Assembly: GCA_001776775.1 (NCBI GenBank)
Contig: MFDD01000002.1
Span: 309,344 to 373,343, forward strand
DNA: 64,000 nucleotides
Reading direction: 5' to 3'
Origin: Candidatus Daviesbacteria bacterium RIFCSPHIGHO2_02_FULL_43_12
Lineage (GTDB): Bacteria > Patescibacteriota > Microgenomatia > Daviesbacterales > UBA10151
Shown here: positions 1 through 64,000 of the stretch, piece after piece
Layout of the letters: the number at the start of each line of letters is the position of its first letter
Position numbering within the stretch: position 1 is the stretch's first letter
Notes under the pieces: generated by a model
Told to the model about the DNA's origin: nothing
Database searches by the model: none
Seen by the model: only the letters and a program-made list of their open reading frames with translations
Program-made: the position numbers and the translations under genes

Positions 1-336
1 TCTTTAGCCCGTTCAAAAACCTGGACTGCCCCAACCCCGGTGATCATCATGGTCCCTATTTTATCCTTAAATGAAGCTAGCGGAGAAGACTGAGCAGCTA
101 GATTATAAATCTCGTTTGGCTTAAAATCGTAGAGGGCTTGAGCAACAGATTCTGGTGATTGCAGGTCTCCATAAAAAAGTTGGATTTCATCTCTTAAGTG
201 TTTGATATTACCCAAGTCACCCGCTACATTACGCCGTATTAAACCGGCAACCTCATAGCCTTTTTCTAGTAAAAATTCTGTTAAATAAGACCCGTCCTGT
301 CCCGTAATCCCTGTAATAAAAGCTTTTTTGCTTGCC
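1..336 (-). CDS. gmd: GDP-mannose 4,6-dehydratase, N-terminal 112 aa (gene continues beyond window start)
   Basis: Reverse-complement translation from ATG at 334-336 gives MASKKAFITGITGQDGSYLTEFLLEKGYEVAGLIRR..., the canonical Gmd Rossmann N-terminus. The frame stays open to position 1. Confidence 0.8.
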
Positions 337-382
337 ATTTGATTTTCTAACTATAACTAACCTGAATCTAACCGTCAATCAC

Positions 383-1270
383 TTATGACACCTGTTGTAA
401 AAAGGATTTTATCCCTTCGGTTGTAGAATGAAGCACCCCTTCGCTCAAGGTCTCAAACTTTCGGGTATTTAAGGCACAATTTTTTGGCCGAGGGGCCTTA
501 CCTTGGTATAAGTGGTCAAGAGTTGTTTCTTGGATCAGCTCTTGCGAGACATGCATCTGTTTTGCCATCTCACAAGCAAACCCCAGGGGGGTTATCTGGT
601 TTGTAGAGGCAATATGAAATACTCCTCGTTCCTTTCTATCTATTAAAACCTGAAAGGCCCGAATAGCATCGTCCACAAAAACCGGTGAGATAATTTGATT
701 GGTTACCACTTTAATCGGTTTATCCAGACTTAAATTGCCATAAAAAAATCTGGCAAAGTCTTTTTTACCTTCGGTACCATCTTCTTTGATGAAATTCGCT
801 CGATAAGGCATTTGGATCCGAGCAATACCAAATGATGGCTCCTGGTGGACGAATTTCTCTCCTATTAGTTTCGTTTGGCCATACCAGTTAATTGGATTGG
901 GAATGTCGTCTTCGGTGTAGGGGGAGCCCTTTTTACCATCAAAAACAAAATCGGTCGAGACCTGGAGTAAATAGGCGCTATGTTCGCTAGCCGCTTTAAC
1001 CAAAGCCTCAACTAGGCCTGAATTTAACTGGTAGGACAAACCTTGTTTATCTTCTCTCTCTAACTCCGCGGTATCTACATTGGTATAGGCTACGCAGTTT
1101 AGAATAGCATCAGGAGCTTTTTCGGCAATATATGCGTTTAGATCTTCAAAATTAAGCAGATCGAGATCCTGGTGAGAAGGAGTTAAAAGATCAAAGTAGT
1201 TTGAAGAAAGCTCTACAAAGCGAGAACCTACTAACCCACTCGCCCCCAGGACCAAAACTTTTTTAGTCAT
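383..1270 (-). CDS. rfbD: dTDP-4-dehydrorhamnose reductase
   Basis: 295-aa ORF with MTKKVLVLGASGLVGSRFVEL NAD-binding start and the YxxxK-type short-chain reductase layout of the RmlD family. It sits in an rfb cluster with rfbB/rfbA. Confidence 0.8.
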   Translation of the reverse strand: MTKKVLVLGASGLVGSRFVELSSNYFDLLTPSHQDLDLLNFEDLNAYIAEKAPDAILNCVAYTNVDTAELEREDKQGLSYQLNSGLVEALVKAASEHSAYLLQVSTDFVFDGKKGSPYTEDDIPNPINWYGQTKLIGEKFVHQEPSFGIARIQMPYRANFIKEDGTEGKKDFARFFYGNLSLDKPIKVVTNQIISPVFVDDAIRAFQVLIDRKERGVFHIASTNQITPLGFACEMAKQMHVSQELIQETTLDHLYQGKAPRPKNCALNTRKFETLSEGVLHSTTEGIKSFLQQVS

Positions 1271-1892
1271 TAATATTTAATCCTAAAACTTCTCGGACCT
1301 CTGACCAATTAAATTCATTACCGCTGGGCAACTTTACTTGCGACCCGGCAAAAGGCACCCTTCCTTCGACCAGCTGAGGATTCTCGTAGTTATAGAGTTT
1401 ATCCGGCCAATTGAGTATCCAGACGCCATCTTTGCCCTCATCATCGACCACTCCTCCGACCGACAAAAACCCGTGATACATCCGAGGAGGAATCATCAGA
1501 TTATAAAAACCGGCCTCTCCCCAGCCCGTACCTATCTTAAAGAGATTTAAGTTTTTAGTTTGAGGGTCAGCCACTACCGCTATCGCTTTACCGATAAAAC
1601 TCCATCTGTCAATCTGTTCTATTCCGCCTTCAACGCCTGCGGCAGGGTGAACATGCCACATATCTTCATCCCGGGTAATTCCGGTATAGGTAAACGAGGA
1701 GTAGGTCATGGCCGGGGGGTGAGTATCATATCTCTCATCAGTCCAGTCTGCGCGGGACATCTCCACCAAATACCCTCGGGGGTCAGAGTCCCCCCTTCTG
1801 GCCCGCTTTAGAGGATGTATGACCACTCCTTCGACGAGGTCGGCAGAGTCCATATTAGAGAGGTCTATAAAATTTATATCAGCCATCTTCAA
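1263..1892 (-). CDS. cupin-fold sugar epimerase/isomerase (RmlC/FdtA-like), 209 aa
   Basis: Its position between rfbD and the rest of the rfb cluster and an H-x-H...E cupin signature (WHVHPAAGVEGGIE) support the call. It is not a textbook RmlC sequence, so the exact activity is uncertain. Confidence 0.45.
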   Translation of the reverse strand: MKMADINFIDLSNMDSADLVEGVVIHPLKRARRGDSDPRGYLVEMSRADWTDERYDTHPPAMTYSSFTYTGITRDEDMWHVHPAAGVEGGIEQIDRWSFIGKAIAVVADPQTKNLNLFKIGTGWGEAGFYNLMIPPRMYHGFLSVGGVVDDEGKDGVWILNWPDKLYNYENPQLVEGRVPFAGSQVKLPSGNEFNWSEVREVLGLNIND

Positions 1893-1896
1893 AATA

Positions 1897-3378
1897 TTAA
1901 TCGTTATACCCCAATAAAGGCAAGAGTTGGTTTTTGGAATCAGTACAGGTCGCCTCGGAAATTGTATACTCCCCCTTTGGTTTGATTACTCCAAAACGGC
2001 CAAAGTGAGTATTCACTTCCTTTTCAGAGACTTGCCACGGAATAACAATATCATAGCTTGGTACATCAGGAGTGGTATTAATTAAATGTAGATTATCTTT
2101 CCAGAATAAAAATCTAAATCCGACATTGGTGCCAAAATCAGCAATGTAGTTAATATGTACACAAGGAAAACTCCGCGAGGTAGCATCGGCTTGGATATAG
2201 TCGACTAAAGCCTGTTTTTGGGCAAAAGATGTTTCGGAATCGCTATTTCGAGTAAACGACCACAAGTTAAAACCTGTATAAATCACCAAGAAAACTATTG
2301 TCAATATTTTCAGATGCTGGTACATCCAGCTCAAAAAAAGTGAAAGTAAACACAGAAAGACTACCGCTGTATTAGTCAAATAATATTCGCTTAAATTACG
2401 TTTAGTTAGAAAATGAAAAGCAATAACCAGGATAAGCCACGCCATTAGCACAAACGAATACTTCCTAGAGAGAATTTTCTTCTTATCAATAAATATCCAG
2501 AGTATCAAAAATACCCCATAGATTGTCGGGGCCGGAATATTTTTTCCTAAAACCGGATAAATAAAATCGTAAACCAGATTTTTGGAAATAAATCCAGTGA
2601 TCTTAAAAAATCTGTCAACCCCAGCCACTTCCCCTACCTCAGTTTGCGAACCGGTCAAAACGGATTTTGTTTGTCCAAATTCGTGCTTTAACTCAAACAA
2701 CCAAAAGGGGCTGCTGATAATAAAGAATATCGCTAAACTCACCACTACCAGAGGCCAGCTCTTTTTGAGATTAAAAAGCGTCCTGTCTCCAGACAGAAGA
2801 TAAGCAATTAGTGGCAGGAATACTAGCGGCAGCAGGGCGATATGGATATGCCAGACTAATCCAACCAAAAGCCCAAAGAGTGGTAAGGCCTTTAATTTTT
2901 TATTAAGCAGAGCAAGAGATAAATATAATAACCAGACTGACCACAGAATAGATGGTACGGTTGGCACAATCCAACGGTCATACATCACAATCCCCAAGGA
3001 TACAGAGGTTAGGAGTGCTCCAATTATGGCAGTTGACTGGTTAAAAAAAGTTTTAAAGAGGCAGTAGACACTAAAAATTGTCAGTACACCAATTCCGACA
3101 CTAATCATCACGACAGATAAAGGATTAAGACTCGTAATTAGATATAGCAAAGCAACTAGATAATAAAATAGCGGACCAATAAAAAATCCGTCAATACTTG
3201 TCACTTGACCAATTAAACGCAGGTGATGGTTGACTACAATATCTTTGGCAATCCAGGAATAAAGATCCTGGTCGTGTTCAAAGACAAAGCTATTGGCAAA
3301 ATTATAGGACCTGAAAAATATACCAAGTAAAATAATCGCCAGTAGAATCCAGGTAGATTTACGGAGTAGAAACTTCAT
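1897..3378 (-). CDS. GT-C fold polytopic membrane glycosyltransferase (PMT/ArnT family-like), 493 aa
   Basis: It has more than 10 predicted TM helices in the N-terminal two-thirds, a soluble C-terminal domain, is AT-rich, and is embedded in the rfb sugar-nucleotide cluster. Confidence 0.5.
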   Translation of the reverse strand: MKFLLRKSTWILLAIILLGIFFRSYNFANSFVFEHDQDLYSWIAKDIVVNHHLRLIGQVTSIDGFFIGPLFYYLVALLYLITSLNPLSVVMISVGIGVLTIFSVYCLFKTFFNQSTAIIGALLTSVSLGIVMYDRWIVPTVPSILWSVWLLYLSLALLNKKLKALPLFGLLVGLVWHIHIALLPLVFLPLIAYLLSGDRTLFNLKKSWPLVVVSLAIFFIISSPFWLFELKHEFGQTKSVLTGSQTEVGEVAGVDRFFKITGFISKNLVYDFIYPVLGKNIPAPTIYGVFLILWIFIDKKKILSRKYSFVLMAWLILVIAFHFLTKRNLSEYYLTNTAVVFLCLLSLFLSWMYQHLKILTIVFLVIYTGFNLWSFTRNSDSETSFAQKQALVDYIQADATSRSFPCVHINYIADFGTNVGFRFLFWKDNLHLINTTPDVPSYDIVIPWQVSEKEVNTHFGRFGVIKPKGEYTISEATCTDSKNQLLPLLGYND

Positions 3379-3384
3379 AGGCAG

Positions 3385-4383
3385 TTAGAACTTAGCTTGA
3401 GCAACCCGATCAACGATTGGTCGACCTTCTTTAAGAGGTTTCCACCACCATTCGTTAGCTTTAAACCAATCTATGGTAATCTTAAGCCACTCCGAAAAAT
3501 CGTGTTCAGCTCTCCAGCCTAAACTGGCAATTTTCCCTGAATCCAGCGCGTAGCGAAAATCGTGACCTAATCTTTCGGGAACATATTCAATCATCTCGAT
3601 GCCAAGACCCATTAATTCTAAGATCTGCTTGGTGGTTTCTAGGTTGGTTTTTTCTTCACCACCGATACAGTAAGTTTCACCAAGCTGACCCTTTTGAATA
3701 ATTAGATCAATGGCCAAAGAGTGATCTTTGACATATAACCAAGACCGGCTTTGAGCGCCTTGACCCATTAGGGGAACCTTTTTACCTTCTAATAAATTAG
3801 TGATAAATCTGGGGATTAATTTTTCCGGATCATGGTAGGGACCAAAATTATTGGCACAGTTACTAATGGTCACGGGTAATCCATATGTTTCAAAAAAAGC
3901 TTGAACCAGGTGGTCTGAACCAGCTTTAGAAGCCGCATAGGGAGACCGCGGAGAAAAAGGGCTTTTTTCGGTAAAGGGCGGGTCTTCGGGGCGAAGCTCA
4001 CCATAAACTTCATCGGTGGAAACATGATGAAACCTAGAGATCTTTTTTTCTTTTGTGACATTAAGTAAATTGGCCGTACCCAAAACATTTGTCTTCACAA
4101 ACAGCAGCGGGTCAATGACAGAGCGATCAACGTGGGATTCAGCCGCAAAATGAACGATTAGGTCTATGCCCTCGGTTGCCTTATCTACATCCTCGACGCT
4201 TCCGATGTCGCCTTGGATAAATGAGTAATGTGGGTTGTTTTTAATATCCCCCAGGCTCTCCAGATGGCCGGCATAAGTCAGCTTATCAAAAACAACGACC
4301 TCATCTGTTGGATGGTTGGTTAACCAATAATGCACGAAGTTCGAACCTATAAATCCAGCTCCTCCGGTAATAAGTAGTCTCAT
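3385..4383 (-). CDS. rfbB: dTDP-glucose 4,6-dehydratase
   Basis: MRLLITGGAGFIGSNFVHYWL... plus the conserved TDEVYG and YAASKA (YxxxK) motifs of RmlB. Confidence 0.9.
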   Translation of the reverse strand: MRLLITGGAGFIGSNFVHYWLTNHPTDEVVVFDKLTYAGHLESLGDIKNNPHYSFIQGDIGSVEDVDKATEGIDLIVHFAAESHVDRSVIDPLLFVKTNVLGTANLLNVTKEKKISRFHHVSTDEVYGELRPEDPPFTEKSPFSPRSPYAASKAGSDHLVQAFFETYGLPVTISNCANNFGPYHDPEKLIPRFITNLLEGKKVPLMGQGAQSRSWLYVKDHSLAIDLIIQKGQLGETYCIGGEEKTNLETTKQILELMGLGIEMIEYVPERLGHDFRYALDSGKIASLGWRAEHDFSEWLKITIDWFKANEWWWKPLKEGRPIVDRVAQAKF

Positions 4384-5099
4384 TTAGCTTTTTTGGCCCA
4401 GTGTTGGCCAGCTTCGAGTAAAGTATCAAAGGTCCCGGCATCTCTCCAATATCCGGATAACTTACTCCAAGTTAAGCTGCCAGTTTCTATATAGCGATTA
4501 TTCACATCAGTAATCTCTAGCTCGCCCCGGTCTGATGGCTTGTTAGTTTTAATGTAGTCAAATACTTTTCTGTCATACATATAAAGTCCAGTCACTGCAA
4601 AGTTACTATCCGGATTTTTCGGTTTTTCAGTGATCTTACTTATCTTTGAAGGATCCTGCGGGTCAAAAGTTGGTACCCCAAAACGGGCGGGGTCTGGTAC
4701 CTCCTTTAAGAAGATCCGAGCTCCGTCAGTAAATTCGGCAACATCTTTGGAAATATCGGCATCAGTGGTGTTATCTCCCAGAATAACAGTAACATTATCC
4801 CCTTCGGCAAAAACCTCGGCCAGAGACAGAGCTTGAGCAATGCCCCCCTCCTTATCCTGAACAGCAAATTCCAAGTGACGGATTCCCAACTCCTTACCAG
4901 TGCGTAGCATATTCAAGAAATGCCCGACATGTGGACCGCCTACCACGATCATAATCTCGTCTATTCCGGCATTAACTAAGGTTTGGATGGGATAAAAGAT
5001 CATCGGCTTGTTATAAACCGGAAGCAAATGTTTATTGGTGACATGGGTCAGGGGATAAAGCCTGGTGCCCAGTCCCCCTGCTGTAATGACGCCTTTCAT
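4380..5099 (-). CDS. rfbA: glucose-1-phosphate thymidylyltransferase-like sugar nucleotidyltransferase (short form, 239 aa)
   Basis: MKGVITAGGLGTRLYPLT nucleotidyltransferase G-loop. It has a 4-nt overlap with rfbB, which suggests translational coupling. Confidence 0.75.
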   Translation of the reverse strand: MKGVITAGGLGTRLYPLTHVTNKHLLPVYNKPMIFYPIQTLVNAGIDEIMIVVGGPHVGHFLNMLRTGKELGIRHLEFAVQDKEGGIAQALSLAEVFAEGDNVTVILGDNTTDADISKDVAEFTDGARIFLKEVPDPARFGVPTFDPQDPSKISKITEKPKNPDSNFAVTGLYMYDRKVFDYIKTNKPSDRGELEITDVNNRYIETGSLTWSKLSGYWRDAGTFDTLLEAGQHWAKKAK

Positions 5100-5102
5100 A
5101 AT

Positions 5103-5351
5103 TTAAACTACAAGTCCCGAAAGTATACTAATTGCTAGTAACGCTATTAATATATACTCGATCATTACCTCCAGAGTCAAGGTACGATCTCGATGATGAT
5201 GAAGTAATGCCCCAATTATATATAGAATTGCCAGTAAAATAAGGGATTCTAGCTGCAGGATTGGGACTTTTCGGAAATACCACATTCCAAAAGCAAAGAT
5301 TACTCCTAGTGGGAAAAAATAATGACTAAAGCTAATATGCAATCTTTTCAT
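5103..5351 (-). CDS. small hydrophobic membrane protein, 82 aa
   Basis: ORF with two or three TM helices, tightly packed between rfbA and the CAP gene. No recognisable domain. Confidence 0.3.
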   Translation of the reverse strand: MKRLHISFSHYFFPLGVIFAFGMWYFRKVPILQLESLILLAILYIIGALLHHHRDRTLTLEVMIEYILIALLAISILSGLVV

Positions 5352-6265
5352 TATAGAATTGATCCCGGATGCATGCTTACCAAAGCGCTAGCTGCCGCTC
5401 CCAGCATCGCTAAATGAGGAAGGTGCCGGGAGGTAACTCTAAACACAGCTCGAGTGCGAATAATAATCAGGTCTAAAATCAGAAGAAAAGCCAGTAGCCC
5501 AAGTACTACTAGTCCCACAGATTTCATGGTTACAAAGGGATCTATTGTTCCAAAACCAAAGGTCGGGACACCATTCGCTATCCCTTCGGCAGGCCCGTCC
5601 GCCTCGCTTTGTGAAGCGTTGCGGGCAGGCAAGACATCGTTATCAATACTAATGGTCTTTTCGGCTGCTGGAGGAGTAGCTGGAGTTTTTGTGGCGTCAG
5701 CTAGACTCTCGACCGGAGTCCCAAATTCCTGGACTACCAGAGTAGTTTTTTGACCCTTGAGCACCCCTTCGACTACGGCTATCCCGATCTCCTGGTATTT
5801 TGCGTTCAGCAGATTATCTCGATGGGATGGAGAGGCCATCCAGGCATCGACCACTTCATCTGAGGTATAGAAGTTACGGGCCAGGTTTTCTCCGGCATAT
5901 AAAAACTTATATCCCGCTCTCTGAATAAAGCCCCAAGGATCTTTACCGGAAGGAGAATAATGGGCCCAATAGTCTTCGGCAAACATATTTTTAGCCTTTG
6001 CTTCGGCGGCTTTATCCAGCATTTCGTTTTCCCTCACCTCACTTAGCCCATGAGCTACTCTTTGAGCATTAGTTAAGCTAATCACTTCCTTCTGACCAAT
6101 GTTTGAAGTAACCCCTAGTACCCCAGGCTGCAGTTTGGCGTATTCGCCGATCCCAAAGCGTAAGCTGGTAAAGAGCAGGAGATAAATAAGAATTGCTTTC
6201 CAAGATAATAGATGGGCCTTTTGATGGGTTTTGGGATGCGGCAGAAAAAAATTACGAATACGCAT
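5351..6265 (-). CDS. CAP/SCP-domain (YkwD-like) extracellular protein with N- and C-terminal TM segments
   Basis: Central GENLARNFYTSDEVVDAWMASPSHRDNLLNAKYQEIGIAV matches the CAP-domain signature. There is a Pro/Thr/Ala linker and a C-terminal hydrophobic anchor. Confidence 0.65.
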   Translation of the reverse strand: MRIRNFFLPHPKTHQKAHLLSWKAILIYLLLFTSLRFGIGEYAKLQPGVLGVTSNIGQKEVISLTNAQRVAHGLSEVRENEMLDKAAEAKAKNMFAEDYWAHYSPSGKDPWGFIQRAGYKFLYAGENLARNFYTSDEVVDAWMASPSHRDNLLNAKYQEIGIAVVEGVLKGQKTTLVVQEFGTPVESLADATKTPATPPAAEKTISIDNDVLPARNASQSEADGPAEGIANGVPTFGFGTIDPFVTMKSVGLVVLGLLAFLLILDLIIIRTRAVFRVTSRHLPHLAMLGAAASALVSMHPGSIL

Positions 6266-6380
6266 AGTTCAAAAGTTAAAAGGTAAACTTCAAAACTGCA
6301 ATGCAAAAGTTAAAAGTTTAGCCTTTTTAGTTTTAACTTGTACTTTTGACCTTTGAGTGAGTTTTAAATCTTAACTTACT

Positions 6381-6686
6381 TTAAGTATATATCAACTCTA
6401 CTGCGCTGTCTTTGCCGTTAACCGGAATCTGCAAGGCAAAACCTAAGGCATTGGCCACCGCTGCCCCGACCCGCAGTCCTGTATACGAGCCAGGACCTAT
6501 ATTTAGCTCAATCGCCTTTAAGTCTTTAAAATCAATGGACTGCTTAGTCAGAGCCTTTAGTATTAAAGCAAGTAGTACCTGAGAGCCCCATTCATTATTA
6601 CTGGCCAGTTTGATGACTGCTCTGCCGCCCTTAATGGAGACCACCACTTGCTGTTTATCCGAGGTATCGATGGTAAGAATCATCAA
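6381..6686 (-). CDS. tsaB: tRNA t6A37 biosynthesis protein TsaB, N-terminal-domain-only form (101 aa)
   Basis: MMILTIDTSDKQQVVVSI...IGPGSYTGLRVGAAVANALGFAL matches the Kae1/TsaD-like fold of TsaB. It is much shorter than typical TsaB (about 220 aa). Confidence 0.6.
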   Translation of the reverse strand: MMILTIDTSDKQQVVVSIKGGRAVIKLASNNEWGSQVLLALILKALTKQSIDFKDLKAIELNIGPGSYTGLRVGAAVANALGFALQIPVNGKDSAVELIYT

Positions 6687-7309
6687 ACTTTGGTAACTCC
6701 TACGACCTCTTTAATAAAATAATCGACCCCATCAGATTCTATTTTTACAAACCCTCCATTGGCAATACCGCTATGGGGAATTTGTGAATAAGTTCCATAA
6801 CCTAAGTGGATTAAAAGAGACCGGATCATCCCCCCGTGACTGACTACTAAAATCGTTTTTCCTGCAAAGGCTGCCGCTATTTCACGAAGCCAAATATTGA
6901 ATCTTAAAAATAATTCCTCATCTGACTCGATGTCCGCTGTTTTGAACTTGAACTTTTGTTCATCCGACAGTTTTTCGTAATCTTTAAATGACTCGGCGAT
7001 CTCTTTATCTAGCTCCGCATAAGGCCGTCCTTCAAATTTGCCAAAGTTCCTCTCTCGTAGTAGCTTGGTTGTCTGCACGGCTAGCTGGCGCTCTAGGACA
7101 ATTATTTCGGCGGTTTTTTTAGTCCTCAGAAGATCGGATGAAAAGATTCCGTCAAAGTGAATTTCCCTTAGGGTCTCTTGCAGCTCTTTAGCTTGAGTGA
7201 TCCCCAGCTCGGTTAGAGCAGAATCTTGTTGTCCTTGCAGTAATTTTTGAACATTCCAGTCAGTTTGACCGTGACGCACGATATAGAGGGTACAATACTT
7301 TTGTTTCAT
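6683..7309 (-). CDS. histidine phosphatase (phosphoglycerate mutase family) protein
   Basis: LYIVRHGQTDWN catalytic RHG motif near the N-terminus and a distal SHGG histidine. 4-nt overlap with tsaB. Confidence 0.8.
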   Translation of the reverse strand: MKQKYCTLYIVRHGQTDWNVQKLLQGQQDSALTELGITQAKELQETLREIHFDGIFSSDLLRTKKTAEIIVLERQLAVQTTKLLRERNFGKFEGRPYAELDKEIAESFKDYEKLSDEQKFKFKTADIESDEELFLRFNIWLREIAAAFAGKTILVVSHGGMIRSLLIHLGYGTYSQIPHSGIANGGFVKIESDGVDYFIKEVVGVTKV

Positions 7310-7330
7310 CCTGAGATTATATCCTAAACA

Positions 7331-7359
7331 TTGACAATTTAAAATTTTTGCAATATACT
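7331..7359 (+). promoter_or_regulatory. sigma70-type promoter TTGACA-N17-TATACT driving the marR-efflux operon
   Basis: TTGACA at 7331-7336, an exact 17-nt spacer, TATACT at 7354-7359, about 30 nt upstream of the MarR start codon. Confidence 0.6.
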
Positions 7360-7365
7360 TAGCAT

Positions 7366-7380
7366 AGCTAACTATTAGCT
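7366..7380. promoter_or_regulatory. perfect inverted repeat AGCTAACTATTAGCT (candidate MarR operator)
   Basis: A 6-bp-arm palindrome lies between the -10 box and the marR ATG. MarR-family repressors classically autoregulate through such sites. Confidence 0.4.
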
Positions 7381-7387
7381 TTGATCA

Positions 7388-7825
7388 ATGACTACAGCTT
7401 TTAATATCGAAAACTTTATCACCAATTTATATAAACTGTCCCGCGAATTTCGCCGTCAACCTCACCTCGAAGAGGACTATCTAAACATCTCTCCTCTGCA
7501 GCTACACACCTTGGTTTTCATTAAAGAAAGTTCGCAACCATCAATGTCTCAAGTCTCCAGTTACTTGGGTGTCGCCCTACCCACAGCTACAAAACTCATC
7601 GAACGGCTAGTCGATCAAAATATACTAGAGAGGATGGCTGATCCGGGCGATAGGCGGATAACCAAGATCGCTCTGACCGAAAAAGGGCGTGAGGTGCTGC
7701 AATTATTTAAACGGAAGAAAATAGCCCAACTAAAAGTAGTCTTGGCTCTCCTCTCCGAGGAAGAACAAAAAACTCTCTACAACCTAACTCTTAAGATGCT
7801 GGCCGGTGTTGAGAAACCTAAATGA
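7388..7825 (+). CDS. MarR-family transcriptional regulator
   Basis: 145 aa with a winged-helix region (SMSQVSSYLGVALPTATKLIERLVDQNILERMADPGDRRI). It is the first gene of the efflux operon, with a 4-nt overlap to the next gene. Confidence 0.8.
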   Translation: MTTAFNIENFITNLYKLSREFRRQPHLEEDYLNISPLQLHTLVFIKESSQPSMSQVSSYLGVALPTATKLIERLVDQNILERMADPGDRRITKIALTEKGREVLQLFKRKKIAQLKVVLALLSEEEQKTLYNLTLKMLAGVEKPK

Positions 7826-8868
7826 AACATTTAAAATCTCTGAAAAGATTTATTAACAAATTTACGATCATTGGGTTAATTGTACTTTTGGTCGGAGGAT
7901 TCTTTCTATTTGGTCGCCCAAAAAAACAAGATCCATTAACCTTTGCCAGCGTCCAAAGACAAACGATTAAAAGTACCATCTCCGCCTCTGGGATACTGAC
8001 TGGAAAGGCCTCGGCGAACTTGAAATTTAAATCCGGAGGGAAGATGAGCTATCTAGCTGTAAAAGTGGGTGACAATGTTAAAGCCGGGCAGCTAATTGCT
8101 AGCCTAGATACCAGGGATTTAAGTATTGCCCTCCAGCAAGCTGAAAACGACTACCGCTCCAAACAAGCTGCAGCTCAAAAAGTCGAAGATGATGTTAAGG
8201 ACCATTCCAAAGACGAGACCTTTACCCAACAACAAACCCGAACCGCTGCCCAAGCTGCCAGAGACAGTGCATTTGACGAGGTCAAAGCTGCCCGGCTCGC
8301 ATTCCAAAACGCCACTATTTTTGCACCAGTTGACGGCCTGATTACCCAGGCAGATTTTTTCCCAGGTCAGGTGGTATCGGCGTCCGACATTATCGTCAAA
8401 GTAGTTGATTTTTCGGAAACTATCTTTGAAGCGGATGTTGACGAATCGGATATCGGCAATATTAAAGTCGGACAAAAAGCCGACATTACTCTGAATACTT
8501 ATGGAGAAAAAGTCTTTCAAGGTGAGGTCGGACAGATTATTCCTCAAACAAAAACTATCAGTAGTGGGGCCACAGTGGTGACTGTACGCATTACCATCAA
8601 AGACTCAAGTATCGCCTTGATCGCTAACCTTAACGGCCAGGCCAATATTATTACCGCCCAAGAAAGTAGCGTGCTTGTTATTCCTCAAGAAGCCTTAAAA
8701 AACGAAGACACAGCCTTGGTCAAAGACGGAGATAGTATCCGCTCAGTCCAGATTAAAGTCGGAATAAGGTCGGATACAGAAGTGGAGGTGGTCTCTGGCC
8801 TGACGGAAAATCAGACCGTAGTCACCAACCCCTCTGTCTTTAAGGGTAACCAAAAGACAGGTTTGTAA
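7822..8868 (+). CDS. HlyD/MacA-family periplasmic adaptor (membrane fusion protein)
   Basis: N-terminal TM anchor, a coiled-coil hairpin region (AENDYRSKQAAAQKVEDD...), and a beta-barrel/lipoyl-like C-terminal half. It precedes a MacB-like ATPase and permease. Confidence 0.75.
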   Translation: MKHLKSLKRFINKFTIIGLIVLLVGGFFLFGRPKKQDPLTFASVQRQTIKSTISASGILTGKASANLKFKSGGKMSYLAVKVGDNVKAGQLIASLDTRDLSIALQQAENDYRSKQAAAQKVEDDVKDHSKDETFTQQQTRTAAQAARDSAFDEVKAARLAFQNATIFAPVDGLITQADFFPGQVVSASDIIVKVVDFSETIFEADVDESDIGNIKVGQKADITLNTYGEKVFQGEVGQIIPQTKTISSGATVVTVRITIKDSSIALIANLNGQANIITAQESSVLVIPQEALKNEDTALVKDGDSIRSVQIKVGIRSDTEVEVVSGLTENQTVVTNPSVFKGNQKTGL

Positions 8869-8878
8869 AATTTAAGAC

Positions 8879-9550
8879 ATGCCACTTGTTCATCTTTCAC
8901 ATATTAATAAGGTTTATGAGCTCGATAAAACCAATATTTTCCAAGCGCTAAAAGATGTTAACCTGTCCATTGATAAAGGAGAGTTTGTGGCTATTACTGG
9001 ACCATCAGGATCGGGAAAGTCCACTTTGATGAATCTCTTAGGGTTACTCGACAAACCAAGCTCCGGCTCTTATGACCTAGACGGACACGACGTGGCCCAT
9101 CTGAAAGAAGCTACTTTGGCTGAGCTGCGTAATAAAAAGATCGGTTTCGTGTTTCAAAACTTTAACCTCCTCGCCCGTACTTCAGCCCTGGAAAATGTGG
9201 CTTTGCCGCTTATTTATGCTGGTGTCTCCCGGACAGAGCGTTTAAGAAGGGCCGAATCTGTCTTAAAAGAGCTGGGGTTGGGAGACAAACTCCAGTCCAC
9301 GCCTAGCCAGCTTTCCGGAGGACAACAACAGCGGGTAGCAATTGCCCGGGCCTTGGTGACCAATCCAGAGGTCTTACTAGCCGATGAACCAACCGGAAAC
9401 TTAGACAGCAAAACTGGTGCTGAGATGATTGAGCTATTTCACTCCTTACATAAAAAAGGAAGAACGATCATCCTGATAACCCATGATCCGGCTATCGCCA
9501 ACAATGCCAAAAGAGTCATTAAAGTTAAAGATGGAGAGATAGTGAAGTAG
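8879..9550 (+). CDS. ABC transporter ATP-binding protein (MacB/LolD type)
   Basis: Walker [10 protein letters not shown], signature [15 protein letters not shown], Walker [12 protein letters not shown]. Confidence 0.9.
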
Positions 9551-9607
9551 AGACAAGTTTCAAGTGACAAGAGTCAAGATGCTGGGAGTTTACCCAGATG
9601 CGATTCC

Positions 9608-10834
9608 TTGACTCTGGACTCTAGCGACTTGCAACTAAATATGAATATACTAGAGACCATTGGGCTGGCTATAAAAGCGATTATCAGCAACAGACTACGC
9701 TCGTTTCTGACAGTGTTGGGCATTGTCATCGGAGTTACTTCCGTAATTTTACTTGTGTCTTTAGTGACGGGTTTAAAAACATATATCACTGGACAGATCT
9801 CGGGGCTCGGATCTAACCTGATCTTTGTAGTTCCCGGTAAATTGGGCGGGGGCAGAGGTCCAGGAGGGGTGCAAGTTAACCGGCTGACTTACCAACACGC
9901 CACTGAGGTCAAAAATAAACTTGGCTCGGAGGCAGAAGTCTCGGCTGCCGTCCAGAAGATAACTCAAGCAAAATACCTCAATCTCACCAGCAAAGATACC
10001 TCTATCTTCGGCATGCAATCCAATGTGCTTAAGGTGATCTTGGCGATTAAGCTGGATAGCGGTAGGTTCTTTAATTCTTCCGAAGCCGATGCCGCCAAGC
10101 GAGTTGCCGTGATTGGTCAAACAGTCAAAAAAAACTTGTTCAAAGATGCCTCCCCTTTAGGAAAATCGATCTCTGTCAATAATCTAAAATATGTGGTGAT
10201 TGGGGTCATCGCCACTCGGGGATCAACTTTTGGGGTGGATCAGGATAATACGATTTATGCTCCACTCCTGACTGTTTCGCGTCAATTTGGGATCGATAAA
10301 CTAAACACCATCTATATCAGTGCCGCCTCAAACGAGTCCGTTAAAGCTGTACAGGATAAAACAGTGGCTATTTTGAAAAAAAGCCTTTCGGAGGATGACT
10401 TTACTGTCCAGACTCAGGAACAAACACTCTCGACTATCTCTCAAATTACTGGAGTTTTAACAGCTGCTTTGGGAGGTATCGCGGCTATTTCTCTAATTGT
10501 CGGAGGAATAGGCGTAATGAATATCATGTTAGTCTCGGTGACAGAGAGGACTAGAGAGATCGGGCTGCGCAAAGCCCTGGGGGCTAAGCCTGCGGATATC
10601 CGTAACCAGTTTTTGGTCGAAGCGGTCACTCTTTCTAGTATTGGTGGGGTGATTGGGATCATCTTAGGATTTCTACTGTCACTGGTGATTGGTAAATTCT
10701 TTACCACCTCTGTTCCGATGTGGTCCGTGTTTCTTTCTTTTGGGTTCTCGATGTTAGTTGGAGTAGTGTTCGGAGTAGCCCCGGCAATTCGGGCCGCTAG
10801 ACTCAATCCGATCCAGGCATTACGCTATGAATAA
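9608..10834 (+). CDS. ABC transporter permease, FtsX/MacB-like (4 TM with large periplasmic loop)
   Basis: MacB_PCD-like periplasmic domain between TM1 and TM2 and a C-terminal FtsX-type 3-TM bundle. The true start is probably the ATG at 9641 (MNILETIGLAIKAI...). Confidence 0.8.
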   Translation: MTLDSSDLQLNMNILETIGLAIKAIISNRLRSFLTVLGIVIGVTSVILLVSLVTGLKTYITGQISGLGSNLIFVVPGKLGGGRGPGGVQVNRLTYQHATEVKNKLGSEAEVSAAVQKITQAKYLNLTSKDTSIFGMQSNVLKVILAIKLDSGRFFNSSEADAAKRVAVIGQTVKKNLFKDASPLGKSISVNNLKYVVIGVIATRGSTFGVDQDNTIYAPLLTVSRQFGIDKLNTIYISAASNESVKAVQDKTVAILKKSLSEDDFTVQTQEQTLSTISQITGVLTAALGGIAAISLIVGGIGVMNIMLVSVTERTREIGLRKALGAKPADIRNQFLVEAVTLSSIGGVIGIILGFLLSLVIGKFFTTSVPMWSVFLSFGFSMLVGVVFGVAPAIRAARLNPIQALRYE

Positions 10835-10860
10835 TTTTTAGTGATATATAATACCCCCAG

Positions 10861-11349
10861 ATGATTATTTTAGGAATCGATCCAGGGATTAGCCGGATTG
10901 GGTGGGGACTGGTCGAAGAATTAAAAGGTAGGCTATCTCCTATTAAATATGGCTGTCTGGAAACCAGTCCTAAACATTCAGAAGAGTCGAGACTCCTGGA
11001 GATTCACATTTTTTTTAGCAAACTCATTGCAGAGTTTAATCCGGACATCGTTTCTTTAGAACAGCTTTTTTTCGCTGCCAACACCAAAACTGCTTTTTCC
11101 GTTGGACAAGCCAGAGGTGTACTAATACTGACGATGACTCAAAAAAAAATCCCTATCCAAAGCTTTACCCCACTACAGGTTAAATTGGCTATCTGTGGTT
11201 ACGGTCGAGCAGAAAAAAAACAGATCCAACAGATGGTAAAAGCCTTGTTAAACTTAACTACAATCCCAGAGCCGGACGATGCAGCTGATGCCTTAGCTAT
11301 TGCATTAACCTTTGCTTTTTCATATAAACTAGACAAGAAATTAATATGA
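10861..11349 (+). CDS. ruvC: crossover junction endodeoxyribonuclease RuvC
   Basis: MIILGIDPGISRIGWGLVE... and the catalytic DDAADALAIAL motif. ATGA overlap with ruvA. Confidence 0.85.
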   Translation: MIILGIDPGISRIGWGLVEELKGRLSPIKYGCLETSPKHSEESRLLEIHIFFSKLIAEFNPDIVSLEQLFFAANTKTAFSVGQARGVLILTMTQKKIPIQSFTPLQVKLAICGYGRAEKKQIQQMVKALLNLTTIPEPDDAADALAIALTFAFSYKLDKKLI

Positions 11350-11915
11350 TTGGATTTTTAAAAGGTACAATCCATACAAAATATTCAGATTCAATTCTGC
11401 TCTTCACAGGCGGCGTAGGCTACCAAGTTTTTCTCGGACCGAGAGCTTTGGCCGGTCTCAATGTCTCCTCTCCCTTGGAGCTATACATTTATTCTCATAT
11501 CCGCGAGGATGCATTTGATTTATATGGTTTTAAAACAGCAGAAGAACTACAGACCTTTAGACTCCTCACTAGTGTCTCCGGAATTGGATCAAAAACTGCT
11601 CTGTTAGTAATTGACCAGGGAGCACCAAGAATACAAAAAGCTATTTTAAATGCTGATGTCGAGTTTTTTACCAGTATCCCACGATTAGGACGTAAAAATG
11701 CTCAGAAAATTATAATCGAACTAAAAAACAAGGTCGGTAGTTTAAAAGATCTTGACTTAAACTCGATTGGTCCGGAAACATCCGAATTAAGCGAGGCCCT
11801 CCTCTCCATGGGATATACCAAACCGGAGCTAGCTAAAACACTTTCCAAGATACCAACCGAGGCTGTAACACTCGAACAAAAGGTTCGGGCTGCCCTGCGA
11901 TTATTAGCTAAATAA
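11346..11915 (+). CDS. ruvA: Holliday junction DNA helicase RuvA
   Basis: MIGFLKGTI...GVGYQVF OB-fold start, helix-hairpin-helix region [10 protein letters not shown], 189 aa. Confidence 0.85.
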
Positions 11916-11916
11916 A

Positions 11917-12930
11917 ATGTCCAAAAAACTGACTATCGATCCGGAAACCGAGACTCCGGAAGAAGAAAAACTGTTTACTTCCCTCCGGGCTAACGCCTGG
12001 AATGAGTTTATTGGACAACTCAAAACCAAGGAGTCTTTAAATATCGCAATTTCAGCCGCCAAATCCAGGGGGGACGCAATGGAGCATACCTTACTCTATG
12101 GCCCCCCAGGGCTTGGCAAAACTACTCTTGCTCACCTCATCGCCGCCGAGATGGGAAGTGCTATTCGAGTTACATCAGGGCCAGCTATCGAGAGAGCCGG
12201 CGATTTGGCTTCGATATTAACTAATCTTGAACCCAAAGATATTTTATTTATCGACGAAATCCATCGATTGTCCAAGGTTGTCGAAGAAACTCTTTATCCG
12301 GCGATGGAGGATTTTGCCCTGGATATTGTGATCGGCAAGGGTCCATCGGCCAGGACTGTCCGCTTAGACCTCCCCCAAATCACGATCATCGGAGCGACTA
12401 CCAAAATAGGGCTGATCTCTGCTCCTCTGCGTGACCGATTTGGAGTAACCCACCGACTGTCTTTCTATGAACCTTTGGATCTTGCTCGGATTATTGAAAT
12501 AGCCGCCAAAAAGCTTAACTTAAAGATAGACCGAGAAGCTATTTTGGAGATTGGGAAAAGAGCTCGGGGTACTCCCCGTATTGCTCTTAAACTGCTTAAA
12601 CGGATCCGTGATTATTCACAGGTTCACGGCCAAGGTATTGTGACCAAGCTATTGCTGACTCAAGCGTTAGACCTGATGGAGGTCGATCCTCTTGGACTTG
12701 ATGACTCGGATAGAAGACTTCTCCTAGCCATTATCCATAAGTTTGGAGGAGGACCAGTGGGTCTGGAGACGATATCGGCAACCCTTTCGGAGGATATAGG
12801 CACTATTGAAGAAGTGATTGAACCATACCTTATGCAAATTGGTTTCCTAAAGAGAACCCCCAGGGGCCGAGTCGTCACCCCTCAAGCCTATCTCCACCTT
12901 GGGTTAAAGGCTCCTGTAGAAATTAAATAA
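11917..12930 (+). CDS. ruvB: Holliday junction ATP-dependent DNA helicase RuvB
   Basis: Walker [12 protein letters not shown], Walker [10 protein letters not shown], sensor and winged-helix C-terminus. Full RuvB length of 337 aa. Confidence 0.95.
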
Positions 12931-13030
12931 CCCCCTAAGTGTCATCTCGAACGAAGTGAGAGATCTCCAGGTTTCAACCTGCAGATTCCTCGTTACACTC
13001 GGAATGACATTAAAGAGGGCGTAACTCTTT

Positions 13031-13663
13031 CTATATAGTGAGTAAGCTAAATAAGTGGCATAGACTACCAGCCAATACAAAGAGGTGCCATAAACCATGG
13101 TTAAATTTAAGACTTCTCCAGGAATAGATCATCGCTCCGAAGGTATAAAACAGCCCTCCGGCGATCAGTAGAGTAAGTCCCACAGGAGAGAGACCAAGAG
13201 CGAGCGGGCCAATCACCAGGATTGCACACCAGCCCATTGCTAAATAGAGGGTTAACGATAGTTTGGAAAACTTTCCTAAAAAAAGTGATTTATAGATCAC
13301 CCCCAAAATAGTTATTACCCAAAGGCTGGCAAAGATTATCCAACCGATCGGTCCGCCTACTACTAAGAGCAAAAATGGGGTATAGGTCGCCGCTATAAAT
13401 ACATAAATTGCACTATGATCGAGAATTTGAAAGACTTTGCGGGCTTTAGTAAAACTTAAGGAGTGAAAGAGGGTAGAAAATAAGAAAAGAAATAGGAAGG
13501 AGAATCCAAAAAGAATCAGGGTTAAACTTTTTACCAGAAAGAGCTTATCGGCTTTAAAGAAAAAATAAAGCAGCGCTCCCGCTCCAACGATAGCTCCTAA
13601 CCCATGGGTAATACTACTAAAGATCTCTTCTTGGACAGAATCGCGGTGGGCAGATTCAGGCAT
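13031..13663 (-). CDS. hemolysin III / PAQR-family 7-TM membrane protein
   Basis: 210 aa with 7 predicted TM helices and the conserved HxxxH/ HSxxxY-like histidines of the YqfA/hemolysin-III family. Confidence 0.7.
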   Translation of the reverse strand: MPESAHRDSVQEEIFSSITHGLGAIVGAGALLYFFFKADKLFLVKSLTLILFGFSFLFLFLFSTLFHSLSFTKARKVFQILDHSAIYVFIAATYTPFLLLVVGGPIGWIIFASLWVITILGVIYKSLFLGKFSKLSLTLYLAMGWCAILVIGPLALGLSPVGLTLLIAGGLFYTFGAMIYSWRSLKFNHGLWHLFVLAGSLCHLFSLLTI

Positions 13664-14955
13664 TAGTAGCGATAATGCTCAGGCTTAAACGGGCCATTTT
13701 CGGCAATATCCATATATTCAGCCTGATCTTTAGATAGCTTAGTGATTTTACCCCCCAGGTGCCTAACATGCAGCTCAGCGACTTTTTCATCTAAGTGTTT
13801 CGGCAAACGAAAAACTCCTAAATCATAATTTTTGGTATATAGCTCGATTTGGGCCAACACCTGATTAGAAAAAGAGTTTGACATTACAAATGACGGATGA
13901 CCGGTCGCACAACCAAGATTAACCAACCGACCTTCAGCCAGCAGAATAATCCGGTGCCCATCGGGAAAAGTGTAAAGATCAACCTGGGGCTTAATCGATT
14001 CTTTCTTAATCCCCTCATATTCGTTTAACTGCTTGATTTGGATCTCTACATCAAAGTGCCCAATGTTACACACGATTGCAGTATCCTTCATTTCCTTCAT
14101 GTGAGAGGTGGTAATAATATCCCGACAGCCAGTAGCCGTCACAAAAATATCCGCTTCTTTGACCGCTTCCTCCATGGTCACTACCTCAAAACCCTCCATC
14201 AGAGCTTGCAGGGCATTAATCGGATCAATCTCGGTAATCAAAACCCTCGCCCCAAACGCCGCTAGTGACCTAGCGCTACCTTTACCCACATCACCAAATC
14301 CGGCCACCACTGCCACTTTTCCAGCAATCATAATATCGGTGGCCCGCTTGATGCCATCAACCAGAGACTCCCGGCAACCATAAAGGTTGTCAAACTTCGA
14401 TTTAGTCACACTGTCATTGACGTTGATAGCCGGGATTTTTAACTGACCAGTCTTTAGCATTTGTACCAGGTGATGTACCCCCGTGGTGGTTTCCTCGGAG
14501 ACTCCTTTGATCTCGACAAGCAGCTCGGGATGTTTATCATGCACCCAGCTTGTCAAATCGCCTCCGTCATCTAGTAACATATTCGGACCCTTGCTGTCGG
14601 CAAAGGTTAAGGTCTGTTCGATACACCACCAATACTCTTTCTCAGTTTCACCTTTCCAGGCAAAGACCGGGGTTTGGGTTTGGGCGATCGCGGCGGCGGC
14701 GTGGTCTTGGGTGGAAAAGATATTACAAGATGACCAGCGAACCTCGGCACCCAGCTCTTGGAGAGTTTCAATCAGGACTGCTGTCTGGATAGTCATATGC
14801 AAAGATCCGGCAATCCGGGCTCCTTTAAGGGGTTTAAGCTCGCCAAACTCTTTCCGAAGAGCCATTAAGCCCGGCATCTCCTGCTCGGCCAAGGTGATCT
14901 CTTTTCTGCCCCAATCAGCAAGGGTTAAATCTGCAACTTTATAATCTTTGTTCAT
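13663..14955 (-). CDS. ahcY: S-adenosyl-L-homocysteine hydrolase (adenosylhomocysteinase)
   Basis: 430 aa with the NAD-binding [15 protein letters not shown] motif and conserved HFDxEI and CNIGHFD blocks, at AhcY length. Confidence 0.95.
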
Positions 14956-15913
14956 AGTTATCTAAACTAATTTCTTCCCCAAAATTTTCTTTAAATCTAG
15001 CTTCAAATTCCTCCCTGGTAAATTTGTGCTCCTGAGTCCCTAACTTCTCGACGGTAAAGCTCGCGGCCACAGACCCTAGTTTACCACAAACTTCAAGATT
15101 CCAGTTCCGGATATATCCATATAAAAATCCGGCCCTAAAACCGTCTCCTGCTCCGGTCGGATCAGTAAACTCCCGCGGCTTAGCGATGGGAATCTGGATT
15201 AAGTCCTTGACCTTGGCTCCCTCAATAACCGAACCTAGCTTACCAAAAGTCGTGACTAAGACCGGTATTCGTTTTTTAATCTCCTCTTTCCTTAGGCTGA
15301 CCTTACTACTCAAGACATCTAACTCGTATTCATTAACGATCAATAGCTCAGCTTGTGCTAAGCCTTCTTTGAGATCTTCGACGGGGGTATTCGTGACCTG
15401 TTGGCCAATATCATAAAACAAGCGTAGATTTTGCTCTTTACACTCTCTGACCTGTTGTTTCATCATCTTCGGATCATGAGCCGAGACTACTACCAAAACG
15501 TCATCTTCAAACCAGGGCTTTAAGCTTAAAGTGCTGCTATCGAACATCGCCCCAGGATAAAAGCCTCCAATTTGATTATCGTCACGATCGGTCATCACTG
15601 TAAATGAAGCGGTAGGCAGATCACTTAAATAAAGATGGGTAGTATCTACCCCTAGCTCAGTTAACCGCTCTTTATACGCGAAGTCTCTTTTACCCAGAGA
15701 CCCGAGTAGCACCGGTTTTTCTCCCAGCAGAGCCAGAGAGTAGGCGATATTTGCCCCAATCCCACCATCAGTGTCTCTTAGACTATCAATAAAAATACTT
15801 AAAGAAAGGGTGTGGACCTTTTCCGGTAAGATATGTTCTTTATATAACCCGTCAAAGTGCATAATCCGGTCGATCGCCACCGATCCACTGATAATTAGTT
15901 GAGGAAGATCCAT
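14939..15913 (-). CDS. PfkB-family carbohydrate/nucleoside kinase (plausibly adenosine kinase)
   Basis: The ribokinase-fold C-terminal motif [16 protein letters not shown] supports the call. Its 17-nt overlap with ahcY suggests adenosine salvage, but substrate specificity is an inference. Confidence 0.7.
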
Positions 15914-15966
15914 ACCGATTTACTGTAAAGCTTTCCGGAGCAAGCTTCAAGAGGTATAATGCCAAC

Positions 15967-17034
15967 ATGGACGAGATTAAAAGTAAACTGCTAGATCTTC
16001 AAAAGCGTTTTGCAAAGATCCTCGAATCAATCGACCAGTCCCAGGTTAAAGCAGAGATTTCGAGTCTGGAAGGGGAGATGGGTCAAGAAGGGTTTTGGAA
16101 CAATCAGGATAATGCTCGATCAGTTTCTAAAAAATTAGCTGACAATCAAAAACTTCTGACCACGCTTGCAGAGTATCAGGGTCGGATAAAGGATGCCCTG
16201 GAGATAGCCGATGAAGAGTCGATGCGCACTGATTTAATTAAAGAGGTTAAAATTATTTCTGAAAAAGTTGATGAGCTAGAACTTAAGCTCTTTTTATCCG
16301 GAGATCACGATGAATCCGAAGCGATTGTCTCTATCCACTCTGGAGCGGGAGGCGTCGAAGCGATGGATTGGGCCTCGATGTTGGTCCGGATGTACCAGAG
16401 ATTTTTTGAGAAAAAGGGCTGGCAATTTGAAGTCACTGATGAAGACCCAGGGGAAGAAGCCGGGATTAAAACAGTCTCGGTGATTGTCCATGAGCCATTT
16501 GGTTTTGGGCTACTTAAAGGAGAGGCCGGAACCCATCGTCTAGTTCGACTGTCCCCCTTTAATGCCGACAGTCTCCGGCAAACCTCTTTTGCGCTTGTTG
16601 AAGTCCTGCCAGTTTTAGAACAAGGCGAGTTTGAAGTCAGTGACAGTGATATTGAATTTGAAGCTTTCCGCTCAGGAGGAGCTGGCGGACAGAATGTAAA
16701 TAAAGTTAATACTGCTGTCAGATTAAAACATTTACCGACCGGTCTGGTCGTAACTGCCCAAACCGAGAGGTCCCAGCTGCAAAACCGGGAAAATGCCATG
16801 AAACTGTTGGTGGCCAAGCTATGGTCGTTGCGTCAAGCTCAAGACAAAAAGCAAGTTCAAAGTCTTCAGGGTAACACTCAGGGTTCTTGGGGGACTCAAA
16901 TCCGCTCTTATGTGCTCCACCCCTATCATATGGTCAAAGACCTGCGAACTGAGGTCGAGACTTCGGATACAGACGGGGTACTGGGGGGTGATCTAGATCA
17001 ATTCATCGAAGCAGAAGTACGACTCTTGGAATAG
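15967..17034 (+). CDS. prfB: peptide chain release factor 2
   Basis: SPF tripeptide (RLSPFNADS) identifies RF2 rather than RF1. GGQ motif [12 protein letters not shown]. It is a single uninterrupted ORF, with no +1 frameshift site. Confidence 0.9.
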
Positions 17035-17045
17035 CTTCAAGATTA

Positions 17046-17061
17046 AAGATTCATGAATCTT
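17046..17061. promoter_or_regulatory. perfect 16-bp palindrome AAGATTCATGAATCTT with an adjacent half-site repeat (ATCATGAATCT at 17071-17081)
   Basis: It lies in the prfB-downstream / 146-aa-gene-upstream intergenic region. It is AT-rich and has no U-tract, so it looks more like an operator than a terminator. Confidence 0.35.
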
Positions 17062-17137
17062 GTATCCTGTATCATGAATCTGACTTTACTGGACTCTTGC
17101 CACTTGTCTCTATTGGGAGGTATGTTACAATAAATTC

Positions 17138-17578
17138 ATGGAGTCGGAGAAGGTGGGGTTACTGCATAAAATCGGAGCTCATACCAAGTTTGGCAAAATA
17201 GTTTTTGGGGTTTTAGCCTTGGCTATAATCGGAGGAGTCCTGACTGGGCTATCCATGGCTTCTTCCGGAAATCGCAGCAATGCAGCCGGAACAGACACCC
17301 AACCTACTGCTAAAGCCGCTAATCAAGATACCCGTACTTTTCGAGATTTCGCTGAAGGTACTCTGACCAAAAAACCTGAACCCAAAAAGGGAGTAATCGA
17401 CTATAGCGAGGGTACCCATCTGCTGGTCAGACAAAACGCTGTTTCTGTAGCTTTAACTTCATCGGTTGTTGACCTGGCTCAATTCGAAGGCAAAAAGGTA
17501 AAAGTTTTTGGGGAGACTCAAAAAGCGATTAAAGAAGGCTGGCTCATGGACGTTGGAAAAGTAGAAGAATTAAAGTAG
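17138..17578 (+). CDS. hypothetical membrane-anchored protein, 146 aa
   Basis: One N-terminal TM helix (IVFGVLALAIIGGVLTGL) followed by a soluble domain with no recognisable motif. Confidence 0.35.
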   Translation: MESEKVGLLHKIGAHTKFGKIVFGVLALAIIGGVLTGLSMASSGNRSNAAGTDTQPTAKAANQDTRTFRDFAEGTLTKKPEPKKGVIDYSEGTHLLVRQNAVSVALTSSVVDLAQFEGKKVKVFGETQKAIKEGWLMDVGKVEELK

Positions 17579-17635
17579 CTAGAATCCAGAGTCCAGAATC
17601 CAGTATAATTCTTCTAGTCTCTTGATTCTTGAGAT

Positions 17636-18334
17636 TTGTCCCTAAAGATGATTATCCGGTTTGACGATGTTAGTAAAAAATTTAGCTCCACAATCACCGC
17701 TCTTCGGGATGTTAATTTGGAAGTTAAAGGCGGAGAGTTTGTTTTTGTAGTAGGACCTTCTGGCGCCGGAAAGTCCACTTTACTTCGTTTACTGGCTAGA
17801 GAATACCCTGTTTCGTCCGGCAAAATCTCAGTTGATGATCAAGACATCTCCAAACTCAAAGGTACAGATATGCTGGAATATCGTCGAAAGATAGGCTATG
17901 TCTTTCAAGATTTTAAGCTCCTCGATGACCGAACTGTTTTTGAAAACGTAGCCTTAAGTTTGGAAGTCCGAGGCTTTATGGAAGACGATGTCAAAAGAGA
18001 AGTCGAGAGGGTGCTCAAACTTTTTGAGATCTGGGAGCGGCGTAATCTTTTTCCGGCTCAGCTTTCTGGCGGAGAAGCCCAAAGGACAGCTATTGCCAGA
18101 GCTATCATCTCCAAGCCGGATTTGTTAATAGCGGATGAGCCGACCGGAGACCTTGATCCTCAAACTGCCTGGGGGGTAATCCAGCTGTTAAACGAGATTA
18201 ATTCCTGGGGTACAACAGTCATGATGGCCACTCATAATGTTGAAATCGTCAATTCATTAAAACGTCGGGTAATCTATGTTAAAAACGGCACTATCGCCAA
18301 AGATAAAAGTGAAGGAAAATATGAGTTACACTAG
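17636..18334 (+). CDS. ftsE: cell division ATP-binding protein FtsE
   Basis: Walker A GPSGAGKST, signature LSGGEAQRTAIARA, Walker B LLIADEPTGDLD, followed directly by ftsX. The likely start is at 17648 (MIIRFDDV). Confidence 0.9.
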   Translation: MSLKMIIRFDDVSKKFSSTITALRDVNLEVKGGEFVFVVGPSGAGKSTLLRLLAREYPVSSGKISVDDQDISKLKGTDMLEYRRKIGYVFQDFKLLDDRTVFENVALSLEVRGFMEDDVKREVERVLKLFEIWERRNLFPAQLSGGEAQRTAIARAIISKPDLLIADEPTGDLDPQTAWGVIQLLNEINSWGTTVMMATHNVEIVNSLKRRVIYVKNGTIAKDKSEGKYELH

Positions 18335-18415
18335 AGAGAACGCAGAATTAACGAATGCAGATTGCAGATTGTATTTCAATTCTGAATTCTTAATTCTGAA
18401 CTCTGAATTCTTATT

Positions 18416-19285
18416 ATGCCTTTACTAAAGTTTGTCAAAAGAAATGTCCGAAGAGCTCCGTACCAGGCCATTACTGCTTCGATGGTAATGTTTTTGACCT
18501 TTTTAGTGCTCTCTGTGTTTCTAATCTTGGCTTTAGGTTCCCAGCAAATCTTAAAATATTACGAAAGCAAACCCCAAGCCATCGCTTTTTTCAAAGACGG
18601 CACAGCCGATATCGATATAGCTGCTATTCGCCAAGAGCTGGAACTAACTGGCAAAGTAACCAACCTAAAATATATCTCCAAAGAGGAGGCTCTGCAGATA
18701 TACAAAGAGCGTAACAAAGATAAACCAATCCTCCTGGAGCTGGTAACTGCCAATATCCTGCCAGCTTCTCTGGAGATATCAGCCTTTACCCCTAAAGACC
18801 TCAAGCCTATCTCCGAAATTTTAAAAAAAGAGCCAGTGGTCGAAGAGGTAGTTTATCCGGAAGATGTAGTAGCGTCTCTTAGCAAAGCCACCACTATTAT
18901 CCGTTGGGTCGGGCTGGGGTTAGTCAGCTTTTTAATTGTCTTTTCGACCTTGGTCATCTTAATGGTCATCGGGTTCAAGATCCGTTTACGTCGGACCGAG
19001 ATCGAGACAATGCGCCTCCTGGGTGCTTCCAATTGGTTTATCCGAGCCCCTTTTATCTTGGAGGGTATCTTTTATGGAATCACCGGGGCTACCTATGCTT
19101 GGCTTGTCAGCTACGGGATACTTTGGTACTTTGGACCTTTTATCCAAAAGAATCTGGCTGATTTAAACCTCTATCCTGTTTCACCCTTAGTTATGGGTGG
19201 GCTATTGTTGATCGAGTTGTCAGTTGCAGTCATGATTGGGTTTGCTGGTTCCTACGCTGCTGCCAGACGATACTTGCGCCTCTAA
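18416..19285 (+). CDS. ftsX: cell division permease FtsX
   Basis: TM1, a periplasmic domain, then a 3-TM C-terminal bundle (FtsX fold), immediately after ftsE and before an M23 peptidase. Confidence 0.85.
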   Translation: MPLLKFVKRNVRRAPYQAITASMVMFLTFLVLSVFLILALGSQQILKYYESKPQAIAFFKDGTADIDIAAIRQELELTGKVTNLKYISKEEALQIYKERNKDKPILLELVTANILPASLEISAFTPKDLKPISEILKKEPVVEEVVYPEDVVASLSKATTIIRWVGLGLVSFLIVFSTLVILMVIGFKIRLRRTEIETMRLLGASNWFIRAPFILEGIFYGITGATYAWLVSYGILWYFGPFIQKNLADLNLYPVSPLVMGGLLLIELSVAVMIGFAGSYAAARRYLRL

Positions 19286-19291
19286 AAACTT

Positions 19292-20533
19292 ATGAAAGTT
19301 TTCAGAAAAATCACCTTGGTAATTTTTTGTCTGTTCGCGGTGATGACGATCCTGTGGTCGGCTGGTCGTCTATCTCAGTCCACGGACCAAGAGTTGCTTT
19401 TCCCACAAGTTGTCCAGGCTCAGTCGGTTGCTGAACTTGACCAGCAGCTAAGAGACAAAGAAGAGCAGATTCGCCAGGTAGAAAACCAACTCAAAGACAC
19501 CAAAAACCAAGAGCAAACCCTTAAATCTCAGCTTGGGGTGATCGATAATCAGACCAAATTAACCAACCTCAAAATAGAAGAGACTAACTTTAAAATTAAC
19601 AAGCTAAACAAAGAGATCAGTGAACTGGATGGAAGGCTGGATCGGATATCTTCGACCCTGGATACACTTTCCGAAGTGCTATTAAACATGATTATAAAAA
19701 CATATAAATATTCCAATACTACCCCCATTGATCTGATGTTTTCGTCAAATGGTTTCGGTGATTTGATCAGAAGAACCAAATATATCGAGACTATCCAAGC
19801 TGAAGAAAAAAAATACCTCTATCAACTCCAGGCAACAAAGTCTTTGTATAACGACCAAAAAACTGACAAGCAGACCCGCCAGGCAGAAGCAGAAAAATTA
19901 AAAAAGGATTTAGTAAAATATCAAACCGAATTAGATTTGCAGAAAAAAGCCAAAAATGAGCTGCTTAAAGTAACCCAAAATGACGAGTCAAAATTTCAGG
20001 CATTGCTTATCAAGTTGCGCGCTGATACTGAATCTATCTCCCGGGCTTTAGGCAATAAGGGTGTCAAACTAGGTCCGGTCAACAAAGGGGATAGGATCGC
20101 CTCCGTGGGAAACTCAGGCTGTTCAACCGGTCCGCATTTACATTTTGAAGTCATGACTCCAGCCCATGTCGAGGACGGAAAAATTATCGGTAAAGAAAAT
20201 AAGGTTGACCCCAAGCCTTATATAGATTCGGGGAAATTTACTAAGCCTACCCAACGTTATAGTGGCAATGATTGTAGCAATAGTAACAGTTGCCATATAG
20301 GAGACATTACTACTCATTTTGGTCAGACTTATTATATTTTTAGTTCGGGAGGATCGGTCCATAATGCGTTGGATATTGCCGATTATTACGGAGCGGATAT
20401 TTATGCGGCGGAAAGTGGAACAGCCTATACCACTCAAGACAGCAGCGCTTGTTCTATCACTGGAACTGTCGGTAAAGGTGTCTACATCGATCATGGTAAC
20501 GGCATCGTGACCCTCTACTGGCATATCCCCTAA
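19292..20533 (+). CDS. M23 (LytM) family peptidase with N-terminal coiled coil (EnvC/PcsB-like FtsEX partner)
   Basis: Signal/TM segment, a roughly 200-aa heptad-rich coiled coil, and a C-terminal M23 domain with CSTGPHLHFEV (HxH) and the HxxxD region. Confidence 0.8.
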   Translation: MKVFRKITLVIFCLFAVMTILWSAGRLSQSTDQELLFPQVVQAQSVAELDQQLRDKEEQIRQVENQLKDTKNQEQTLKSQLGVIDNQTKLTNLKIEETNFKINKLNKEISELDGRLDRISSTLDTLSEVLLNMIIKTYKYSNTTPIDLMFSSNGFGDLIRRTKYIETIQAEEKKYLYQLQATKSLYNDQKTDKQTRQAEAEKLKKDLVKYQTELDLQKKAKNELLKVTQNDESKFQALLIKLRADTESISRALGNKGVKLGPVNKGDRIASVGNSGCSTGPHLHFEVMTPAHVEDGKIIGKENKVDPKPYIDSGKFTKPTQRYSGNDCSNSNSCHIGDITTHFGQTYYIFSSGGSVHNALDIADYYGADIYAAESGTAYTTQDSSACSITGTVGKGVYIDHGNGIVTLYWHIP

Positions 20534-20725
20534 AATCTCAAAATTCAAATGTCAAAAGTCAAAATACCTGATTAGATTTTTTGTAAAAATGTCCACCCTT
20601 GGGGTGGAATAGCTTGACACCTGCGGAGTTTTAAAGTTTGCTGAGGCTCTACTGTGACCAATGCAAATCTCGGGGTGGGCATTTGAATTGGTCACAATGG
20701 TAGAACATGATATTATTTATTTAAG

Positions 20726-21880
20726 GTGAAGCTACAGATTGTTTTGCTTTGCACTTTTATAACCCTTTTCCTTACCTTTGGTCCCTCAAAAGTCCTGGCC
20801 GCACCCGCTTCCCCTCCCCAAACGAGTCCAGCGGATAGCTCAACTGTGACTACCACCAAAATGGTTTGGCAAGCCCCATCTTACTCTCTATACACAGACG
20901 GCAGCCCTTATTTGATTCAAGTTGACGAGGAGAATAGTTTCGGCTCTCCCTATCGCAATACCTATCTCTCTAATACCTCTTACACCCCCACCTTGTCTTA
21001 TGGCCTTTGGTATTGGAGAGTGAAAGCCAAAGATAGCTCCGGCACTTGGAGTGACTGGAGTAACGTCTGGTCATTTACTTTGGCAGCTACCTTACCAAGC
21101 CCGACTCCAACTCCATCCCCTTCTCCTTCCCCTACCCCATCACCAATCGCTGCAAGCACCCCTACTCAGACTTTCAGTGTCTCGAATCTCCCATCATCTA
21201 TTAATAGTTCCGACCCGTATACCATAACTCTTCAACTCGCCAACTTCACAGCCAATACCCAATATTACCTAAAAGGGGCTTTTCAAAAATCTGGCTCTTC
21301 CAACTACTTTGGACAAACTAGGGTAGGAGATAGCTGGATCAAAAATAACCAAACCTATTCTTCCCAACTACCTATTACTACCGACTCTTCCGGCAATTGG
21401 AGTGGCAACCTAGAGGTCAAAGTTGATCCAGAAGACTCGGGATTTACCGGCAGCGACAGCTATATTTTTAAGGTCGCCCGATATTCTGGCACAGGATCGA
21501 TTAGTTGGAGCAGTGAACAAACAGTCTCCCTGACGGACAGCTCGACTTCTACTTCAAGCCTTTCCTCAAGTACCGCTTTAGAAACTTCAGGCTCACCCTC
21601 ACCAAGTCCAATCCCTTCTGCCTCAGGAGACAGCTCAACTAAGCTACAAGCTGTCGCCCAGTCTGCGGATTTGCATTATTCCTCTTTTACCTTACCTACA
21701 CTCTCGAGCAACTCTGCCACTGTTGCCGGAATTGCCGTAGAAAATACCCCTGAGGTCAAAGTTAAGTCCAGTAAAATCGCGCTTATACCTACTCTCTTCG
21801 GAGTGGTTCTAGTGGCGGGCAGTGGCGTCTTTTTGGCCTTCAAACACTTCTCCCTAGCTTTTTTCAAAAAATTGCCGTAA
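20726..21880 (+). CDS. secreted surface protein with FN3-like domain, Pro/Ser/Thr linker and C-terminal hydrophobic anchor
   Basis: Signal peptide MKLQIVLLCTFITLFLTFGPSKVLA, tryptophan-ladder YWRVKAKDSSGTWSDWSNVWSFT (FN3/PKD-like), a PSPTPTPSPSPSPTPSP linker, and a C-terminal TM segment followed by KHF..KKLP. Confidence 0.5.
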   Translation: MKLQIVLLCTFITLFLTFGPSKVLAAPASPPQTSPADSSTVTTTKMVWQAPSYSLYTDGSPYLIQVDEENSFGSPYRNTYLSNTSYTPTLSYGLWYWRVKAKDSSGTWSDWSNVWSFTLAATLPSPTPTPSPSPSPTPSPIAASTPTQTFSVSNLPSSINSSDPYTITLQLANFTANTQYYLKGAFQKSGSSNYFGQTRVGDSWIKNNQTYSSQLPITTDSSGNWSGNLEVKVDPEDSGFTGSDSYIFKVARYSGTGSISWSSEQTVSLTDSSTSTSSLSSSTALETSGSPSPSPIPSASGDSSTKLQAVAQSADLHYSSFTLPTLSSNSATVAGIAVENTPEVKVKSSKIALIPTLFGVVLVAGSGVFLAFKHFSLAFFKKLP

Positions 21881-21890
21881 CATTTGGCAG

Positions 21891-22322
21891 ATGAAAGTGA
21901 CAACTCACTCAGCAGAAGCGACCAAACAGTTCGCCAAAGAATTAGCCCAAAAATATATCGGACAAGGAATCCTAATCACTCTTGAAGGCGAGCTTGGTGT
22001 TGGCAAAACCACTTTTGCCCAGGGCTTTGCAGCGGGGTTGGATATTACCCAAAAGATTCTCTCACCCACCTTCGTGATCACCAGGCAATATCTACTTAAC
22101 GCCACTCAACAAACCTTTTATCATTGCGATTTATATCGCTTTGACACGGGCTTTGATACAATAAATACAGGGATTAGCGAGCTTCTGGCTAACTCCAAAG
22201 ATATTATTTTAATTGAATGGGCCGATCGATTAGGAGACAGAGTCCCGAGCAGGGCAATCAGTGTTACCCTTCGGAGATTGTCGGAAAATAAGCATGAGAT
22301 TACTCTGACGACTGACGACTGA
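21891..22322 (+). CDS. tsaE: tRNA t6A37 biosynthesis ATPase TsaE (YjeE)
   Basis: P-loop GELGVGKTTFAQG and the conserved HCDLYR/IEW motifs of TsaE, 143 aa. Confidence 0.8.
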   Translation: MKVTTHSAEATKQFAKELAQKYIGQGILITLEGELGVGKTTFAQGFAAGLDITQKILSPTFVITRQYLLNATQQTFYHCDLYRFDTGFDTINTGISELLANSKDIILIEWADRLGDRVPSRAISVTLRRLSENKHEITLTTDD

Positions 22323-22350
22323 CGACTGACGACTGACGACTGACGACTGA
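22305..22350. repeat. tandem heptanucleotide repeat (CGACTGA) about 6 copies
   Basis: The sequence reads ctga(cgactga)x6 across the tsaE stop codon, ending 6 nt before the dgkA ATG. It carries TGA in every frame. Confidence 0.9.
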
Positions 22351-22356
22351 AATTAT

Positions 22357-22722
22357 ATGACTAAATCAAGAATTCTTTCTTTTAAATATGCCTGGCAGGG
22401 CATTGTCACCGCCCTCAAAGACGAACCAAATCTTAAAGTTCATTTTTTAATCGCTATCTTAGTTACTCTTCTGGGTAATTACCTGCATATCACTCAAACA
22501 GAGTGGTTAATACTCATTCTAGTCATGGGGTTGGTGATCGCCTTAGAGCTTACCAATACCGCCATTGAAGAGGTCGTCAACGTCTTTGCCCCAGACATGC
22601 ATCCATCTGCCAAAAAAGCCAAGGATGTGGCTGCCGGAGCGGTACTCGTTGCCTCCGTCACTGCTATCTTAATCGGAGCAATCATTTTCTTCCCCTATTT
22701 TTACTCCCTTATTCTAATCTGA
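22357..22722 (+). CDS. dgkA: diacylglycerol/undecaprenol kinase DgkA-family small membrane protein
   Basis: 121 aa with 3 TM helices and conserved E..N and EL.NTAIE residues (ALELTNTAIEEVVN) typical of prokaryotic DgkA. Confidence 0.7.
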   Translation: MTKSRILSFKYAWQGIVTALKDEPNLKVHFLIAILVTLLGNYLHITQTEWLILILVMGLVIALELTNTAIEEVVNVFAPDMHPSAKKAKDVAAGAVLVASVTAILIGAIIFFPYFYSLILI

Positions 22723-22978
22723 TGTAATTCTATGGAGGCCAGTTGGTCACTTGTAGCATTCTTTTGTCAAGAGTGCTAATTTCAGATTAGGTATGGATTG
22801 GATCGTTAGGACAGCAAAAACTTGAACTCAGTCAAGAGGCAGAGGCAGCAATATTTGAGCAGATATCCCCCTTTGGCTTATAGTTTAAAAAATATCTATT
22901 CTAGCACTTGGGGAACTAAGCTGATAATAGAGTCCGACACTTGCTGTGTCAAGACTTAGTTTGGTGTTCCAGAAGAGT

Positions 22979-24034
22979 TTATTTACTGGTCGTGATTGCA
23001 ACATCCTTGGTCGCTTGAGGGTCAGTGATTGGAGTTACCACCGAGAAAAGCTTTTGCAACCCCTCAACGATGGCTTGTCTATCTGTTTCAGCCACCCGGG
23101 TCGAAAAGGCTACCTGGGAGCCAGTCGTAGTTAAGCTGGTGTTACCAGTATCAATATTGGAATACCCCAGGGTGACCAATGCCGCCTTGACCTTACCCGC
23201 TTGACCTGAAATTCCTGAACCGTTTAATACTTGGATCGTCAATTCTTCTTTTCCGGCTAAAGGAATGCTGCTCGGAGAAGGGCTTGGAGAAGCCCCGTTT
23301 GAGGTGGGGACATGTGAGGGAGACGATCTAGCAAAAAAAGCAACTAGACGAGGCCTGACTGTGGGAATGGTCCACAGAGCTCCTAGAAAAGCTGCTCCAC
23401 AGAGCAGTACCAGAACCAGGTTAATTATCCAACCGCGCCTCACCATAGTCTGGTTGGGTTCGGGGGTGAAAGACCTTTTCTCGGTATGTAAAAAATCAAT
23501 ATGCGCAGAAGTTGAATATTCCTTTATGGTTTGCTTTACTTCTCCTTCTTCTAATACTTCCTTCGATCCAAACTCTCCATAAAAAAGGGCCGGAGAAACG
23601 CTGGCTATTTGCCACCCCTGATTCTCAAATTCTGCAACGACAGGCATAAATAAATGCTTATTCGTGGCAAAAATATATAGCTGGCCTTGGGTTTCTATCC
23701 TCACTGTAGCTACTTCTTCGGGCAGGAGTGGCAAGGTTTCTAAAAACTGGACTACTTCCCTATCTAGCTGTTCCGGAGAAGAAAAACTCCTGTTTTCCTG
23801 AAAGATTATTTCATCTGACAGGAGTAGCAAAGCTGTCTGACTCCTGAGATCGCTACTGGATAAAGCCTCATATATCAGCTCCTGGTAACGCAGCGGCTCC
23901 AGCACTTGGAGATTAGCTACTACACTTACCGGAAACTCTAGCTCCAAAACCTCAAAATCATGTCCGGAATAGACTTGCAGCGCATTCTTTTTAAGCAGTA
24001 GTAACGCCTGCGGTCGCTTGTTAAAAACACTCAT
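22979..24034 (-). CDS. LytR_C-domain membrane protein (cell-envelope-associated)
   Basis: Central TM helix (WIINLVLVLLCGAAFLGALW) and a C-terminal block LTIQVLNGSGISGQAGKVKAALVTLGY that matches the LytR_C fold. The N-terminal cytoplasmic domain is unassigned. Confidence 0.5.
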   Translation of the reverse strand: MSVFNKRPQALLLLKKNALQVYSGHDFEVLELEFPVSVVANLQVLEPLRYQELIYEALSSSDLRSQTALLLLSDEIIFQENRSFSSPEQLDREVVQFLETLPLLPEEVATVRIETQGQLYIFATNKHLFMPVVAEFENQGWQIASVSPALFYGEFGSKEVLEEGEVKQTIKEYSTSAHIDFLHTEKRSFTPEPNQTMVRRGWIINLVLVLLCGAAFLGALWTIPTVRPRLVAFFARSSPSHVPTSNGASPSPSPSSIPLAGKEELTIQVLNGSGISGQAGKVKAALVTLGYSNIDTGNTSLTTTGSQVAFSTRVAETDRQAIVEGLQKLFSVVTPITDPQATKDVAITTSK

Positions 24035-24043
24035 AAGTTCATC

Positions 24044-24667
24044 TTACCCTAAATGGGCGTGATCATTCCAAGTCAGCAGAGTCCAACCCTCCTCGGGATC
24101 AAAATCACAAACCGTAACCCCGGTATTTTTTGTTTTCAAAAATAGCTTGGCCCGCCGGTAAAACTCAGGCAGAATATTTCCATCCAGCATCATCACGCAA
24201 ATCAGCATCTTTATTAGGTTACCATGACTAACCACCAAGATATTTTCTTCGTTCCTACTCTCCAGCATCTTCAGTGCTAAAGTTGCCCGGTTTCTAATCT
24301 CAAAAAAGTTTTCTTCATCAGAGAAGTGCCAGTCGGGGTCGTCGCCATGAGCATCTAAGAGGTTTCTGATGCGCTTGGACTCTGGGTTGGTATGTTCCAT
24401 GCTCTCTAATTCGCTTGGCCATTTAATCTCCCCTAAGAGATCTGATAAATTTAATTTCTTACTGATTTTGGCGGCGATAATCTCAGCCGTAGCTTTAGCC
24501 CTGGTGTGTGGACTGGAAAAAATTATTTCCACAGGTAGACGAGTAAGGCGATCGGCGACTATTTCAGCCTGCCTGGAACCTGCTTTGCTAAGTTGCACCA
24601 AAGGATGCTGATGCATGGCCGATGCATTATGGGTACTCTCCCCATGTCTGACAAAATACACTCTCAT
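24044..24667 (-). CDS. histidine phosphatase family protein (second paralog)
   Basis: MRVYFVRHGESTHN RHG motif, 207 aa. It is a paralog of the 6683-7309 gene. Confidence 0.75.
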   Translation of the reverse strand: MRVYFVRHGESTHNASAMHQHPLVQLSKAGSRQAEIVADRLTRLPVEIIFSSPHTRAKATAEIIAAKISKKLNLSDLLGEIKWPSELESMEHTNPESKRIRNLLDAHGDDPDWHFSDEENFFEIRNRATLALKMLESRNEENILVVSHGNLIKMLICVMMLDGNILPEFYRRAKLFLKTKNTGVTVCDFDPEEGWTLLTWNDHAHLG

Positions 24668-24674
24668 CTGCTAA

Positions 24675-26108
24675 TTATATACTAGGTTTTTCTTCTTCCA
24701 AATATTCAGCATCTTCATTAATCTGCCAGATGTCGTATTTTTTATATCCCAGCAAAAAATTACGGGCAGCCAGCATCCCGCTATAAAGGGAGTGGTCCAT
24801 ATTGTTGTATTTATACATCCCACCTCTGCCAATCAAAGAAAGATTACTAAGCTGCTCAACGTAATTTTTTAGGATATCAAAATACTGTTTATGTCCCAGA
24901 TAATAGGTTGGATAAGACTCTGTCTCTCTAATCACAAAGCCCTCTATTTTTAAATCTTTGTTAATTAGGGCTACTTGTTCTAACTCTTTTATCGCCAGTG
25001 CCACTAACTCTTCATCGCTCAAGCTCCAAAGCTGATCATCCTGGAAAACAAAATATTCAACGGCTATGGCTGAGGTTTTATCTTGAGAGGGGTTTTTCCG
25101 GAAATTATTATAATTGGTTACCCGAGCCATCTGTACCTCTGGAGAATGGATATAGATCCAGTTATCGGGAAAAAGGTTGGTACCTTGAACTAACAGATTG
25201 ACGGTAATATGGTCGCGGTAGTAAAGCTTTTTAGCAGCGGCAACAACCTTTGCCGGAGCGCTCGGTGACAGCTTTAAAATAAATTCGGTTAAAGGCATGC
25301 TGGAAAATAAATAGTCAACTGGCAATATCTGTACAGATATTTCTTTTTTAAAATCCAAAGAGACTACTTTTTTTTGTCGATGATAAATTTTGGAGACAGC
25401 AGAATCGAGGAAGAACTTACCCTTGCCTTGTTTAATCTTACTTGCCAATTTTTCGTACATCGACCCTGCTCCTCTTTTGGGATAATAGAATTTATCAATC
25501 AAGCTCTTAGCCTTGTTTTTACCCCCCAATGCATTCTTAATGACCTCAGAGAAGCTTAAATTTTTGATTCTCTGAGCCGCCCACTCGGCACCTATCTTAC
25601 CACAATCGATTCCCCAAACTTTTTCGGTATAGGTTTTAAAAAAAATAGTATAAAGTTTTTTACCAAAGTTTTGGGAAACCCAATCTTCAAATGTTTTGGC
25701 TGTTTTTTTAGGCTCAATTTTGGTCTTTACAAACGAAACTAAACACCTCACACTTTCCAAAATCCCCAACTTTTTTATAACATCAGTCAATTTAATCGGA
25801 TAAAAAAATAGTTTATTTTTATAAAGAATTCTGGTGAGTCTTGGCACTTCGTAGAAATCTTTCTTTAAAGTATTTTTCCAAAGATCAAAGACTTCTTTAT
25901 TTTTGGTATAAAATCGATGCGGCCCGACATCAAAGAAATGTCCTTTAAATTTAAAAGACCTAGCTAATCCTCCAACTTGGGAATTCTTATCAATAATTAG
26001 TAAATCCAGCTCTGCTTGTTTATCTTTTGTTAACTCAAAAGCAGCCCCTAGTCCAGCCGGACCGGCCCCGATTATAACAATTTTCTGTTTTTTACTTGTT
26101 ATACGCAT
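24675..26108 (-). CDS. FAD-dependent oxidoreductase, UDP-galactopyranose-mutase-like
   Basis: N-terminal dinucleotide-binding KIVIIGAGPAGLGAAFEL, then IIDKNSQVGGLARSFKFKGHFFDVGPHRFYTKNKEVF, which resembles the Glf GG...GPH.FHT block. AT-rich, and sits adjacent to GT-C membrane proteins. Confidence 0.6.
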   Translation of the reverse strand: MRITSKKQKIVIIGAGPAGLGAAFELTKDKQAELDLLIIDKNSQVGGLARSFKFKGHFFDVGPHRFYTKNKEVFDLWKNTLKKDFYEVPRLTRILYKNKLFFYPIKLTDVIKKLGILESVRCLVSFVKTKIEPKKTAKTFEDWVSQNFGKKLYTIFFKTYTEKVWGIDCGKIGAEWAAQRIKNLSFSEVIKNALGGKNKAKSLIDKFYYPKRGAGSMYEKLASKIKQGKGKFFLDSAVSKIYHRQKKVVSLDFKKEISVQILPVDYLFSSMPLTEFILKLSPSAPAKVVAAAKKLYYRDHITVNLLVQGTNLFPDNWIYIHSPEVQMARVTNYNNFRKNPSQDKTSAIAVEYFVFQDDQLWSLSDEELVALAIKELEQVALINKDLKIEGFVIRETESYPTYYLGHKQYFDILKNYVEQLSNLSLIGRGGMYKYNNMDHSLYSGMLAARNFLLGYKKYDIWQINEDAEYLEEEKPSI

Positions 26109-26154
26109 AAAACCTCTTTAATTTAACATAAAATAATGTTATCGTCATCTTGCA

Positions 26155-27360
26155 ATGATGAAAATTATAATTACCCTGTTTTTAATTCTCTCAATAACTC
26201 TGCAAATCCATAATATCTACACCTACCCACCGACTAGGGGATTCGATTCTTTGGGACATATTCAAAACATTACCAAAATGCAAAGTGAAAAAAGACTTCT
26301 CCTACCAGAGGAAACTCCGCAGTCATATCATCCTCCATTATATTATTTAGTAGCGAGCAGTTTCCCTAATCTAAAAATAGTTCAGTGGTTTAACTTTTTG
26401 GTACTTTTAACTTTGGGAGCTTTAGTTTTTTACTTTTTTAAAAGAGTTATTGACTCTACTATTCCGGCTCTATCTTTTTTACTATTAATGACTAGTTTGC
26501 CAGTAGTTGTGTATATGGTTCCTCAAATTAGTAATGAATTTTTTTCTGCAGTATTAATCAGTTCTACCCTAATATTTTATTACTTTAAAAGAGAGCTGCT
26601 TGGTAAATTTAGTAATCAAATTATTTTAGGAATGTTAGTGGGATTATCTTTACTATCCAAATCTACGGCATTGGTTTTTTTTCTCACCATTCTTATTGAT
26701 CAACTAATTTTAAATAAACTTGATTTTAAGAAATATTTTTTTTCTACATATCTACTATTTTTTTCGAGTCTACTAATCTCTGGATGGTTTTATATAAGAA
26801 ATTTTTTATACTACGGTAACCCACTTGTGACTAATATTGATTTTCCACAGTGGCAATATTTTCAAGAGCCAGGATTCAGAGATTTATTATTTTATATTAA
26901 CTTAAAACCCTTTTTATATTTTGATTTATTTCATGCACATTGGTATTCATTTTGGGGCGGAACTTTTTATAGTTTTTTCTATGATGGGTCAAACGCCCTT
27001 ATTCCCGTCCAGCAATTTTCTAAGGCTGGAGTTTTGCTGGTAATACAATCACTTCCTTTCGTTTATTTATTCTTCAAGGGTTGTATTCATACTTTACGGT
27101 CACCATCTTCGAGGGGTAAATTTTTTTTACTTTATATAAGTTTACTTTTCATGGCCTATTTTTTTTATACCCTAAAACTACCGTTCTATTCCGCGGTAAA
27201 AGCAAGCTACCTGCTTTCCTTAGTTGTTCCTTTTACTTACTTTGTTAACAAAGGTTTAGAAAAATCTCTCGTACTAAAAGCGGCTTTCCCTTTTTATGTT
27301 TGTATCTATACACTTGTCGTTATAAAGAATTTTTGGATACAGACTTACTGGATGCGATGA
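26155..27360 (+). CDS. GT-C-like polytopic membrane protein (ArnT/PMT-like), 401 aa
   Basis: More than 10 TM helices, about 27% GC, and a periplasmic loop after TM1. No soluble domain. Confidence 0.45.
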   Translation: MMKIIITLFLILSITLQIHNIYTYPPTRGFDSLGHIQNITKMQSEKRLLLPEETPQSYHPPLYYLVASSFPNLKIVQWFNFLVLLTLGALVFYFFKRVIDSTIPALSFLLLMTSLPVVVYMVPQISNEFFSAVLISSTLIFYYFKRELLGKFSNQIILGMLVGLSLLSKSTALVFFLTILIDQLILNKLDFKKYFFSTYLLFFSSLLISGWFYIRNFLYYGNPLVTNIDFPQWQYFQEPGFRDLLFYINLKPFLYFDLFHAHWYSFWGGTFYSFFYDGSNALIPVQQFSKAGVLLVIQSLPFVYLFFKGCIHTLRSPSSRGKFFLLYISLLFMAYFFYTLKLPFYSAVKASYLLSLVVPFTYFVNKGLEKSLVLKAAFPFYVCIYTLVVIKNFWIQTYWMR

Positions 27361-28781
27361 GACCAAAACTTTTAAGCTCCTATCTTTTATTAACTCTTTT
27401 GGTACTCGGACTATTTACTGTTTTTTCTTTTAACCTTCAAGCTAGCTATTTACTATCCTCGGATTTTTCCAGGGATGTAGACCAGGCTTTAAAGATTACC
27501 CAGGGGCACTTAACAATTGTCGGGCCCTGGCTTAATTTTAAAGGTCTTTTAGCGGGGCCTTATTATTACTATTTTTTAAGTATTCCTCTTTTTCTCACCT
27601 CTGCCAATCCAAATAGCACCCTTTTTGTTAATGCTTTGATGTTTGCCCTTTCTTTGGGATTTTTTTTCTTACGAATGCAGAAAGAAACTACTGGTTTAAA
27701 AGGTCTTTTAGCAACTCTGAGCTTAGCATTCAGCTTTTCTTTTATACTGGCAGCCAGAACACCTGGAAATGGTTTCTCTTATCTACCTTTACTGCTACTA
27801 GTTTTGACAGATTTTTACACTACCAAAGAATATAGTTTCAAACAGGTAGGTTTACTCGGAATCTTTTCTGGTTTACTTGTTAATACTCATCCTATTTCAA
27901 GTTTTGTATTAGTTCCGATCTTTATTTATTTTCTCTTCAAGAATCGACTGCAGTTTTTAGTTATATGCTTGGGATTATCCCTGACTTACCTTCCGCTATT
28001 GCTCTTTGAACTTTTACATAATTTTCAAATTCTGAAAAGTTTTATAACTCCGGATTTTAATCAAACTAATAGTTTGGGGAACTTTTCGTCTCACCAGTCT
28101 ATTTTTTTAGTATTAAAATTAAATATCCAAACTATTTTTGTATTTTTAGATAGACAATTTATCCTACCTAGTATTTTAACAATCATTTCAATTATTACTT
28201 TCTCAGTAATAACATTTAAAAAATCTCAGTTATTTATAATCTTTCATCTTTTATGTAGCTTAGTATTATTCATTGTCCTGTTACCCAAGACTGCCGAGTT
28301 TCACTACTCACTGCCCTTTGGACTACTGATCCTTTTTTTATTTGCCTTTGTCATCGCTCGATCTAGTTTATATCTACTTTTAAGTTTAATTATTATTTTA
28401 GAAATATTTTTCTTTCCCTTTGATCTTTTCAAACCATCTGCTCGAAACTTCGTTACTATCGAGAAAAGAGTTAATTTTATTCTAGCTCAAAATATTATCG
28501 ATAAAGAGCCATCTCTTAATGTCATAAGATTTTCTGACTCTAACAGCTTTTTACCCATTGGACAGGAATACCGATTTTTTCTAAGGAGAGCTGGCTACAA
28601 GGTAGACTCCGAATATGAATATCCCAAGTCAAAGCAATTAGTTATTTTCGCCGAGTACCCTCAGTTTGATATCACTAAATTCCGTACCTGGGAAACTAGT
28701 CAATTTGGAAATGACTACTTAAGGAATTATAAGCAATACACGCTTGAAGAAACTTCAATCTATGTAGTCAAGAAATTTTAA
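27357..28781 (+). CDS. GT-C-like polytopic membrane protein, about 475 aa
   Basis: A polytopic N-terminal region plus a C-terminal soluble domain. The start is placed at the ATG at 27357 (MRPKLLSSYLL), which forms an ATGA overlap with the upstream stop. The ORF track began it earlier at 27300. Confidence 0.45.
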   Translation: MRPKLLSSYLLLTLLVLGLFTVFSFNLQASYLLSSDFSRDVDQALKITQGHLTIVGPWLNFKGLLAGPYYYYFLSIPLFLTSANPNSTLFVNALMFALSLGFFFLRMQKETTGLKGLLATLSLAFSFSFILAARTPGNGFSYLPLLLLVLTDFYTTKEYSFKQVGLLGIFSGLLVNTHPISSFVLVPIFIYFLFKNRLQFLVICLGLSLTYLPLLLFELLHNFQILKSFITPDFNQTNSLGNFSSHQSIFLVLKLNIQTIFVFLDRQFILPSILTIISIITFSVITFKKSQLFIIFHLLCSLVLFIVLLPKTAEFHYSLPFGLLILFLFAFVIARSSLYLLLSLIIILEIFFFPFDLFKPSARNFVTIEKRVNFILAQNIIDKEPSLNVIRFSDSNSFLPIGQEYRFFLRRAGYKVDSEYEYPKSKQLVIFAEYPQFDITKFRTWETSQFGNDYLRNYKQYTLEETSIYVVKKF

Positions 28782-28783
28782 TT

Positions 28784-31700
28784 TCATTTAACAATTCTTC
28801 TAGCGATGTTTCTTAGAATTCGTTTGTCCTGTGCGGATAGTGCTAAGACACTCTCAAAATGATTTGGGTGAGCTAGGTAGTTTCGAACTCTAGCTGCCGC
28901 TATAGATTCCTGCAAAGATCTTCTAGGATCTGCTAATTGTGCTGGTGACAGTTTGATTAGCTTAAAACCACTCCTTAGCCCATCTCCCCAAGAAACCCAG
29001 TTTAAAAAACTATATGCTCTTTGAATTTCATCAAACTCAAGACTATTCCAAAAACTGTCTGTTTGAATTGGTAAAGCTGGCAGATTTTCTGGAGTGATAG
29101 TCTTAGTTTCAAAACCGGCCCCAGTAATATTTTCCTCAGCTAAAGTAACTGCTTTTCTGGATCTATAATTACTTATCCGTCTATAGGCCAACCACCCTAA
29201 TCCTAATCCAACTACCCCCTCAGACAACTTTAATCCCAGACCAAGCCAGTCAAAAGGTTTTTTTATCTCAGCCTCGGGAGTCCTTGAATCTCTCGGAAGC
29301 ATTGGATTTTGGCTGCGGTCTTTGCTCAGAGCATCTAGAAATCGCCGCGTTTCGGCATCTATCTGATCTTGATCAACATTAGGGGTTGGGTCATTTTTAC
29401 CTGACTCCCCTGCCTCATCAACTACAAAGCCATGAGCGTTTAGGTTGTCCAAAGAGCCTCTTTCTCTTTCACCATTTACTCCATACAGATATCCCCGGGC
29501 TCTATTTAAGTACTGACCAGGTCTATCAACTAAAGAGCTGGATAAAACCGCTCCCAAACTACAGACATCACAATTACATCCCTCAAGCTTAAAGACCGCA
29601 TTAAGTTTTTCCTCCGGCGAATTTGCGGCTTCTATCTGTTTTTTGTGTTCACTGCTTATCTGATAGTGGTAATGTTTTTTAAAGTATCCCGCTATTTGCT
29701 CGTAGCTAATTTGTGAAGAGGTCCCGCTAGCCAAAAGATTCATCAACTTAGTAAGAGCTTCGGGCGAAAGTTTTGAAGTATCAATAGGCTCCACTTTAGC
29801 TACAGCCTTCACTTGAGGTGTCTCCGCTGGAAATAATCCTACAGTTACAGTAGCTCCCTTAGTTACATCCGCCTGACCCAACTCCACCTCAATAGTACCG
29901 TCGTTAAATTGATAAGCTCGATAGGGCAAAATATTTCCTGATAGATCCTGCACCCTAAGTAAGCCGACCTGGGTGTGGTTTAATATGGGAATACGCAGAG
30001 TTTTATCGCCTACCACTGTCCATAGTTCCACATGGGGAACTTCAGAGGTTTCAGTAGGGTAACTCACTAGTTTTTGCCCTTCTCGATTAGCGATCCACTT
30101 AGCTCCGACCATCTCATGACTGGTGCTTTGAGTATAGTACCCAGCCGCGCTCATTTGATGAGGGATTACTGTCCAGCGCCGATCATAATCGTCACCTGTC
30201 TCCGCGAGCATTTCACTTGGCAGCGAAACAGTATCCGGCATGATTTCGCCATACTTTATAGAGGATCCCTCTGGGGGTGTCATCTGTACAGCTCCTTGGG
30301 CCAATCCCCAAATCAAGGCAAAAGGTAGAGCGCGTAAAGCCCACCAACGCGCGTGTCTGGCAAAAGTTCTTCGTCCATTAACTAAAGATGCCAGATTTTG
30401 TCTTTGCTCCCTAACTTTAAGCCCGAGTACGGATAAAGACTCCTCTATCTCTTTTTGGGTTGGGGATTCTTGATTAACTAAACGAGGTTGTCTGGAAGCG
30501 AGCAGAGTATCCAAAGCATAAGCCAATCGACCTGCTTGCATTTGCCTTTTGTCTAATGGTCGGATTTCAGGCTGATCATGAGTTAGATAGTAATTATGGG
30601 GTTGTCTAAAAGTTCCTGGGGCAATTTCATCAGGTAACTCAGGTGTTCTTTTTAAGATCTCTTCCGCGGATAAGCCTTGGACACCAAACAAACGACCAAG
30701 ATCAATTCGTTGGGGGGGTTCGGTAAAATTAAGAGCAAACAGTTTATGATCATTACCTCGCTGCGGTTGAATTATTGATCTATTAGTTCTTCGAGCAGTA
30801 GGATATGCTGAGTCTGCCCCTATATAAACAGGTTGAGAGGTCACTAGGTAGCTTTCTAAAGCACGCATAATTAGGCGGCGTAGATGTCGCTTGACTTCTG
30901 TTTCATATCTATCTACCTCAGCGCGGGGCCGGGGAGAGTCTGCTTCTTCAACTAATGCGTCTAACTTTGGATCTCCTAATTTACGATGCATCCCAAAGTA
31001 CGCTGTTTTAAAAAATGGGTCACTGTATAGCTCCTGGGGACGAAAACTTAAGCGTCTAAACTCTGCTGGCGTTAGCAGGGCCACCTGTTCCTGAGTATCT
31101 TTAAGAGTAGCCTCTTTGTGACTTAATAGTTGGGCTAGCGGAAGATGGGGGAAATCCTGAATATATTTACTTAAACCAGGTGGAGTCCTTGTGGGCAATA
31201 TTACACCCATATAGTCCACCCAATTTAGGTCAAAGTCTGCAGTAATAGGGGCCAGGGAAGAATCATAAAGCTCCGCCAGCAAATTTTCCCGTTGCATCAC
31301 AGAGCTCTTTTTGAGACGACCCGAAGACCGTAGCTCGGGCATCCTGACGAGCACAACTTGTCCTGCTGTTTCCAGAACTCTAGCCTCTGACCCTTTTTCA
31401 GGATCAGCTGGTTTTAGCTCAATCGGCTGACCCTTATAAACGACAATCTCTCCTTTAAGACCGAACTGCTGGTTTTCTATTTTCCCTCTTCGAAAGCTTC
31501 TATCAATAGGCTGTTTGGGGGGTAATTTACCCTGGTTCAAACGGTGTTCTTGATAGGCAAAGGCAGCGGTAGCAGCTACACTTCCCACTACTAAGGCAGC
31601 CCAAGGTCGGGGTCCTATTTGAGAAGCTGCAATAAATGAATTTAGCACTCCCCAGCCAATTGTGGCTCTGAGGGGAAACTCTTTCAAGGCCACCACAAAA

Positions 31701-31810
31701 TCATCAATTCTATCCTTTGTATGATAGGTGATCCATTTAGGATAATCCGATCTGCCTGGACCTCGATGGAATCGGTCCGTATAACCACGTTTAGGTAAAG
31801 TTTCTGTCAT
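28784..31810 (-). CDS. giant membrane protein, paralog A (1008 aa), unknown function
   Basis: N-terminal TM pair, a mid-protein TM (ARWWALRALPFALIWGLAQGAV), a C-terminal TM (FDWLGLGLKLSEGVVGLGLGWLAY) and large soluble regions. It shares full-length similarity with the 960-aa protein, including GCNCDVCSLGAVL and FLNWVSWGDG blocks. Confidence 0.6.
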   Translation of the reverse strand: MTETLPKRGYTDRFHRGPGRSDYPKWITYHTKDRIDDFVVALKEFPLRATIGWGVLNSFIAASQIGPRPWAALVVGSVAATAAFAYQEHRLNQGKLPPKQPIDRSFRRGKIENQQFGLKGEIVVYKGQPIELKPADPEKGSEARVLETAGQVVLVRMPELRSSGRLKKSSVMQRENLLAELYDSSLAPITADFDLNWVDYMGVILPTRTPPGLSKYIQDFPHLPLAQLLSHKEATLKDTQEQVALLTPAEFRRLSFRPQELYSDPFFKTAYFGMHRKLGDPKLDALVEEADSPRPRAEVDRYETEVKRHLRRLIMRALESYLVTSQPVYIGADSAYPTARRTNRSIIQPQRGNDHKLFALNFTEPPQRIDLGRLFGVQGLSAEEILKRTPELPDEIAPGTFRQPHNYYLTHDQPEIRPLDKRQMQAGRLAYALDTLLASRQPRLVNQESPTQKEIEESLSVLGLKVREQRQNLASLVNGRRTFARHARWWALRALPFALIWGLAQGAVQMTPPEGSSIKYGEIMPDTVSLPSEMLAETGDDYDRRWTVIPHQMSAAGYYTQSTSHEMVGAKWIANREGQKLVSYPTETSEVPHVELWTVVGDKTLRIPILNHTQVGLLRVQDLSGNILPYRAYQFNDGTIEVELGQADVTKGATVTVGLFPAETPQVKAVAKVEPIDTSKLSPEALTKLMNLLASGTSSQISYEQIAGYFKKHYHYQISSEHKKQIEAANSPEEKLNAVFKLEGCNCDVCSLGAVLSSSLVDRPGQYLNRARGYLYGVNGERERGSLDNLNAHGFVVDEAGESGKNDPTPNVDQDQIDAETRRFLDALSKDRSQNPMLPRDSRTPEAEIKKPFDWLGLGLKLSEGVVGLGLGWLAYRRISNYRSRKAVTLAEENITGAGFETKTITPENLPALPIQTDSFWNSLEFDEIQRAYSFLNWVSWGDGLRSGFKLIKLSPAQLADPRRSLQESIAAARVRNYLAHPNHFESVLALSAQDKRILRNIARRIVK

Positions 31811-31866
31811 AACTAGCCTCTAATTATATCTTAAAAAGAGGTTTTAGTCAAACTATAGGACTAATT

Positions 31867-33603
31867 TTAGGAAGGAAAGGATCGGGAGAACCTGATCCTG
31901 CTGGCTAAGTAGCTGGGAAAACATACCCAAAGCTCCAAGATTATGATCCCCAAAGCTGCCAGAGAGATATAATTACTCCAAGATCTAATGGGAGTGTTTT
32001 GCAATTTCGCTTCAATGATATGACTTCCTGGGCTAATCTGTACTCCTAAGAAGTGATACTTACTGTCCTCTCGGATCACGGTATCTTGGCCGTCGACTTG
32101 TACCCTCCAACCAGGAAATTGGTGGGTATTGATCGTAAAAGTTATAGGCGTGAGGGTGTCTATAGCAAAGCGGAAGTTGGTGGCTGTAGAGCTCAATGTC
32201 CGGACTATCGCCTGATCGGGCGTAACCGTCCACTTTGGAGAGTCCCATTCGGGAAGCTCATTGACCCCTTTTGGCATATACCCCGGTTCAATAAAAGCCT
32301 CCTCGCGGGTTAATTTGTGAAGAGGCCAGCTGGACAGAGGAGCATTTAAAGCCTTTTCCTCAAAAAAAGTCTGCGGCTGCAAAAAAGGTAGAGAAAAAAA
32401 TAGGGTGGCCATAAAAATCATGGCGGTAAAGATGATCTGATGCTTTTTATTTAATAAAGAGATAATTGCTGCTCCTAGCAAAGCTTGAGCTATTGGTAAA
32501 ACCATCAGAAATCGCCAGGGAAACTGGATAAACCGCAGGATCTCGAGGTGCTCCCAGAACAAAAGCGATCCCTTAAAAGTAAAGAAGTAACCATAACAGG
32601 CTACTCCAAGCCAAAAAATCAGCTTATTTAAAATAGGCAACGACAGTTTTTTACAGATAATCCAAATAGCTACAGCTAAGCTGCTAACGAGTATCCAGGT
32701 TGACAAAAGACCTAAACTGATAGATCTGGTAAAAATCTCTCCCCACCAGGATCCGTTATACCCCCAAATATATGAAACGGGGAGTAAGGGGTCGGAAAAG
32801 TTTTTATGAAAATCAAAAGCCTGCTTGGTTAAATCATTAATATTAATAAATTTTAGCTCAAAGAGGGCGGGCAGAAGATAAAAGGCGGCTAGGGTTACAC
32901 CGATAATAAACGATAGCGTAAGTTTACCTAGGTTAGGCAGAGAGGATACTTTTGCCGTATAGAGAGTAAGCAAGCTAAATCCTAAAATAACTGGCAGGCA
33001 GATTATAGTAGCCGGCAGATGAGAGATGATCATTAGCCCAAAAACCAAAGAGATCATCGGCCCAAAGACAGCTTTTGACTTTTGCAGCAGTTGCTCAGTC
33101 AACCAGAGTAAGACGGGCAGCAGCGAGATTACAGTAAATTCCGGAAAGGACCCTCGGATAAAAATATCCAGGATTAAATAGGGGGCGAATCCATAGAGTA
33201 AGGCTGCCGTTGAGGCAGGTAAAACCCCGTATTTTTTGGACAGTAAAAATATAAAAAACGTGCTTACTATCCATAACAGATAGACGGTTATTTTTAGAGC
33301 AAACACTGAGGGTAAAAAAACAAAAAAAAGAGCCGTTAAATAGTAAAACCCAACTTGATAAAAGTTAAAAAGAGGCATGCTGTAACCGTTTTGCACCCAG
33401 TCAACCCACCTAACAGGAAACTGGCCTTCCTGCAATGCCTGAAAAAATATTTTTGCATAAGTTATATGGGCAAAAGCGTCATGGCTGGAAGGAAGTCCAC
33501 TTTGAAACCAAAACACCCCTCCAGATATGATCAGGACAGACGTTAAGATAACTAGTAGGTTACTTAAAAAACTTTCCTGCAAATATTTAAGTAAACTTTT
33601 CAT
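31867..33603 (-). CDS. polytopic GT-C/YfhO-like membrane protein (578 aa)
   Basis: About 13 TM helices in the N-terminal 400 aa with a periplasmic HDAFAHITYAKIFFQALQEGQFPVRW loop, plus a C-terminal beta-rich soluble domain. Its start overlaps the stop of the 960-aa gene. Confidence 0.5.
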   Translation of the reverse strand: MKSLLKYLQESFLSNLLVILTSVLIISGGVFWFQSGLPSSHDAFAHITYAKIFFQALQEGQFPVRWVDWVQNGYSMPLFNFYQVGFYYLTALFFVFLPSVFALKITVYLLWIVSTFFIFLLSKKYGVLPASTAALLYGFAPYLILDIFIRGSFPEFTVISLLPVLLWLTEQLLQKSKAVFGPMISLVFGLMIISHLPATIICLPVILGFSLLTLYTAKVSSLPNLGKLTLSFIIGVTLAAFYLLPALFELKFININDLTKQAFDFHKNFSDPLLPVSYIWGYNGSWWGEIFTRSISLGLLSTWILVSSLAVAIWIICKKLSLPILNKLIFWLGVACYGYFFTFKGSLLFWEHLEILRFIQFPWRFLMVLPIAQALLGAAIISLLNKKHQIIFTAMIFMATLFFSLPFLQPQTFFEEKALNAPLSSWPLHKLTREEAFIEPGYMPKGVNELPEWDSPKWTVTPDQAIVRTLSSTATNFRFAIDTLTPITFTINTHQFPGWRVQVDGQDTVIREDSKYHFLGVQISPGSHIIEAKLQNTPIRSWSNYISLAALGIIILELWVCFPSYLASRIRFSRSFPS

Positions 33604-33605
33604 TT

Positions 33606-36488
33606 TTAGGTATACAGCTCAACCAGGCCACTGACTTTATGTAGCCCACCACGAGCATAGTTAGCTAAGGCCCGCACTTTTCTTCTTTGACACTCCTCGA
33701 ACCCCTGGTCAGATTCTTTTAGTGATGGCTTCTTAAGGTACTGGCCTAACCTTTGCCGATAGCTACCTTGCATAAGATCATTTAGCAAAGCCTGCTTATC
33801 TCTGGCAGAGTAAACAGCTGGTGAGAATGGCCTATCTTCTCCCCAGGAGATCCAGTCAAGAAAATGTTTCATCGCTTCTAGTTCCTGGCGACTAAACCGA
33901 TCGCGAACCTTTGCATCCATAAAGGGACCAAGTGTCTTTTGGGTAAAATTGCTTTGCAGCTCGTAAATTAGAGCAGCTGCACAGAGTGACCAAATAGTCA
34001 AACTTGTTCCCATAAGTACCTTACCAGTTAGATCTATGGTCTTTTCAAAAAGACTAGCGATATATACCTTTGAGGCAAGTTCATCCCTTTGTCTGGCCCA
34101 TTCGCTTGCATCAGGAACTTGTTTGCTTCTTTCGATATATTGTCTGGTAAAGGCATCCCTCGCTAAGTCTTTAGGAGTAGCGTCATAGATAGCCCTACCT
34201 CTCATTGTATACAAGTGTAGGTCACTAATTCGCAGAGGATAGCCTCCTCTTGGTGCAGGATTATCTAATCCTACACCGTAGCCTATTGCCAGGTTTAAGG
34301 AAGGATAGTTGGGAGATAAGAAATGCGCCACAAGAACAGCTTCGATATTACAAAGCTCACAATTACAACCCGGAAGATGGTTAACGATGTTCAAAAAAGC
34401 CGCTGGGTTAGTTTGGTGCTTAACCTCACTGGTGTTTTTGGGATTATTATTATAGAGGTGTCCTTCGGCAATCACATCTACTACACTCTGATAATAATCG
34501 CCTGTACGAATATATCTCTCGGCAACTGCAGTAAAGAGACTCTCCGCCTCTTGACTAAGTCCATCCGGATTTAACCGATTCAACGACCCATCAGCATGAA
34601 CTTGGCCCTGATCAGCCGGTTTGAGACTGATAGTGATATCCGCGTATGAATCTTTTAAATTCGGAGTTAGCGGAATATACAAACCAACTGTCCCATCTTT
34701 ATACATAGTATTCGTAACTTGTATAGTGTTATTTTTGCTATCCGATACTCTGACCGCTTCAACAACGGTATTTGGCTTAATAGGAATTTTTATTTGAGGC
34801 AGATCAACCTTACCCACCCGCAGTCTGGTCTGCAGACTGAAGTGAGGACTACTGGGGTCTGGCTCAGTCGGATAAGCAACCAGTTTATCGATAGTATCTT
34901 CATCGACCCAACCCCGACCTTTGTCTAAAAAGTGGGCTGTTGATGTTACATAATAACCTCGCGGATCTGGCTCTCCTGTTGTAGTGATCCACCAATCTAT
35001 CTGATTTGCAGATAAAGAACTTTGCCCACCTTCCAATAATTTAACGGCCGTACTTTGTGAATCACGATAGTTTGGTGGACTAAACCATTCAAAACCTTTG
35101 AAGCCAAAATGCATTGCTCCGGCTAAACCCATCATCAATACGGCCTGTCTGGCTACTTTGGGTAGAAGGCTAATTTTTTTACCTGTTGTACCCTGAAGAT
35201 CTATCTCCCCTTGCAGAGGATTACTTTTAGCTTCTTTAGAATATTGGTGTAAAAGGGCCTGGACTTGAGCTTGGGCAGGTGGCTTTCTCTCGAGCAGTTT
35301 TGCTGCATCGCTCTGGTTGATGAATTCGTGAGCTGCAAAGGCTACCTGAGCTCTATTAAAAGCTTCCGGACTCTCCACAACTCTTTCTGGCGGTATATCT
35401 CCTAAACCCACAGCTCTGGATAATATTCGCGGGGCAGATATCAATCCCCCTGTGGTCGGTACTGATTGCACCATCAGCTGTCCGTCATAGCGGCGATAGA
35501 CCCGGGTTGTTACAGCGGTCTTGGTGCGTAAAAAAGGTATATCTAGTCTTCGAACCAAAGAACTACTACTTCCTTCTTCGACATAGCGAACAATTAGTCC
35601 TTGGAGATGTTTTCTTAACCTTTCTTGTGCATTTTGAGCCTCTTCTCCAGGGTTCGCAACTTCCAATTGTTGCATTAGCGCATTTACCCTACTATCACCT
35701 AGCATTGCGCAGGCTTGCTGCAAGATCGCTTGTTTAACAATGGTAAATTCCTCTAATCCAGTTTTATGCACTAAGGTTACTCGGCGCTGAGGATCAATTA
35801 AACTAAAATCTTTACCCAATACCAGAGCCTGTCTGGTTAAAGAGTTCTGCGTTTTCAGGGCTGCCTCAACTAGAGGCGGGGCTTGGGGAGGGACCTCTAT
35901 CCCTAACCAGTCAATTCTTCGGGAGCTTAATCTTGGCTTGACTTGAGCAATAATACCATCATAAACACTTAACCATAATTTTGAATCAGCCTCTGTACCT
36001 TCTTTCTTTAAATTGAGACGGTTCGGCCATAACCCATCGGCTAAATTTTTGAAGAATCGCCTAGCCCCTTTGGGCTCTAAGCCCTGCAAAACCGGAAGTT
36101 TAAGGAAATAAATATTATCCCCTCTTCGCAACCTTTTGTCTCCCAAGACAACATCATTACCGGCGTATGCTAAGTGATAGCCTTTAAATCCGAGTTTAGC
36201 GTCTCGATCGGTATCTTTGCGAGCTGAGTGCAAAGCCCTTACACCCGCGCTTGCCAACCTAATACCGGTATAACCAGGCACCAGTAGCGTTGTCGCCAAT
36301 GCCGCAGTCAAACCTGAATCTAGGGAAACTCCTGCTCTATCCAAAAAATAGTAGGCCAAAAAAGGCAGCGAGCTCAGGGTCACGGCTGCCAGACCACGGC
36401 TAAATATAGCATCTCGGTAATCAAACTGATCGTGTGTTAGATAACGAGGTTTAGGCAGAGATGACCTCTCCCGATTCTTTCCAGACAT
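33606..36488 (-). CDS. giant membrane protein, paralog B (960 aa), unknown function
   Basis: Same architecture as paralog A. Alignable blocks include SKLWLSVYDGIIAQV against ENLLAELYDSSLAPI, GYYVTSTAHF against GYYTQSTSHE, GCNCELCNIEAVL against GCNCDVCSLGAVL, and FLDWISWGED against FLNWVSWGDG. Confidence 0.6.
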   Translation of the reverse strand: MSGKNRERSSLPKPRYLTHDQFDYRDAIFSRGLAAVTLSSLPFLAYYFLDRAGVSLDSGLTAALATTLLVPGYTGIRLASAGVRALHSARKDTDRDAKLGFKGYHLAYAGNDVVLGDKRLRRGDNIYFLKLPVLQGLEPKGARRFFKNLADGLWPNRLNLKKEGTEADSKLWLSVYDGIIAQVKPRLSSRRIDWLGIEVPPQAPPLVEAALKTQNSLTRQALVLGKDFSLIDPQRRVTLVHKTGLEEFTIVKQAILQQACAMLGDSRVNALMQQLEVANPGEEAQNAQERLRKHLQGLIVRYVEEGSSSSLVRRLDIPFLRTKTAVTTRVYRRYDGQLMVQSVPTTGGLISAPRILSRAVGLGDIPPERVVESPEAFNRAQVAFAAHEFINQSDAAKLLERKPPAQAQVQALLHQYSKEAKSNPLQGEIDLQGTTGKKISLLPKVARQAVLMMGLAGAMHFGFKGFEWFSPPNYRDSQSTAVKLLEGGQSSLSANQIDWWITTTGEPDPRGYYVTSTAHFLDKGRGWVDEDTIDKLVAYPTEPDPSSPHFSLQTRLRVGKVDLPQIKIPIKPNTVVEAVRVSDSKNNTIQVTNTMYKDGTVGLYIPLTPNLKDSYADITISLKPADQGQVHADGSLNRLNPDGLSQEAESLFTAVAERYIRTGDYYQSVVDVIAEGHLYNNNPKNTSEVKHQTNPAAFLNIVNHLPGCNCELCNIEAVLVAHFLSPNYPSLNLAIGYGVGLDNPAPRGGYPLRISDLHLYTMRGRAIYDATPKDLARDAFTRQYIERSKQVPDASEWARQRDELASKVYIASLFEKTIDLTGKVLMGTSLTIWSLCAAALIYELQSNFTQKTLGPFMDAKVRDRFSRQELEAMKHFLDWISWGEDRPFSPAVYSARDKQALLNDLMQGSYRQRLGQYLKKPSLKESDQGFEECQRRKVRALANYARGGLHKVSGLVELYT

Positions 36489-36537
36489 ATTATGGGGTAT
36501 TTTAGCTTGTTGGGCTTAAATTGCAAAGAAGGTGAGT

Positions 36538-39288
36538 CTATGATCGATGCTGAGAGGCGCCAATTAAACCACATTTTTTCCACTTTAATCCTGATCCACA
36601 AGGACAAGGGTCGTTACGACCGATTTTTTGATGAGTTAATTGTCCCTTTTCGCCGTAGTTTTGAGTACTAATCGATCCTCCGGCTCGTTCAATAGTTACT
36701 TTTGTTCCTACATAAGGGAGGTCTTTAACGACCGGTTTCTCTTTAATCTCCAGTTGATCGATCTCTCGGGTTAGGTGCCCCACTTCTTCTAAAAGATTCT
36801 CTTCTTCCAACGCTTCTTGATGAATCTCCAGCGCTTTATCCAGGTTAGCCATGGGTTGATTAGAGGGCAGCTGATTATTAACTGAAATTTTGTAAATACG
36901 GTGCACAACATCAGAATCGATAGTGTCCATTAGTTGGGAGAACAGGTCAAAGGCTTCCTTTTTATATTCCACTAGCGGATCTCTTTGCGCATAACCCCGC
37001 AAACCGATCCCCACCCTTAGATCATCAATCGTATCCAGATGCTCGAGCCACAAGGTATCGATGGTATTAAGGTAAACAAAACTCTCCATCTGGCGACAGA
37101 CGTCCGCACCTAACTCTTTTTCTCTCATCTCGTAGACGTCTGCTGCGATTTTGGTTAGCTGCTCAGTGATCGCTTCTGATGAATCTATCTGTCTAAGCTG
37201 TCCCACTAAACCCTCTCTGCTGGTGGTATCAAAGGGGATAATGGTCACAAATTCCTCGGCAATTTTTTCGATATCAGCTACCTCAGTTGAGTGGATCGTC
37301 ACGATACTTGCTATCTCTTTTTGAATCTTTTCCTGGATTTTTTCTTTGGTAATCCCCGAGTTTGTGGCCATTGCCTGTAAAATCTGGTTCCTGACTCCAT
37401 AGACAATTTGGCGTTGTTGATTCATCACATCGTCATACTCCACAGTATGTTTACGGGCATCAAAGTTGTGGCCCTCAACTTTTCGCTGGGCCCCCTCAAT
37501 TGCTTTCGAAACAAGCCCATTTTCAATCGGCATATCATCAGGGATCTTCAAAAACTCCATTACCCGGGCAACCTGTTCACCTCCAAAAATACGCATTAGA
37601 TCATCTTCAAGGGAAACATAAAATTTACTTGCTCCCGAGTCTCCTTGACGTCCTGAACGACCCCGGAGCTGGTTATCAATTCTGCGGGATTCATGGCGCT
37701 CAGTCCCCACCACATATAGACCTCCCAGTTCGTTAACACCGACAGAAAGCTTAATATCCACCCCTCTTCCCGCCATATTGGTCGCTACAGTCACCGCTCC
37801 TTTCTCACCGGCTTTAGAGATAATCTCCGCCTCTTTTTCGTGATTTTTAGCATTCAACAAAGCATGGGAGATACCTTTCTTCTTGAGCAGCTTAGATAAA
37901 AATTCGTTTTTTTCAATCGAAGTGGTGCCAACCAGTACCGGTTGTCCGGATTCATGCAGCTTAGCTACATCCTCGACCACGGCGGTATACTTAGCCAGCT
38001 CAGTCTTGTAGATACTGTCCGGAAGATCTTTACGGACCATTGGGCGGTTAGTAGGAACCACTATGACGTCTAATTTGTAGATTTTATGAAATTCTTCGGC
38101 TTCTGTGGCGGCCGTACCAGTCATGCCGGAAAGCTTTTCGTACATCCGGAAATAGTTTTGAAAAGAGATAGTGGCCATCGTTTGAGATTCTTGTTGAATA
38201 GTCACTCCTTCTTTTGCCTCAATAGCCTGGTGCAGACCTTCTGAATAACGCCTTCCCGGCATTAATCTGCCCGTAAACTCATCGACGATAATTACTTCTC
38301 CGTCTTTGACGACATAATCTTTGTCCTTTTGAAAAAGAGTTTTGGCTTTAAGTGCTTCTTCGATATGATGCAGAGTCGAAAAATCTTTCTCATACAAATT
38401 ATCTATCCCCAGCAGCTTTTCTATCTTCAAAGTGCCTGCATCGGTCAAGTGAACAGTGCGCATCTTTTCATCCAAAATATAATCTTGAGCAGACATTTTT
38501 TCGATCAATTTGGCAAACTGAGCATATTTTTCGGTTGGCTCCTGAGCAGGAGCGGAGATAATGAGCGGAGTCCTGGCTTCATCAATCAAAATCGAGTCCA
38601 CCTCATCAACAATGGCAAAATAGTGGCCCCTCTGGACCTGCGATTCCAAAGAAAGAGCCATGTTATCGCGCAGGTAATCAAAACCAAATTCGTTATTGGT
38701 GCCATAAGTAATATCCGCACCATAAGCTTCCTTTCGGGTAATCGGACGCAGATGCTTTAATCTCTCGTCAGTGGTGTCTTTGTCGATATAATCCGGGTCA
38801 TAGAGAAAGGCTTGTTCGTGTATGATCGTGGCGCAGCTTATTCCTAAGGCATAGTAGACCGGACCCACCCAACCACATTCCCGCCGGGCTAAATAATCAT
38901 TGACAGTTATAATATGTATGCCACGATCGGTAAGGGCATTTAAGTAGGCCGCGGGGGAAGCTGAAAAGGTCTTTCCTTCTCCGGTTTTTTGTTCAGATAT
39001 TTTACCTTCATGTAAAGCCGCTGCAGCGATCAGCTGAACATCAAACAGTCTGGCATCATTTACTCTTTTGGAAGCTTCCCTGACAACGGCAAAAGCCTCC
39101 GCTAAAAGTTGATCCAAGGTTGCACCTTGCAAATGCTTCTTTTTTAGCTCTTCAGTCCGTTTCTTGAGCTGGGAGTCAGAAAGCTTCGCTATCTCTTCCT
39201 CTAGCAGATTTACCTCTTTGACCTTTTGAGCAAAGCGCCGGAGTGCTTGCTGGTTAGAATCGATTAGTTTAGTAAATAAATTAAGCAT
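36538..39288 (-). CDS. secA: preprotein translocase ATPase SecA
   Basis: 916 aa with the DEAD-like motor, preprotein cross-linking domain and C-terminal zinc-binding tail CPCGSGLKWKKCG. Confidence 0.95.
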   Translation of the reverse strand: MLNLFTKLIDSNQQALRRFAQKVKEVNLLEEEIAKLSDSQLKKRTEELKKKHLQGATLDQLLAEAFAVVREASKRVNDARLFDVQLIAAAALHEGKISEQKTGEGKTFSASPAAYLNALTDRGIHIITVNDYLARRECGWVGPVYYALGISCATIIHEQAFLYDPDYIDKDTTDERLKHLRPITRKEAYGADITYGTNNEFGFDYLRDNMALSLESQVQRGHYFAIVDEVDSILIDEARTPLIISAPAQEPTEKYAQFAKLIEKMSAQDYILDEKMRTVHLTDAGTLKIEKLLGIDNLYEKDFSTLHHIEEALKAKTLFQKDKDYVVKDGEVIIVDEFTGRLMPGRRYSEGLHQAIEAKEGVTIQQESQTMATISFQNYFRMYEKLSGMTGTAATEAEEFHKIYKLDVIVVPTNRPMVRKDLPDSIYKTELAKYTAVVEDVAKLHESGQPVLVGTTSIEKNEFLSKLLKKKGISHALLNAKNHEKEAEIISKAGEKGAVTVATNMAGRGVDIKLSVGVNELGGLYVVGTERHESRRIDNQLRGRSGRQGDSGASKFYVSLEDDLMRIFGGEQVARVMEFLKIPDDMPIENGLVSKAIEGAQRKVEGHNFDARKHTVEYDDVMNQQRQIVYGVRNQILQAMATNSGITKEKIQEKIQKEIASIVTIHSTEVADIEKIAEEFVTIIPFDTTSREGLVGQLRQIDSSEAITEQLTKIAADVYEMREKELGADVCRQMESFVYLNTIDTLWLEHLDTIDDLRVGIGLRGYAQRDPLVEYKKEAFDLFSQLMDTIDSDVVHRIYKISVNNQLPSNQPMANLDKALEIHQEALEEENLLEEVGHLTREIDQLEIKEKPVVKDLPYVGTKVTIERAGGSISTQNYGEKGQLTHQKIGRNDPCPCGSGLKWKKCGLIGASQHRS

Positions 39289-39374
39289 GAATTTGAAAGT
39301 AGGGGAATTATACTAAAAAAGCAGAGATTGACAAAGCTTTTTACGAACCTTTAAACTTATGGTACATACTGCCC

Positions 39375-40571
39375 ATGGATAATAATCAAAATTCACCAAA
39401 CGACCCTCTCTCGCCGCCCATTCCATCTCCGATTCAACCTGTCCCGGTTCAGTCCGCCTCGGATCAGACACCTTCCCTACCTTGGACGACACCAACAGCC
39501 CTAACTGACAACCCTACATCAACTGGTGTGGGGCCAATACCCGATCTGAGCGCTACAGGTGCTTTTTCAGCTACGACTGCCCCTGCTCCAACTATCTCCG
39601 ATATGACTACATCTTCCTTTGTTAATGCTCCCACTCAGCCCGGTTTAGATAGTGCCTTATCTTCATGGCAACCTGCTCCTCCTACTTCGCCGCGAGGCGA
39701 GCCTGACTTCAGTCAAGGCGGTCCTACCTCGTATCCTTCTGCCCCTGCTCCAGTACAAGCACCTAGCCCAATGGACACACCACCATCTTTTGATAGCTTA
39801 ATGGCCAATCCTCCGGGTTCAAGTCTTGACACCCCGGCTGCAATTCCAACTTTTACGACAGACAACACTGCGCCTCAAATGCCCACCCAACCCGTTTCAA
39901 CCGACATAAACCAAGGCGCACAAGGTGCAAGCTCACCCATGGACACCACTCCAGCTCCTATACCAACCTGGCCTCCGGTCGATCAGGTTACGCCCCCTTC
40001 TCAACCGGCCACCCTGCCTCCTTTTGAGCAATCCCAACTGACCTCTCCCCCCACATTACCCCCAATTGAACCAGGGCCAATTAATCCAACCGGCGGATCT
40101 ACCTCTCTCCCTGAGCCTGCTCCAACAGACCTATCTCAACTTACTAGCACTTCCGGTAGCCTGCCCCCTGTTCCTACTGAGTCCTATGCTCCAGCTCCGG
40201 AACATACCAACCCTATTACTACTGCCTCAAATACTACCGCAAGTACTCCAGAAACTGTCACTGCTCCCAAACCTTTTCCTCTTCAACTCTTGATTGGTGG
40301 GGTAGTAACGCTGCTGTTGGTCACAGCCGCCTCTATTTATATTTTTTTCTTCGCTGGTAAAAATGCTCCGGAACCATCGTCGCTACCTGCTGAACAAACT
40401 CAGCTACCTCTCAGCAATCCACCAAAACAGGTCATCCCATCTATCGTTCCTCAGGAAGCAACAAGCGGAGCGGGATTTGGCAGTCTGAATAACCAGCTGG
40501 CCACAGCTTCAGCCAAACCACTTTCAGCACTAGATGCACTAAGACAGCGTCAAGCCTCACCAACTCCTTAG
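39375..40571 (+). CDS. proline/threonine/serine-rich low-complexity protein with C-terminal TM anchor
   Basis: About 300 aa of PxxP-rich disordered sequence, then LLIGGVVTLLLVTAASIYIFFF, then a short tail. Confidence 0.45.
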   Translation: MDNNQNSPNDPLSPPIPSPIQPVPVQSASDQTPSLPWTTPTALTDNPTSTGVGPIPDLSATGAFSATTAPAPTISDMTTSSFVNAPTQPGLDSALSSWQPAPPTSPRGEPDFSQGGPTSYPSAPAPVQAPSPMDTPPSFDSLMANPPGSSLDTPAAIPTFTTDNTAPQMPTQPVSTDINQGAQGASSPMDTTPAPIPTWPPVDQVTPPSQPATLPPFEQSQLTSPPTLPPIEPGPINPTGGSTSLPEPAPTDLSQLTSTSGSLPPVPTESYAPAPEHTNPITTASNTTASTPETVTAPKPFPLQLLIGGVVTLLLVTAASIYIFFFAGKNAPEPSSLPAEQTQLPLSNPPKQVIPSIVPQEATSGAGFGSLNNQLATASAKPLSALDALRQRQASPTP

Positions 40572-41833
40572 GAGATTTTATCAAACCCTGTATAAGGACG
40601 AAGAGCTTCCGGAATAATCACTGACCCATCTTCTTGCTGAAAATTTTCCAAAATAGCAATCAGAACCCGGGGAGAAGCAATGACAGTATTGTTTAAGGTG
40701 TAGCACAAATGTGTTTCCCCTGCTTTGTCTTTAAACTTTAAGTTGAGGCGACGAGCTTGCCAATCAGTCAGGTTTGAGTTGGAGTGAGTCTCACCATAAC
40801 TCCCTCTACCTGGCATCCAGGCCTCGATATCATTCATCTGGTATTTGCCTGCTCCCATATCTCCAGTAGAAGTGACGATCACATGATAAGGAATCCCCAG
40901 TTCCTGTAAAATTCCTTCGGATATTTGCTGTATCTCACCAAAAAGCTTTTCAGACTCGGCTAAGTCGTTTCGACAAATAACTACTTGCTCAACCTTAGCA
41001 AATTCATGCACCCGATAAAGCCCCTTTGTATCCCGACCGTAGTCCCCGACCTCAGACCGGTAACAACTGGAAATTCCAGCGACTTTGATGGGTAACTCTG
41101 CTTCAGACAAAGTTCTATCGGCAAAGTATCCAAGGAGAGAAGGCTCGGATGTACCCACCAAAAACACCGGGTTTTTGATTTCTTCTCCGGTTTCGATCTT
41201 TCCAGGGTTAGCTATCTGGTAAATACCTTCTTTACCAAAGGGAAAGTGTCCGGAGCCAATTAAAACTCTTTCGCTGACCAGGGTGGGTGGGATCATCGGA
41301 GTAAATCCGGCTTTAACAATTTTGCCTAACGCATAATTTAAAACTGCCAGATGCAGCAATGCTCCCTGGCCCTTTAGAAAATATCCCCGAAACCCAGAAA
41401 CCTTAACCCCAGCTTCAAAGTCAACTATCCCTAAAGCTTTACTCAGCTCAACATGGTCTTTGGGGGTAAAGCTAAACTGGGGATTTTCTCCCCATTTTTT
41501 GATTTCGACATTAGACAAGCTGTCTGGACCAATCGGAGAATCTAGCGAGGGAATATTCGGAATAAAAAGCATCATCTCTTTGAAGCGGTTTTCTATTTCA
41601 GCTAATTCTTTTTCGAGGGTTCCCAATTCCTGTTTTATAGCTTTACCTTTTTCAATATCCCGAAGTTGGGCGGCGGCATTTCTCTTTCGGCGAAGCTCCT
41701 CAACCTTTAAGATTAAGTCTCGTCTGGCCTGATCGATCTCCAACAAATTTTCCAGATCCAGGTCAATACCTTTATCTGTGATAGCTTTTTTGATTATTTC
41801 TTTATTGTCTCGAATAAAATTGATGTCTAGCAT
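40568..41833 (-). CDS. serS: seryl-tRNA synthetase
   Basis: N-terminal coiled-coil arm and class II core motifs (FRGYFLKGQGALL, GIPYHVIVTSTGDMGAGKYQ), 421 aa. Confidence 0.95.
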   Translation of the reverse strand: MLDINFIRDNKEIIKKAITDKGIDLDLENLLEIDQARRDLILKVEELRRKRNAAAQLRDIEKGKAIKQELGTLEKELAEIENRFKEMMLFIPNIPSLDSPIGPDSLSNVEIKKWGENPQFSFTPKDHVELSKALGIVDFEAGVKVSGFRGYFLKGQGALLHLAVLNYALGKIVKAGFTPMIPPTLVSERVLIGSGHFPFGKEGIYQIANPGKIETGEEIKNPVFLVGTSEPSLLGYFADRTLSEAELPIKVAGISSCYRSEVGDYGRDTKGLYRVHEFAKVEQVVICRNDLAESEKLFGEIQQISEGILQELGIPYHVIVTSTGDMGAGKYQMNDIEAWMPGRGSYGETHSNSNLTDWQARRLNLKFKDKAGETHLCYTLNNTVIASPRVLIAILENFQQEDGSVIIPEALRPYTGFDKIS

Positions 41834-41837
41834 ATAT

Positions 41838-42422
41838 TTATAAACCCAACTCTGAGGCTACTCCTTGCATCGCCACGAGGGCTATTTTAACAAATTCCTC
41901 CAGTGGAATCTCCAGATCTTTTTCGCAGGTTAAAATATTTTCTCTCTTTGCTCCAGCCGCAAAGCTGGGGCTTTTAAATTTTTTCAAAACAGACTCAACA
42001 GTTACAACAGCTAATTTTTTATCCGGCTGAACCAAGGCACAGGCCGTAATCAGACCAGACAGCTCATCCGCTGCATAGACTGCCTTTTCCAAATAGTTTT
42101 CGCGATTGGGCTTTATTTCATCGCTATGAGCCTGAATAGCCTTAACAATCCGCTCTGATACACCTTTTTCTCTCAGCAGCCGGGATATTTCTAAGGTATG
42201 CATTTTAGGATCTTTATTGGTTACCTCGTAGTCCGCATCATGCAGTAGACCAACGATACCCCACTCTTCTTCGTCAAAATTCTCAACTCCCAACTCTGAA
42301 CTCTTAACTCTTAACTCGCGTGCTAGGGCCTTCATAATAGCTTCCACTGCCAAGCCATGTCGAACTAGATTCTTGCTCTCCACCATCTCGGTTAACAGCT
42401 GATAGGCTTCTTCCCTGGTCAT
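41838..42422 (-). CDS. HD-domain phosphohydrolase
   Basis: H...HD metal-binding motif (VGLLHDADYEV) and a later D, 194 aa, with a 4-nt overlap to lysS. Confidence 0.7.
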   Translation of the reverse strand: MTREEAYQLLTEMVESKNLVRHGLAVEAIMKALARELRVKSSELGVENFDEEEWGIVGLLHDADYEVTNKDPKMHTLEISRLLREKGVSERIVKAIQAHSDEIKPNRENYLEKAVYAADELSGLITACALVQPDKKLAVVTVESVLKKFKSPSFAAGAKRENILTCEKDLEIPLEEFVKIALVAMQGVASELGL

Positions 42423-43852
42423 TTTTTCTCCTTTCGCATAGTCGGGAAAAACACCATTTCCCGAACCGGTTTATCGAGTAACATCGCAATAAACCGCTCT
42501 GACATCCCAAATCCAGCTGCCGGAGGCATCCCATACTCTAGTGCCTCAACGAAATCCTCATCCATCATTTGAGCTTCAAAGTCCCCCTTTTCTCGCAACT
42601 TCATCTGCTCTTCAAACCTCTCCCTTTGATCGATTGGGTCATTTAACTCTGCGTAACCATTACACAACTCAGATCCCATCGCCAGTAGCTGCATTCGATG
42701 TACCTTATCCGTGCCCTCAATTCTTTTGGAAAGAGGAGAAACATCAACGGGATGGTTAATCAAAAACTGGGGTTGGAGCAGCTGCGGGCGAATGGTCTTT
42801 TTATATAGATAGTCTAGTATCCTACCCTTGCCTAGCCCTGGTTCGATTTTAACATTTAGCTTCTCAGCTAATTTATAGAGCTTCTCTACTGATAACTCTT
42901 CTGTACTCACCCCCCAGGATTTATTCAAAAGGTCTAAGAAGTCTACCCGCGGCCATGCTTTACTCCAATCAATCTTGTGACCTTGCCAAGTGGTTACCAA
43001 ACTACCAGTCGTTTCCTTGATTACTGTCTTGAGCATATCTTCTACAAAATCTATCAGCATCTCGTTATCTGCGTAAGCCCAATAAAATTCCATCTGGGTA
43101 TAATCTTGCAGGTGTTCGCTATCAATACCTTCATTTCTAAAGATTCGACCAATTTCAAAGATCTTTTCGAACCCTCCCACCAAGAGTCTCTTTTGATAAA
43201 GTTCAAGGGAGATACGCAAAAATAACTCCATATCCTGAGCGAAATGGTGAGTAGCAAAGGGTCTAGCATCAGCCCCGCCAGGGATCGGTTCTAAAGCTGG
43301 AGTTTCTATCTCCAAGAAACCATTTTTAACTAGGAAGTTGCGAACGCTCTGCCAAAACTTACTTTTTAAAATAAACTGGTGCTTAACTTCTGGATTTAGC
43401 AAAAGATCAAGATATCTCTTCCGATATCTCTCCTCAGCATCCTTTAACCCATACCAGGAAGATGGTAGAGGACGAATTGATTTAGTAAGAAGAGTCACCT
43501 GACTTGCTTTAACAGAGATCTGTCCGGCCTGAGTTTTAAATACTTCTCCGGAGACTTCGATAAAATCCCCAAGATCCAAATTAGATAAAAAGTCATAATT
43601 GTGGGGAATTTCAGCTTGAGACAGGAAGATCTGGATCTTTCCTGAACTGTCCTCTAAGTCTGCAAAGGTGATCTTGCCATGTTGGCGTAAAGATCGGATT
43701 CGACCTACCACAGTTACCTTTTTTCCCATCATATTCAATGCCTCAGCAATTAAATGCTTACGGTTAGACGTAGCCGGATAAGGATTGATTCCTAAGTTTT
43801 TAATATTATTTAGTTTCTTAATTCGCTCTCTTTGGATGTCTTCTAAAGCCAT
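42419..43852 (-). CDS. lysS: lysyl-tRNA synthetase (class II)
   Basis: OB-fold anticodon-binding N-terminus and class II motifs (FLEIETP, GFGMSERF/ GMPPAAGFG), 477 aa. Confidence 0.95.
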   Translation of the reverse strand: MALEDIQRERIKKLNNIKNLGINPYPATSNRKHLIAEALNMMGKKVTVVGRIRSLRQHGKITFADLEDSSGKIQIFLSQAEIPHNYDFLSNLDLGDFIEVSGEVFKTQAGQISVKASQVTLLTKSIRPLPSSWYGLKDAEERYRKRYLDLLLNPEVKHQFILKSKFWQSVRNFLVKNGFLEIETPALEPIPGGADARPFATHHFAQDMELFLRISLELYQKRLLVGGFEKIFEIGRIFRNEGIDSEHLQDYTQMEFYWAYADNEMLIDFVEDMLKTVIKETTGSLVTTWQGHKIDWSKAWPRVDFLDLLNKSWGVSTEELSVEKLYKLAEKLNVKIEPGLGKGRILDYLYKKTIRPQLLQPQFLINHPVDVSPLSKRIEGTDKVHRMQLLAMGSELCNGYAELNDPIDQRERFEEQMKLREKGDFEAQMMDEDFVEALEYGMPPAAGFGMSERFIAMLLDKPVREMVFFPTMRKEKK

Positions 43853-43921
43853 TGTGCTTAAAGTATACCTCGTTTAGCCTGATTAGAAAAGCGCGATTGC
43901 AGGTCAGGTCGCGTCTATTGA

Positions 43922-43940
43922 TCCCGATTTAATCGGGGTT
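43922..43940. repeat. palindromic element TCCCGATTTAATCGGGGTT (copy 1 of 2)
   Basis: A perfect 15-nt palindrome CCCGATTTAATCGGG lies in the greA-lysS intergenic region. A near-identical 19-nt copy is at 60384-60402. Confidence 0.8.
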
Positions 43941-43977
43941 GATAAATTAATCATTGAAATTATTTGCGGACGAGCCC

Positions 43978-44505
43978 TTAGTCGATCTCTAAAATCCTGC
44001 ATTGATAAGAAGAAGCTGGAGTTTTGACCTCTATATCGTCTCCAATATGTGCTCCCAGAAGCGCTAGTCCAATGGGTGACTCATTAGAGATCATTTTTTT
44101 AGCAGGATTAGCCTCAAACTTTCCCACGATCGTATACTTCTGCTTTACACCAGATAGTTTCAAAGAAACTGTGGAGCCCATCGTCACAGAGGTCTCTTTA
44201 TGCTCATGTTTGATCAATTTAACATGTTTAAGCATCTGCTCCAAACTAACAATCCGAGCTTCGACTAAACCTTGCTCCTCAACGGCCGCATCAAACTCTA
44301 CATTTTCCTCTAGCCCTCCCATCTCCCGGGCAAAGGCAATTCTTTGCGCAACTTCTCTGCTTTTTACTTGTTTGAGAAATGCTAGTTCTTCTTTGATTCT
44401 GGATACTCCAGCAGGCGTTAAAAAGACAGCTTGTTTTAGCGACAGTTCGCTTGTAGTAGAGGCAGTGGAGGTAATTTTAGAATTAACCGTACTTTTTCTT
44501 GCCAT
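43978..44505 (-). CDS. greA: transcription elongation factor GreA
   Basis: 175 aa, N-terminal coiled coil with acidic tip, and the C-terminal FKBP-like domain ISNESPIGLALLGAHIGD. Confidence 0.9.
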   Translation of the reverse strand: MARKSTVNSKITSTASTTSELSLKQAVFLTPAGVSRIKEELAFLKQVKSREVAQRIAFAREMGGLEENVEFDAAVEEQGLVEARIVSLEQMLKHVKLIKHEHKETSVTMGSTVSLKLSGVKQKYTIVGKFEANPAKKMISNESPIGLALLGAHIGDDIEVKTPASSYQCRILEID

Positions 44506-44572
44506 GTATTAAAGCAGTTGGAGGGAATTTTATGTAATTCGATAGAGATTGTCAACTACCAGGGTACCAGAT

Positions 44573-44824
44573 CTATAGACGCTTGAAAAAGCGTCCTGCC
44601 GACAGGCTTAGCAGCGCGGCTATCGCTGCTGCCAGTAGCGGGATCGGGTGAAAACTGTTGATTGAGCTGTGCAGTAGCAGGTTGGCTAGTAAGCCCCCAA
44701 AAAGCGCCCCCACAATACCCAATATCATACCGGAGACAACGCTATCTTCAGAAGATTTCGGATCGAAGATAGAGACAATCACGCCTGTAATCAGACCAAA
44801 TATTATCCAACTTAGAATACTCAT
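44573..44824 (-). CDS. GlsB/YeaQ/YmgE-family transglycosylase-associated small membrane protein
   Basis: 83 aa with glycine-zipper helices (GIVGALFGGLLANLL) typical of the family. Confidence 0.65.
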   Translation of the reverse strand: MSILSWIIFGLITGVIVSIFDPKSSEDSVVSGMILGIVGALFGGLLANLLLHSSINSFHPIPLLAAAIAALLSLSAGRFFKRL

Positions 44825-44905
44825 AATGTCTGACAGTATACTTTACTAATATCAAAATTGAGGTATGGATGGGTAAAAAAGGGGTAAGGAAGGATGATGT
44901 TTAAG

Positions 44906-47272
44906 TTAAGACTTAATTGTTGCTGGAGGAAGTACGTTTTGTAACTGGGCAATTTTTCCCCGTAATTTGGCTTCCTGCTCCTGATAGCCTGGGCCTGTAT
45001 CTGCTGCTGGTTGTTCTAATGTGCTTAAACTTTCCTTGACAGTCTTAAGGGTGCTTTGGATTTGGGCTGTTAATCTGGCTTTTTCTGTATCGGTGGTCGC
45101 ACCTGGAACAATCCATTTCAGGAAAGGCGGGACAACCGTGGCTCTATTTAAATCGGTCAATCGTGTGTCTAGCTGATCAAGTTGAGCCTGTAACTGGGAA
45201 CGAGTACTCTCCATTTCTGCCTCTTTGGTCATGGTAACGACAAGATCTGCCAGTTGACCTTTGTATGTGTCGGTAACTTCAGCCAAAACTCCTCTGGCTT
45301 TTTGGTTTGTTTGTCTAGCTAGCTGGCTTACCTCCGCGGGTTTAGCAGCAGCTAACTGCTCTGCTACTTTTCGGTCCTCATCATATTGTCCTTCAATTAA
45401 ACAAGCATCATAGATAGTAATACCCAATTCAGGGCCGGTTGGATCCTTAAAACAGTCTCGTAACGCTTCTTGAACTTTGTCGAGATGACTTTCTCTTAGA
45501 TGAGTTTCTTCGACCCAATCACCAAAGCCAAATTCTCTTTGCAAAATTTGGCGAGTTTGAGGGTTTTCAGCCAAGGCTTGGATAAAATTAACACCACCAA
45601 CTAACTTCTGAGCAACGATGCGTCTCCTGCGAGTAACCTCTTGGTCCATCTCTGGCTTATCTCTATCTTGTCGGAGATCTCTGCGTATGGTGTATGCAAG
45701 CCAATTTACATAATCACTGGGATTTCTTAGAAGTGAGATAAGGTCTACTAGACCAACTCTACCGGAAGTAAATTGTTGGGCAGCTATTTCTCTACCTGCG
45801 ATGGCACTATTGGCGGCTGATATATTATTTAATTTTGTACCTTGGTTATCGGCTAATGGGTCCTCTCCAGGTTGATGATAAATCCCAGAAAACTCATTTG
45901 GAGCATAAGTACCCCGAAAACCTAATCGCAAAGGTTCGTCAATTTCGACAACAGGGATATTAATACCCAGCTGCCTTAGCTCAATGTCTGATAGACGGGT
46001 CAGTACATCTACAGAGTTTTCAGGATGTATACGTCTGGCTAACTCACTTGAAATTATATTCGCCATTTGTCCATCAATAACCCTTTCTACTAATTGCTGA
46101 ACGCCCTCATCGATACCCGCCCACCCCATACCCTCTGCAGCAGCTTGTTCGATTACAGCCTGAAGCTGGGGAGGATCTAGTAGCTGAGCTCTTTGCTCTG
46201 GATCTATAACCTGTTGGTGAATATACCAATTGTTGATAGAATGAGCCATTCGCTTTTCAGCCCTAGTTTGCGCCGCTTCTCTCATCCGTTTTGCTACATC
46301 GCTCGTTTCCAGCCCACTTAGTCTACCTCTGCCAATTGAGGCAACTACACGATCAAATTGGGCTTTGGCAGCGGGGGGATAGAGATCATAGGCCACCTCA
46401 AACATCGGCCTTGATCTTCCTAAAGCGGAATTAGGTGCCGCATCTCCTTGTTGAGGTAGCAGCTCTTGTGCTGCTTGGGCAATAGATAAAGCAGTCAGAG
46501 CATCTCCACAGGCTAAGGCTGTCATAATCGATACATCAACATGCATTTGATTGACAGGTTTTGCAATCTGTGAAAGCTCATGAATAATTAAATCAGCTGC
46601 TCCAGGCCAAGGGGTCCTACCTGTCCCACTCCATAGAATATCTGTTTCTCCGCCTGATGGATTTCTCCGTAGACGAGGGAGAATTGCTTCTAGTACTCTG
46701 GGAATATGTCTGGGAGATTCATCAAGAGACTGGGCGCCGAACCTAGACTTATAAAGAAGAATCACTAGAGCATTTAGTTCTGGCGGTCTTTGCCCATGCA
46801 GATGAATATCGTTACGGCGCTGCGCTATTTCTTGGAGAGGTTGTAAAAGATCATTTGCATCGTTGGCATCCAATAACTTTTGCGCCTTATCCTGCAAAGA
46901 CTGAGCATTCTCGGATTCACCGGTATTGCTGGATGCAATCTCAAAATTAAGTGGATTAGGCGCCAGTTGGAAACTGGGACGTGTGTCCACTGATCTCCAT
47001 CTGACTGCGCGAAGGGGGGCAGTTTCTTCAACGAGAGTATCCTTTGTCTCAGGATTACTAGCTGCTAACTTCCATCTGGCTACGCCAGGAGGAACACCTT
47101 TCTTCTCGAAGACAGCACCCTTTGCCTCAGGATGACCAGCTAAGCGACTGGCCAAACCAATTACTTCTAAAGGAATCTCTGTCGGACCAGAAGGAGAGGG
47201 CTTTAAAGTTGCTGTAGCGGATCTAGCCGCATCAATAAGTGGTCCTATCTCACTTCTGGGTTTAGTTTCCAT
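44906..47272 (-). CDS. large soluble hypothetical protein (788 aa), Ala/Gln/Arg/Leu-rich, C-terminal coiled coil
   Basis: Long ORF with no TM segment, no nucleotide-binding motif and no recognisable domain. The C-terminus holds heptad repeats (QLQAQLDQLDTRLTDL...KLRGKIAQLQ). It is adjacent to a tRNA. Confidence 0.5.
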   Translation of the reverse strand: METKPRSEIGPLIDAARSATATLKPSPSGPTEIPLEVIGLASRLAGHPEAKGAVFEKKGVPPGVARWKLAASNPETKDTLVEETAPLRAVRWRSVDTRPSFQLAPNPLNFEIASSNTGESENAQSLQDKAQKLLDANDANDLLQPLQEIAQRRNDIHLHGQRPPELNALVILLYKSRFGAQSLDESPRHIPRVLEAILPRLRRNPSGGETDILWSGTGRTPWPGAADLIIHELSQIAKPVNQMHVDVSIMTALACGDALTALSIAQAAQELLPQQGDAAPNSALGRSRPMFEVAYDLYPPAAKAQFDRVVASIGRGRLSGLETSDVAKRMREAAQTRAEKRMAHSINNWYIHQQVIDPEQRAQLLDPPQLQAVIEQAAAEGMGWAGIDEGVQQLVERVIDGQMANIISSELARRIHPENSVDVLTRLSDIELRQLGINIPVVEIDEPLRLGFRGTYAPNEFSGIYHQPGEDPLADNQGTKLNNISAANSAIAGREIAAQQFTSGRVGLVDLISLLRNPSDYVNWLAYTIRRDLRQDRDKPEMDQEVTRRRRIVAQKLVGGVNFIQALAENPQTRQILQREFGFGDWVEETHLRESHLDKVQEALRDCFKDPTGPELGITIYDACLIEGQYDEDRKVAEQLAAAKPAEVSQLARQTNQKARGVLAEVTDTYKGQLADLVVTMTKEAEMESTRSQLQAQLDQLDTRLTDLNRATVVPPFLKWIVPGATTDTEKARLTAQIQSTLKTVKESLSTLEQPAADTGPGYQEQEAKLRGKIAQLQNVLPPATIKS

Positions 47273-47398
47273 AAATTTATCATAGCATAACCCATACCAG
47301 ATAAATGTTCAAAATCTTAATCACTTTTCCTACCATTGGGATGGAGGTTTGGAGGTGGAGAAAATTTCTGGTACAATTCCCACTTAGTTTCACTATAC

Positions 47399-47472
47399 GA
47401 CCCCATCGTCTAGTGGTCTAGGACGTCGGATTCTCATTCCGAAAATCGCGGGTTCGACTCCCGCTGGGGTCA
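47399..47472 (+). tRNA. tRNA-Glu (anticodon CUC)
   Basis: Manual fold: 7-bp acceptor GACCCCA/TGGGGTC, anticodon stem TCGGA/TCCGA with loop TTCTCAT (CTC), T-arm GCGGG-TTCGACT-CCCGC, discriminator A. CCA is not encoded. Confidence 0.85.
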
Positions 47473-47546
47473 CCCAGCTCAGCTGGGTGTAAATCGAGCT
47501 CAGCTCGATCACTTTACTCAGCTCGGTGGATGTCAGCTCAGCTGAC
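47471..47546. repeat. array of about 4 tandem ~20-bp units, each with a palindromic AGCTCAGCT core (iteron-like)
   Basis: Perfect palindromes CACCCAGCTCAGCTGGGTG (47471-47489), ATCGAGCTCAGCTCGAT (47493-47509) and GTCAGCTCAGCTGAC (47532-47546), plus a degenerate unit CTCAGCTCGG at about 47518. Centre-to-centre spacing is about 18-21 bp. The array starts in the last 2 nt of the tRNA. Confidence 0.8.
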
Positions 47547-47568
47547 TCACCAAACTCAACGTGCTTCA

Positions 47569-47781
47569 CTAAAACTGTGTATTACGTTTACATACTGTTC
47601 TCAGAAAAAGACAAAGAATTATATACAGGTTTTTCTCCAGTAGGTACTTTCTAAATCTTTCATAGTCTAACTTCCAGCCCAAGTCTTTAATGGCTAAATG
47701 TAGATTATTGCTATCAATAAATGCGAAATTATTCTCTTTATTCATCCATTTATTATACCGCAATGAGTTTTTCATAAGCAC
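47569..47781 (-). pseudogene. truncated NYN/LabA-like domain gene remnant (70 aa)
   Basis: NNFAFIDSNNLHLAIKDLGWKLDYERFRKYL resembles the N-terminus of NYN-domain proteins. The ORF stops after about 70 aa in an AT-rich stretch. Full NYN proteins are at least 150 aa. Confidence 0.35.
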
Positions 47782-47825
47782 GTATCAAACTATCAAATAA
47801 GAGGTTTTAAACACCGGCAGGCGGC

Positions 47826-48746
47826 TCACCTATAGTTTTTAAAGTTGCCATTTTTATCGTAATAGAACCTATCTCCTCCTCTTATTTGCAGTCGATTTTT
47901 TAAGGCATTAAGATAGCTTTCATTTTTAAATCTTCTGGCTGATGCCCAAGTCTTAGCATCTGGCGAGGTAATAAGCATGGGTCTACCAACCTTTGTCAGC
48001 GCTAGGCCTAAAAAAGTATCTTCTCTAAATGTCTTCATATTATATCCACCCACCTCTAATGCATCCGACTTTCTAAAGGCCATGTTTTGACCTACACCAA
48101 TTGCATTAGAATACCTGGATTTTACTCCATATTTACCCATAGCTCTTATAGATCTTCTGGTAAATCTGGTAAAAGTATCGTGAACCTTCATAACAAGTCC
48201 TCCTCCGTAATGTTGCACATCACCTGTCGTCATACTAACCCCAGCATCCAAAAGCAGTGGTTTTGTCAAGGTCTCTAACCATTTAGGTGATGCTATAACA
48301 TCTGCGTCAGTACTAACAATAATTTTTCCCTGAGCCCTTTCTAAACCTCGCTGTCTTGCCCAAGAAATTTGAGGAGTTTTTAAGTTTGGAGAGCTATATT
48401 CAATCACAACTACACCACTCGCTCTGGCAATAGCAGCAGTTTTATCATCAGGGGAGCAATTATTGGCAACCACAATTACTTCTACTGGTAAATCGGTTTT
48501 TTGTCTTGCTAAAGACTCCAGCAATTGGAGAATATATTTTTCTTCGTCCATAGCTGGTACAACCACCGAAACGATTGGTTTTGTATTAGCTTCCCCCCTG
48601 AGATTTAATAATCTACCTTTGATAGATTCAGTCCACACATTTAGCTTCGTTTGAAACTCAGGTAATGAAGGTTCCAGATTGAATAAATTTGTATTGCGCT
48701 GGAGAATGCTTGCTACACTCCTGTCGGCATCCGGTGTTTTTAACAT
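47826..48746 (-). CDS. family 2 glycosyltransferase
   Basis: GT-A fold markers: VSVVVPAMDEE near the N-terminus and the DxD-like TDADVI. Confidence 0.75.
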   Translation of the reverse strand: MLKTPDADRSVASILQRNTNLFNLEPSLPEFQTKLNVWTESIKGRLLNLRGEANTKPIVSVVVPAMDEEKYILQLLESLARQKTDLPVEVIVVANNCSPDDKTAAIARASGVVVIEYSSPNLKTPQISWARQRGLERAQGKIIVSTDADVIASPKWLETLTKPLLLDAGVSMTTGDVQHYGGGLVMKVHDTFTRFTRRSIRAMGKYGVKSRYSNAIGVGQNMAFRKSDALEVGGYNMKTFREDTFLGLALTKVGRPMLITSPDAKTWASARRFKNESYLNALKNRLQIRGGDRFYYDKNGNFKNYR

Positions 48747-48920
48747 TCTTTGATTATATACAATCCTTTAGTCATTATCAGTTTCTAGAACATTTCTCTA
48801 GCTCATCCTCAACTACTAAGATTCTCACGAATCGATAGAAGCTAAAAAATCCTGAGAAACAACTGAGAAATTGACACTCACCTTGGTTCACTGATACCAT
48901 CTATTCAAACCTTTAATAGG

Positions 48921-50510
48921 TTGGTTTTTATGCCCGAAAACGATAGTCCATCCATCCAAGACCAGAAAGTACTCGCAACCTCAGAATTACCCCCTGATCT
49001 TTTCAACCAAGGATCGGCTCTGAAGGTGACTTTGCGGATAAAAACACTCAGTCTTATTCTACTACCCCTGCTTATCTTGAGCGGAACCGTTTTTTATCTT
49101 TTTTACCTAAGTAACGCCAAGGGTCTAGACTTTTTAGGGACCACTCTTTTTATAACCACACTTTTAGCTTCAGTTGCCGGACTAATTGCCTGGTTCTCGC
49201 TCAGCCCTCTTAGTAAGATCTATGCCAGCATCCAGGCTTTTCGGGATGGCAACCTGCAAAAAGCTATTGACGTTCACTCCCAAGATGAACTCGGCCAAAT
49301 TTCCGCAGTCTTAAATGAGATGGCTCTAGGTTTAAATACTAAATTGGCAAATTTTTCAGCGGATCAGGAACTTTCTCTGACCGAAAAGAATAAATTAAAT
49401 ACAATTTTATCAGCTCTTAAAGATGGCATTATTGTCATCAGCCCCGACAAAAAAGTCTTGCTTTCCAATCAGGAAGCTGAACACTTGACCGGATGGACAA
49501 ACCCAGACATGAAAGATCAATCAATCGATAATATTCTTATTCTCTCGGACCGAGCCGGACAGGCTGTTGACTCAACTGAATATATCCCTCTCGCCGGAAA
49601 AAAGGAACAAACATACGAATCCAACCAACCACTCACGCTGTTAAACCGAGCGGGAGCCCAAGTTACGGTTGCGCTAAGCACGACACCGGTTCCTTCCAAT
49701 AGCCAGATAGGCTTTATCATCTCCCTCAAAGACAGCACCCGGCAAAAACAGCTCGATTCGATGCAGCTTGATTTTGTCTCAATGGCCTCCCATGAACTCC
49801 GAACACCTATCACCAGCATCAGAGGATACCTTTCGGTTTTTATGCATGAAAATGAAGCAAAATTAAATAAGGAACAAAAAGACTTTCTTGACCGAATGAT
49901 GATCAGCACCCAACAGCTGGATACATTGGTCAATAACTTACTGGCCGTCTCCAAGGTGGAAAGGGGCGCAATCGCGGTTAGTACCCAGGCTTTGGATTGG
50001 GGACAAACTCTAACTCAGACAGTCCAAGAAAACCAGCTACATGCTAGCGAGAAAAATATTAAGCTAAACACCGAAAAGATCTCCGATCTACCCAAAGTAA
50101 TGGCTGATTCAGTCCGAATTGGTGAGGTATTAAATAACCTAATTGGCAATGCCATTAGCTACACTCAAGAAGGAGGTCGCATCACGGTCTCCAGTAAAGT
50201 TGAGGGCAGGGAGATGGTCACAACCATCAAAGATACTGGCCGAGGTATTGATCCGGAAACATTACCTCATCTATTTTCTAAATTCTTCCGAGTGCAAGGA
50301 GCCCTAGATAAAGAGAGCAATAGTAAGGGTACCGGGCTTGGACTTTATCTATCCAAGTCGATTATCGATATGCATAAAGGTAAGATTTGGGCCGAGTCTC
50401 CTGGTCTTGGCCAGGGATCAAGCTTTTCATTTACACTTCCTTTAGCGGAAAAGGTCTCTGTTTCCGAGTCTCTGGCTTCATTAGACTTACCAAAAGCAAA
50501 AATTGAGTGA
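48921..50510 (+). CDS. sensor histidine kinase (2 TM, HAMP, PAS, HisKA, HATPase_c)
   Basis: H-box SHELRTPITSIRGY, N-box LNNLIGNAISYT, G-boxes DTGRGI and GTGLGL. There is a PAS-like segment between HAMP and HisKA. Confidence 0.9.
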   Translation: MVFMPENDSPSIQDQKVLATSELPPDLFNQGSALKVTLRIKTLSLILLPLLILSGTVFYLFYLSNAKGLDFLGTTLFITTLLASVAGLIAWFSLSPLSKIYASIQAFRDGNLQKAIDVHSQDELGQISAVLNEMALGLNTKLANFSADQELSLTEKNKLNTILSALKDGIIVISPDKKVLLSNQEAEHLTGWTNPDMKDQSIDNILILSDRAGQAVDSTEYIPLAGKKEQTYESNQPLTLLNRAGAQVTVALSTTPVPSNSQIGFIISLKDSTRQKQLDSMQLDFVSMASHELRTPITSIRGYLSVFMHENEAKLNKEQKDFLDRMMISTQQLDTLVNNLLAVSKVERGAIAVSTQALDWGQTLTQTVQENQLHASEKNIKLNTEKISDLPKVMADSVRIGEVLNNLIGNAISYTQEGGRITVSSKVEGREMVTTIKDTGRGIDPETLPHLFSKFFRVQGALDKESNSKGTGLGLYLSKSIIDMHKGKIWAESPGLGQGSSFSFTLPLAEKVSVSESLASLDLPKAKIE

Positions 50511-50570
50511 TCAATATTGTAAAGACAAGAGTTGACATTTAAGTTGATTTCATCTAATTTGATTTAAGAA

Positions 50571-50975
50571 ATGAAAAAGATTTTAGTAGTTGAGGACGAA
50601 GCTTTTATTGCCGATCTATACTCCAGACAGTTGACTCTGGCAGGGTTTTCAGTCAAGGTGGCCAGCGATGGTCTCACCGGCTTAAAAACGCTGGAAGCCG
50701 ACCAATATGATTTACTGCTTCTGGATATTATGTTGCCTGGATTAAATGGCTTAGAGCTGCTTAAACAATGGCGGGCCAAATCTCCCCAATCAAGTATGCC
50801 TGTTTTACTACTCACTAATCTCGGTCAAGATGCCGTTATCAAAGAAGGCTTTGAGCTTGGTGCACAAGGATATCTGATCAAAGCGTCCTACACCCCGGAT
50901 CAGGTTGTCAATGAGGTGAGAAATGCTTTGAGCGGCAAACAAGCAGGTTCCCCTAATCCGCACCCGTCTCACTAA
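50571..50975 (+). CDS. response regulator, receiver domain only (CheY-like)
   Basis: MKKILVVEDE... with a phospho-acceptor D in LLLDIMLPG and a conserved K (YLIKA). It has no output domain, at 134 aa. Confidence 0.85.
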   Translation: MKKILVVEDEAFIADLYSRQLTLAGFSVKVASDGLTGLKTLEADQYDLLLLDIMLPGLNGLELLKQWRAKSPQSSMPVLLLTNLGQDAVIKEGFELGAQGYLIKASYTPDQVVNEVRNALSGKQAGSPNPHPSH

Positions 50976-52348
50976 ATTCGCCAAACGATCGAAAAAATTG
51001 CTCCAAAGATAGTTAAGACCCAAAGGTAGTATCCGGACCATCTTAAAGTTAGCTCATAAAAGATCTTGCTCGTGATCGTCCCCTGTCTTCTTTCCTCCCA
51101 AAAATCATCTTTTTTCACAGCTAAAAGACGTTCGGTGAAGACAGAAACATTAAACAGGACAGGAAATCCCATGAGTAAAATAGACATTAGTAAAAGATTT
51201 AAAATAATATTCATTCCTAAAAAAAATGTAGCAACTCGAATAAATGAAACGATAGCTATAGAAAGTAGGGATAAAATAATCATAGAAGAAAAGTTTTTTT
51301 GTTCAAAATAATTTACCAAACTTAAAAGATTTAGTTTATTTTTCCGAGAAAACAAGCGCACTCGTTTTAAAAAACCGAAGATATATATACTCACCTTTTC
51401 CGACAATCGATTGGTAAATATTTTTAGAGCATAAAAAAATAACAGTCCAAATAAACCCAAACTTGCAAAGTTTATGACATTAAAAAAATTTTTCTCCAAA
51501 GTTTGATTCAGACCTAAAAATGGTGTCATAAAAAAACTTAAGTACAAACTAGATCCTCCAATTGTCAAGATTGTAAAAAATAAATTTACCAAGCTAGCTA
51601 ACCTTGCTTCGTTTTTCAGCAGATTAACTTTTTTTGATGAGTATTCACTCACAGATGACAGCAGCAGCAAACTAGTTCTATTATTTTTTGAAACAGCTAG
51701 GGCGCCTCTGAAACCGAGAATAATAAATACTCCCAGTAAACCAAGGGCGAACGGCCAACCTATTTTTAAAAATAACGAAAAGCTTACCATCAAGACCAAG
51801 GCGATGATTAGAGTTTCTAAAAGCTTGAGTAGACTGCCCTTCTGCAGCATTAGTACTTGCTGATACACTAAACTAGAACTTAAGATTTTTTTTATTTTTT
51901 CTTCTGACAGGCTAACAATATAATTTATATGTATAAAGGGCCACAACTTAATCAGAGCATTTTGCAAAACTATTAGATAGATTAACAATGCGCCCAAAAT
52001 TAAAAACAGCTTAGAGGACAGACTGAAGAGTAATAGAGACATCAAGTAAAGAGTTCCCATTACCATCGTAAATACTAAGATGCTAAGCATAGTTATCCTA
52101 AAAGTAATAAATATTCCTAGCCTCTCTTTATTCATCATTTTCTGATGCAGACTTAAGATAGATACCGAGAGTACAGAGCTCCAAATAAAAAAACTCATTC
52201 CCAGAATAATTGCTCCAGCTAAAAAACCCAGGCAGTTAATTAATCCAAAAAATTGAAAAACCAATGAGGCAGAAATAAGGATTACAAAAAAAATGGTGAC
52301 AATATTTTTTAGTAGATTATCTCTGGTAATTTGCGCAAAATCTTCCAT
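50972..52348 (-). CDS. polytopic membrane protein (458 aa), unknown function; possibly Wzy/O-antigen-ligase-like
   Basis: About 12 TM helices, very AT-rich (about 30% GC), and no soluble domain. The assignment is a guess from topology only. Confidence 0.3.
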   Translation of the reverse strand: MEDFAQITRDNLLKNIVTIFFVILISASLVFQFFGLINCLGFLAGAIILGMSFFIWSSVLSVSILSLHQKMMNKERLGIFITFRITMLSILVFTMVMGTLYLMSLLLFSLSSKLFLILGALLIYLIVLQNALIKLWPFIHINYIVSLSEEKIKKILSSSLVYQQVLMLQKGSLLKLLETLIIALVLMVSFSLFLKIGWPFALGLLGVFIILGFRGALAVSKNNRTSLLLLSSVSEYSSKKVNLLKNEARLASLVNLFFTILTIGGSSLYLSFFMTPFLGLNQTLEKNFFNVINFASLGLFGLLFFYALKIFTNRLSEKVSIYIFGFLKRVRLFSRKNKLNLLSLVNYFEQKNFSSMIILSLLSIAIVSFIRVATFFLGMNIILNLLLMSILLMGFPVLFNVSVFTERLLAVKKDDFWEERRQGTITSKIFYELTLRWSGYYLWVLTIFGAIFSIVWRI

Positions 52349-52447
52349 ACAAGCTTATGGGCAATTCTACGTTTTTACTTAAAAAAAGAAAAGAGGAAGA
52401 TTATGAATTCAGAATTTGGAATGCAGAATCAAGAATTAGAGAACCGT

Positions 52448-52951
52448 CTACTCGATAGAAGCATTCATTACTTCAATAGCCTTTTCTCGATTTCCCCAAC
52501 CGGTTATTTCGACTTTCTTGCCTTGCAAATCCTTATAGTGTTCAAAATAATGCTGGATTTCTTTAGTGAAATGCGGGGATAGTTGGTCCAGGTCTGTAAT
52601 ATGTTTATACCGGGGGTCGTCGACTGGTACAGCTATAATCTTTTCGTCTTTCTCTCCAGAATCTATCATATATAGTACGCCAATCGGGCGAGCCGGTACT
52701 AAACATCCAGAAAAAGATGCCGAATCCAACAGCACCAATCCATCCAAGTGATCGCCATCTTCGGAACGAGTCTGGGGGATAAATCCATAATCACAAGGTA
52801 GAGCCATTGCCGTGTGGGCAACACGATCGATTTTGATAATATCTAAATCCTCTTCGTATTCGTATTTATTATGTGAACCCTTGGGCATCTCAATGACCAA
52901 ATTAAATTCCTCAGGATATTTTTCTCCTCGTGGTAGATTCTTAATACTCAT
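52448..52951 (-). CDS. ppa: inorganic pyrophosphatase (family I)
   Basis: 167 aa with the metal-binding cluster EDGDHLDGLVLLD and the KYEYEEDLDIIKIDRV region typical of family I PPases. Confidence 0.9.
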   Translation of the reverse strand: MSIKNLPRGEKYPEEFNLVIEMPKGSHNKYEYEEDLDIIKIDRVAHTAMALPCDYGFIPQTRSEDGDHLDGLVLLDSASFSGCLVPARPIGVLYMIDSGEKDEKIIAVPVDDPRYKHITDLDQLSPHFTKEIQHYFEHYKDLQGKKVEITGWGNREKAIEVMNASIE

Positions 52952-52983
52952 GTGGATAAATGTACTAAAAATGAATTAGAGAG

Positions 52984-54135
52984 TCAATAACTGTTTGTCG
53001 AAAGCTTCGCTGGGTCAATCTTCATTATTTTGTCATCAGTAGAGCCCGGGGTCCCTCGACCATCTTGGTTACTAGTCGTGATATACAACAGATTGTCTGG
53101 ACCCACAACCACATCCCGAATCCTGCCAAATTCTCCTGTAAAGTATTCTCTTAGGGCAGTCACTTGGTCCTTTTGGATAACTGCTTCATAAAGCGTTTGG
53201 CCCTTTAGTCCTCCAAAAAACAAAGAGCCGTTAAGATAAGCTGTGCCGGCAGGTGCCCAGGTAGTCGTTGGTCCTGAGTTATACTTTGGGGTAATCATAC
53301 CTTGCTTGGTTTCGTCTCCCTGGATAGTGGGCCAGCCATAATTTTTTCCTTTTTCAATAAGATTAAGTTCATCAAACCCTGTAGGGCTTGACCTTCCATG
53401 CTCGGTTTCCCATAAATTACCGTCTTTATCCCAAGCTAGTCCCTGAGGGTTCCTGTGACCGTATGAATAGACCAGATTATTAAAAGGACTCCCCGGAGCC
53501 ATCTTGCCGTCAGCTGTCACCTTCAGGATTTTTCCACCCATGGCCTTGGTATTTTGGGACAAAGAGGGGTTCTCGGCGTCTCCGGTAGTGATATAAAGAT
53601 ATCCGTCAGGGCCAAATTTTATCCTGCCTCCGTTATGGTTAGCTGCCCCCGGAATTTTATCAATAATTATTTGCTCATCGGATAATTTTTTATCGATATA
53701 AGTCATCCGTACTACTCTATTTAAGGTATCGCTACCTTGGCTGCTATATGTGTAGTAAAGATACAGATAATGATTGGTAGAAAAATCCGGATGAAGAGTT
53801 AGCCCCAATAAGCCACCTTCTCCAATTTCTTTCACGCCTGCAACTGTGGTTATCGGCGTAAGGTCAAGCTTGCCACTGTTGTCAATGAATCTAATTCGAC
53901 CCGGACGCTCGGTAAAAAGAATGCTATTATCTGGTAAAAAGGCTAGCGCCCAGGGTGTATCCAGCTGTTGGGCGATGACGCTGACTGCAGATACAGAATT
54001 ATCTGAGGAAGCAGTAACACTTTGGCTCGGGGTCATTGGGGTTGGTTTGGAGATCTTATTTTGAGAAAAGAAAAAACCCAGTATTCCTATCGCTATAATA
54101 GCTAATACTCCCCTTATCAAAAGAAGGGCCTTCAT
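52984..54135 (-). CDS. PQQ-dependent sugar (glucose/sorbosone) dehydrogenase, beta-propeller
   Basis: Signal/TM N-terminus, then conserved blocks HNGGRIKFGPDGYLYITTGD, GHRNPQGLAWD and TEHG of the soluble GDH/YliI family. Confidence 0.8.
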   Translation of the reverse strand: MKALLLIRGVLAIIAIGILGFFFSQNKISKPTPMTPSQSVTASSDNSVSAVSVIAQQLDTPWALAFLPDNSILFTERPGRIRFIDNSGKLDLTPITTVAGVKEIGEGGLLGLTLHPDFSTNHYLYLYYTYSSQGSDTLNRVVRMTYIDKKLSDEQIIIDKIPGAANHNGGRIKFGPDGYLYITTGDAENPSLSQNTKAMGGKILKVTADGKMAPGSPFNNLVYSYGHRNPQGLAWDKDGNLWETEHGRSSPTGFDELNLIEKGKNYGWPTIQGDETKQGMITPKYNSGPTTTWAPAGTAYLNGSLFFGGLKGQTLYEAVIQKDQVTALREYFTGEFGRIRDVVVGPDNLLYITTSNQDGRGTPGSTDDKIMKIDPAKLSTNSY

Positions 54136-54144
54136 CTTTTTATT

Positions 54145-56550
54145 TTATGCTAATGCTGGGGGTGGATTATGGGGAATCCTTTTAATCGTGCCTCCAAATG
54201 GCGGACGAATCAGCGCCAGTCCGAGTACCTCGTCAACATGTTTAACAAAATGAAACTCTAAATCCTTCATTACAAAGCTGGGAATATCTTCAAGGTCTTT
54301 TTGATTAGAGATTGGGGCAATTACCAGCTTAACCCCCGCCCGATGGGCTGCCAATACTTTTTCTTTAAATCCACCAATCTCCAAGGCCCTTCCCCGCAAG
54401 GTAACCTCCCCTGTCATCGCGATATCTTTGCGGACAGGGATCTTGGTAAAGGCAGAGACAATGGCGGTCGTTAAAGCCAGTCCGGCAGATGGACCATCTT
54501 TGGGTATCGCCCCCTCTGGAACATGAACATGCACATCGGTTTTATGGAAAAATCTCTCGGGCAGTCCCAGCTTGTTCCAGTTAGAGCGGACGTAAGACAT
54601 CGCTGCTTGAGCTGATTCCTTCATCACATCTCCCAGTTGTCCGGTCAATTGAACCTGGCCTTTTCCCGGCATCAGGGTGACTTCAATAAACAGGATATCT
54701 CCTCCGGCCTCAGTGACGGATAGGCCCGTGACAGCTCCTACCATATCTTCTATCTCTGCTAGTTGCGGCAGGAACTTGATCGGACCCAAGAGTTTGGTTA
54801 CTTCTTCAGCATCGATGGTATAAGTCTTGGTTTTGTCACCCTCCGCAATTTTTCGGGCGATTTTACGGATCACTCCAGAGATCTCTCGTTCTAGTCCTCT
54901 GACCCCTGCCTCGCGGGTATAGCTTTCAATAATCCGATAGAGGGCGCCGTCCTGAAATTGAATAAGATTGTTTTTGATGCCATGAGACTCAAAAAGCTTG
55001 GGCAATAAAAAGTTTCGCGCAATATGGAATTTTTCTTCATGGGTATACCCCGGATAGCGAATGACTTCCAGTCGATCTCTGAGGGCTGGGGGGATAGTAT
55101 CCAGGATATTGGCCGTAGTTATAAACATCACATTTGACAAATCAAAGGGAACCTCTAAATAGTGATCAGAGAAAGATCCATTTTGTTCAGGGTCAAGAGC
55201 TTCCAGCAGGGCTGCAGAAGGGTCTCCTCTGTAGTCTGCTCCAATTTTGTCAATCTCGTCGAGCATAAAAACCGGATTAGTAGTACCCGATTGTTTGATC
55301 GACTGAATAATCCGACCGGGCATAGAGCCAACATAAGTCCGGCGATGGCCGCGAATCTCCGCCTCGTCACGAATACCACCCAAAGAGACTTTCACAAATT
55401 TGCGGCCCAAAGCCTTGGCAATAGATTTACCAATCGAGGTCTTACCAGTTCCCGGGGGACCGGCAAAACAGAGAATTGGGCCACGGATCTTTCCGGCCAG
55501 CTTATGAACTGCTAAGTATTCCAGCACTCGTTCTTTGACCTTCTTGAGGCCGTAATGATCACTGTCCAAGACTACCTCAGCCTTTTTCATATCAACTTTA
55601 AGCTTTCCCGTGACTTTCCATGGCAGATCGGTTAACCACTCTAAATAGTTACGGATATATCCAGCCTCAGGGTTGTAGCTGGACATTTTGGCTAAACGAG
55701 ACAGCTCTTTGTTGGCTTTTGCCCGAACCTCCAGGGGCATGCCGACTTTGCGGATTTTTAGTTCGAATTCACGAATCTCTTGATTCTCGGTCGATTCTCC
55801 CAGCTCCTCCTCGATACTACGCATCTGCTCGCGCAAGATGGCCTCTTTAGTCATCCGTGAAACCCGTTCCTGAGTATTAGAAGAGATCTTACGCGAGATT
55901 TCTAAGATTCTTACTTCTTTAGCCAATATTTCCGATAGGCGACGCAGACGGTCGACCGCTGAAATCATCTCCAAGATCTGCTGTTTGTCAATAGTTTTAA
56001 AATCAATAGCCTGACACACCAGATTGACCAACTGGTTTGGGTCATCATTGGCCGAAAGTAGCGAAATATTTGATAGCCCAACTGGATCAAATAAGGGGTT
56101 GCCGCCTAATTCCAGGTAACGGCGAAGTTGTTCGCGGACTGTCCGTAGCATGGCTTCGGTCTCTTCATTTTTTTCATAGAGTTCGGGGATCTCTTCTATA
56201 TCAGCCACAAAAAAAGGCTCTGTCTGGACATATCTTTTAATATACACCCGCACCAGTCCTTCGGCAGAAACTTGGTATTCTCCATCTACTTTGATAATCC
56301 GCCGAATCAAACAAACTGTCCCTACTTGAAAAAGATCGTGTTCGGTAGGGTCGTCAATCCGGTCATTTTTTTGGGTCACAAAAACAATTAATCGGTCGGT
56401 GGCATAAGCACTGTCGAGCGCAGTTTTAGACTTGAGACGCCCGGAGACGATCGGGACATTATTGCTAGGGAAAATAACCGTTCCGCGTAACGGAGCAACT
56501 GGTAAGCTAGAGCGTAATTTAAGTGGCTGGGCGGTAGGGTCTAATGCCAT
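54145..56550 (-). CDS. lon: ATP-dependent Lon protease (LonA)
   Basis: Lon N-domain, AAA+ Walker [10 protein letters not shown], Walker B MLDEIDK, and the protease domain with catalytic S in [10 protein letters not shown] and a downstream K. Confidence 0.95.
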
Positions 56551-56611
56551 AAGATAAATGGTGAGCGAAGTCGAACCATTAGCAGAATAATAGCATGAGT
56601 GCTAATCTCTG

Positions 56612-59600
56612 TCAATAGGTTTTGAGTTCTAATAAATTATCAATATTGTATTTTCCTTGTGAGCGTACTCCTCCAGCTGAATCTACATAAATTTTTGGCG
56701 CTTTTGAAGCGAATGAAGTAAGCTGGAAACCTTCCGGAACTTCTCTTGCTTCAAAACCTGAGGGTATATCTGCTGTCACTTTCTGACCTTGTTCGTTCTG
56801 AGCTTGCTGACTGATAAAAAGTCGCATTCCCATCGCTGTAGCTTTTTTATGAGCATGAGTAAACACACTTTTTAAAACACCTTCCGCAGCAACTGCAGAG
56901 TAATTTCTTTCAATATGTAGGCTTGGATTACCGTCAGGGTCGGCCAGAATGCGAAAGACCGCTCTGGAAATTAAATTTCCATTTGCGTTTCGCAAAATAA
57001 TCATCTTGCTATTAGCATCAAAATACCCCAGCAAACAATCATTGTGACTACCATGACTATAATGTTGACAAGAAGCAACAGGTTTATCTCCTATCTCCAG
57101 GGTTACCTGAGGATCGCTTGAGTCAGTACAAACTAACCTTTGCCTAGTACCGGTTTGACTTTGAAATCCTAATAGATATTGGTTTATCCTCTCGAAAACA
57201 AAATTCGCTCGAGGGAGCTGACTTGATAATCTATCTGATAATGCACCTAGCGGCTCACTCCTTTTTGCTAACTCATCACCTTCTAATAGATAGCCCTCAA
57301 CTACCTCCTGCGGCTTAAGCGTCAACAACCTTAAGATATCTCTGCTTAAAGCAAGTTTATCTCTTAGGGCTTGAAGCGCTGTTCTTTGCACCCTTAAATC
57401 CGCGAGCTCTCGATCAATCGCCTCTCTGTCAGATGGATCATCATGTTTTGCCCTAGCTAAACGACCCAGCTCACCTTGCCTAGTTCCAATAGCTCCAAGC
57501 TGAACCCCTACCTTCGTTAGTTCTTCTCTTGCTTGATTAAGCAACTGAGAAAAAGGTGTTTCAGGTAAATCAAAGAGTTCTAAATCCAAGTGATCTTGAT
57601 TGTCGATAATGACCTGTCTAATCGCATGCGAAACGGCAGAAGCGTCCGAATCTAAGACCTCACTTAAAGGAGTTTCGTCATCTGTCCGCCAAGTATCATA
57701 TTGTTTATTTGATAAGAGTTTCGGAAGTAACTGGGCTTCTTTCAATTCCTCTAGGGCTTCATCATTTCGCTGCCCAAATTTCCATTCGTTAAATCGACCG
57801 TCTAACAAAGCTTCGAACAGCCCTTTTAAAACACCAACATGTCTGTCTGATTTTTCGTATTGTAAATAATATAAAGTAAAGGGGCCAGGGGTGCCCATAG
57901 TGGAAAAAAATCTTTGAGCTTGTGTAGCAGTTATCTCTCTTGATAAACCCATTCTTTTGGTGATTTCTTGTAAAAGAATCACCCTTGACTCTTCCAACGA
58001 TTCCCCGAGTGTACTAATCTGAGCAAATCTTTCAGGATCGCTTTGCTTAAACAGAGCGAAACAGTAAAAGATGGCTAGAGCTTCTTCCTCTTTTGCCTTG
58101 ATAAAACCGTCTTTAGGCCGAATCGTATTAAAGTCAGCTGATAGGTTGGCTAAACGAATTGCATTGATTGAGGTATATACCTCTTTTGCATCAATAATCA
58201 TTGAACGCCTTGAGGCTCTATCGGTAGTTCTTAAAATATCATTATAGAATTCTCTTAAAGTTATCGGCGCATAAGCTACCAATACATCATTTGCACTCCC
58301 CATAGAGACTATCTCTTCCTGGGATTGAATGACATCAAAACGACTCACCTCATTAAAGTGTTCTAGGGCCGCGGGAGGATTTATTGCTATACAGTCACCC
58401 AGCAAGGCCCTTCTTTTTCCGGGTGGAACATGTTCCCACCAGTGAAGATTAGATAACAGGCGTTCTGTATATCGAGCCTTATACTGATCGAGAAATTGAA
58501 AAACATCCTCCTTGGTTAGCACGCTTCCCCACCCTCTAATCCCATCGATACAAGCCCCAAACCCCCGTTCATTATCTGCAATATCTTCTATAAAGCCCTT
58601 TGTTTCTTCTGGGGTATAAAGATAACTAAATTGATCGAAACTGGCGACTAATCCATAGGGGTCAATGATTGCAGCGTGGTCGAGAAAGCCCCTTAGCTGA
58701 TCATCTCCTCCCAAAAATTCTCTGATAGCAGTGGCCTCCCTAAAGGCTCTCGTAACCCCTCTTTCCTGCTGATCTTCTAGGTGTCTTTCTATTTCCTCTT
58801 TAGAAAAAAGGCCTCCTAGTGCACCATTTAAATAACAGCGGATAAAAGCATAGTCATTTTCTCTGCTAATAATGTCATCCAGCATCGTTTTATGAACATC
58901 TGGTCCTCCAGAAATATAACCTATCCAACTCGGGGCTTTTTCCAGTAAAAATAATGACATTGCTTCGGGAATAATACTCCTGACTGCTGCCTCTTGCTCG
59001 GTAGGACTACGTCCTTCCACTGCTAGATCGATGATAAATACTGCTGAGGTTGGGAAGTCGAAGATCAAAGTATCTTGAATTTGTCTTTTTTCGGCAGGGG
59101 TTAGGATATCTCCATGCAATAGATCCCTCAAGACAGCTTCAGAGTAGTGATCTCCATGAAAGAATTCCTTATTTTTTGTTCGAATCGCTTCTCTAGCTAG
59201 TGCCCCTACCTCGTCTGGATCTAAAACATCACGCATTGCCTCCCATCCTCTGGCAATTTGATCAGGTTTCTTCGCGATAATTTCATATATCAGCGATGCC
59301 TGTTCCTCCTTAGTAAAAACAGCTTTCGCTGGATCAAACGTCCAAAGTTGAATCGCTCGGTCGTCATCTCGGGTATATGCAGCTCTGATTGCTTCCTTTA
59401 AATCACCCCTTTGCTCATCTGAAAAAAATTTTAAATGCTCTGAAACATCTCCAAGACTACCTTGCGCTCTTGGTATTGAAGCAATAATTAATACGGGAAC
59501 TTCAGAAGACTGAAGTATCCTTCTTCTTATAAGACCCTGTACTATAGCTGCCTGAAAGTCATTTGGTAGGGCTTTAAGGCAGGCTTCATGCACATAATTT

Positions 59601-60361
59601 CTCACTTCCTCATCCGTAAATAAACCTGCGTTATCATAATAAAAAAGACTGAGAGCGGCTGTACCCCTAGGATCGGCCTCCAAACCCTGTTCAATTAAAA
59701 GACGTCGCTCTGCTTCGGTATAGAATGTATTCGGACGAAAAAGATAAGTTAACGCTATCATAGGATCCTTAGCTAGAGCCACATCTAAGATTCCTCTTGT
59801 CGCCTCCTCAGGTAATAGTCCCGAAAACTCTTCTATTCGACGAATCACATCAGAGGGTTTTCGAGCTGCTCCTTCCCTTAATAAAGCGACGAAACTCGCT
59901 TCAGATTTAGCTCCTTCTTTTACCTGCTGTTCGGAAAATAGTCTATTTAAATAAGTCAGTCCTGGTGTGCTAGGGTACTCCATATTGTCTAAAACTTTAG
60001 TAGCTAGTGGAGAACTAAATTCAACTGAACTAAGCACAGCCTCTCTTATCGAGACCCCTTGAGGCTCTTCAGTACGTGCTCTGGCTTGATCAGCCGTGGT
60101 TTTAATTTGGGGAGCTTGTTCCCTTCTGACTTGTCTAAGTGCTTTTACGAAAGCCTCATAGTCCTCTGACGATCTCGAATAACCCCTGGTCGCAATCCTG
60201 TCTTGATGCAACGCATCTCTTAGCTCTCTAGGCGAGAGGTCCAAAAGAGGATTTTCAGTAGCTGGATAACCATGTCCTAGCTTAATCTCTGTATTGGCTA
60301 GTCTTTGCTGGGCTAATCTCTGTTCACGAGTTTTATGGACTATCACTGGCCTTTTTTCCAT
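56612..60361 (-). CDS. very large soluble hypothetical protein (1249 aa)
   Basis: Uninterrupted ORF with no TM segment, P-loop or recognisable catalytic motif. Its GC is lower (about 38%) than the flanking lon and cobO genes. A 19-nt palindrome lies 24 nt upstream of its start. Confidence 0.5.
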   Translation of the reverse strand: MEKRPVIVHKTREQRLAQQRLANTEIKLGHGYPATENPLLDLSPRELRDALHQDRIATRGYSRSSEDYEAFVKALRQVRREQAPQIKTTADQARARTEEPQGVSIREAVLSSVEFSSPLATKVLDNMEYPSTPGLTYLNRLFSEQQVKEGAKSEASFVALLREGAARKPSDVIRRIEEFSGLLPEEATRGILDVALAKDPMIALTYLFRPNTFYTEAERRLLIEQGLEADPRGTAALSLFYYDNAGLFTDEEVRNYVHEACLKALPNDFQAAIVQGLIRRRILQSSEVPVLIIASIPRAQGSLGDVSEHLKFFSDEQRGDLKEAIRAAYTRDDDRAIQLWTFDPAKAVFTKEEQASLIYEIIAKKPDQIARGWEAMRDVLDPDEVGALAREAIRTKNKEFFHGDHYSEAVLRDLLHGDILTPAEKRQIQDTLIFDFPTSAVFIIDLAVEGRSPTEQEAAVRSIIPEAMSLFLLEKAPSWIGYISGGPDVHKTMLDDIISRENDYAFIRCYLNGALGGLFSKEEIERHLEDQQERGVTRAFREATAIREFLGGDDQLRGFLDHAAIIDPYGLVASFDQFSYLYTPEETKGFIEDIADNERGFGACIDGIRGWGSVLTKEDVFQFLDQYKARYTERLLSNLHWWEHVPPGKRRALLGDCIAINPPAALEHFNEVSRFDVIQSQEEIVSMGSANDVLVAYAPITLREFYNDILRTTDRASRRSMIIDAKEVYTSINAIRLANLSADFNTIRPKDGFIKAKEEEALAIFYCFALFKQSDPERFAQISTLGESLEESRVILLQEITKRMGLSREITATQAQRFFSTMGTPGPFTLYYLQYEKSDRHVGVLKGLFEALLDGRFNEWKFGQRNDEALEELKEAQLLPKLLSNKQYDTWRTDDETPLSEVLDSDASAVSHAIRQVIIDNQDHLDLELFDLPETPFSQLLNQAREELTKVGVQLGAIGTRQGELGRLARAKHDDPSDREAIDRELADLRVQRTALQALRDKLALSRDILRLLTLKPQEVVEGYLLEGDELAKRSEPLGALSDRLSSQLPRANFVFERINQYLLGFQSQTGTRQRLVCTDSSDPQVTLEIGDKPVASCQHYSHGSHNDCLLGYFDANSKMIILRNANGNLISRAVFRILADPDGNPSLHIERNYSAVAAEGVLKSVFTHAHKKATAMGMRLFISQQAQNEQGQKVTADIPSGFEAREVPEGFQLTSFASKAPKIYVDSAGGVRSQGKYNIDNLLELKTY

Positions 60362-60383
60362 ATATTAATCTTAGCAGAACTAG

Positions 60384-60402
60384 ACCCCGATTTAATCGGG
60401 GT
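60384..60402. repeat. palindromic element ACCCCGATTTAATCGGGGT (copy 2 of 2)
   Basis: A perfect 19-nt palindrome between the cobO-like gene stop and the 1249-aa gene start. Its core is identical to copy 1 at 43922-43940. Confidence 0.8.
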
Positions 60403-60416
60403 AGATCATGAAAAAA

Positions 60417-60965
60417 TTAATAGTCAATTCCTTCTTTAGCCAAGATTCCCTGTTGGTAAGGGTGTTTAATTTGGACCATCTCGGTTACCAAATCAGCCAG
60501 TTCAAAAAGCTCTTTTTGGCCATGATGGCCAGTCAGCACTAGATCCATTTGGGTTGGTTTATCTTGGATTAATCTTTTAACTTGCTCAAATTCCACTACC
60601 TTACCGGCAATCGCCCCAACTATCTCATCAGCGACTATAATATCCCATTTTCCAGACACCGCTTCCTTATATAGATATGTATAAGTCGCGTGGGCGGCTT
60701 TAAGATGTTCCTCAAATGGAGCATGGTCATCAAAGATGCCAATAAACCCCAGTCCTCCTTGAACTAACTTGACGTACGGAGAGAGTTTTTTAACCCCTTC
60801 TATCTCCCCGGTAAACCATTGTTTACCAAACTGGACAATTAGAACTTTTTTCTTATACCCCGCTGCCCGAAGCACCAAACCCAAGGCGGCAGTAGTTTTA
60901 CCTTTACCCTCTCCGGTATAGACAATGACTAATCCTTTTTTAGCTTCCTGAAATTTGGATTTCAT
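60417..60965 (-). CDS. cobO: cob(I)alamin adenosyltransferase (CobO/BtuR/PduO-independent CobA type)
   Basis: P-loop-like VIVYTGEGKGKTTAALGL, followed by the conserved DE acidic pair and GHH block (VLTGHHGQ) of CobA-type adenosyltransferases, 182 aa. Confidence 0.75.
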   Translation of the reverse strand: MKSKFQEAKKGLVIVYTGEGKGKTTAALGLVLRAAGYKKKVLIVQFGKQWFTGEIEGVKKLSPYVKLVQGGLGFIGIFDDHAPFEEHLKAAHATYTYLYKEAVSGKWDIIVADEIVGAIAGKVVEFEQVKRLIQDKPTQMDLVLTGHHGQKELFELADLVTEMVQIKHPYQQGILAKEGIDY

Positions 60966-61040
60966 GATCTGTATTATCTACTCTTTGCCATTCTTATGCA
61001 AAGTAGAGTTAAAGCTGAAAGCTGATGGCTGACGATTCGA

Positions 61041-64000
61041 TTAACACTTAGAATAACCACAGGAGTAGCATTTTTGACAGCCTTCTTCCATCACAAAAGT
61101 CGAATTACCACATTCGGGGCAGAGATCCCCGGATTGAGTTTCTCTTGGCGAGAGCGTTAACATCGGCATCTGTTCAGCTATTTCAGGAACAATCACTGGG
61201 TCTACTTCGGTTTTATGAGTCCCCAAACCATTGGTATGCAAGATAGGTTCGCTGTGTGACTCCTGCAAACTAAGCGGGACTTGTTCTGGCTTTTCGGCTT
61301 CGGTAATCGCCATATCTTCGGCTAAAACTTTGGCAATTGCATCAGCCAAACTCATCACCCGGTCTTTACCAAAACCAATATGTGAAGATCCACCAATCCC
61401 CCGCAGCTGCTGAACGATCTTTGTAGCTATCTCTCGGCGATTGTCTCCCGAGTAACGCAAGGTCATCGAGATTAACCTGCCCAAAGCTTCGGCATCAGCC
61501 ATGGTATGAGATCCACCTTTTGCCACAGTGATAAAGACTTCAAAGGGTTGGTCTTTGTCATCCCTGTTGATAGTGATAAACCCTTCTCCCAGAGGGGTGG
61601 TTACTTTGTAAGTTCGACCCCGTAGCACCATCGGCCGATGAACCGGAGCCGGAACAACTGGTTCAACCTTTTTTTCCTTGTCCTCCGCAGCTTTAATGGA
61701 GGGGGATTCAACTCTTTCTAGTACCCCTTGGCGGGAACCGTCGCGCATATAAGTAATACCCTTTAAGCCCACGTCATAGGCGGCCATATACAAACTCTGC
61801 ACATCATCTACAGTATGGTTGTTGGGAGCGTTAACAGTCTTGGAGATCGACGAGTCGATATACTCCTGAGCAATAGCCTGAACCTTAACATGCTCCCAGG
61901 GAGTTAAGTCATTGGCCGACACAAAATAGTCAGGCTTTTGGCTTCCCGGATTGTCTTTACGCCATTGGTCAAAAAGAGGATGATAAATGATCTCCTCTCC
62001 TCCTCTCCAGCGGCGAAGAAATGAAAATTCATAAACTGGCTCGACTCCAGAGCTGACTCCGGAAACCAAGGAAGTAGTACCGGTAGGCGCAATGGTCAAA
62101 AGTACGGCATTGCGGATACCTTGGGTGGCAATTTTTGCCCGGATTGGTTCAGGCAGCTGCTTAATATGATACCCCTGCAAATATTTTTCCTTGTCAAATA
62201 ATGGGAAGGACCCTTTTTCCTTGGCATTATCCGCGGATGCTTCGTAGGCACTGTCTCGAAGAGTCTGGAAGATCTGACGGATTACCGGCTCTGATTCCGG
62301 GGATCCATAGCGTAACTTCATTTTAATCAAAGCATCGGCCAAACCCATGATCCCTAGGCCGGTCCGGCGAATGTTTTTGGCACAGTCTTCGTTTTCAGGA
62401 AAGAAATAATAAGTTTGATCAATCACATTATCCATTAACCGCATGGCCACTTTAACGTCTTGGCCAAAACTTTCAAAATCAAATCTTGCTTCGCCATCAG
62501 GCGAGTGATTTTCCGTAACATAAGCTGATAGATTCATCGCCCCCAAGTTACAAACCGCCCACGGCCCCAACGGCTGCTCTCCACAATTGCCCGTAATACA
62601 ACCATTTATATAAAAGCAGTGTGTCTGATCATAGACCGAAATGTCCCAGACATCTTCTTGAAGAACAGTCTTTTCAACTGCAGTAATCCTTACTAATCCT
62701 GCATCGGCCTCTTTGCGAGATGGATTATATTCAGAAACTATTTTTAGTAAATTCTGTTGTTTCCTATTGTGAGAAAGAGTAAACATTCTCCCAAAATTAA
62801 CTGCATTATATCCATCCATTGAAACATCATACCGTTCATACGTCTTGTAATAGTTCTTCCCATTTGGAAACCTTACATTAGATGCTTCTTCACGACGTAT
62901 ACGAGCTTTAATCCCAAAAAAGCTCAATAAATCTTGTACATCCTCGGCCATCTTTTTATGCTTGGTCGTAAAAACAACGCGTCTGGCATCTTTACTTACA
63001 AATCCATCTGAGCTAAACAGTCCATCTATGAATCCTTCTATAAATTCGGTCCCTGATTGCCAAACGGAACTTGGTATGCCATTTTCCTTTTTATTTATAT
63101 CAAACAAGTTAAATAGGTTTTCAGCAAAGAGAGAGGAGGTTGACTGTATAGTATAGGTGTTATCGCCTGCTCTGGTTAGGGTACTTTTTTCTTTCTTGAG
63201 TTTATTAACTTCTTGAAGAACTGCGTCTGCCAAGGGCTTATCTTCTTCGGAAAAAAGAAAGCCAAACGACAAATCATTTAGTGGCAGTTGTTTTTCCAAT
63301 TGATTACTACTTATGGCCTGATGGGACATTGGTTGATTATCAAGACCATTAATTAATAAGCCTTCACCAGCTGTCATATATACAGGGGAAGATGAAGCAG
63401 CTCTTCTATCCACATGTGTGATCGAACTCAACATGGATTTGCCTCTTTGTGTAATCCATCCGTCACCATATAACCAACCCAACATAAACCCCTGTGCACG
63501 GGATCGTTTTGTGACTGACTCAAATTGGATATGCTCTACCTTCGGAAAAGGTAAGATATTTCCAATTTGCAAGTTATCAGTAGTAACTTTTCCAAAACCT
63601 CCACCAACTGAAAGAGTTGGCCATTTATGTTCAGCTGTGGCATATATTTCCCTGCCATTGTTCAAACTGACTTTGTATAAAGTTTTATTTTTCCCTGAAA
63701 GAAAACACTCAGCCAAGGACCATTCTCCATTTAAGTTTTTTACATAAAACCTTTTTTTATCGAGACTCTCTATTGGAAAGATGCCTTCTTTAGTTAGAAC
63801 TTTAGTGCCAGCTCTCAGTGACGGATTTGTGGCTACCAGTCTCTCAAAATACCAGGTGTTGGAACGGGCATTAGAGCGCTCCAAAAAATGTAGTCCCGGC
63901 TCGGCCGATCTCCAGGCTGCTTCACAGATTAAATCCCAAAGGTATTTAGCCTTGACGGTCTTATAGACCTTAACTGTTCCACCTTGAGCTTTCCAGGAAT
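61041..64000 (-). CDS. nrdJ: adenosylcobalamin-dependent (class II, NrdJ-like) ribonucleotide reductase, interrupted by an intein; N-terminus lies beyond window end
   Basis: The frame is open to position 64000 with no stop. Listed ORF start 63884 (a TTG) is internal. Exteins splice to the active-site motif NP|CGEQPL. The C-extein has SKTVNAP...GLKGITYMRDGSR (a class II hallmark) and a C-terminal CxxC...CxxC zinc ribbon. Confidence 0.8.
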   Translation of the reverse strand, partial: SWKAQGGTVKVYKTVKAKYLWDLICEAAWRSAEPGLHFLERSNARSNTWYFERLVATNPSLRAGTKVLTKEGIFPIESLDKKRFYVKNLNGEWSLAECFLSGKNKTLYKVSLNNGREIYATAEHKWPTLSVGGGFGKVTTDNLQIGNILPFPKVEHIQFESVTKRSRAQGFMLGWLYGDGWITQRGKSMLSSITHVDRRAASSSPVYMTAGEGLLINGLDNQPMSHQAISSNQLEKQLPLNDLSFGFLFSEEDKPLADAVLQEVNKLKKEKSTLTRAGDNTYTIQSTSSLFAENLFNLFDINKKENGIPSSVWQSGTEFIEGFIDGLFSSDGFVSKDARRVVFTTKHKKMAEDVQDLLSFFGIKARIRREEASNVRFPNGKNYYKTYERYDVSMDGYNAVNFGRMFTLSHNRKQQNLLKIVSEYNPSRKEADAGLVRITAVEKTVLQEDVWDISVYDQTHCFYINGCITGNCGEQPLGPWAVCNLGAMNLSAYVTENHSPDGEARFDFESFGQDVKVAMRLMDNVIDQTYYFFPENEDCAKNIRRTGLGIMGLADALIKMKLRYGSPESEPVIRQIFQTLRDSAYEASADNAKEKGSFPLFDKEKYLQGYHIKQLPEPIRAKIATQGIRNAVLLTIAPTGTTSLVSGVSSGVEPVYEFSFLRRWRGGEEIIYHPLFDQWRKDNPGSQKPDYFVSANDLTPWEHVKVQAIAQEYIDSSISKTVNAPNNHTVDDVQSLYMAAYDVGLKGITYMRDGSRQGVLERVESPSIKAAEDKEKKVEPVVPAPVHRPMVLRGRTYKVTTPLGEGFITINRDDKDQPFEVFITVAKGGSHTMADAEALGRLISMTLRYSGDNRREIATKIVQQLRGIGGSSHIGFGKDRVMSLADAIAKVLAEDMAITEAEKPEQVPLSLQESHSEPILHTNGLGTHKTEVDPVIVPEIAEQMPMLTLSPRETQSGDLCPECGNSTFVMEEGCQKCYSCGYSKC
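62586..63821 (-). mobile_element. intein (412 aa) with LAGLIDADG homing-endonuclease domain inserted at the RNR NPCGE active site
   Basis: Starts with S (NP|SLRAGTKVLTKEG, block A-like). Two LAGLIDADG motifs (LGWLYGDGW and EGFIDGLFSSDG). C-terminal block VYDQTHCFYINGCITGN followed by the +1 Cys of CGEQ. Confidence 0.8.

What the first reader, a model, noticed from the sequence alone, without database searches (positions are those of the whole stretch)
28784..39288. secA-led operon encoding two ~1000-aa paralogous membrane proteins around a GT-C-like permease
Four co-directional genes on the minus strand appear to form a single transcription unit. They are secA (36538-39288), a 960-aa protein (33606-36488), a 578-aa polytopic protein (31867-33603) and a 1008-aa protein (28784-31810). 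Gaps are 49 nt and 56 nt, and the 960/578 pair has a start/stop overlap. The 960- and 1008-aa proteins are clear full-length paralogs, sharing several TM segments, a GYY.xST.H block and a C-terminal FL(D/N)W(I/V)SWG block. Neither shows a domain I can name. Duplicated giant envelope proteins co-transcribed with the Sec motor and a glycosyltransferase-like membrane protein look like a dedicated surface-structure system. Candidates are an adhesin, an S-layer or pilus-like apparatus, or an episymbiont attachment apparatus. I read this as a candidate uncharacterised system.
Basis: partly seen in the sequence, partly recalled or inferred. Interest (0 to 1): 0.8.

Follow-up and report, generated by a model that had tools for sequence, protein, structure and literature searches.

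The report
Two divergent TgpA-like membrane transglutaminase-fold enzymes
The two unannotated ~1000-residue proteins downstream of secA in this Candidatus Daviesbacteria genome are very divergent relatives of the bacterial membrane enzyme TgpA, with an outward-facing Cys-His-Asp transglutaminase/protease-like domain, and their position beside secA looks like a local accident, not a dedicated secretion system.

Summary
All four minus-strand genes exist as described. They are secA (916 aa), a 960-aa protein, a 578-aa polytopic protein and a 1008-aa protein. The two large proteins are real paralogs (BLASTP E 2e-28). One detail is wrong: the 960/578 junction is a 2-nt spacer, not an overlap.

The inferred architecture is a TM hairpin, a ~380-aa cytoplasmic domain with no structural match, TM3, an external beta-sandwich plus transglutaminase-like core, TM4 and a cytoplasmic helical tail. 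No Pfam or PDB sequence search detects any of this.

SecA scores as the housekeeping SecA. In 8 of 8 relatives with usable context the homolog stands alone, with no secA, adjacent GT-C or tandem paralog. None of 80 other secA loci has a member within 10 kb.

Verdict: a new, sequence-undetectable variant of a known enzyme kind. The "dedicated secA-linked surface system" reading is not supported.

The parts
36538..39288 (-). secA, the housekeeping preprotein translocase ATPase (916 aa) with a C-terminal SEC-C zinc motif
   Evidence: All SecA domains are found by Pfam. NCBIfam PRK12904 scores 1094.8 bits (cut-off 814) and TIGR00963 scores 1017 bits (cut-off 800). All SecA2 models score below their cut-offs.
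39307..39334 (-). Promoter-like site upstream of secA (TTGTCA-16-TATAAT, 11/12)
   Evidence: Consensus scan only; not evidence of function.
33606..36488 (-). 960-aa TgpA-like membrane protein (paralog A, P0001). By alignment to the 1008-aa model: TM hairpin ~aa 25-80, cytoplasmic domain ~81-432, TM3 ~433-460, ectodomain ~499-790, TM4 ~818-846, helical tail to 960.
   Evidence: Its best homolog is P0010 from Candidatus Levybacteria (E 2e-54, aligned over aa 25-944).
34119..34994 (-). Predicted extracytoplasmic beta-sandwich plus transglutaminase-like core of the 960-aa protein (aa 499-790). Triad codons: C710 at 34359-34361, H758 at 34215-34217, D769 at 34182-34184.
   Evidence: The triad columns are invariant in the 54-sequence alignment.
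36499..36527 (-). Weak promoter-like site (9/12) in the 49-nt gap between secA and the 960-aa gene
   Evidence: consensus match only.
31867..33603 (-). 578-aa polytopic membrane protein, GT-C-like (PTPS_related, PF10131). It starts 2 nt after the stop of the 960-aa gene. It has about 10 hydrophobic helices plus a C-terminal soluble segment and a final TM.
   Evidence: Pfam E 2.8e-5, 23.2 bits, below the gathering score of 26.4. Hydropathy. PF10131 belongs to the GT-C clan (PMC7801869). Junction sequence. No homolog sits next to any family member elsewhere.
31823..31851 (-). Strong promoter-like site (TTGACT-17-TATAAT, 11/12) in the 56-nt gap. Its -10 element ends 12 nt before the ATG of the 1008-aa gene.
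   Evidence: This suggests the 1008-aa gene may have its own promoter; untested.
28784..31810 (-). 1008-aa TgpA-like membrane protein (paralog B, P0002)
   Evidence: Its best homolog is P0003 (E 1.5e-54).
31532..31699 (-). N-terminal TM hairpin of the 1008-aa protein (aa 38-93)
   Evidence: AF2 helices 34-63 and 70-93. Hydropathy peaks recur across the family.
30371..31531 (-). ~380-aa alpha/beta domain between TM2 and TM3 (aa 94-480), predicted cytoplasmic and conserved in the family (motifs LG..A...VY.G, GDN, LT.EEFE.L, FN.PE). No sequence or structural relative was found.
29321..30175 (-). Extracytoplasmic beta-sandwich (aa 546-661) plus helical and transglutaminase-like core (aa 683-830). 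Triad codons: C747 at 29570-29572, H793 at 29432-29434, D807 at 29390-29392.
28787..29254 (-). TM4 (aa ~853-880) and C-terminal helical domain (aa 881-1008) carrying the F(L)xW(V/I)SWG motif, predicted cytoplasmic
   Evidence: No DUF4129 HMM hit.
26155..28781 (+). Two convergent PMT_2-like (GT-C) ORFs in a low-GC islet (31-33% GC against 43% for the window). They abut the 3' end of the 1008-aa gene. This is context only; membership of any unit is unproven.
   Evidence: Pfam PF13231 E 1.4e-5 and 7.4e-4, both below the gathering score. GC values.

Best explanation
The 960-aa and 1008-aa genes encode two anciently diverged paralogs of one protein family. The named members of that family are all Microgenomates (CPR).

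Each protein is a four-helix membrane protein laid out as follows:
- an N-terminal TM hairpin;
- a conserved cytoplasmic alpha/beta domain of about 380 aa with no known relative;
- TM3;
- an extracytoplasmic module of a beta-sandwich plus a transglutaminase/papain-like core with a Cys-His-Asp triad, structurally homologous to the periplasmic domain of Pseudomonas aeruginosa TgpA;
- TM4;
- a cytoplasmic helical tail.

Shown:
- the fold match to TgpA;
- the invariant triad;
- the recurring TM pattern;
- family membership;
- the absence of conserved synteny.

Inferred:
- The ectodomain faces the cell wall. This rests on charge distribution around the TM helices and on analogy with TgpA.
- It acts as a thiol enzyme on amide or isopeptide bonds of envelope proteins, wall peptides or glycans, by transamidation, proteolysis or deamidation, as in other bacterial transglutaminase-like enzymes.
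- The cytoplasmic domains regulate or anchor it.

The 578-aa GT-C-like gene is tightly packed behind the 960-aa gene, so the two are probably co-expressed locally. The position downstream of housekeeping secA is a lineage-specific adjacency with no demonstrated functional meaning.
For: - Paralogy: BLASTP E 2e-28. Each paralog is closer to proteins of other organisms (E about 1e-54) than to the other paralog.
- Family size: 81 clusters at E of 1e-3 or better among 1.84e9 representatives, nearly all 900-1000 aa. Named members are Daviesbacteria, Levybacteria and one entry named only 'bacterium'.
- Conservation: G557, C747, G773, H793, D807 and T809 are invariant in 54 sequences.
- Structure model: AF2 with the 54-sequence alignment gives mean pLDDT 78 and above 90 in the ectodomain. 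Cys747 sits at the N-terminus of helix 747-758 and His793 in strand 792-798.
- Alignment register: hhalign against a Pfam-recognised Transglut_core protein places Cys, GY, His and Asp in register.
- Topology: the four-TM pattern recurs across the family. Charge is denser on the predicted cytoplasmic flanks of TM3 and TM4 (sequence).
- TgpA background: a membrane protein with a periplasmic transglutaminase domain, in vitro transglutaminase activity and an essential role (PMC3507681).
- SecA is the housekeeping gene.
- Synteny: absent in 8 of 8 relatives and in 80 secA loci.
Against: - No sequence method reaches significance against Transglut_core, DUF3488, DUF4129 or any PDB chain. The hhalign E-value is only about 0.6.
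- The assignment therefore rests on a predicted structure plus the triad pattern.
- I could not inspect the model coordinates, so the triad geometry is not verified.
- Topology is inferred from weakly hydrophobic helices (Kyte-Doolittle means 1.0-1.9) and not from a dedicated predictor.
- The substrate and reaction type are unknown, and TgpA's own physiological role is also unknown.
- Close relatives (other Daviesbacteria species) were not available. Synteny was tested only in relatives that share about 22-25% identity.
Confidence: 0.78

Rival explanations
1. secA, the two large proteins and the GT-C-like protein form one dedicated apparatus that exports and assembles a surface structure (adhesin, S-layer, pilus-like or episymbiont attachment organelle).
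For: - Four co-directional, tightly spaced genes, with no terminator-like site in the gaps.
- All three downstream products are membrane proteins.
- Several GT-C-like genes cluster nearby.
Against: - SecA is the housekeeping equivalog and does not reach any SecA2 cut-off.
- The large proteins are enzymes with a TgpA-like fold. They are not repeat-rich or fibre-like surface proteins.
- No homolog sits near secA in 80 genomes, and none of 8 relatives keeps the arrangement.
- Promoter-like sites inside the cluster allow independent transcription.
Confidence: 0.06
2. A local three-gene envelope-modification module. The two TgpA-like paralogs act as a heteromer together with the GT-C-like 578-aa protein, and perhaps with the two convergent PMT_2-like enzymes. 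They would process or cross-link a glycosylated envelope component, analogous to the transglutaminase-like WbmE acting on O-antigen. This extends the best explanation and does not exclude it.
For: - The 2-nt spacing between the 960-aa and 578-aa genes suggests co-translation or co-expression.
- Both paralogs keep an intact triad.
- They are ancient paralogs, not redundant recent copies.
- Glycosyltransferase genes lie within about 8 kb of the homolog in 4 of the 8 relatives (L014, L097, L098, L099).
- WbmE sets a precedent for a transglutaminase-like enzyme acting on a glycan (cited in PMC3507681).
Against: - No homolog of the 578-aa protein is found near any other family member.
- Relatives carry a single copy in their locus.
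- CPR genomes are rich in glycosyltransferase genes, so proximity is weak evidence.
- The PMT_2-like pair has a foreign GC content of 31-33%.
Confidence: 0.2
3. The proteins are non-catalytic scaffolds or anchors that merely retain a transglutaminase-like fold, like catalytically dead transglutaminase-like domains in other systems.
For: - Catalytically inactive transglutaminase-like domains are known (PMC10318531).
- No activity data exist for this family.
Against: - Cys, His and Asp are invariant in 54 of 54 sequences. The rest of each protein averages under 25% identity to the window's 1008-aa protein. That is the signature of selection on catalysis.
Confidence: 0.05

Closest known systems
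TgpA (PA2873) of Pseudomonas aeruginosa; PDB 6G49/6G4H; Pfam architecture DUF3488 + Transglut_core
   Same: - The Cys-His-Asp triad is present.
- The catalytic module is bracketed by TM helices, so it faces outward.
- A cytoplasmic tail follows the last TM (PMC3507681).
   Different: - About 10% sequence identity, and no HMM-level similarity.
- The N-terminal anchor is a 2-TM hairpin plus a ~380-aa soluble domain plus one TM. TgpA has the 5-TM DUF3488 instead.
- Size is 900-1000 aa against 668 aa for TgpA.
- It is not linked to PA2875/PA2874-type partner genes, with which tgpA is co-transcribed. No such genes occur in the window or in the relatives' loci.
- It is found in monoderm-like CPR bacteria.
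Transglutaminase-like superfamily in general (Pfam PF01841): PeiW/PeiP pseudomurein endoisopeptidases, WbmE O-antigen deamidase, and the 3ISR putative cysteine protease
   Same: - Papain-like core with Cys at a helix N-terminus, and His and Asp on following strands.
- Envelope-directed chemistry on amide or isopeptide bonds (PMC3507681, PMC10318531).
   Different: - The family is below the detection limit of the PF01841 HMM.
- It has its own C.C..CN motif around the nucleophile.
- It has its own flanking domains.
CPR-C4 (PDB 7OB6), a CPR protease with remote vasohibin/transglutaminase-like homology
   Same: It sets a precedent: CPR bacteria carry transglutaminase-like cysteine enzymes that only structure reveals (PMC9108980).
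   Different: - CPR-C4 is a homodimer of chains of roughly 215 residues, and the word 'membrane' does not occur in the paper's text.
- Its triad is Cys-His-Leu(carbonyl).
Accessory Sec (SecA2/SecY2) glycoprotein export loci
   Same: A secA-family gene lies next to glycosyltransferase-like genes and large envelope proteins.
   Different: - SecA here passes the housekeeping models and fails every SecA2 cut-off.
- No SecY-family hit appears in any of the 48 window ORFs scanned against Pfam.
- No Asp genes and no serine-rich repeat substrate were seen, though I did not look for them specifically.

Membership tests
Transglutaminase-like / papain-like cysteine enzyme superfamily | Ordered Cys...His...Asp triad, with Cys at the N-terminus of a helix and His and Asp on following beta-strands | tested here: met
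   C747, H793 and D807 are invariant in 54 of 54 sequences. In the model, C747 starts helix 747-758 and H793 lies in strand 792-798.
Transglutaminase-like / papain-like cysteine enzyme superfamily | Fold similarity to a solved transglutaminase-like domain | tested here: met
   [not shown]
Transglutaminase-like / papain-like cysteine enzyme superfamily | Significant match to the Pfam Transglut_core (PF01841) HMM or to a PDB transglutaminase-like sequence | tested here: not met
   No hit for the two window proteins, for isolated core fragments, or for 52 family members scanned singly. Profile searches against PDB sequences returned nothing. hhalign E is about 0.6, although the triad is in register.
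Transglutaminase-like / papain-like cysteine enzyme superfamily | Thiol-dependent transamidase, protease or amidase activity | not testable with these tools
   This needs biochemistry on the ectodomain (aa 546-830 of the 1008-aa protein, aa 499-790 of the 960-aa protein).
TgpA family (DUF3488-Transglut_core membrane proteins) | Extracytoplasmic beta-sandwich plus transglutaminase core bracketed by TM helices | tested here: met
   [not shown]
TgpA family (DUF3488-Transglut_core membrane proteins) | N-terminal polytopic DUF3488 domain (5 TM helices in the first 180 aa; PMC3507681) | tested here: not met
   There is no PF11992 hit. The N-terminal part is instead a 2-TM hairpin, a ~380-aa soluble domain and one TM.
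TgpA family (DUF3488-Transglut_core membrane proteins) | C-terminal DUF4129-type tail (association recalled from my own knowledge of Pfam architectures) | tested here: inconclusive
   A helical cytoplasmic tail with a conserved aromatic motif is present. There is no PF13559 HMM hit, and no solved structure of that tail exists to compare with.
TgpA family (DUF3488-Transglut_core membrane proteins) | Co-transcription with PA2875/PA2874-type partner genes (PMC3507681; their MoxR-like and DUF58 identity is my own knowledge) | tested here: not met
   No such genes occur in the 64-kb window or beside the homolog in 8 relatives.
Housekeeping SecA | Score above the curated cut-off of the SecA equivalog models, with the full domain set including the SEC-C motif | tested here: met
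   PRK12904 scores 1094.8 (cut-off 814) and TIGR00963 scores 1017.4 (cut-off 800). Pfam finds all SecA domains.
Accessory SecA2 system | SecA2-specific model above its cut-off | tested here: not met
   All four SecA2 models score below their cut-offs, for example TIGR03714 at 726.9 against 930.
GT-C glycosyltransferases (578-aa protein) | Match to a GT-C clan HMM above the gathering score, plus polytopic topology with an acidic motif in the first external loop | tested here: inconclusive
   PF10131 E 2.8e-5 and 23.2 bits, below the gathering score of 26.4, covering aa 79-410. About 10 hydrophobic helices. An 'SSHDAFAH' stretch follows TM1, but I did not check it against a family alignment.

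The most novel reading that the evidence does not exclude
The family may be a CPR-specific transmembrane device. In this reading the conserved ~380-aa cytoplasmic domain, which has no sequence or structural relative, senses or is driven by an intracellular signal. It would control an outward-facing TgpA-like cross-linking or processing enzyme.

In this Daviesbacteria lineage, two ancient paralogs plus a GT-C enzyme would form a heteromeric machine. That machine would build or remodel a glycosylated surface layer used for cell-cell attachment.
Probability: 0.1. Interest if true: 0.7.

Novelty: new variant of a known kind. Interest (0 to 1): 0.4.

Why it matters
CPR/Patescibacteria genomes are full of large 'hypothetical' membrane proteins, and little is known about how these tiny, often host-attached cells build their envelope. 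This work removes two such proteins, and about 80 clusters of relatives, from the 'no domain' category. It assigns them a testable chemistry: an outward-facing Cys-His-Asp enzyme of the TgpA type.

TgpA is essential in P. aeruginosa, yet its substrate is unknown. A very distant branch with a different membrane anchor and a new cytoplasmic domain gives comparative leverage on what the conserved ectodomain does.

The result also shows that the eye-catching linkage to secA is not evidence for a new secretion or attachment system. That saves follow-up effort.

Tried and rejected
- Word-indexed homology searches with the 960-aa protein, the two-paralog alignment and the 54-sequence alignment returned only self hits.
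- The first AF2 run, on the 2-sequence alignment, was useless (pLDDT 31).
- Sequence searches found no informative match. That covers Pfam, NCBIfam and PHROGs on the whole proteins. It also covers Pfam on excised core and tail fragments and on 52 members singly.
- PDB sequence searches with profiles A1, A2 and A5 found nothing.
- hhalign against the one canonical Transglut_core protein I had (from L015) was not significant, E about 0.6. jackhmmer found no further canonical transglutaminase sequences in the fetched loci to build a better profile.
- I therefore spent the single genome-contig scan on secA. It returned 80 diverse bacteria and no Daviesbacteria. It was useful only as a negative control for secA linkage.
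- The afdb50 fold library was unavailable. The BFVD viral library gave nothing.
- P0003 and P0004, the closest homologs, sit on contigs too short for synteny analysis.
- Readings considered and rejected:
  - an accessory SecA2 locus;
  - a recent tandem duplication;
  - a third paralog in the window;
  - a phage or mobile origin for the three genes. Their GC content is native at 42-45%, unlike the neighbouring PMT_2-like pair.
Full report
**1. The observation**

The window carries four consecutive minus-strand ORFs at exactly the stated coordinates:
- 36538-39288, 916 aa
- 33606-36488, 960 aa
- 31867-33603, 578 aa
- 28784-31810, 1008 aa

Public gene calls for the same organism give identical lengths. 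The organism is Candidatus Daviesbacteria, in the Microgenomates group of the Patescibacteria.

The intergenic gaps are 49 nt and 56 nt, as stated. The 960/578 junction is TAA-AA-ATG, a 2-nt spacer and not an overlap.

The two large proteins are genuine paralogs: BLASTP E 2e-28, 22% identity over 645 residues. The first ORF is SecA, with all its Pfam domains.

The consensus scan finds no terminator-like site in either gap. It does find sigma-70-like matches (sequence):
- 11/12 upstream of secA
- 9/12 upstream of the 960-aa gene
- 11/12 (TTGACT-17-TATAAT) ending 12 nt before the ATG of the 1008-aa gene

A single transcript is therefore possible but not shown, and internal promoters are plausible.

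**2. What the large proteins are**

Pfam, NCBIfam and PHROGs give nothing for either protein. The word-indexed protein searches returned only the query proteins themselves.

An exhaustive HMMER scan of 1.84 billion cluster representatives, using the two-paralog profile, found 81 clusters at E of 1e-3 or better (63 at 1e-10 or better). Nearly all are 900-1000 aa long. The few with names come from Candidatus Levybacteria or an unnamed 'bacterium'.

In a 54-sequence alignment, identity to the window's 1008-aa protein averages about 20%. Six columns are nevertheless invariant: G557, C747, G773, H793, D807 and T809 in 1008-aa numbering. They sit in the consensus C.C..CNT..VLL.S...N.A.GY...FL...HAF.ID..G.I.DATP. 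This is the spacing and order of a transglutaminase/papain-like Cys-His-Asp triad.

With that alignment, AlphaFold2 gave a usable model. Mean pLDDT is 78 overall and above 90 across residues 546-830. The two-sequence run had failed with pLDDT 31.

Structure searches with the model gave these results:
- Foldseek against the PDB puts the periplasmic domain of P. aeruginosa TgpA first (6g49, E 2e-4, probability 1.00). A transglutaminase-like putative cysteine protease follows (3isr).

Sequence-level tests stay negative:
- PDB searches with profiles A1, A2 and A5 found nothing.
- 52 family members scanned singly against Pfam gave no relevant hit.
- hhalign against a canonical Transglut_core protein from locus L015 gives E of about 0.6. 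It does put Cys, GY, His and Asp in register.

**3. Architecture and topology**

The model and the hydropathy profiles agree on four helices whose positions recur across the family: about aa 38-63 and 70-93, about 481-509, and about 853-880.

Arg/Lys-rich stretches precede TM3 (GRRTFARHARWWALR) and follow TM4 (YRRISNYRSRK). The segments on the ectodomain side are acidic (family medians).

TgpA's homologous domain is known to be periplasmic (PMC3507681). Together these place the beta-sandwich plus catalytic core (aa 546-830) outside the cell. The ~380-aa domain (aa 94-480) and the C-terminal helical domain (aa 881-1008) would then be cytoplasmic.

**4. Is it a system with secA?**

SecA passes the curated cut-offs of the housekeeping equivalog models (1094.8 against 814, and 1017.4 against 800). 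It fails every SecA2 model.

I retrieved genomic context for eight family members on contigs of 25-101 kb: L011, L013, L014, L015, L096, L097, L098 and L099. In each the homolog is a single gene among unrelated housekeeping genes, for example:
- between dnaX and ybaB in L011
- next to Lon in L097
- next to F420-related genes in L098
- next to ATP synthase genes in L099

None has secA, an adjacent GT-C gene or a second family member. hmmsearch and phmmer over all ORFs of the 99 fetched loci confirm this.

An hmmsearch with the family profile finds no member within 10 kb of secA in 80 other genomes, among them some 20 CPR genomes by record title. No third paralog occurs in the window.

Each window paralog is closer to proteins from other organisms (E about 1e-54) than to its neighbour (2e-28). 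The pair is therefore old and not a recent tandem duplication.

No close relatives exist in the searched collections, where the nearest homologs are about 25% identical. Synteny in sister species therefore could not be tested.

**5. The middle gene and its surroundings**

The 578-aa protein has about 10 hydrophobic helices. It has a sub-threshold match to PF10131 PTPS_related (E 2.8e-5, 23.2 bits against a gathering score of 26.4). That family belongs to the GT-C clan (PMC7801869).

Two further PMT_2-like ORFs converge on the 3' end of the 1008-aa gene. Their GC content is 31-33%, against 42-45% for the three genes of interest and 43% for the window.

The rest of the window is ordinary CPR chromosome: rml genes, ruvABC, a peptide chain release factor, AdoHcy hydrolase, Lon and aminoacyl-tRNA synthetases. 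It contains no gene of the kind co-transcribed with tgpA in Pseudomonas.

**6. Most likely mechanism**

Shown:
- a TgpA-like fold
- an invariant triad
- a conserved four-TM layout
- a family whose named members are all Microgenomates
- no conserved neighbourhood

Inferred:
- An outward-facing thiol enzyme attacks amide or isopeptide bonds in an envelope component.
- By analogy with characterised bacterial transglutaminase-like proteins, the reaction could be protein cross-linking (TgpA in vitro), endoisopeptidase action (PeiW/PeiP) or glycan deamidation (WbmE) (PMC3507681).
- The cytoplasmic domains provide regulation or anchoring.

The close packing with a GT-C-like gene makes local co-expression likely and hints at a glycosylated substrate. 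This linkage is not seen elsewhere. I put 0.78 on the class and architecture assignment, about 0.2 on a genuine three-gene local module, and about 0.06 on a secA-centred apparatus.

**7. Comparison with known families, and novelty**

The proteins work like TgpA in fold, triad and placement of the catalytic module.

They fail several TgpA family criteria:
- no DUF3488 anchor
- no detectable DUF4129 tail
- no partner genes
- no HMM-level similarity

They add a new cytoplasmic domain. A CPR precedent for structure-only detection of transglutaminase-like enzymes exists in CPR-C4, which has a different triad and no mention of a membrane in its paper (PMC9108980).

I found no paper that links transglutaminase-like proteins of this kind to Patescibacteria.

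I therefore rate this as a new variant of a known kind. It is of moderate interest as an annotation advance and as a handle on TgpA function. It is not a new secretion or attachment system.

Noticed in passing
window 61041-63884 (-): A 947-aa ribonucleotide reductase large chain (PF02867 barrel plus TSCPD) is interrupted by an intein. The intein carries a LAGLIDADG homing endonuclease at about aa 58-431 (Intein_splicing, LAGLIDADG_3 and Hom_end hits).
   Followed up: no
window 56612-60361 (-) and 44906-47272 (-): Two more large ORFs (1249 aa and 788 aa) have no Pfam hit at E of 1e-3 or better. They are not members of the TgpA-like family.
   Followed up: partly
window 24675-28781: A low-GC islet (31-36% against 43% for the window) holds an amine-oxidase-like gene and two PMT_2-like (GT-C) ORFs. 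The two ORFs converge on the 1008-aa gene, with only 2 nt between the opposing stop codons. This may be horizontally acquired.
   Followed up: partly
window 39375-40571 (+), divergent from secA: A 398-aa ORF with no Pfam hit, one C-terminal TM and unusually high GC (52%). Assemblies carrying the identical 1008-aa protein call this stretch differently: one 398-aa gene (L003), one 256-aa gene (L002), or three genes of 93, 175 and 133 aa (L001). This suggests frameshifts or strain-level variation.
   Followed up: no
window 29561-29578 (aa 745-750 of the 1008-aa protein); same motif at aa 708-713 of the 960-aa protein: The catalytic Cys747 sits in a C.C..C motif. The flanking cysteines C745 and C750 are each conserved in 78% of 54 family members. 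This could be a disulfide, a redox switch or a metal site next to the nucleophile. Canonical Transglut_core sequences such as the one in L015 lack it.
   Followed up: no
L015 19580-21490 (-): The contig that carries family member P0027 also encodes, about 7 kb away, a canonical Pfam-recognised Transglut_core protein of 636 aa with a signal-like N-terminus and a C-terminal TM. The divergent family therefore coexists with ordinary transglutaminase-like proteins and does not replace them.
   Followed up: partly
window 1897-3378 (-): Another PMT_2 GT-C protein (493 aa, above the gathering score) is embedded in a dTDP-sugar (RmlD, dehydratase and nucleotidyltransferase) cluster at 383-5099. Counting it, this 64-kb window holds four GT-C-like genes.
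   Followed up: no

What the first reader, a model, noticed from the sequence alone, without database searches (positions are those of the whole stretch)
29561..29581. Invariant GCNC[DE]xC cysteine cluster shared by the two giant paralogs
Paralog A carries LEGCNCDVCSLGAVL, encoded at 29561-29581 as gga tgt aat tgt gat gtc tgt on the minus strand. Paralog B carries LPGCNCELCNIEAVL at the equivalent position, about 250 residues from the C-terminus. Surrounding sequence has diverged strongly, so the strict retention of three cysteines in a C-x-C-x-x-C pattern points to function. That function could be a metal-binding site, a redox site or a catalytic site, perhaps a thiol protease or transglutaminase-like nucleophile. 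This is the best handle for assigning a function to the system.
Basis: seen in the sequence. Interest (0 to 1): 0.65.

Follow-up and report, generated by a model that had tools for sequence, protein, structure and literature searches.

The report
Divergent TgpA-like transglutaminase-fold active site
The three-cysteine motif is the active site of a very divergent, unannotated membrane-anchored transglutaminase/cysteine-protease-fold enzyme of Patescibacteria: the middle cysteine is the probable catalytic nucleophile and the two outer cysteines are an optional pair, most likely a disulfide clamp.

Summary
GCNCDVC is encoded at 29581-29561 (-) in a 1008-aa ORF, and GCNCELC sits at the aligned position of a 960-aa paralog. 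These are the only three cysteines in paralog A.

An exhaustive profile search found 81 family representatives. Named members are Daviesbacteria, Levybacteria and a Patescibacteria MAG. None reaches Pfam's cut-off and A and B have no NCBIfam hit.

Only the middle Cys (C747) is near-invariant (79/81). It goes with His793 (80/81) and Asp807 (79/81). The outer cysteines C745 and C750 are both present (60) or both absent (21), never one alone.

A confident AlphaFold model (pLDDT 93) puts C747 at the first residue of a helix and H793 in a strand. Its best PDB match is the periplasmic domain of P. aeruginosa TgpA, then a transglutaminase-like putative cysteine protease. Flanking membrane helices place the domain outside the cell.

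"Three invariant cysteines" is not true of the family. The outer pair is best read as a disulfide clamp; this is inferred, not shown.

This is a new, divergent variant of a known kind, of moderate interest.

The parts
28784..31810 (-). Paralog A, 1008 aa (NCBI 'hypothetical protein A2631_03215', Candidatus Daviesbacteria). Architecture: N-in, TM hairpin, ~385-aa cytoplasmic domain, TM, ectodomain (beta-sandwich + transglutaminase-like core), TM, ~110-aa helical C-terminal domain.
29561..29581 (-). The reported motif G744-C745-N-C747-D-V-C750. C747 (29572-29570) is the proposed nucleophile. C745 (29578-29576) and C750 (29563-29561) are the co-varying flanking pair.
29432..29434 (-). His793 of paralog A ('NAHGFVV'), the proposed general base. 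It is invariant in 80/81 family representatives and lies in a beta-strand of the model.
29390..29392 (-). Asp807 of paralog A ('NDPTP'), the proposed third triad residue (79/81, plus one Glu). The D-x-T-P signature matches TgpA 'VDPT' and human TG2 'LDPTP'.
29303..30187 (-). Ectodomain of paralog A (residues 542-836): a beta-sandwich followed by a helical part and the transglutaminase-like core. Modelled at pLDDT 93.3, pTM 0.91.
30290..30376 (-). Membrane helix before the ectodomain (residues 479-507). The segment before it is basic (3 K/R : 1 D/E) and the segment after it is acidic (1:4).
29123..29245 (-). Long helix after the ectodomain (residues 856-896), containing the hydrophobic stretch LGLGLKLSEGVVGLGLGWLAY followed by RRISNYRSRK.
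31535..31711 (-). N-terminal membrane-helix hairpin (residues 34-63 and 69-92) with basic flanks on both sides.
33606..36488 (-). Paralog B, 960 aa, 22% identical to A. Same motif (G707-C708-N-C710-E-L-C713 at 34370-34350), with His758 (34217-34215) and Asp769 (34184-34182).
31867..33603 (-). Context: a 578-aa polytopic membrane protein between the paralogs. It gives a sub-threshold match to PTPS_related (E 2.8e-5, 23.2 bits, cut-off 26.4). Its start lies 2 nt after the stop of B. It is not a conserved partner of the family elsewhere.

Best explanation
Paralogs A and B are polytopic membrane proteins. Their extracytoplasmic domain is a highly divergent relative of the periplasmic module of TgpA, that is, a beta-sandwich plus a transglutaminase/papain-like core.

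The middle cysteine of the motif (C747 in A, C710 in B) sits at the N-terminus of a helix. It is proposed to be the thiolate nucleophile of a Cys-His-Asp triad with H793/D807 (H758/D769 in B). By analogy with the transglutaminase-like superfamily, it would form a thioester acyl-enzyme with a glutamine side chain or a peptide/isopeptide carbonyl of a cell-envelope substrate. The acyl group would then pass to an amine (cross-linking) or to water (hydrolysis).

The outer cysteines (C745 at -2, C750 at +3) are an optional, all-or-none pair. They take the places of the Gly and the aromatic residue of the canonical G-x-C-x-x-[FY] motif. They most likely form a disulfide that clamps the loop onto the nucleophile helix on the outside of the cell.

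Shown: the conservation pattern, the pair covariation, the fold match and the membrane-helix layout. Inferred: catalysis, the disulfide, the substrate and the topology.
For: (1) Family and conservation. An exhaustive profile search found 81 representatives, 63 of them at E<=1e-10. C747 is conserved in 79/81, H793 in 80/81, D807 in 79/81 (+1 Glu), T809 in 79/81 and G773 in 80/81. C747 and H793 are two of only three invariant columns (with G557) in a 59-sequence full-length alignment.

(2) Structure. The domain model has pLDDT 93.3 and pTM 0.91. A helix begins exactly at C747 (domain residue 206) and H793 (252) lies in a strand.

(3) Fold. The best PDB match is 6g49, the TgpA periplasmic domain (E 1e-4, prob 1.00, TM 0.51, 295 aligned columns against a 288-residue target). 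Next is 3isr, a transglutaminase-like putative cysteine protease. 3isr is also the top hit for the full-length model.

(4) Sequence bridges. Member P0070 hits Pfam Transglut_core at E 0.001 (19.8 bits). P0067 hits TgpA_N at E 0.006. P0070 carries 'GIPADYTTGY...SHAWV...LDST', against TgpA 'GIPARVVAGY...AHAWV...VDPT'. Its alignment to the real TgpA core puts C747 on the TgpA cysteine of G-F-C-A-H-Y, C745 on Gly(-2) and C750 on Tyr(+3). Spacings are C-to-H 46 and H-to-D 14 in A, against 44 and 16 in TgpA.

(5) The pair. States are CCC 60, xCx 19, none 2, and never one flank alone. A rough NJ tree requires at least 10 independent joint losses. Ectodomains contain exactly 3 Cys (59/60) or exactly 1 (17/20). 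No other column co-varies with the pair (MI 0.81 against 0.39 for the next best).

(6) Topology. Membrane helices flank the domain, with basic residues on the cytoplasmic sides.

(7) Context. Peptidoglycan or cell-division genes lie near members in most informative contigs: ftsE-ftsX-pcsB-like (window, L001, L018), murB (L015), yceG/mltG (L007), M23/LysM (L019).
Against: No family member reaches Pfam's Transglut_core cut-off: 0 of 52 at E<=0.1, and the best hit is 19.8 bits against a cut-off of 23. Family profiles find nothing in PDB by sequence. hhalign against single TG2 or TgpA cores is not significant.

The NJ tree is poorly resolved, so 'at least 10 losses' is approximate. The gene-neighbourhood association has no background control. 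Activity, substrate and disulfide are all untested.
Confidence: 0.72

Rival explanations
1. Redox switch. C747-x-x-C750 is a thioredoxin-style CxxC at a helix N-terminus. The nucleophile is reversibly locked in a disulfide with C750 (or C745), with the third cysteine acting as the resolving partner. Enzyme activity is then gated by extracellular redox state. This overlaps with the best explanation, because it shares the same triad and differs only in the role of the outer pair.
For: C747 is the first residue of a helix and C750 is one turn along it. The outer cysteines are dispensable in a quarter of the family, as expected of a regulatory add-on. From my own knowledge, redox control by a cysteine trio is known in human TG2, at a different site.
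Against: The strict all-or-none behaviour of C745 with C750, and the odd cysteine counts of 3 or 1, are most simply explained by those two pairing with each other and leaving C747 free. No coordinates were available to compare SG-SG distances.
Confidence: 0.15
2. Metal-binding cluster. The three cysteines, perhaps with His793, chelate Zn, Cu or Fe. The site is then structural or sensory rather than catalytic.
For: C-x-C-x-x-C spacing resembles short metal-binding motifs, and a conserved His lies nearby in sequence.
Against: 19 of 81 members keep only the middle Cys yet retain His793, Asp807 and the rest of the core. No fourth ligand column co-varies with the outer pair. The fold and motif register are those of a Cys-His-Asp enzyme. 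An invariant Asp-x-Thr is not a typical metal ligand set.
Confidence: 0.06
3. Inactive scaffold. The domain is a pseudo-enzyme, as band 4.2 is among animal transglutaminases. The cysteines are kept for folding only.
For: No activity data exist. Paralog A departs from the family consensus next to the triad (S751/L752 instead of N-T, HGF instead of HAF, and a longer His-Asp loop). One member has Ser and one has Leu at the nucleophile position.
Against: Near-perfect retention of all three triad residues across sequences that are about 20% identical is the signature of catalysis. Known pseudo-enzymes of this fold have lost triad residues.
Confidence: 0.04

Closest known systems
TgpA (PA2873) of Pseudomonas aeruginosa; PDB 6G49; Pfam architecture TgpA_N (PF11992) + Transglut_core (PF01841)
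   Same: Both are inner-membrane proteins whose extracytoplasmic module (beta-sandwich plus transglutaminase-like core) lies between membrane helices and is followed by one more helix and a cytoplasmic tail. TgpA is the best fold match over the whole 295-residue ectodomain. The motif order and spacing are the same: G-x-C-x-x-Y / GY / HAW / DPT. Sub-threshold TgpA_N and Transglut_core hits occur in two members. The TgpA periplasmic domain has transglutaminase activity in vitro, TgpA is critical for viability, and the authors suggest a cell-wall-linked role (PMC3507681).
   Different: TgpA has 668 aa and five N-terminal membrane helices. This family has about 900-1000 aa, with two helices, a ~385-aa cytoplasmic domain and one more helix before the ectodomain. 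There is no significant sequence similarity. The canonical Gly(-2) and aromatic(+3) are replaced by a cysteine pair, or by small residues. No DUF4129 match is found in the tail. Named members come from Patescibacteria (Daviesbacteria, Levybacteria and an unclassified MAG), not Proteobacteria.
3ISR, transglutaminase-like putative cysteine protease of Cytophaga hutchinsonii
   Same: It is the second-best fold match for the ectodomain (E 1.6e-3) and the best for the full-length model. It carries the G-V-C-R-D-F-A...GIPAR...GY core.
   Different: It is a soluble protein of about 290 aa and its function is not characterised. TM-scores are low (0.23-0.35).
Animal transglutaminases (TG2, factor XIII)
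   Same: They share the Cys-His-Asp order and the D-P-T-P signature around the catalytic Asp. Paralog A has NDPTP and TG2 has LDPTP.
   Different: There is no detectable profile similarity beyond that nonapeptide. Animal enzymes are soluble, multi-domain and Ca-regulated.
Papain (C1) family 'C-G-S-C-W' motif
   Same: This is an analogy only, from my own knowledge. In papain, the cysteine three residues before the nucleophile Cys25 forms a structural disulfide (Cys22-Cys63), so a disulfide cysteine right next to the nucleophile has precedent.
   Different: It is a different family. In papain the partner cysteine is distant in sequence. Here both partners bracket the nucleophile within six residues.
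CPR-C4 protease (PDB 7OB6), the other transglutaminase-like-superfamily enzyme described from the Candidate Phyla Radiation
   Same: [quoted passage not shown]
   Different: CPR-C4 is a small soluble homodimer with a Cys-His-Leu(carbonyl) triad related to vasohibins (PMC9108980). It does not appear among the 50 listed PDB fold matches of this domain.

Membership tests
Transglutaminase-like superfamily (Pfam PF01841 Transglut_core; papain-like fold) | Conserved Cys, His and Asp in that order | tested here: met
   C747 is conserved in 79/81, H793 in 80/81 and D807 in 79/81.
Transglutaminase-like superfamily (Pfam PF01841 Transglut_core; papain-like fold) | Cys at the N-terminus of a helix, His and Asp on following strands | tested here: inconclusive
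   The helix starts at C747 and H793 lies in a strand.
Transglutaminase-like superfamily (Pfam PF01841 Transglut_core; papain-like fold) | Match to the PF01841 profile at or above its gathering score (23 bits) | tested here: not met
   A and B give no hit at E<=1. None of 52 members hits at E<=0.1. The best of 10 further members is P0070 at 19.8 bits, E 0.001.
Transglutaminase-like superfamily (Pfam PF01841 Transglut_core; papain-like fold) | Fold similarity to solved members | tested here: met
Transglutaminase-like superfamily (Pfam PF01841 Transglut_core; papain-like fold) | Cys-dependent acyl-transfer or hydrolase activity | not testable with these tools
   Requires biochemistry.
TgpA family (TgpA_N + Transglut_core + C-terminal tail) | N-terminal block of five membrane helices (TgpA_N / DUF3488) | tested here: not met
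   The model shows two helices, a ~385-aa soluble domain and one more helix. The only TgpA_N hit is sub-threshold and covers profile positions 219-327, outside the first ~180 residues that hold TgpA's five N-terminal helices (PMC3507681).
TgpA family (TgpA_N + Transglut_core + C-terminal tail) | Extracytoplasmic beta-sandwich plus transglutaminase core bracketed by membrane helices | tested here: met
   The outside location is inferred from helix positions and charge bias, not measured.
TgpA family (TgpA_N + Transglut_core + C-terminal tail) | Canonical G-x-C-x-x-[FY]-A nucleophile motif | tested here: not met
   The family has C-x-C-x-x-C-N-[TS] (60/81) or [SAK..]-x-C-x-x-[AS] (19/81).
Cysteine-rich metal-binding motifs (zinc knuckle / zinc ribbon-like) | Three to four ligand residues conserved together across homologs | tested here: not met
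   Two of the three cysteines are absent in 21/81 members. No co-varying fourth ligand exists.
Thioredoxin-like CxxC oxidoreductases | Thioredoxin fold around the CxxC | tested here: not met
   No thioredoxin-fold protein appears among the 50 listed fold matches; the top matches are transglutaminase-like. There is no Pfam thioredoxin-type hit. The CxxC is lost in 21/81 members.

The most novel reading that the evidence does not exclude
The family may be a Patescibacteria-specific transmembrane enzyme. In this reading, an extracellular transglutaminase-type active site gated by a three-cysteine redox or disulfide device is mechanically coupled, through the membrane helices, to a large uncharacterised cytoplasmic domain (about 385 aa) and a conserved C-terminal domain. 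It would cross-link or trim cell-wall or surface proteins in step with cell division (the FtsEX-PcsB neighbourhood), or with attachment to a host cell. That would be a new kind of envelope-remodelling machine in bacteria with minimal genomes.
Probability: 0.12. Interest if true: 0.6.

Novelty: new variant of a known kind. Interest (0 to 1): 0.36.

Why it matters
The result turns two 'hypothetical proteins', and a family of at least 81 sequence clusters with no database annotation, into a testable enzyme hypothesis. It names a specific nucleophile, base and acid. It predicts an extracellular location and gives a solved structure (TgpA) as a template.

TgpA itself is critical for viability in P. 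aeruginosa, yet its substrate is unknown. A second, very distant lineage with the same ectodomain, often encoded near cell-division and peptidoglycan genes, strengthens the idea of a conserved envelope function. It also offers a comparative handle.

The all-or-none cysteine pair bracketing the nucleophile is a clean natural experiment: about ten independent joint losses bearing on how the active-site helix of this fold is stabilised.

The finding is not a new enzymatic principle.

Tried and rejected
Searches that found nothing:
- All three word-indexed homolog searches (A, B and the 59-sequence profile) returned only the query proteins themselves. The family was found only by the exhaustive profile search.
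- Pfam, NCBIfam, PADLOC and PHROGs gave nothing for A or B.
- PDB sequence searches with A, with the full-length profile and with the ectodomain profile gave no meaningful hit.
- The fold search against viral structures gave nothing.

Weak or non-significant comparisons:
- hhalign of the ectodomain profile against the human TG2 core (verified identical to PDB residues 272-402) aligned only the D-x-T-P nonapeptide.
- Against the real TgpA core, hhalign gave a spurious match.
- A sub-clade profile aligned in the correct register but at P = 0.017 only.

Tools that failed or were unavailable:
- The fixed DNA pattern scan of species-representative genomes returned 7 loci. Only one (L007) was examined, and it is a family member. 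The others were taken as chance matches from their record titles (non-Patescibacteria) and my estimate of about 13 random hits. The scan therefore says little about how widespread the family is.

Ideas considered and rejected:
- A metal cluster and a thioredoxin-like centre (see rival explanations).
- A defence-system or phage origin (no hits, and the neighbours are housekeeping genes).
- A conserved operon partnership with the intervening membrane protein. None of the other inspected contigs (L001, L013, L015, L016, L018, L019) shows a similar large unannotated membrane protein directly next to the family gene.
Full report
OBSERVATION

The minus strand at 29581-29561 reads gga tgt aat tgt gat gtc tgt, which is G-C-N-C-D-V-C. 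It lies in ORF 28784..31810(-), 1008 aa, called paralog A here. ORF 33606..36488(-), 960 aa, called paralog B, has G-C-N-C-E-L-C at residues 707-713.

BLASTP aligns A and B over 645 columns at 22% identity (E 2e-28), with the two motifs in the same columns. There is no third copy in the window. C.C..C occurs four times in all six reading frames, and two of those are these sites.

Paralog A has only three cysteines in 1008 residues, all in the motif. B has six, three of them in the motif. The coordinates, the sequences and the 'about 250 residues from the C-terminus' statement (263 and 252) are all correct.

WHERE THE WINDOW COMES FROM

A and B are identical to NCBI 'hypothetical proteins' of Candidatus Daviesbacteria (Patescibacteria/CPR) metagenome-assembled genomes.

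The local gene order on the minus strand is secA (36538-39288), then B, then a 578-aa polytopic membrane protein (31867-33603), then A. The membrane protein gives a sub-threshold PTPS_related hit, and its start lies 2 nt after the stop of B. Two PMT_2 glycosyltransferase-like genes lie on the other strand just beyond A.

THE FAMILY

Word-indexed searches found only the queries themselves. An exhaustive HMMER search with the A+B profile against 1.84 billion cluster representatives found 81 proteins at E<=1e-3. Of these, 63 are at E<=1e-10 and 33 at E<=1e-30. Most are 900-1000 aa long.

The few members with a source name are Daviesbacteria, Levybacteria and a 'Patescibacteria group' MAG. The rest come from unnamed metagenome assemblies.

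No member reaches any Pfam cut-off. A and B have no hit in NCBIfam, PADLOC or PHROGs.

CONSERVATION OF THE MOTIF

Counts in the 81-sequence alignment:

| Residue (paralog A numbering) | Conserved in |
|---|---|
| C745 | 60/81 |
| C747 | 79/81 (one Ser, one Leu) |
| C750 | 60/81 |
| N751 | 63/81 |
| G773 | 80/81 |
| H793 | 80/81 |
| D807 | 79/81 (plus one Glu) |
| T809 | 79/81 |

In a 59-sequence full-length alignment with about 20% pairwise identity, the only invariant columns are G557, C747 and H793. The family signature is therefore one cysteine, one histidine 46 residues later and one aspartate 14 residues after that. It is not three cysteines.

The outer cysteines behave as a unit:
- 60 members have C-x-C-x-x-C, 19 have only the middle Cys, and 2 have none.
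- No member has only one of the outer two.
- On a rough neighbour-joining tree built without the motif columns, Fitch parsimony needs at least 10 changes of the pair state, with 'pair present' at the root.
- Within the ~295-residue ectodomain, members with the pair have exactly three cysteines (59 of 60). Members without it have exactly one (17 of 20).
- No other alignment column tracks the pair. Mutual information is 0.81 for the two columns with each other's state, against 0.39 for the next best column, which is not a potential ligand.

STRUCTURE

AlphaFold2 on the 59-sequence alignment gave a full-length model with mean pLDDT 77.9. It shows:
- helices 34-63 and 69-92;
- a mixed alpha/beta region at 100-478;
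- a helix at 479-507;
- a very confident region at 545-835 (block means mostly above 90);
- a long helix at 856-896;
- a helical C-terminal domain at 916-1007.

A model of residues 542-836 alone, built with 40 homologous domains, reached pLDDT 93.3 and pTM 0.91. It consists of a beta-sandwich (domain residues 5-120) followed by helices and a small sheet. A helix starts exactly at C747 (domain residue 206) and H793 (252) lies in strand 251-257. pLDDT is about 97 at the motif, so it is not in a disordered linker.

Charge bias supports a topology with the N-terminus inside (K/R: D/E counts):
- 7:4 before the first helix;
- 6:2 after the second;
- 3:1 before helix 479-507;
- 1:4 after helix 479-507;
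- 5:2 after the last hydrophobic stretch.

This places residues 100-478 in the cytoplasm, 510-855 outside, and the tail inside. The topology is an inference.

FOLD AND SEQUENCE LINKS TO KNOWN PROTEINS

Foldseek of the ectodomain model against PDB gives as best hit 6g49, the periplasmic domain of P. aeruginosa TgpA. The values are E 1e-4, probability 1.00, TM 0.51, and 295 aligned columns against a 288-residue target. The three chains of 3isr follow; 3isr is a 'transglutaminase-like enzyme, putative cysteine protease' of Cytophaga hutchinsonii. The full-length model also has 3isr as its top hit.

I obtained the real TgpA core sequence (6g49 chain residues 239-314) from a PDB search:

RSGFCAHYAGAMAFVLRAAGIPARVVAGYQGGELNPAGNYLLVHQFDAHAWVEYWQPEQGWLSVDPTYQ

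Its Cys-to-His spacing is 44 and its His-to-Asp spacing is 16, against 46 and 14 in paralog A.

Divergent family member P0070 reads RICNCNLCATRLALLAQRYGIPADYTTGY...SHAWV...LDSTPY. It aligns to the TgpA core with the middle Cys on the TgpA cysteine, the first Cys on Gly(-2), the third Cys on Tyr(+3), GY on GY, HAW on HAW and D-x-T on D-P-T. A sub-clade profile gives the same register, but at P = 0.017 only.

P0070 also hits Pfam Transglut_core at E 0.001 (19.8 bits, cut-off 23). P0067 hits TgpA_N at E 0.006, over the part of that model that lies beyond the five N-terminal membrane helices. Paralog A's NDPTP matches LDPTP of human TG2, the only stretch hhalign aligns.

At full-profile level there is no significant sequence similarity to PDB chains or to single TG2/TgpA cores. 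I therefore treat the family as a structural and motif-level relative of TgpA, not as a demonstrated PF01841 member.

WHAT IS KNOWN ABOUT TgpA

PMC3507681 describes TgpA as follows:
- It has 668 aa and six predicted membrane helices.
- Its periplasmic domain spans residues 180-544 and contains a PF01841 core at 396-467.
- The purified periplasmic domain has transglutaminase activity in vitro.
- The gene is critical for viability.

PMC10318531 lists it under Transglut_core among papain-like enzymes.

MECHANISM PROPOSED

C747 (C710 in B) is the nucleophile, activated by H793 (H758) and oriented by D807 (D769). It would form a thioester with a Gln side chain or a peptide/isopeptide carbonyl. The acyl group would then go to an amine or to water. 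This chemistry is taken from established knowledge of the transglutaminase-like superfamily and is not shown here. Whether the enzyme cross-links or hydrolyses cannot be decided from sequence.

C745 and C750 most likely form a disulfide. The reasons are:
- they are gained and lost only together;
- they need no third partner;
- the domain otherwise avoids cysteine, and the counts are 3 or 1;
- the domain is predicted to be outside the cell;
- they replace two residues of the canonical G-x-C-x-x-[FY] motif, at -2 and +3.

Papain's Cys22, three residues before nucleophile Cys25, is a precedent for a disulfide cysteine next to the nucleophile (my own knowledge). I could not measure distances in the model, so the disulfide remains an inference. 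I put it at about 0.6. I put the catalytic-triad reading at about 0.85.

RIVALS

- A redox switch using C747-x-x-C750 is compatible with the same fold. It is less simple given the strict C745/C750 coupling.
- A metal cluster is disfavoured. A quarter of the family lacks two of the three ligands while keeping His, Asp and everything else, and no fourth ligand co-varies.
- A pseudo-enzyme is unlikely given the triad conservation.

GENOMIC CONTEXT

No gene is a constant neighbour. However, envelope and division genes recur near family members:

| Locus | Nearby genes |
|---|---|
| Window | ftsE-ftsX-pcsB-like M23 (17636-20533), 8 kb from A |
| L001 | ftsE-ftsX-pcsB-like M23, one small gene away |
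| L018 | CtpB-like S41 peptidase, PcsB-like CHAP, FtsX, FtsE, directly downstream |
| L015 | murB adjacent |
| L007 | yceG/mltG two genes upstream |
| L019 | M23/LysM peptidase, 4 kb away |
| L013, L016 | Only housekeeping genes |

Without a background control this is a hint. It agrees with the cell-wall idea proposed for TgpA. The membrane protein between A and B, and the duplication itself, appear to be specific to this Daviesbacteria lineage.

NOVELTY AND SCORE

The chemistry and the fold are known, and membrane-anchored TgpA-type enzymes are known. Four things are new:
- an unannotated, very divergent Patescibacteria family;
- a different membrane and cytoplasmic architecture;
- the replacement of the canonical Gly/aromatic pair by an optional cysteine pair around the nucleophile;
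- the recurrent proximity to division and peptidoglycan genes.

I rate it a new variant of a known kind, with interest about 0.36.

Noticed in passing
window 36538-39288 (-), C-terminal residues of the 916-aa ORF: The SecA gene directly upstream of paralog B ends in ...NDPCPCGSGLKWKKCG..., the SEC-C-type cysteine cluster (weak PF02810 hit). By my own knowledge this is a zinc-binding motif. It makes a useful contrast with the catalytic C-x-C-x-x-C next door.
   Followed up: partly
window 61041-63884 (-): A ribonucleotide reductase large-subunit gene (947 aa) is interrupted by an intein with a LAGLIDADG homing-endonuclease domain (Intein_splicing, LAGLIDADG_3 and Hom_end hits at residues ~58-431).
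   Followed up: no
window 56612-60361 (-) and 44906-47272 (-): Two further large ORFs (1249 aa and 788 aa) have no Pfam match at E<=0.001. They are not related to paralogs A or B.
   Followed up: no
window 1897-3378 (-), 26155-27360 (+), 27300-28781 (+), 31867-33603 (-), with 383-5099 (-): Three large membrane proteins give PMT_2 hits and a fourth gives a PTPS_related hit. Only the first (1897-3378, 43.8 bits) is above Pfam's cut-off. They lie in one 64-kb window, next to genes with RmlD_sub_bind, GDP_Man_Dehyd/Epimerase and NTP_transferase domains (nucleotide-sugar synthesis). This suggests heavy surface glycosylation capacity.
   Followed up: partly
window 15967-20533 (+); L001 5230-8066; L018 13168-17170: A peptide-release-factor gene (PCRF/RF-1 domains), ftsE, ftsX and a PcsB-like hydrolase (M23 or CHAP) form a module. 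It lies within 0.1-8 kb of family members in three distantly related contigs. This could reflect a functional link or old synteny. There is no background control.
   Followed up: partly
family member P0015 (486 aa, fragment) and P0071 (674 aa): P0015 has Ser at the nucleophile position (V-T-S-S-I-A) with His and Asp intact, which could be a Ser-for-Cys nucleophile swap. P0071 has no cysteine at all and lacks His and Asp, so it is either a degenerate member or a false positive.
   Followed up: no
paralog A residues 100-478 (window 30377-31513, -) and 916-1007 (28787-29065, -): The predicted cytoplasmic ~385-aa alpha/beta domain and the helical C-terminal domain (conserved A-Y-x-F-L-x-W-x-S-x-G near residue 935) match no Pfam family and no PDB fold. 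Their role is unexplained. One possibility is coupling of the outside enzyme to a cytoplasmic partner.
   Followed up: partly
window 5351-6265 (-): A 304-aa protein with a CAP (cysteine-rich secretory protein) domain.
   Followed up: no

What the first reader, a model, noticed from the sequence alone, without database searches (positions are those of the whole stretch)
62586..63821. LAGLIDADG intein splitting the NPCGE active site of a class II ribonucleotide reductase, with a non-canonical Gly-Asn C-terminus
Removing residues S22-N433 of the listed ORF joins ...LVATNP to CGEQPL.... This regenerates the universally conserved RNR catalytic NPCGE motif, so this is a bona fide intein with two LAGLIDADG homing-endonuclease motifs. 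Two features are unusual. The intein starts with Ser rather than Cys. Its C-terminal block ends THCFYINGCITGN, where the usual penultimate His is replaced by Gly. Both affect the splicing mechanism and make it a useful natural variant. The host gene is truncated by the window edge, because its frame is open to nt 64000.
Basis: partly seen in the sequence, partly recalled or inferred. Interest (0 to 1): 0.6.

Follow-up and report, generated by a model that had tools for sequence, protein, structure and literature searches.

The report
Ser-start, Gly-Asn-end intein in B12 ribonucleotide reductase
A self-splicing protein insert (an intein with a homing endonuclease) sits directly before the catalytic cysteine of a B12-dependent ribonucleotide reductase; it is real, it occupies a well-known insertion site, and it belongs to a large, mostly phage-borne family that always pairs a serine start with a cysteine acceptor, a pairing the literature I could read reports for only one other intein.

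Summary
On the minus strand, window 62586-63821 encodes a 412-aa intein (SLRAGT…GCITGN). It lies between …ATNP and CGEQPL… of a class II RNR whose 5' end runs off the window. Removing it restores NPCGE, and the joined protein aligns without a gap to Thermotoga NrdJ. Pfam, NCBIfam and an AlphaFold model (pLDDT 83; best PDB match PI-PfuI) show a Hint domain plus a two-motif LAGLIDADG endonuclease.

The site is not new: it is described as the most frequent RNR intein insertion point. Ser1 and a penultimate Gly each have precedents.

The new finding is the family. Among 175 distinct relatives (phage contigs, Paceibacterota, Chloroflexi, haloarchaea), Pro-1 and Cys+1 were invariant wherever flanks were readable. 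Ser1, His B:10, Asp F:4 and the terminal Asn are invariant, Trp B:12 is in 173 and Gly G:6 in 169. The papers I could read call Ser1/Cys+1 known only from the GOS-TerL split intein.

The most likely mechanism is class 1 splicing through an oxyester-to-thioester transfer, with the block F His replacing the missing penultimate His. This is inferred, not shown.

Verdict: a genuine, probably active intein and a new member of an uncharacterised family. Interest is moderate.

The parts
63822..64000 (-). Visible end of the N-extein of nrdJ. It covers 59 complete codons, 63822-63998 (frame open to the window edge), and ends …FERLVATNP with Pro at -1.
   Evidence: Translation. Pfam Ribonuc_red_lgC at 1.5e-75 over the whole precursor. 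It is 78-83% identical to the same segment in L005-L007.
62586..63821 (-). Intein of 412 aa: a Hint splicing domain split by a LAGLIDADG homing endonuclease domain.
   Evidence: Pfam and NCBIfam hits. AlphaFold2 model with pLDDT 82.9 and pTM 0.82. Foldseek best matches are PI-PfuI 1dq3 (E 3.6e-18), the TliVMA intein and PI-SceI. GC3 is 30.6%, against 46.5-49.2% in the exteins.
63804..63821 (-). Block A, SLRAGT. Ser1 (codon 63819-63821) is the presumed first nucleophile.
   Evidence: Ser1 is present in 175 of 175 distinct family members and in 127 of 127 cluster representatives that were not selected on this residue.
63618..63641 (-). Block B, ATAEHKWP: Thr62 (B:7), His65 (B:10), Trp67 (B:12).
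   Evidence: Across the family: Thr or Ser in 175/175, His in 175/175, Trp in 173/175.
63456..63482 (-). LAGLIDADG motif 1, LGWLYGDGW, with the acidic residue Asp120.
   Evidence: The model places a helix at residues 108-118. Asp is present in 152/175 relatives.
63273..63440 (-). A 56-aa lineage-specific insert (residues 128-183) inside the endonuclease domain. It is predicted to be disordered and is hypervariable.
   Evidence: It is absent from most relatives. pLDDT is below 50 for residues 128-178. Identity to L005-L007 is 8-18% here, against 66-69% in the rest of the intein. It is not repeated elsewhere in the window.
63003..63032 (-). LAGLIDADG motif 2, FIDGLFSSDG, with the acidic residue Asp272.
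   Evidence: Pfam LAGLIDADG_3 covers residues 260-317. The model places a helix at 258-271. Asp is present in 155/175 relatives.
62586..62654 (-). Blocks F and G, DVWDISVYDQTHCFYINGCITGN: Asp393 (F:4), the block F His401, Thr410 (G:5), Gly411 (G:6, the usual His position) and Asn412 (G:7).
   Evidence: Across the family: Asp 175/175, His 170/175, Thr 170 and Ser 5, Gly 169/175, Asn 175/175. Block F His and G:6 covary.
61041..62585 (-). C-extein of nrdJ. It starts with Cys+1 (62583-62585), the thiyl-radical Cys of NPCGE. It contains the rest of the RNR barrel, a TSCPD domain and a Cys-rich C-terminal tail, and the range includes the stop codon.
   Evidence: Pfam Ribonuc_red_lgC and TSCPD. NCBIfam NrdJ_Z TIGR02504 scores 390 bits on the truncated spliced protein. 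PDB 1xje alignment.
60417..60965 (-). ATP:corrinoid adenosyltransferase (CobO/BtuR family), 75 nt downstream of nrdJ on the same strand. It probably supplies the adenosylcobalamin cofactor.
   Evidence: Pfam CobA_CobO_BtuR at 6.1e-52.

Best explanation
This is a genuine intein, probably able to splice. It carries a two-motif LAGLIDADG homing endonuclease and is inserted directly N-terminal to the thiyl-radical cysteine (NP|CGE) of an adenosylcobalamin-dependent ribonucleotide reductase. The host is probably a Patescibacteria-like bacterium.

Shown here: the exact in-frame insertion, the Hint plus LAGLIDADG architecture, and membership of a large family. That family is invariant at Ser1, His B:10, Asp F:4 and the C-terminal Asn, invariant at Pro-1 and Cys+1 wherever flanks could be read, and nearly invariant at Trp B:12, Thr G:5 and Gly G:6.

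Inferred mechanism, by class 1 splicing:
1. Ser1 makes an N-to-O acyl shift at the Pro-Ser bond, activated by Thr62, His65 and Asp393.
2. The catalytic Cys+1 takes the N-extein by an energetically uphill oxyester-to-thioester transfer.
3. Asn412 cyclises. The block F His401 assists in place of the missing penultimate His.
4. An S-to-N shift rebuilds NPCGE.

The endonuclease domain keeps both catalytic Asp residues. It presumably cuts intein-free nrdJ alleles and spreads the element, mostly among phage RNR genes.
For: Removal restores NPCGE, and the spliced protein aligns gaplessly to T. maritima NrdJ.

Domain and fold evidence: Pfam Intein_splicing, LAGLIDADG_3 and Hom_end; NCBIfam intein_Nterm above its cut-off; AF2 model with pLDDT 82.9, whose best PDB matches are the intein endonucleases PI-PfuI, TliVMA and PI-SceI.

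Family evidence: 280 cluster representatives score E<=1e-30. Of 127 complete ones, all have NP|S…N|C and 121 have a penultimate Gly. In 175 distinct sequences the catalytic positions are invariant or nearly so. A 260-aa form with most of the endonuclease deleted (L080, L081) keeps S1…MTGN|C, so splicing residues are selected independently of homing.

Compensation: block F His is present in 167 of 169 Gly-G:6 members, but is Asn in 3 of the 4 His-G:6 members. This fits published evidence that a block F His can replace the penultimate His (PMC5050341).

Precedents: a review (PMC11766414), summarising Bachmann and Mootz 2015, reports that the Ser1/Cys+1 GOS-TerL intein follows the class 1 route; I could not retrieve the primary paper. 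A natural penultimate-Gly intein splices well (PMC5050341).

The low GC3 of the intein relative to the exteins fits a mobile origin.
Against: No splicing or cleavage experiment exists for any member of this family.

The oxyester-to-thioester step is thermodynamically unfavourable. The NX-motif His that activates Ser1 in Ser1/Ser+1 inteins is absent: no conserved His lies upstream of block B.

Trp at B:12 and Thr at G:5 are signatures of class 3 inteins, which do not use residue 1. A non-His G:6 with Cys+1 recalls class 2.

The covariation of block F His with G:6 may rest on a single clade.

The 56-aa disordered insert after LAGLIDADG motif 1 could impair the endonuclease in this copy.
Confidence: 0.75

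Rival explanations
1. It is the same intein, but it splices by a class 2-like shortcut. Cys+1 attacks the Pro-Ser amide directly. Ser1 is not the nucleophile and serves only a structural or activating role.
For: This route avoids the uphill oxyester-to-thioester transfer. Class 2 KlbA inteins also combine a non-His G:6 with Cys+1 (PMC4031507). The only 'WDT' intein noted by Tori et al. (Arthrobacter FB24 helicase, Gly1) was provisionally placed in class 2 (PMC2807308). This family is uniformly W-D-T and lacks the NX-motif His of Ser1 oxyester inteins (PMC10189870).
Against: Ser1 is invariant in 175 of 175 members, with no Ala or Gly replacements. That is hard to explain if the hydroxyl is dispensable. 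A review reports that the only studied Ser1/Cys+1 intein follows the class 1 pathway (PMC11766414). The family is not related to KlbA hosts.
Confidence: 0.17
2. It is a decayed intein or a fixed insertion domain that no longer splices. The RNR would then be inactive or work with the insert in place.
For: The penultimate His is missing. An extra 56-aa disordered insert is present. No experiment has been done.
Against: The insert separates Pro from the radical Cys inside the active-site motif, so an unspliced enzyme could not work. Every known catalytic position is intact and conserved across 175 relatives. The reading frame is open throughout. Close relatives L005-L007 keep the intein at 66-69% identity, similar to the exteins, which indicates purifying selection. 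The adjacent adenosyltransferase gene suggests a working B12 RNR.
Confidence: 0.04
3. It is a class 3 (WCT-type) intein that uses an internal cysteine as its first nucleophile.
For: Trp at B:12 and Thr at G:5 match two of the three WCT positions. Cys39 is conserved in 166 of 175 members.
Against: F:4 is Asp in 175 of 175 members, never Cys. Residue 1 is a nucleophile. The +1 residue is Cys rather than Ser or Thr. Cys39 is replaced by Val, Ala or Phe in 9 members, as expected for a buried core residue.
Confidence: 0.02

Closest known systems
GOS-TerL split intein (Bachmann and Mootz 2015, as summarised in PMC11766414 and PMC10189870)
   Same: It has the same nucleophile pair, Ser1 with Cys+1. 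It is reported to follow the class 1 route through an oxyester and then a thioester. It also lacks the NX-motif His of Ser1/Ser+1 inteins.
   Different: GOS-TerL is a naturally split, atypically split mini-intein in a phage terminase and has no endonuclease. The window element is contiguous, sits in an RNR and carries a LAGLIDADG endonuclease.
PI-PfuI, a Pyrococcus furiosus RNR intein (PDB 1dq3)
   Same: It is the best structural and sequence match in the PDB (Foldseek E 3.6e-18; phmmer 2e-7). It has the same architecture, a Hint domain plus a two-motif LAGLIDADG endonuclease, and the same host enzyme type.
   Different: Identity is only about 14%. From memory, PI-PfuI starts with Cys and ends His-Asn; I did not check this here. 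Whether it shares the same insertion point was not verified.
RNR inteins inserted directly N-terminal to the thiyl-radical Cys, including NrdA split inteins (PMC2677866) and the canonical example found here in L015
   Same: The insertion point is identical. L015 (a Spirochaetes MAG) reads …STNP|CFHKDT…GIVCHN|CGEQPL and has a related LAGLIDADG domain (28% identity).
   Different: Those inteins use Cys1 and His-Asn, and L015 lacks Trp B:12 and Thr G:5. The window's family uses Ser1 and Gly-Asn. The allele name (rir1-b) comes from my memory and was not tested.
Mycobacteriophage Bethlehem gp51 (RDF) intein (PMC5050341)
   Same: It is a natural class 1 intein with a penultimate Gly. It splices efficiently, and restoring His slows it. 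It is phage-borne.
   Different: It uses Cys1, has a different host protein and is not related in sequence.
Class 2 KlbA inteins and the Arthrobacter FB24 helicase 'WDT' intein (PMC4031507, PMC2807308)
   Same: They share Cys+1 with a non-His G:6 (KlbA), and the Trp B:12, Asp F:4, Thr G:5 triplet (FB24).
   Different: Those inteins lack an N-terminal nucleophile (Ala1 or Gly1). Here Ser1 is invariant.

Membership tests
Intein (Hint-domain protein-splicing element) | An in-frame insertion in a conserved host protein whose precise removal restores a contiguous conserved sequence. | tested here: met
   Removal gives …ATNPCGEQPL…, which aligns gaplessly to T. maritima NrdJ 1xje (E 1e-47).
Intein (Hint-domain protein-splicing element) | Splicing blocks: A (Cys/Ser at position 1), B (TxxH), F, and G (C-terminal Asn followed by Cys/Ser/Thr at +1). 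| tested here: met
   Ser1, Thr62 and His65, Asp393 and His401, Asn412, and Cys+1 are present. They are conserved in 175 relatives. The usual penultimate His is Gly, which is a known tolerated exception (PMC5050341).
Intein (Hint-domain protein-splicing element) | Hint fold. | tested here: met
   Pfam Intein_splicing scores 41.3 bits (cut-off 35.8). NCBIfam intein_Nterm scores 27.5 bits (cut-off 24.5). The AF2 model matches PI-PfuI, PI-SceI and mini-inteins.
Intein (Hint-domain protein-splicing element) | Autocatalytic excision with ligation of the exteins. | not testable with these tools
   This needs expression of the precursor and detection of the spliced products.
LAGLIDADG homing endonuclease (single-chain, two-motif) | Two LAGLIDADG helices, each ending in an acidic residue, within two alpha-beta-beta-alpha-beta-beta-alpha half-domains. 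| tested here: met
   LGWLYGDGW (Asp120) and FIDGLFSSDG (Asp272) are present. Pfam LAGLIDADG_3 is 1.6e-15. Model helices lie at 108-118 and 258-271. Foldseek also matches I-DmoI and I-Tsp061I.
LAGLIDADG homing endonuclease (single-chain, two-motif) | Site-specific cleavage of the intein-free allele. | not testable with these tools
   A 56-aa disordered insert follows motif 1 in this copy, so activity is uncertain.
Class 1 inteins | An N-terminal Cys/Ser nucleophile, with Thr B:7, His B:10 and usually Asp F:4. | tested here: met
   Ser1, Thr62, His65 and Asp393 are present. Actual use of Ser1 as the nucleophile is inferred.
Class 2 (KlbA-type) inteins | No N-terminal nucleophile (Ala1), Ser at G:6, and orthology to KlbA inteins. 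| tested here: not met
   Residue 1 is Ser in 175/175 members, G:6 is Gly, and the hosts are RNR or a radical-SAM-like protein. Only Cys+1 is shared.
Class 3 (WCT) inteins | The Trp B:12, Cys F:4, Thr G:5 triplet, no N-terminal nucleophile, and usually Ser or Thr at +1. | tested here: not met
   Trp B:12 and Thr G:5 are present, but F:4 is Asp in 175/175 members, residue 1 is Ser and +1 is Cys.
Ser1/Ser+1(Thr+1) oxyester inteins with NX motif (PMC10189870) | A conserved [RK]-His NX motif upstream of block B, and Ser or Thr at +1. | tested here: not met
   This intein has no His in residues 1-64. No family column upstream of block B exceeds 22% His. The +1 residue is Cys.
Class II (adenosylcobalamin-dependent) ribonucleotide reductase, NrdJ | A match to NrdJ-specific models, the NPCGE thiyl-Cys motif, and no need for a radical-generating subunit. 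| tested here: met
   The best NCBIfam models are all B12-dependent RNRs. TIGR02504 scores 390.1 bits against a 399.95 cut-off on a protein missing about 228 N-terminal profile positions. The best PDB match is T. maritima NrdJ. A corrinoid adenosyltransferase gene is adjacent. Cofactor use itself was not tested.

The most novel reading that the evidence does not exclude
The window's intein may represent a large, unrecognised mechanistic sub-class of inteins. Its signature would be Pro-1 | Ser1, Trp B:12, Asp F:4, Thr G:5, Gly G:6, Asn | Cys+1. Such a sub-class would have either evolved a dedicated way to drive the uphill oxyester-to-thioester transfer without the NX His or the penultimate His, or would not use Ser1 as a nucleophile at all. 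Either way it would amount to a fourth signature class, one that specialises in 'NP|C' sites and has moved from RNRs into an unrelated radical-SAM-like protein.
Probability: 0.2. Interest if true: 0.6.

Novelty: new member of a known kind. Interest (0 to 1): 0.4.

Why it matters
For genome annotation the result is ordinary: an intein at the classic RNR active-site position.

The family behind it is more useful. There are at least 175 distinct natural sequences, and 280 representative clusters score E<=1e-30. All combine a serine first nucleophile with a cysteine acceptor, and nearly all lack the penultimate histidine. The papers I could read describe Ser1/Cys+1 as known only from the GOS-TerL split intein.

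This natural series, which includes a 260-aa mini form, gives protein chemists material for two questions. One is how inteins run the unfavourable oxyester-to-thioester step. The other is how they do without the penultimate His. It may also yield new cis-splicing or engineerable inteins whose first step is insensitive to thiol oxidation.

The family also illustrates how several mobile elements pile up at the RNR radical cysteine.

Tried and rejected
1. The 56-aa extra segment (residues 128-183) as a nested mobile element or repeat: rejected. It has no other copy in the window, it is predicted disordered, and it is present but hypervariable in the closest relatives.

2. The odd C-terminal tails of the closest protein hits, P0010 and P0011, as evidence for a frameshift or an insertion in the intein. 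Their contigs L001 and L002 share about 100 nt after 'GWISVRGT' and then continue into different neighbours. The tails resemble the hypervariable insert of L007. The contigs therefore most likely break inside that insert. This is not fully resolved.

3. Class 3 assignment suggested by Trp B:12 and Thr G:5: rejected, because F:4 is Asp throughout.

4. Cys39 as a hidden nucleophile: unlikely, because it is replaced by Val, Ala or Phe in 9 members.

5. An NX-motif His for Ser1 activation: absent.

6. Named cultured carriers: GenBank phages gave a single metagenomic hit.

7. The primary paper on GOS-TerL (Bachmann and Mootz 2015) could not be retrieved. I relied on two later papers that summarise it.

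8. Four literature searches found no description of a Ser1/Cys+1 RNR intein family. InBase itself could not be consulted.
Full report
**What is in the sequence**

The minus strand carries one long open frame from the window edge (64000) to a stop at 61041-61043. Its product is a ribonucleotide reductase large subunit: Pfam gives Ribonuc_red_lgC at 1.5e-75, plus a TSCPD domain and a Cys-rich C-terminal tail.

Residues S22 to N433 of the listed ORF correspond exactly to window 63821 down to 62586. The Ser1 codon is tca (63819-63821), the Asn412 codon is aat (62586-62588), and the next codon is tgt, Cys+1 (62583-62585).

**Is it an intein?**

- Deleting the 412 residues joins …FERLVATNP to CGEQPLGPWAVCNLG…. 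The joined protein aligns without a gap across the junction to Thermotoga maritima NrdJ (1xje, …STNPCGEIGLSDYEACNLG; E 1e-47).
- The insert alone matches Pfam Intein_splicing (41.3 bits, cut-off 35.8), LAGLIDADG_3 (1.6e-15) and Hom_end. It also matches NCBIfam intein_Nterm above its cut-off.
- An AlphaFold2 model built on 11 family sequences is confident (pLDDT 82.9, pTM 0.82).
- Its best PDB matches are intein endonucleases: PI-PfuI (E 3.6e-18), the TliVMA intein and PI-SceI. Free-standing LAGLIDADG enzymes and mini-inteins follow.
- The splicing blocks are readable:
  - Block A: SLRAGT.
  - Block B: ATAEHKWP (Thr62, His65, Trp67).
  - Block F: DVWDISV…THCF (Asp393, His401).
  - Block G: ITGN|C.
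- Both LAGLIDADG acidic residues are present (Asp120, Asp272).
- The intein has much lower GC3 (30.6%) than either extein (46.5-49.2%), as expected for a mobile insert.

**The host gene and its neighbours**

The spliced protein scores best against B12-dependent RNR models. NrdJ_Z TIGR02504 gives 390 bits even though about 228 N-terminal profile positions lie outside the window.

A corrinoid adenosyltransferase gene (CobO/BtuR, 6.1e-52) follows 75 nt downstream on the same strand. After it come a 1249-aa ORF with no Pfam match and a Lon protease. The small plus-strand ORFs that overlap the intein have no support.

The closest relatives of both intein and exteins are MAG contigs labelled Candidatus Paceibacterota and 'uncultured Gammaproteobacteria'. 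The window therefore probably comes from a Patescibacteria-like bacterium. This is an inference.

**The family**

The word-indexed protein search found only 19 relatives. A profile search of 1.84 billion representatives found far more: 280 at E<=1e-30, and the top 150 all below 1e-60. DNA-level scans added 15 genome loci and 67 viral contigs.

Of 127 complete inteins among the representatives, none of which was selected on its termini:
- All 127 read NP|S…N|C.
- The penultimate residue is Gly in 121, His in 4, Lys in 1 and Ser in 1.

In 175 distinct full-length sequences:

| Position | Conservation |
|---|---|
| Ser1 | 175/175 |
| B:7 Thr or Ser | 175/175 |
| His B:10 | 175/175 |
| Trp B:12 | 173/175 |
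| Asp F:4 | 175/175 |
| Block F His | 170/175 |
| G:5 Thr or Ser | 175/175 |
| Gly G:6 | 169/175 |
| Asn G:7 | 175/175 |

The viral and genome loci in this set were kept only if they started with Ser and ended with Asn. For those two positions the unselected count is the cleaner one.

Carriers include many uncultured phages, mostly in monomeric NrdJ (WGTNP|S…TGN|CCEI). They also include Chloroflexi, Smithella, Iamiaceae, Paceibacterota, and the haloarchaeon Natronomonas aquatica plus a Halobacteriales MAG.

A few members sit in an unrelated radical-SAM-like protein, again between NP and C (GGNP|C[MLT]xP). The Pfam Radical_SAM match there is 5.6e-5, below the gathering score.

A 260-aa form with most of the endonuclease deleted keeps S1…MTGN|C (L080, L081). 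This shows selection on splicing independent of homing.

In the window's own sub-lineage (L005-L007), the intein outside the insert is 66-69% identical. The C-extein is 58-62% identical. This suggests long co-residence with the host gene under purifying selection.

**The lineage-specific insert**

Residues 128-183 (window 63273-63440) lie just after LAGLIDADG motif 1 and are absent from most relatives. The segment is predicted to be disordered (pLDDT below 50). It is not repeated in the window. In L005-L007 it is retained at similar length but only 8-18% identity. I read it as an unconstrained loop. Whether it affects endonuclease activity is unknown.

**Comparison with what is known**

[quoted passage not shown] I also found a canonical Cys1…His-Asn|Cys LAGLIDADG intein at the same site in a Spirochaetes MAG (L015). 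So the site is not new.
- Ser1 is a standard alternative nucleophile (PMC4031507).
- A penultimate Gly occurs naturally. In the Bethlehem gp51 intein it gives faster splicing than His, and a block F His is thought to be able to take over (PMC5050341).
- The rare feature is the pair Ser1 with Cys+1. [quoted passage not shown] A 2025 review calls it the first intein with that pair, and describes the oxyester-to-thioester transfer as thermodynamically uphill (PMC11766414).
- Four full-text searches found no description of a Ser1/Cys+1 RNR intein family. InBase itself could not be checked.
- No solved structure is close. The best PDB sequence hit is PI-PfuI at 2e-7, over the endonuclease part only.

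**Mechanism**

The family does not fit the other defined classes:
- It fails class 3 because F:4 is Asp, not Cys, even though Trp B:12 and Thr G:5 match.
- It fails class 2 because residue 1 is an invariant Ser.
- It lacks the NX-motif His of Ser1/Ser+1 inteins. This intein has no His before His65, and no family column there exceeds 22% His.

The best-supported reading is therefore class 1 chemistry:
1. Ser1 forms an oxyester at the Pro-Ser bond.
2. Cys+1, which is also the RNR radical cysteine, takes the acyl group.
3. Asn412 cyclises with help from the block F His.
4. An S-to-N shift restores NPCGE.

One observation supports the compensation step. Block F His is present in 167 of 169 Gly-G:6 members but is Asn in 3 of the 4 His-G:6 members. 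Those three look like one clade, so this counts as roughly one evolutionary event.

The main rival is direct attack by Cys+1 (class 2-like). The invariance of Ser1 argues against it. All mechanistic steps are inferred; none is shown.

**Verdict**

As an object it is a new member of a known kind, at a well-known site. Its moderate interest comes from the large uncharacterised family it reveals. That family has fixed a nucleophile pair described only once before, and has lost the penultimate His.

Noticed in passing
L003:5157-12811 (JGI 3300028735 Ga0272446_1001614, a phage-like contig carrying relative P0001): Three self-splicing elements pile up within about 3 codons of the RNR radical Cys. 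First comes a full intein of the window's family (S1…ITGN). It is followed, with no extein residue between, by the N half of a split intein (CVAGDSLVEF…IIQA*). The C half of that split intein is a small ORF (7902-8042, …GMVVHN|CGEF*). A group I intron (Rfam RF00028, 8024-8240, 76.3 bits, E 1.7e-18) begins right after the CGE codons. Here the +1 nucleophile of the Ser1 intein is Cys1 of the next intein. P0002 and P0004 show the same junction.
   Followed up: partly
P0005, P0006, P0008, P0014, P0019 and L062: Members of the same intein family sit in an unrelated radical-SAM-like protein (CxxxCxxC; Pfam Radical_SAM 5.6e-5, below the cut-off). They again lie between NP and C (FGGNP|C[MLT]xP). This suggests ectopic spread to sites that offer the same Pro-1 and Cys+1 flanks.
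   Followed up: partly
L001:1289-1441 and L002:3290-3490 (contigs of the closest protein hits, P0011 and P0010): Both contigs follow the window's intein up to 'GWISVRGT' and share about 100 nt more. They then continue into different neighbours: reversed nrdR in one, and a repeat of the RNR 5' part in the other. The break falls inside the hypervariable insert. It is probably an assembly artefact, but this is not resolved.
   Followed up: partly
window 62586-63821 versus 61041-62585: The intein has GC3 of 30.6%, against 46.5-49.2% in the flanking exteins. This holds even though the intein appears to have co-diverged with the host gene in this lineage, so the composition has not equilibrated.
   Followed up: no
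window 56612-60361 (minus strand): A 1249-aa ORF has no Pfam match at E<=0.001. It lies between the corrinoid adenosyltransferase gene and a Lon protease gene (54145-56550).
   Followed up: no
P0068, P0070, P0104: These rare family members have a restored penultimate His (…THN|C). They have simultaneously lost the block F His (…[QD]NCF…). They look like a single clade.
   Followed up: partly
window 47399-47474 (plus strand): tRNA-Glu (CTC) is the only tRNA gene ARAGORN finds in the window.
   Followed up: no
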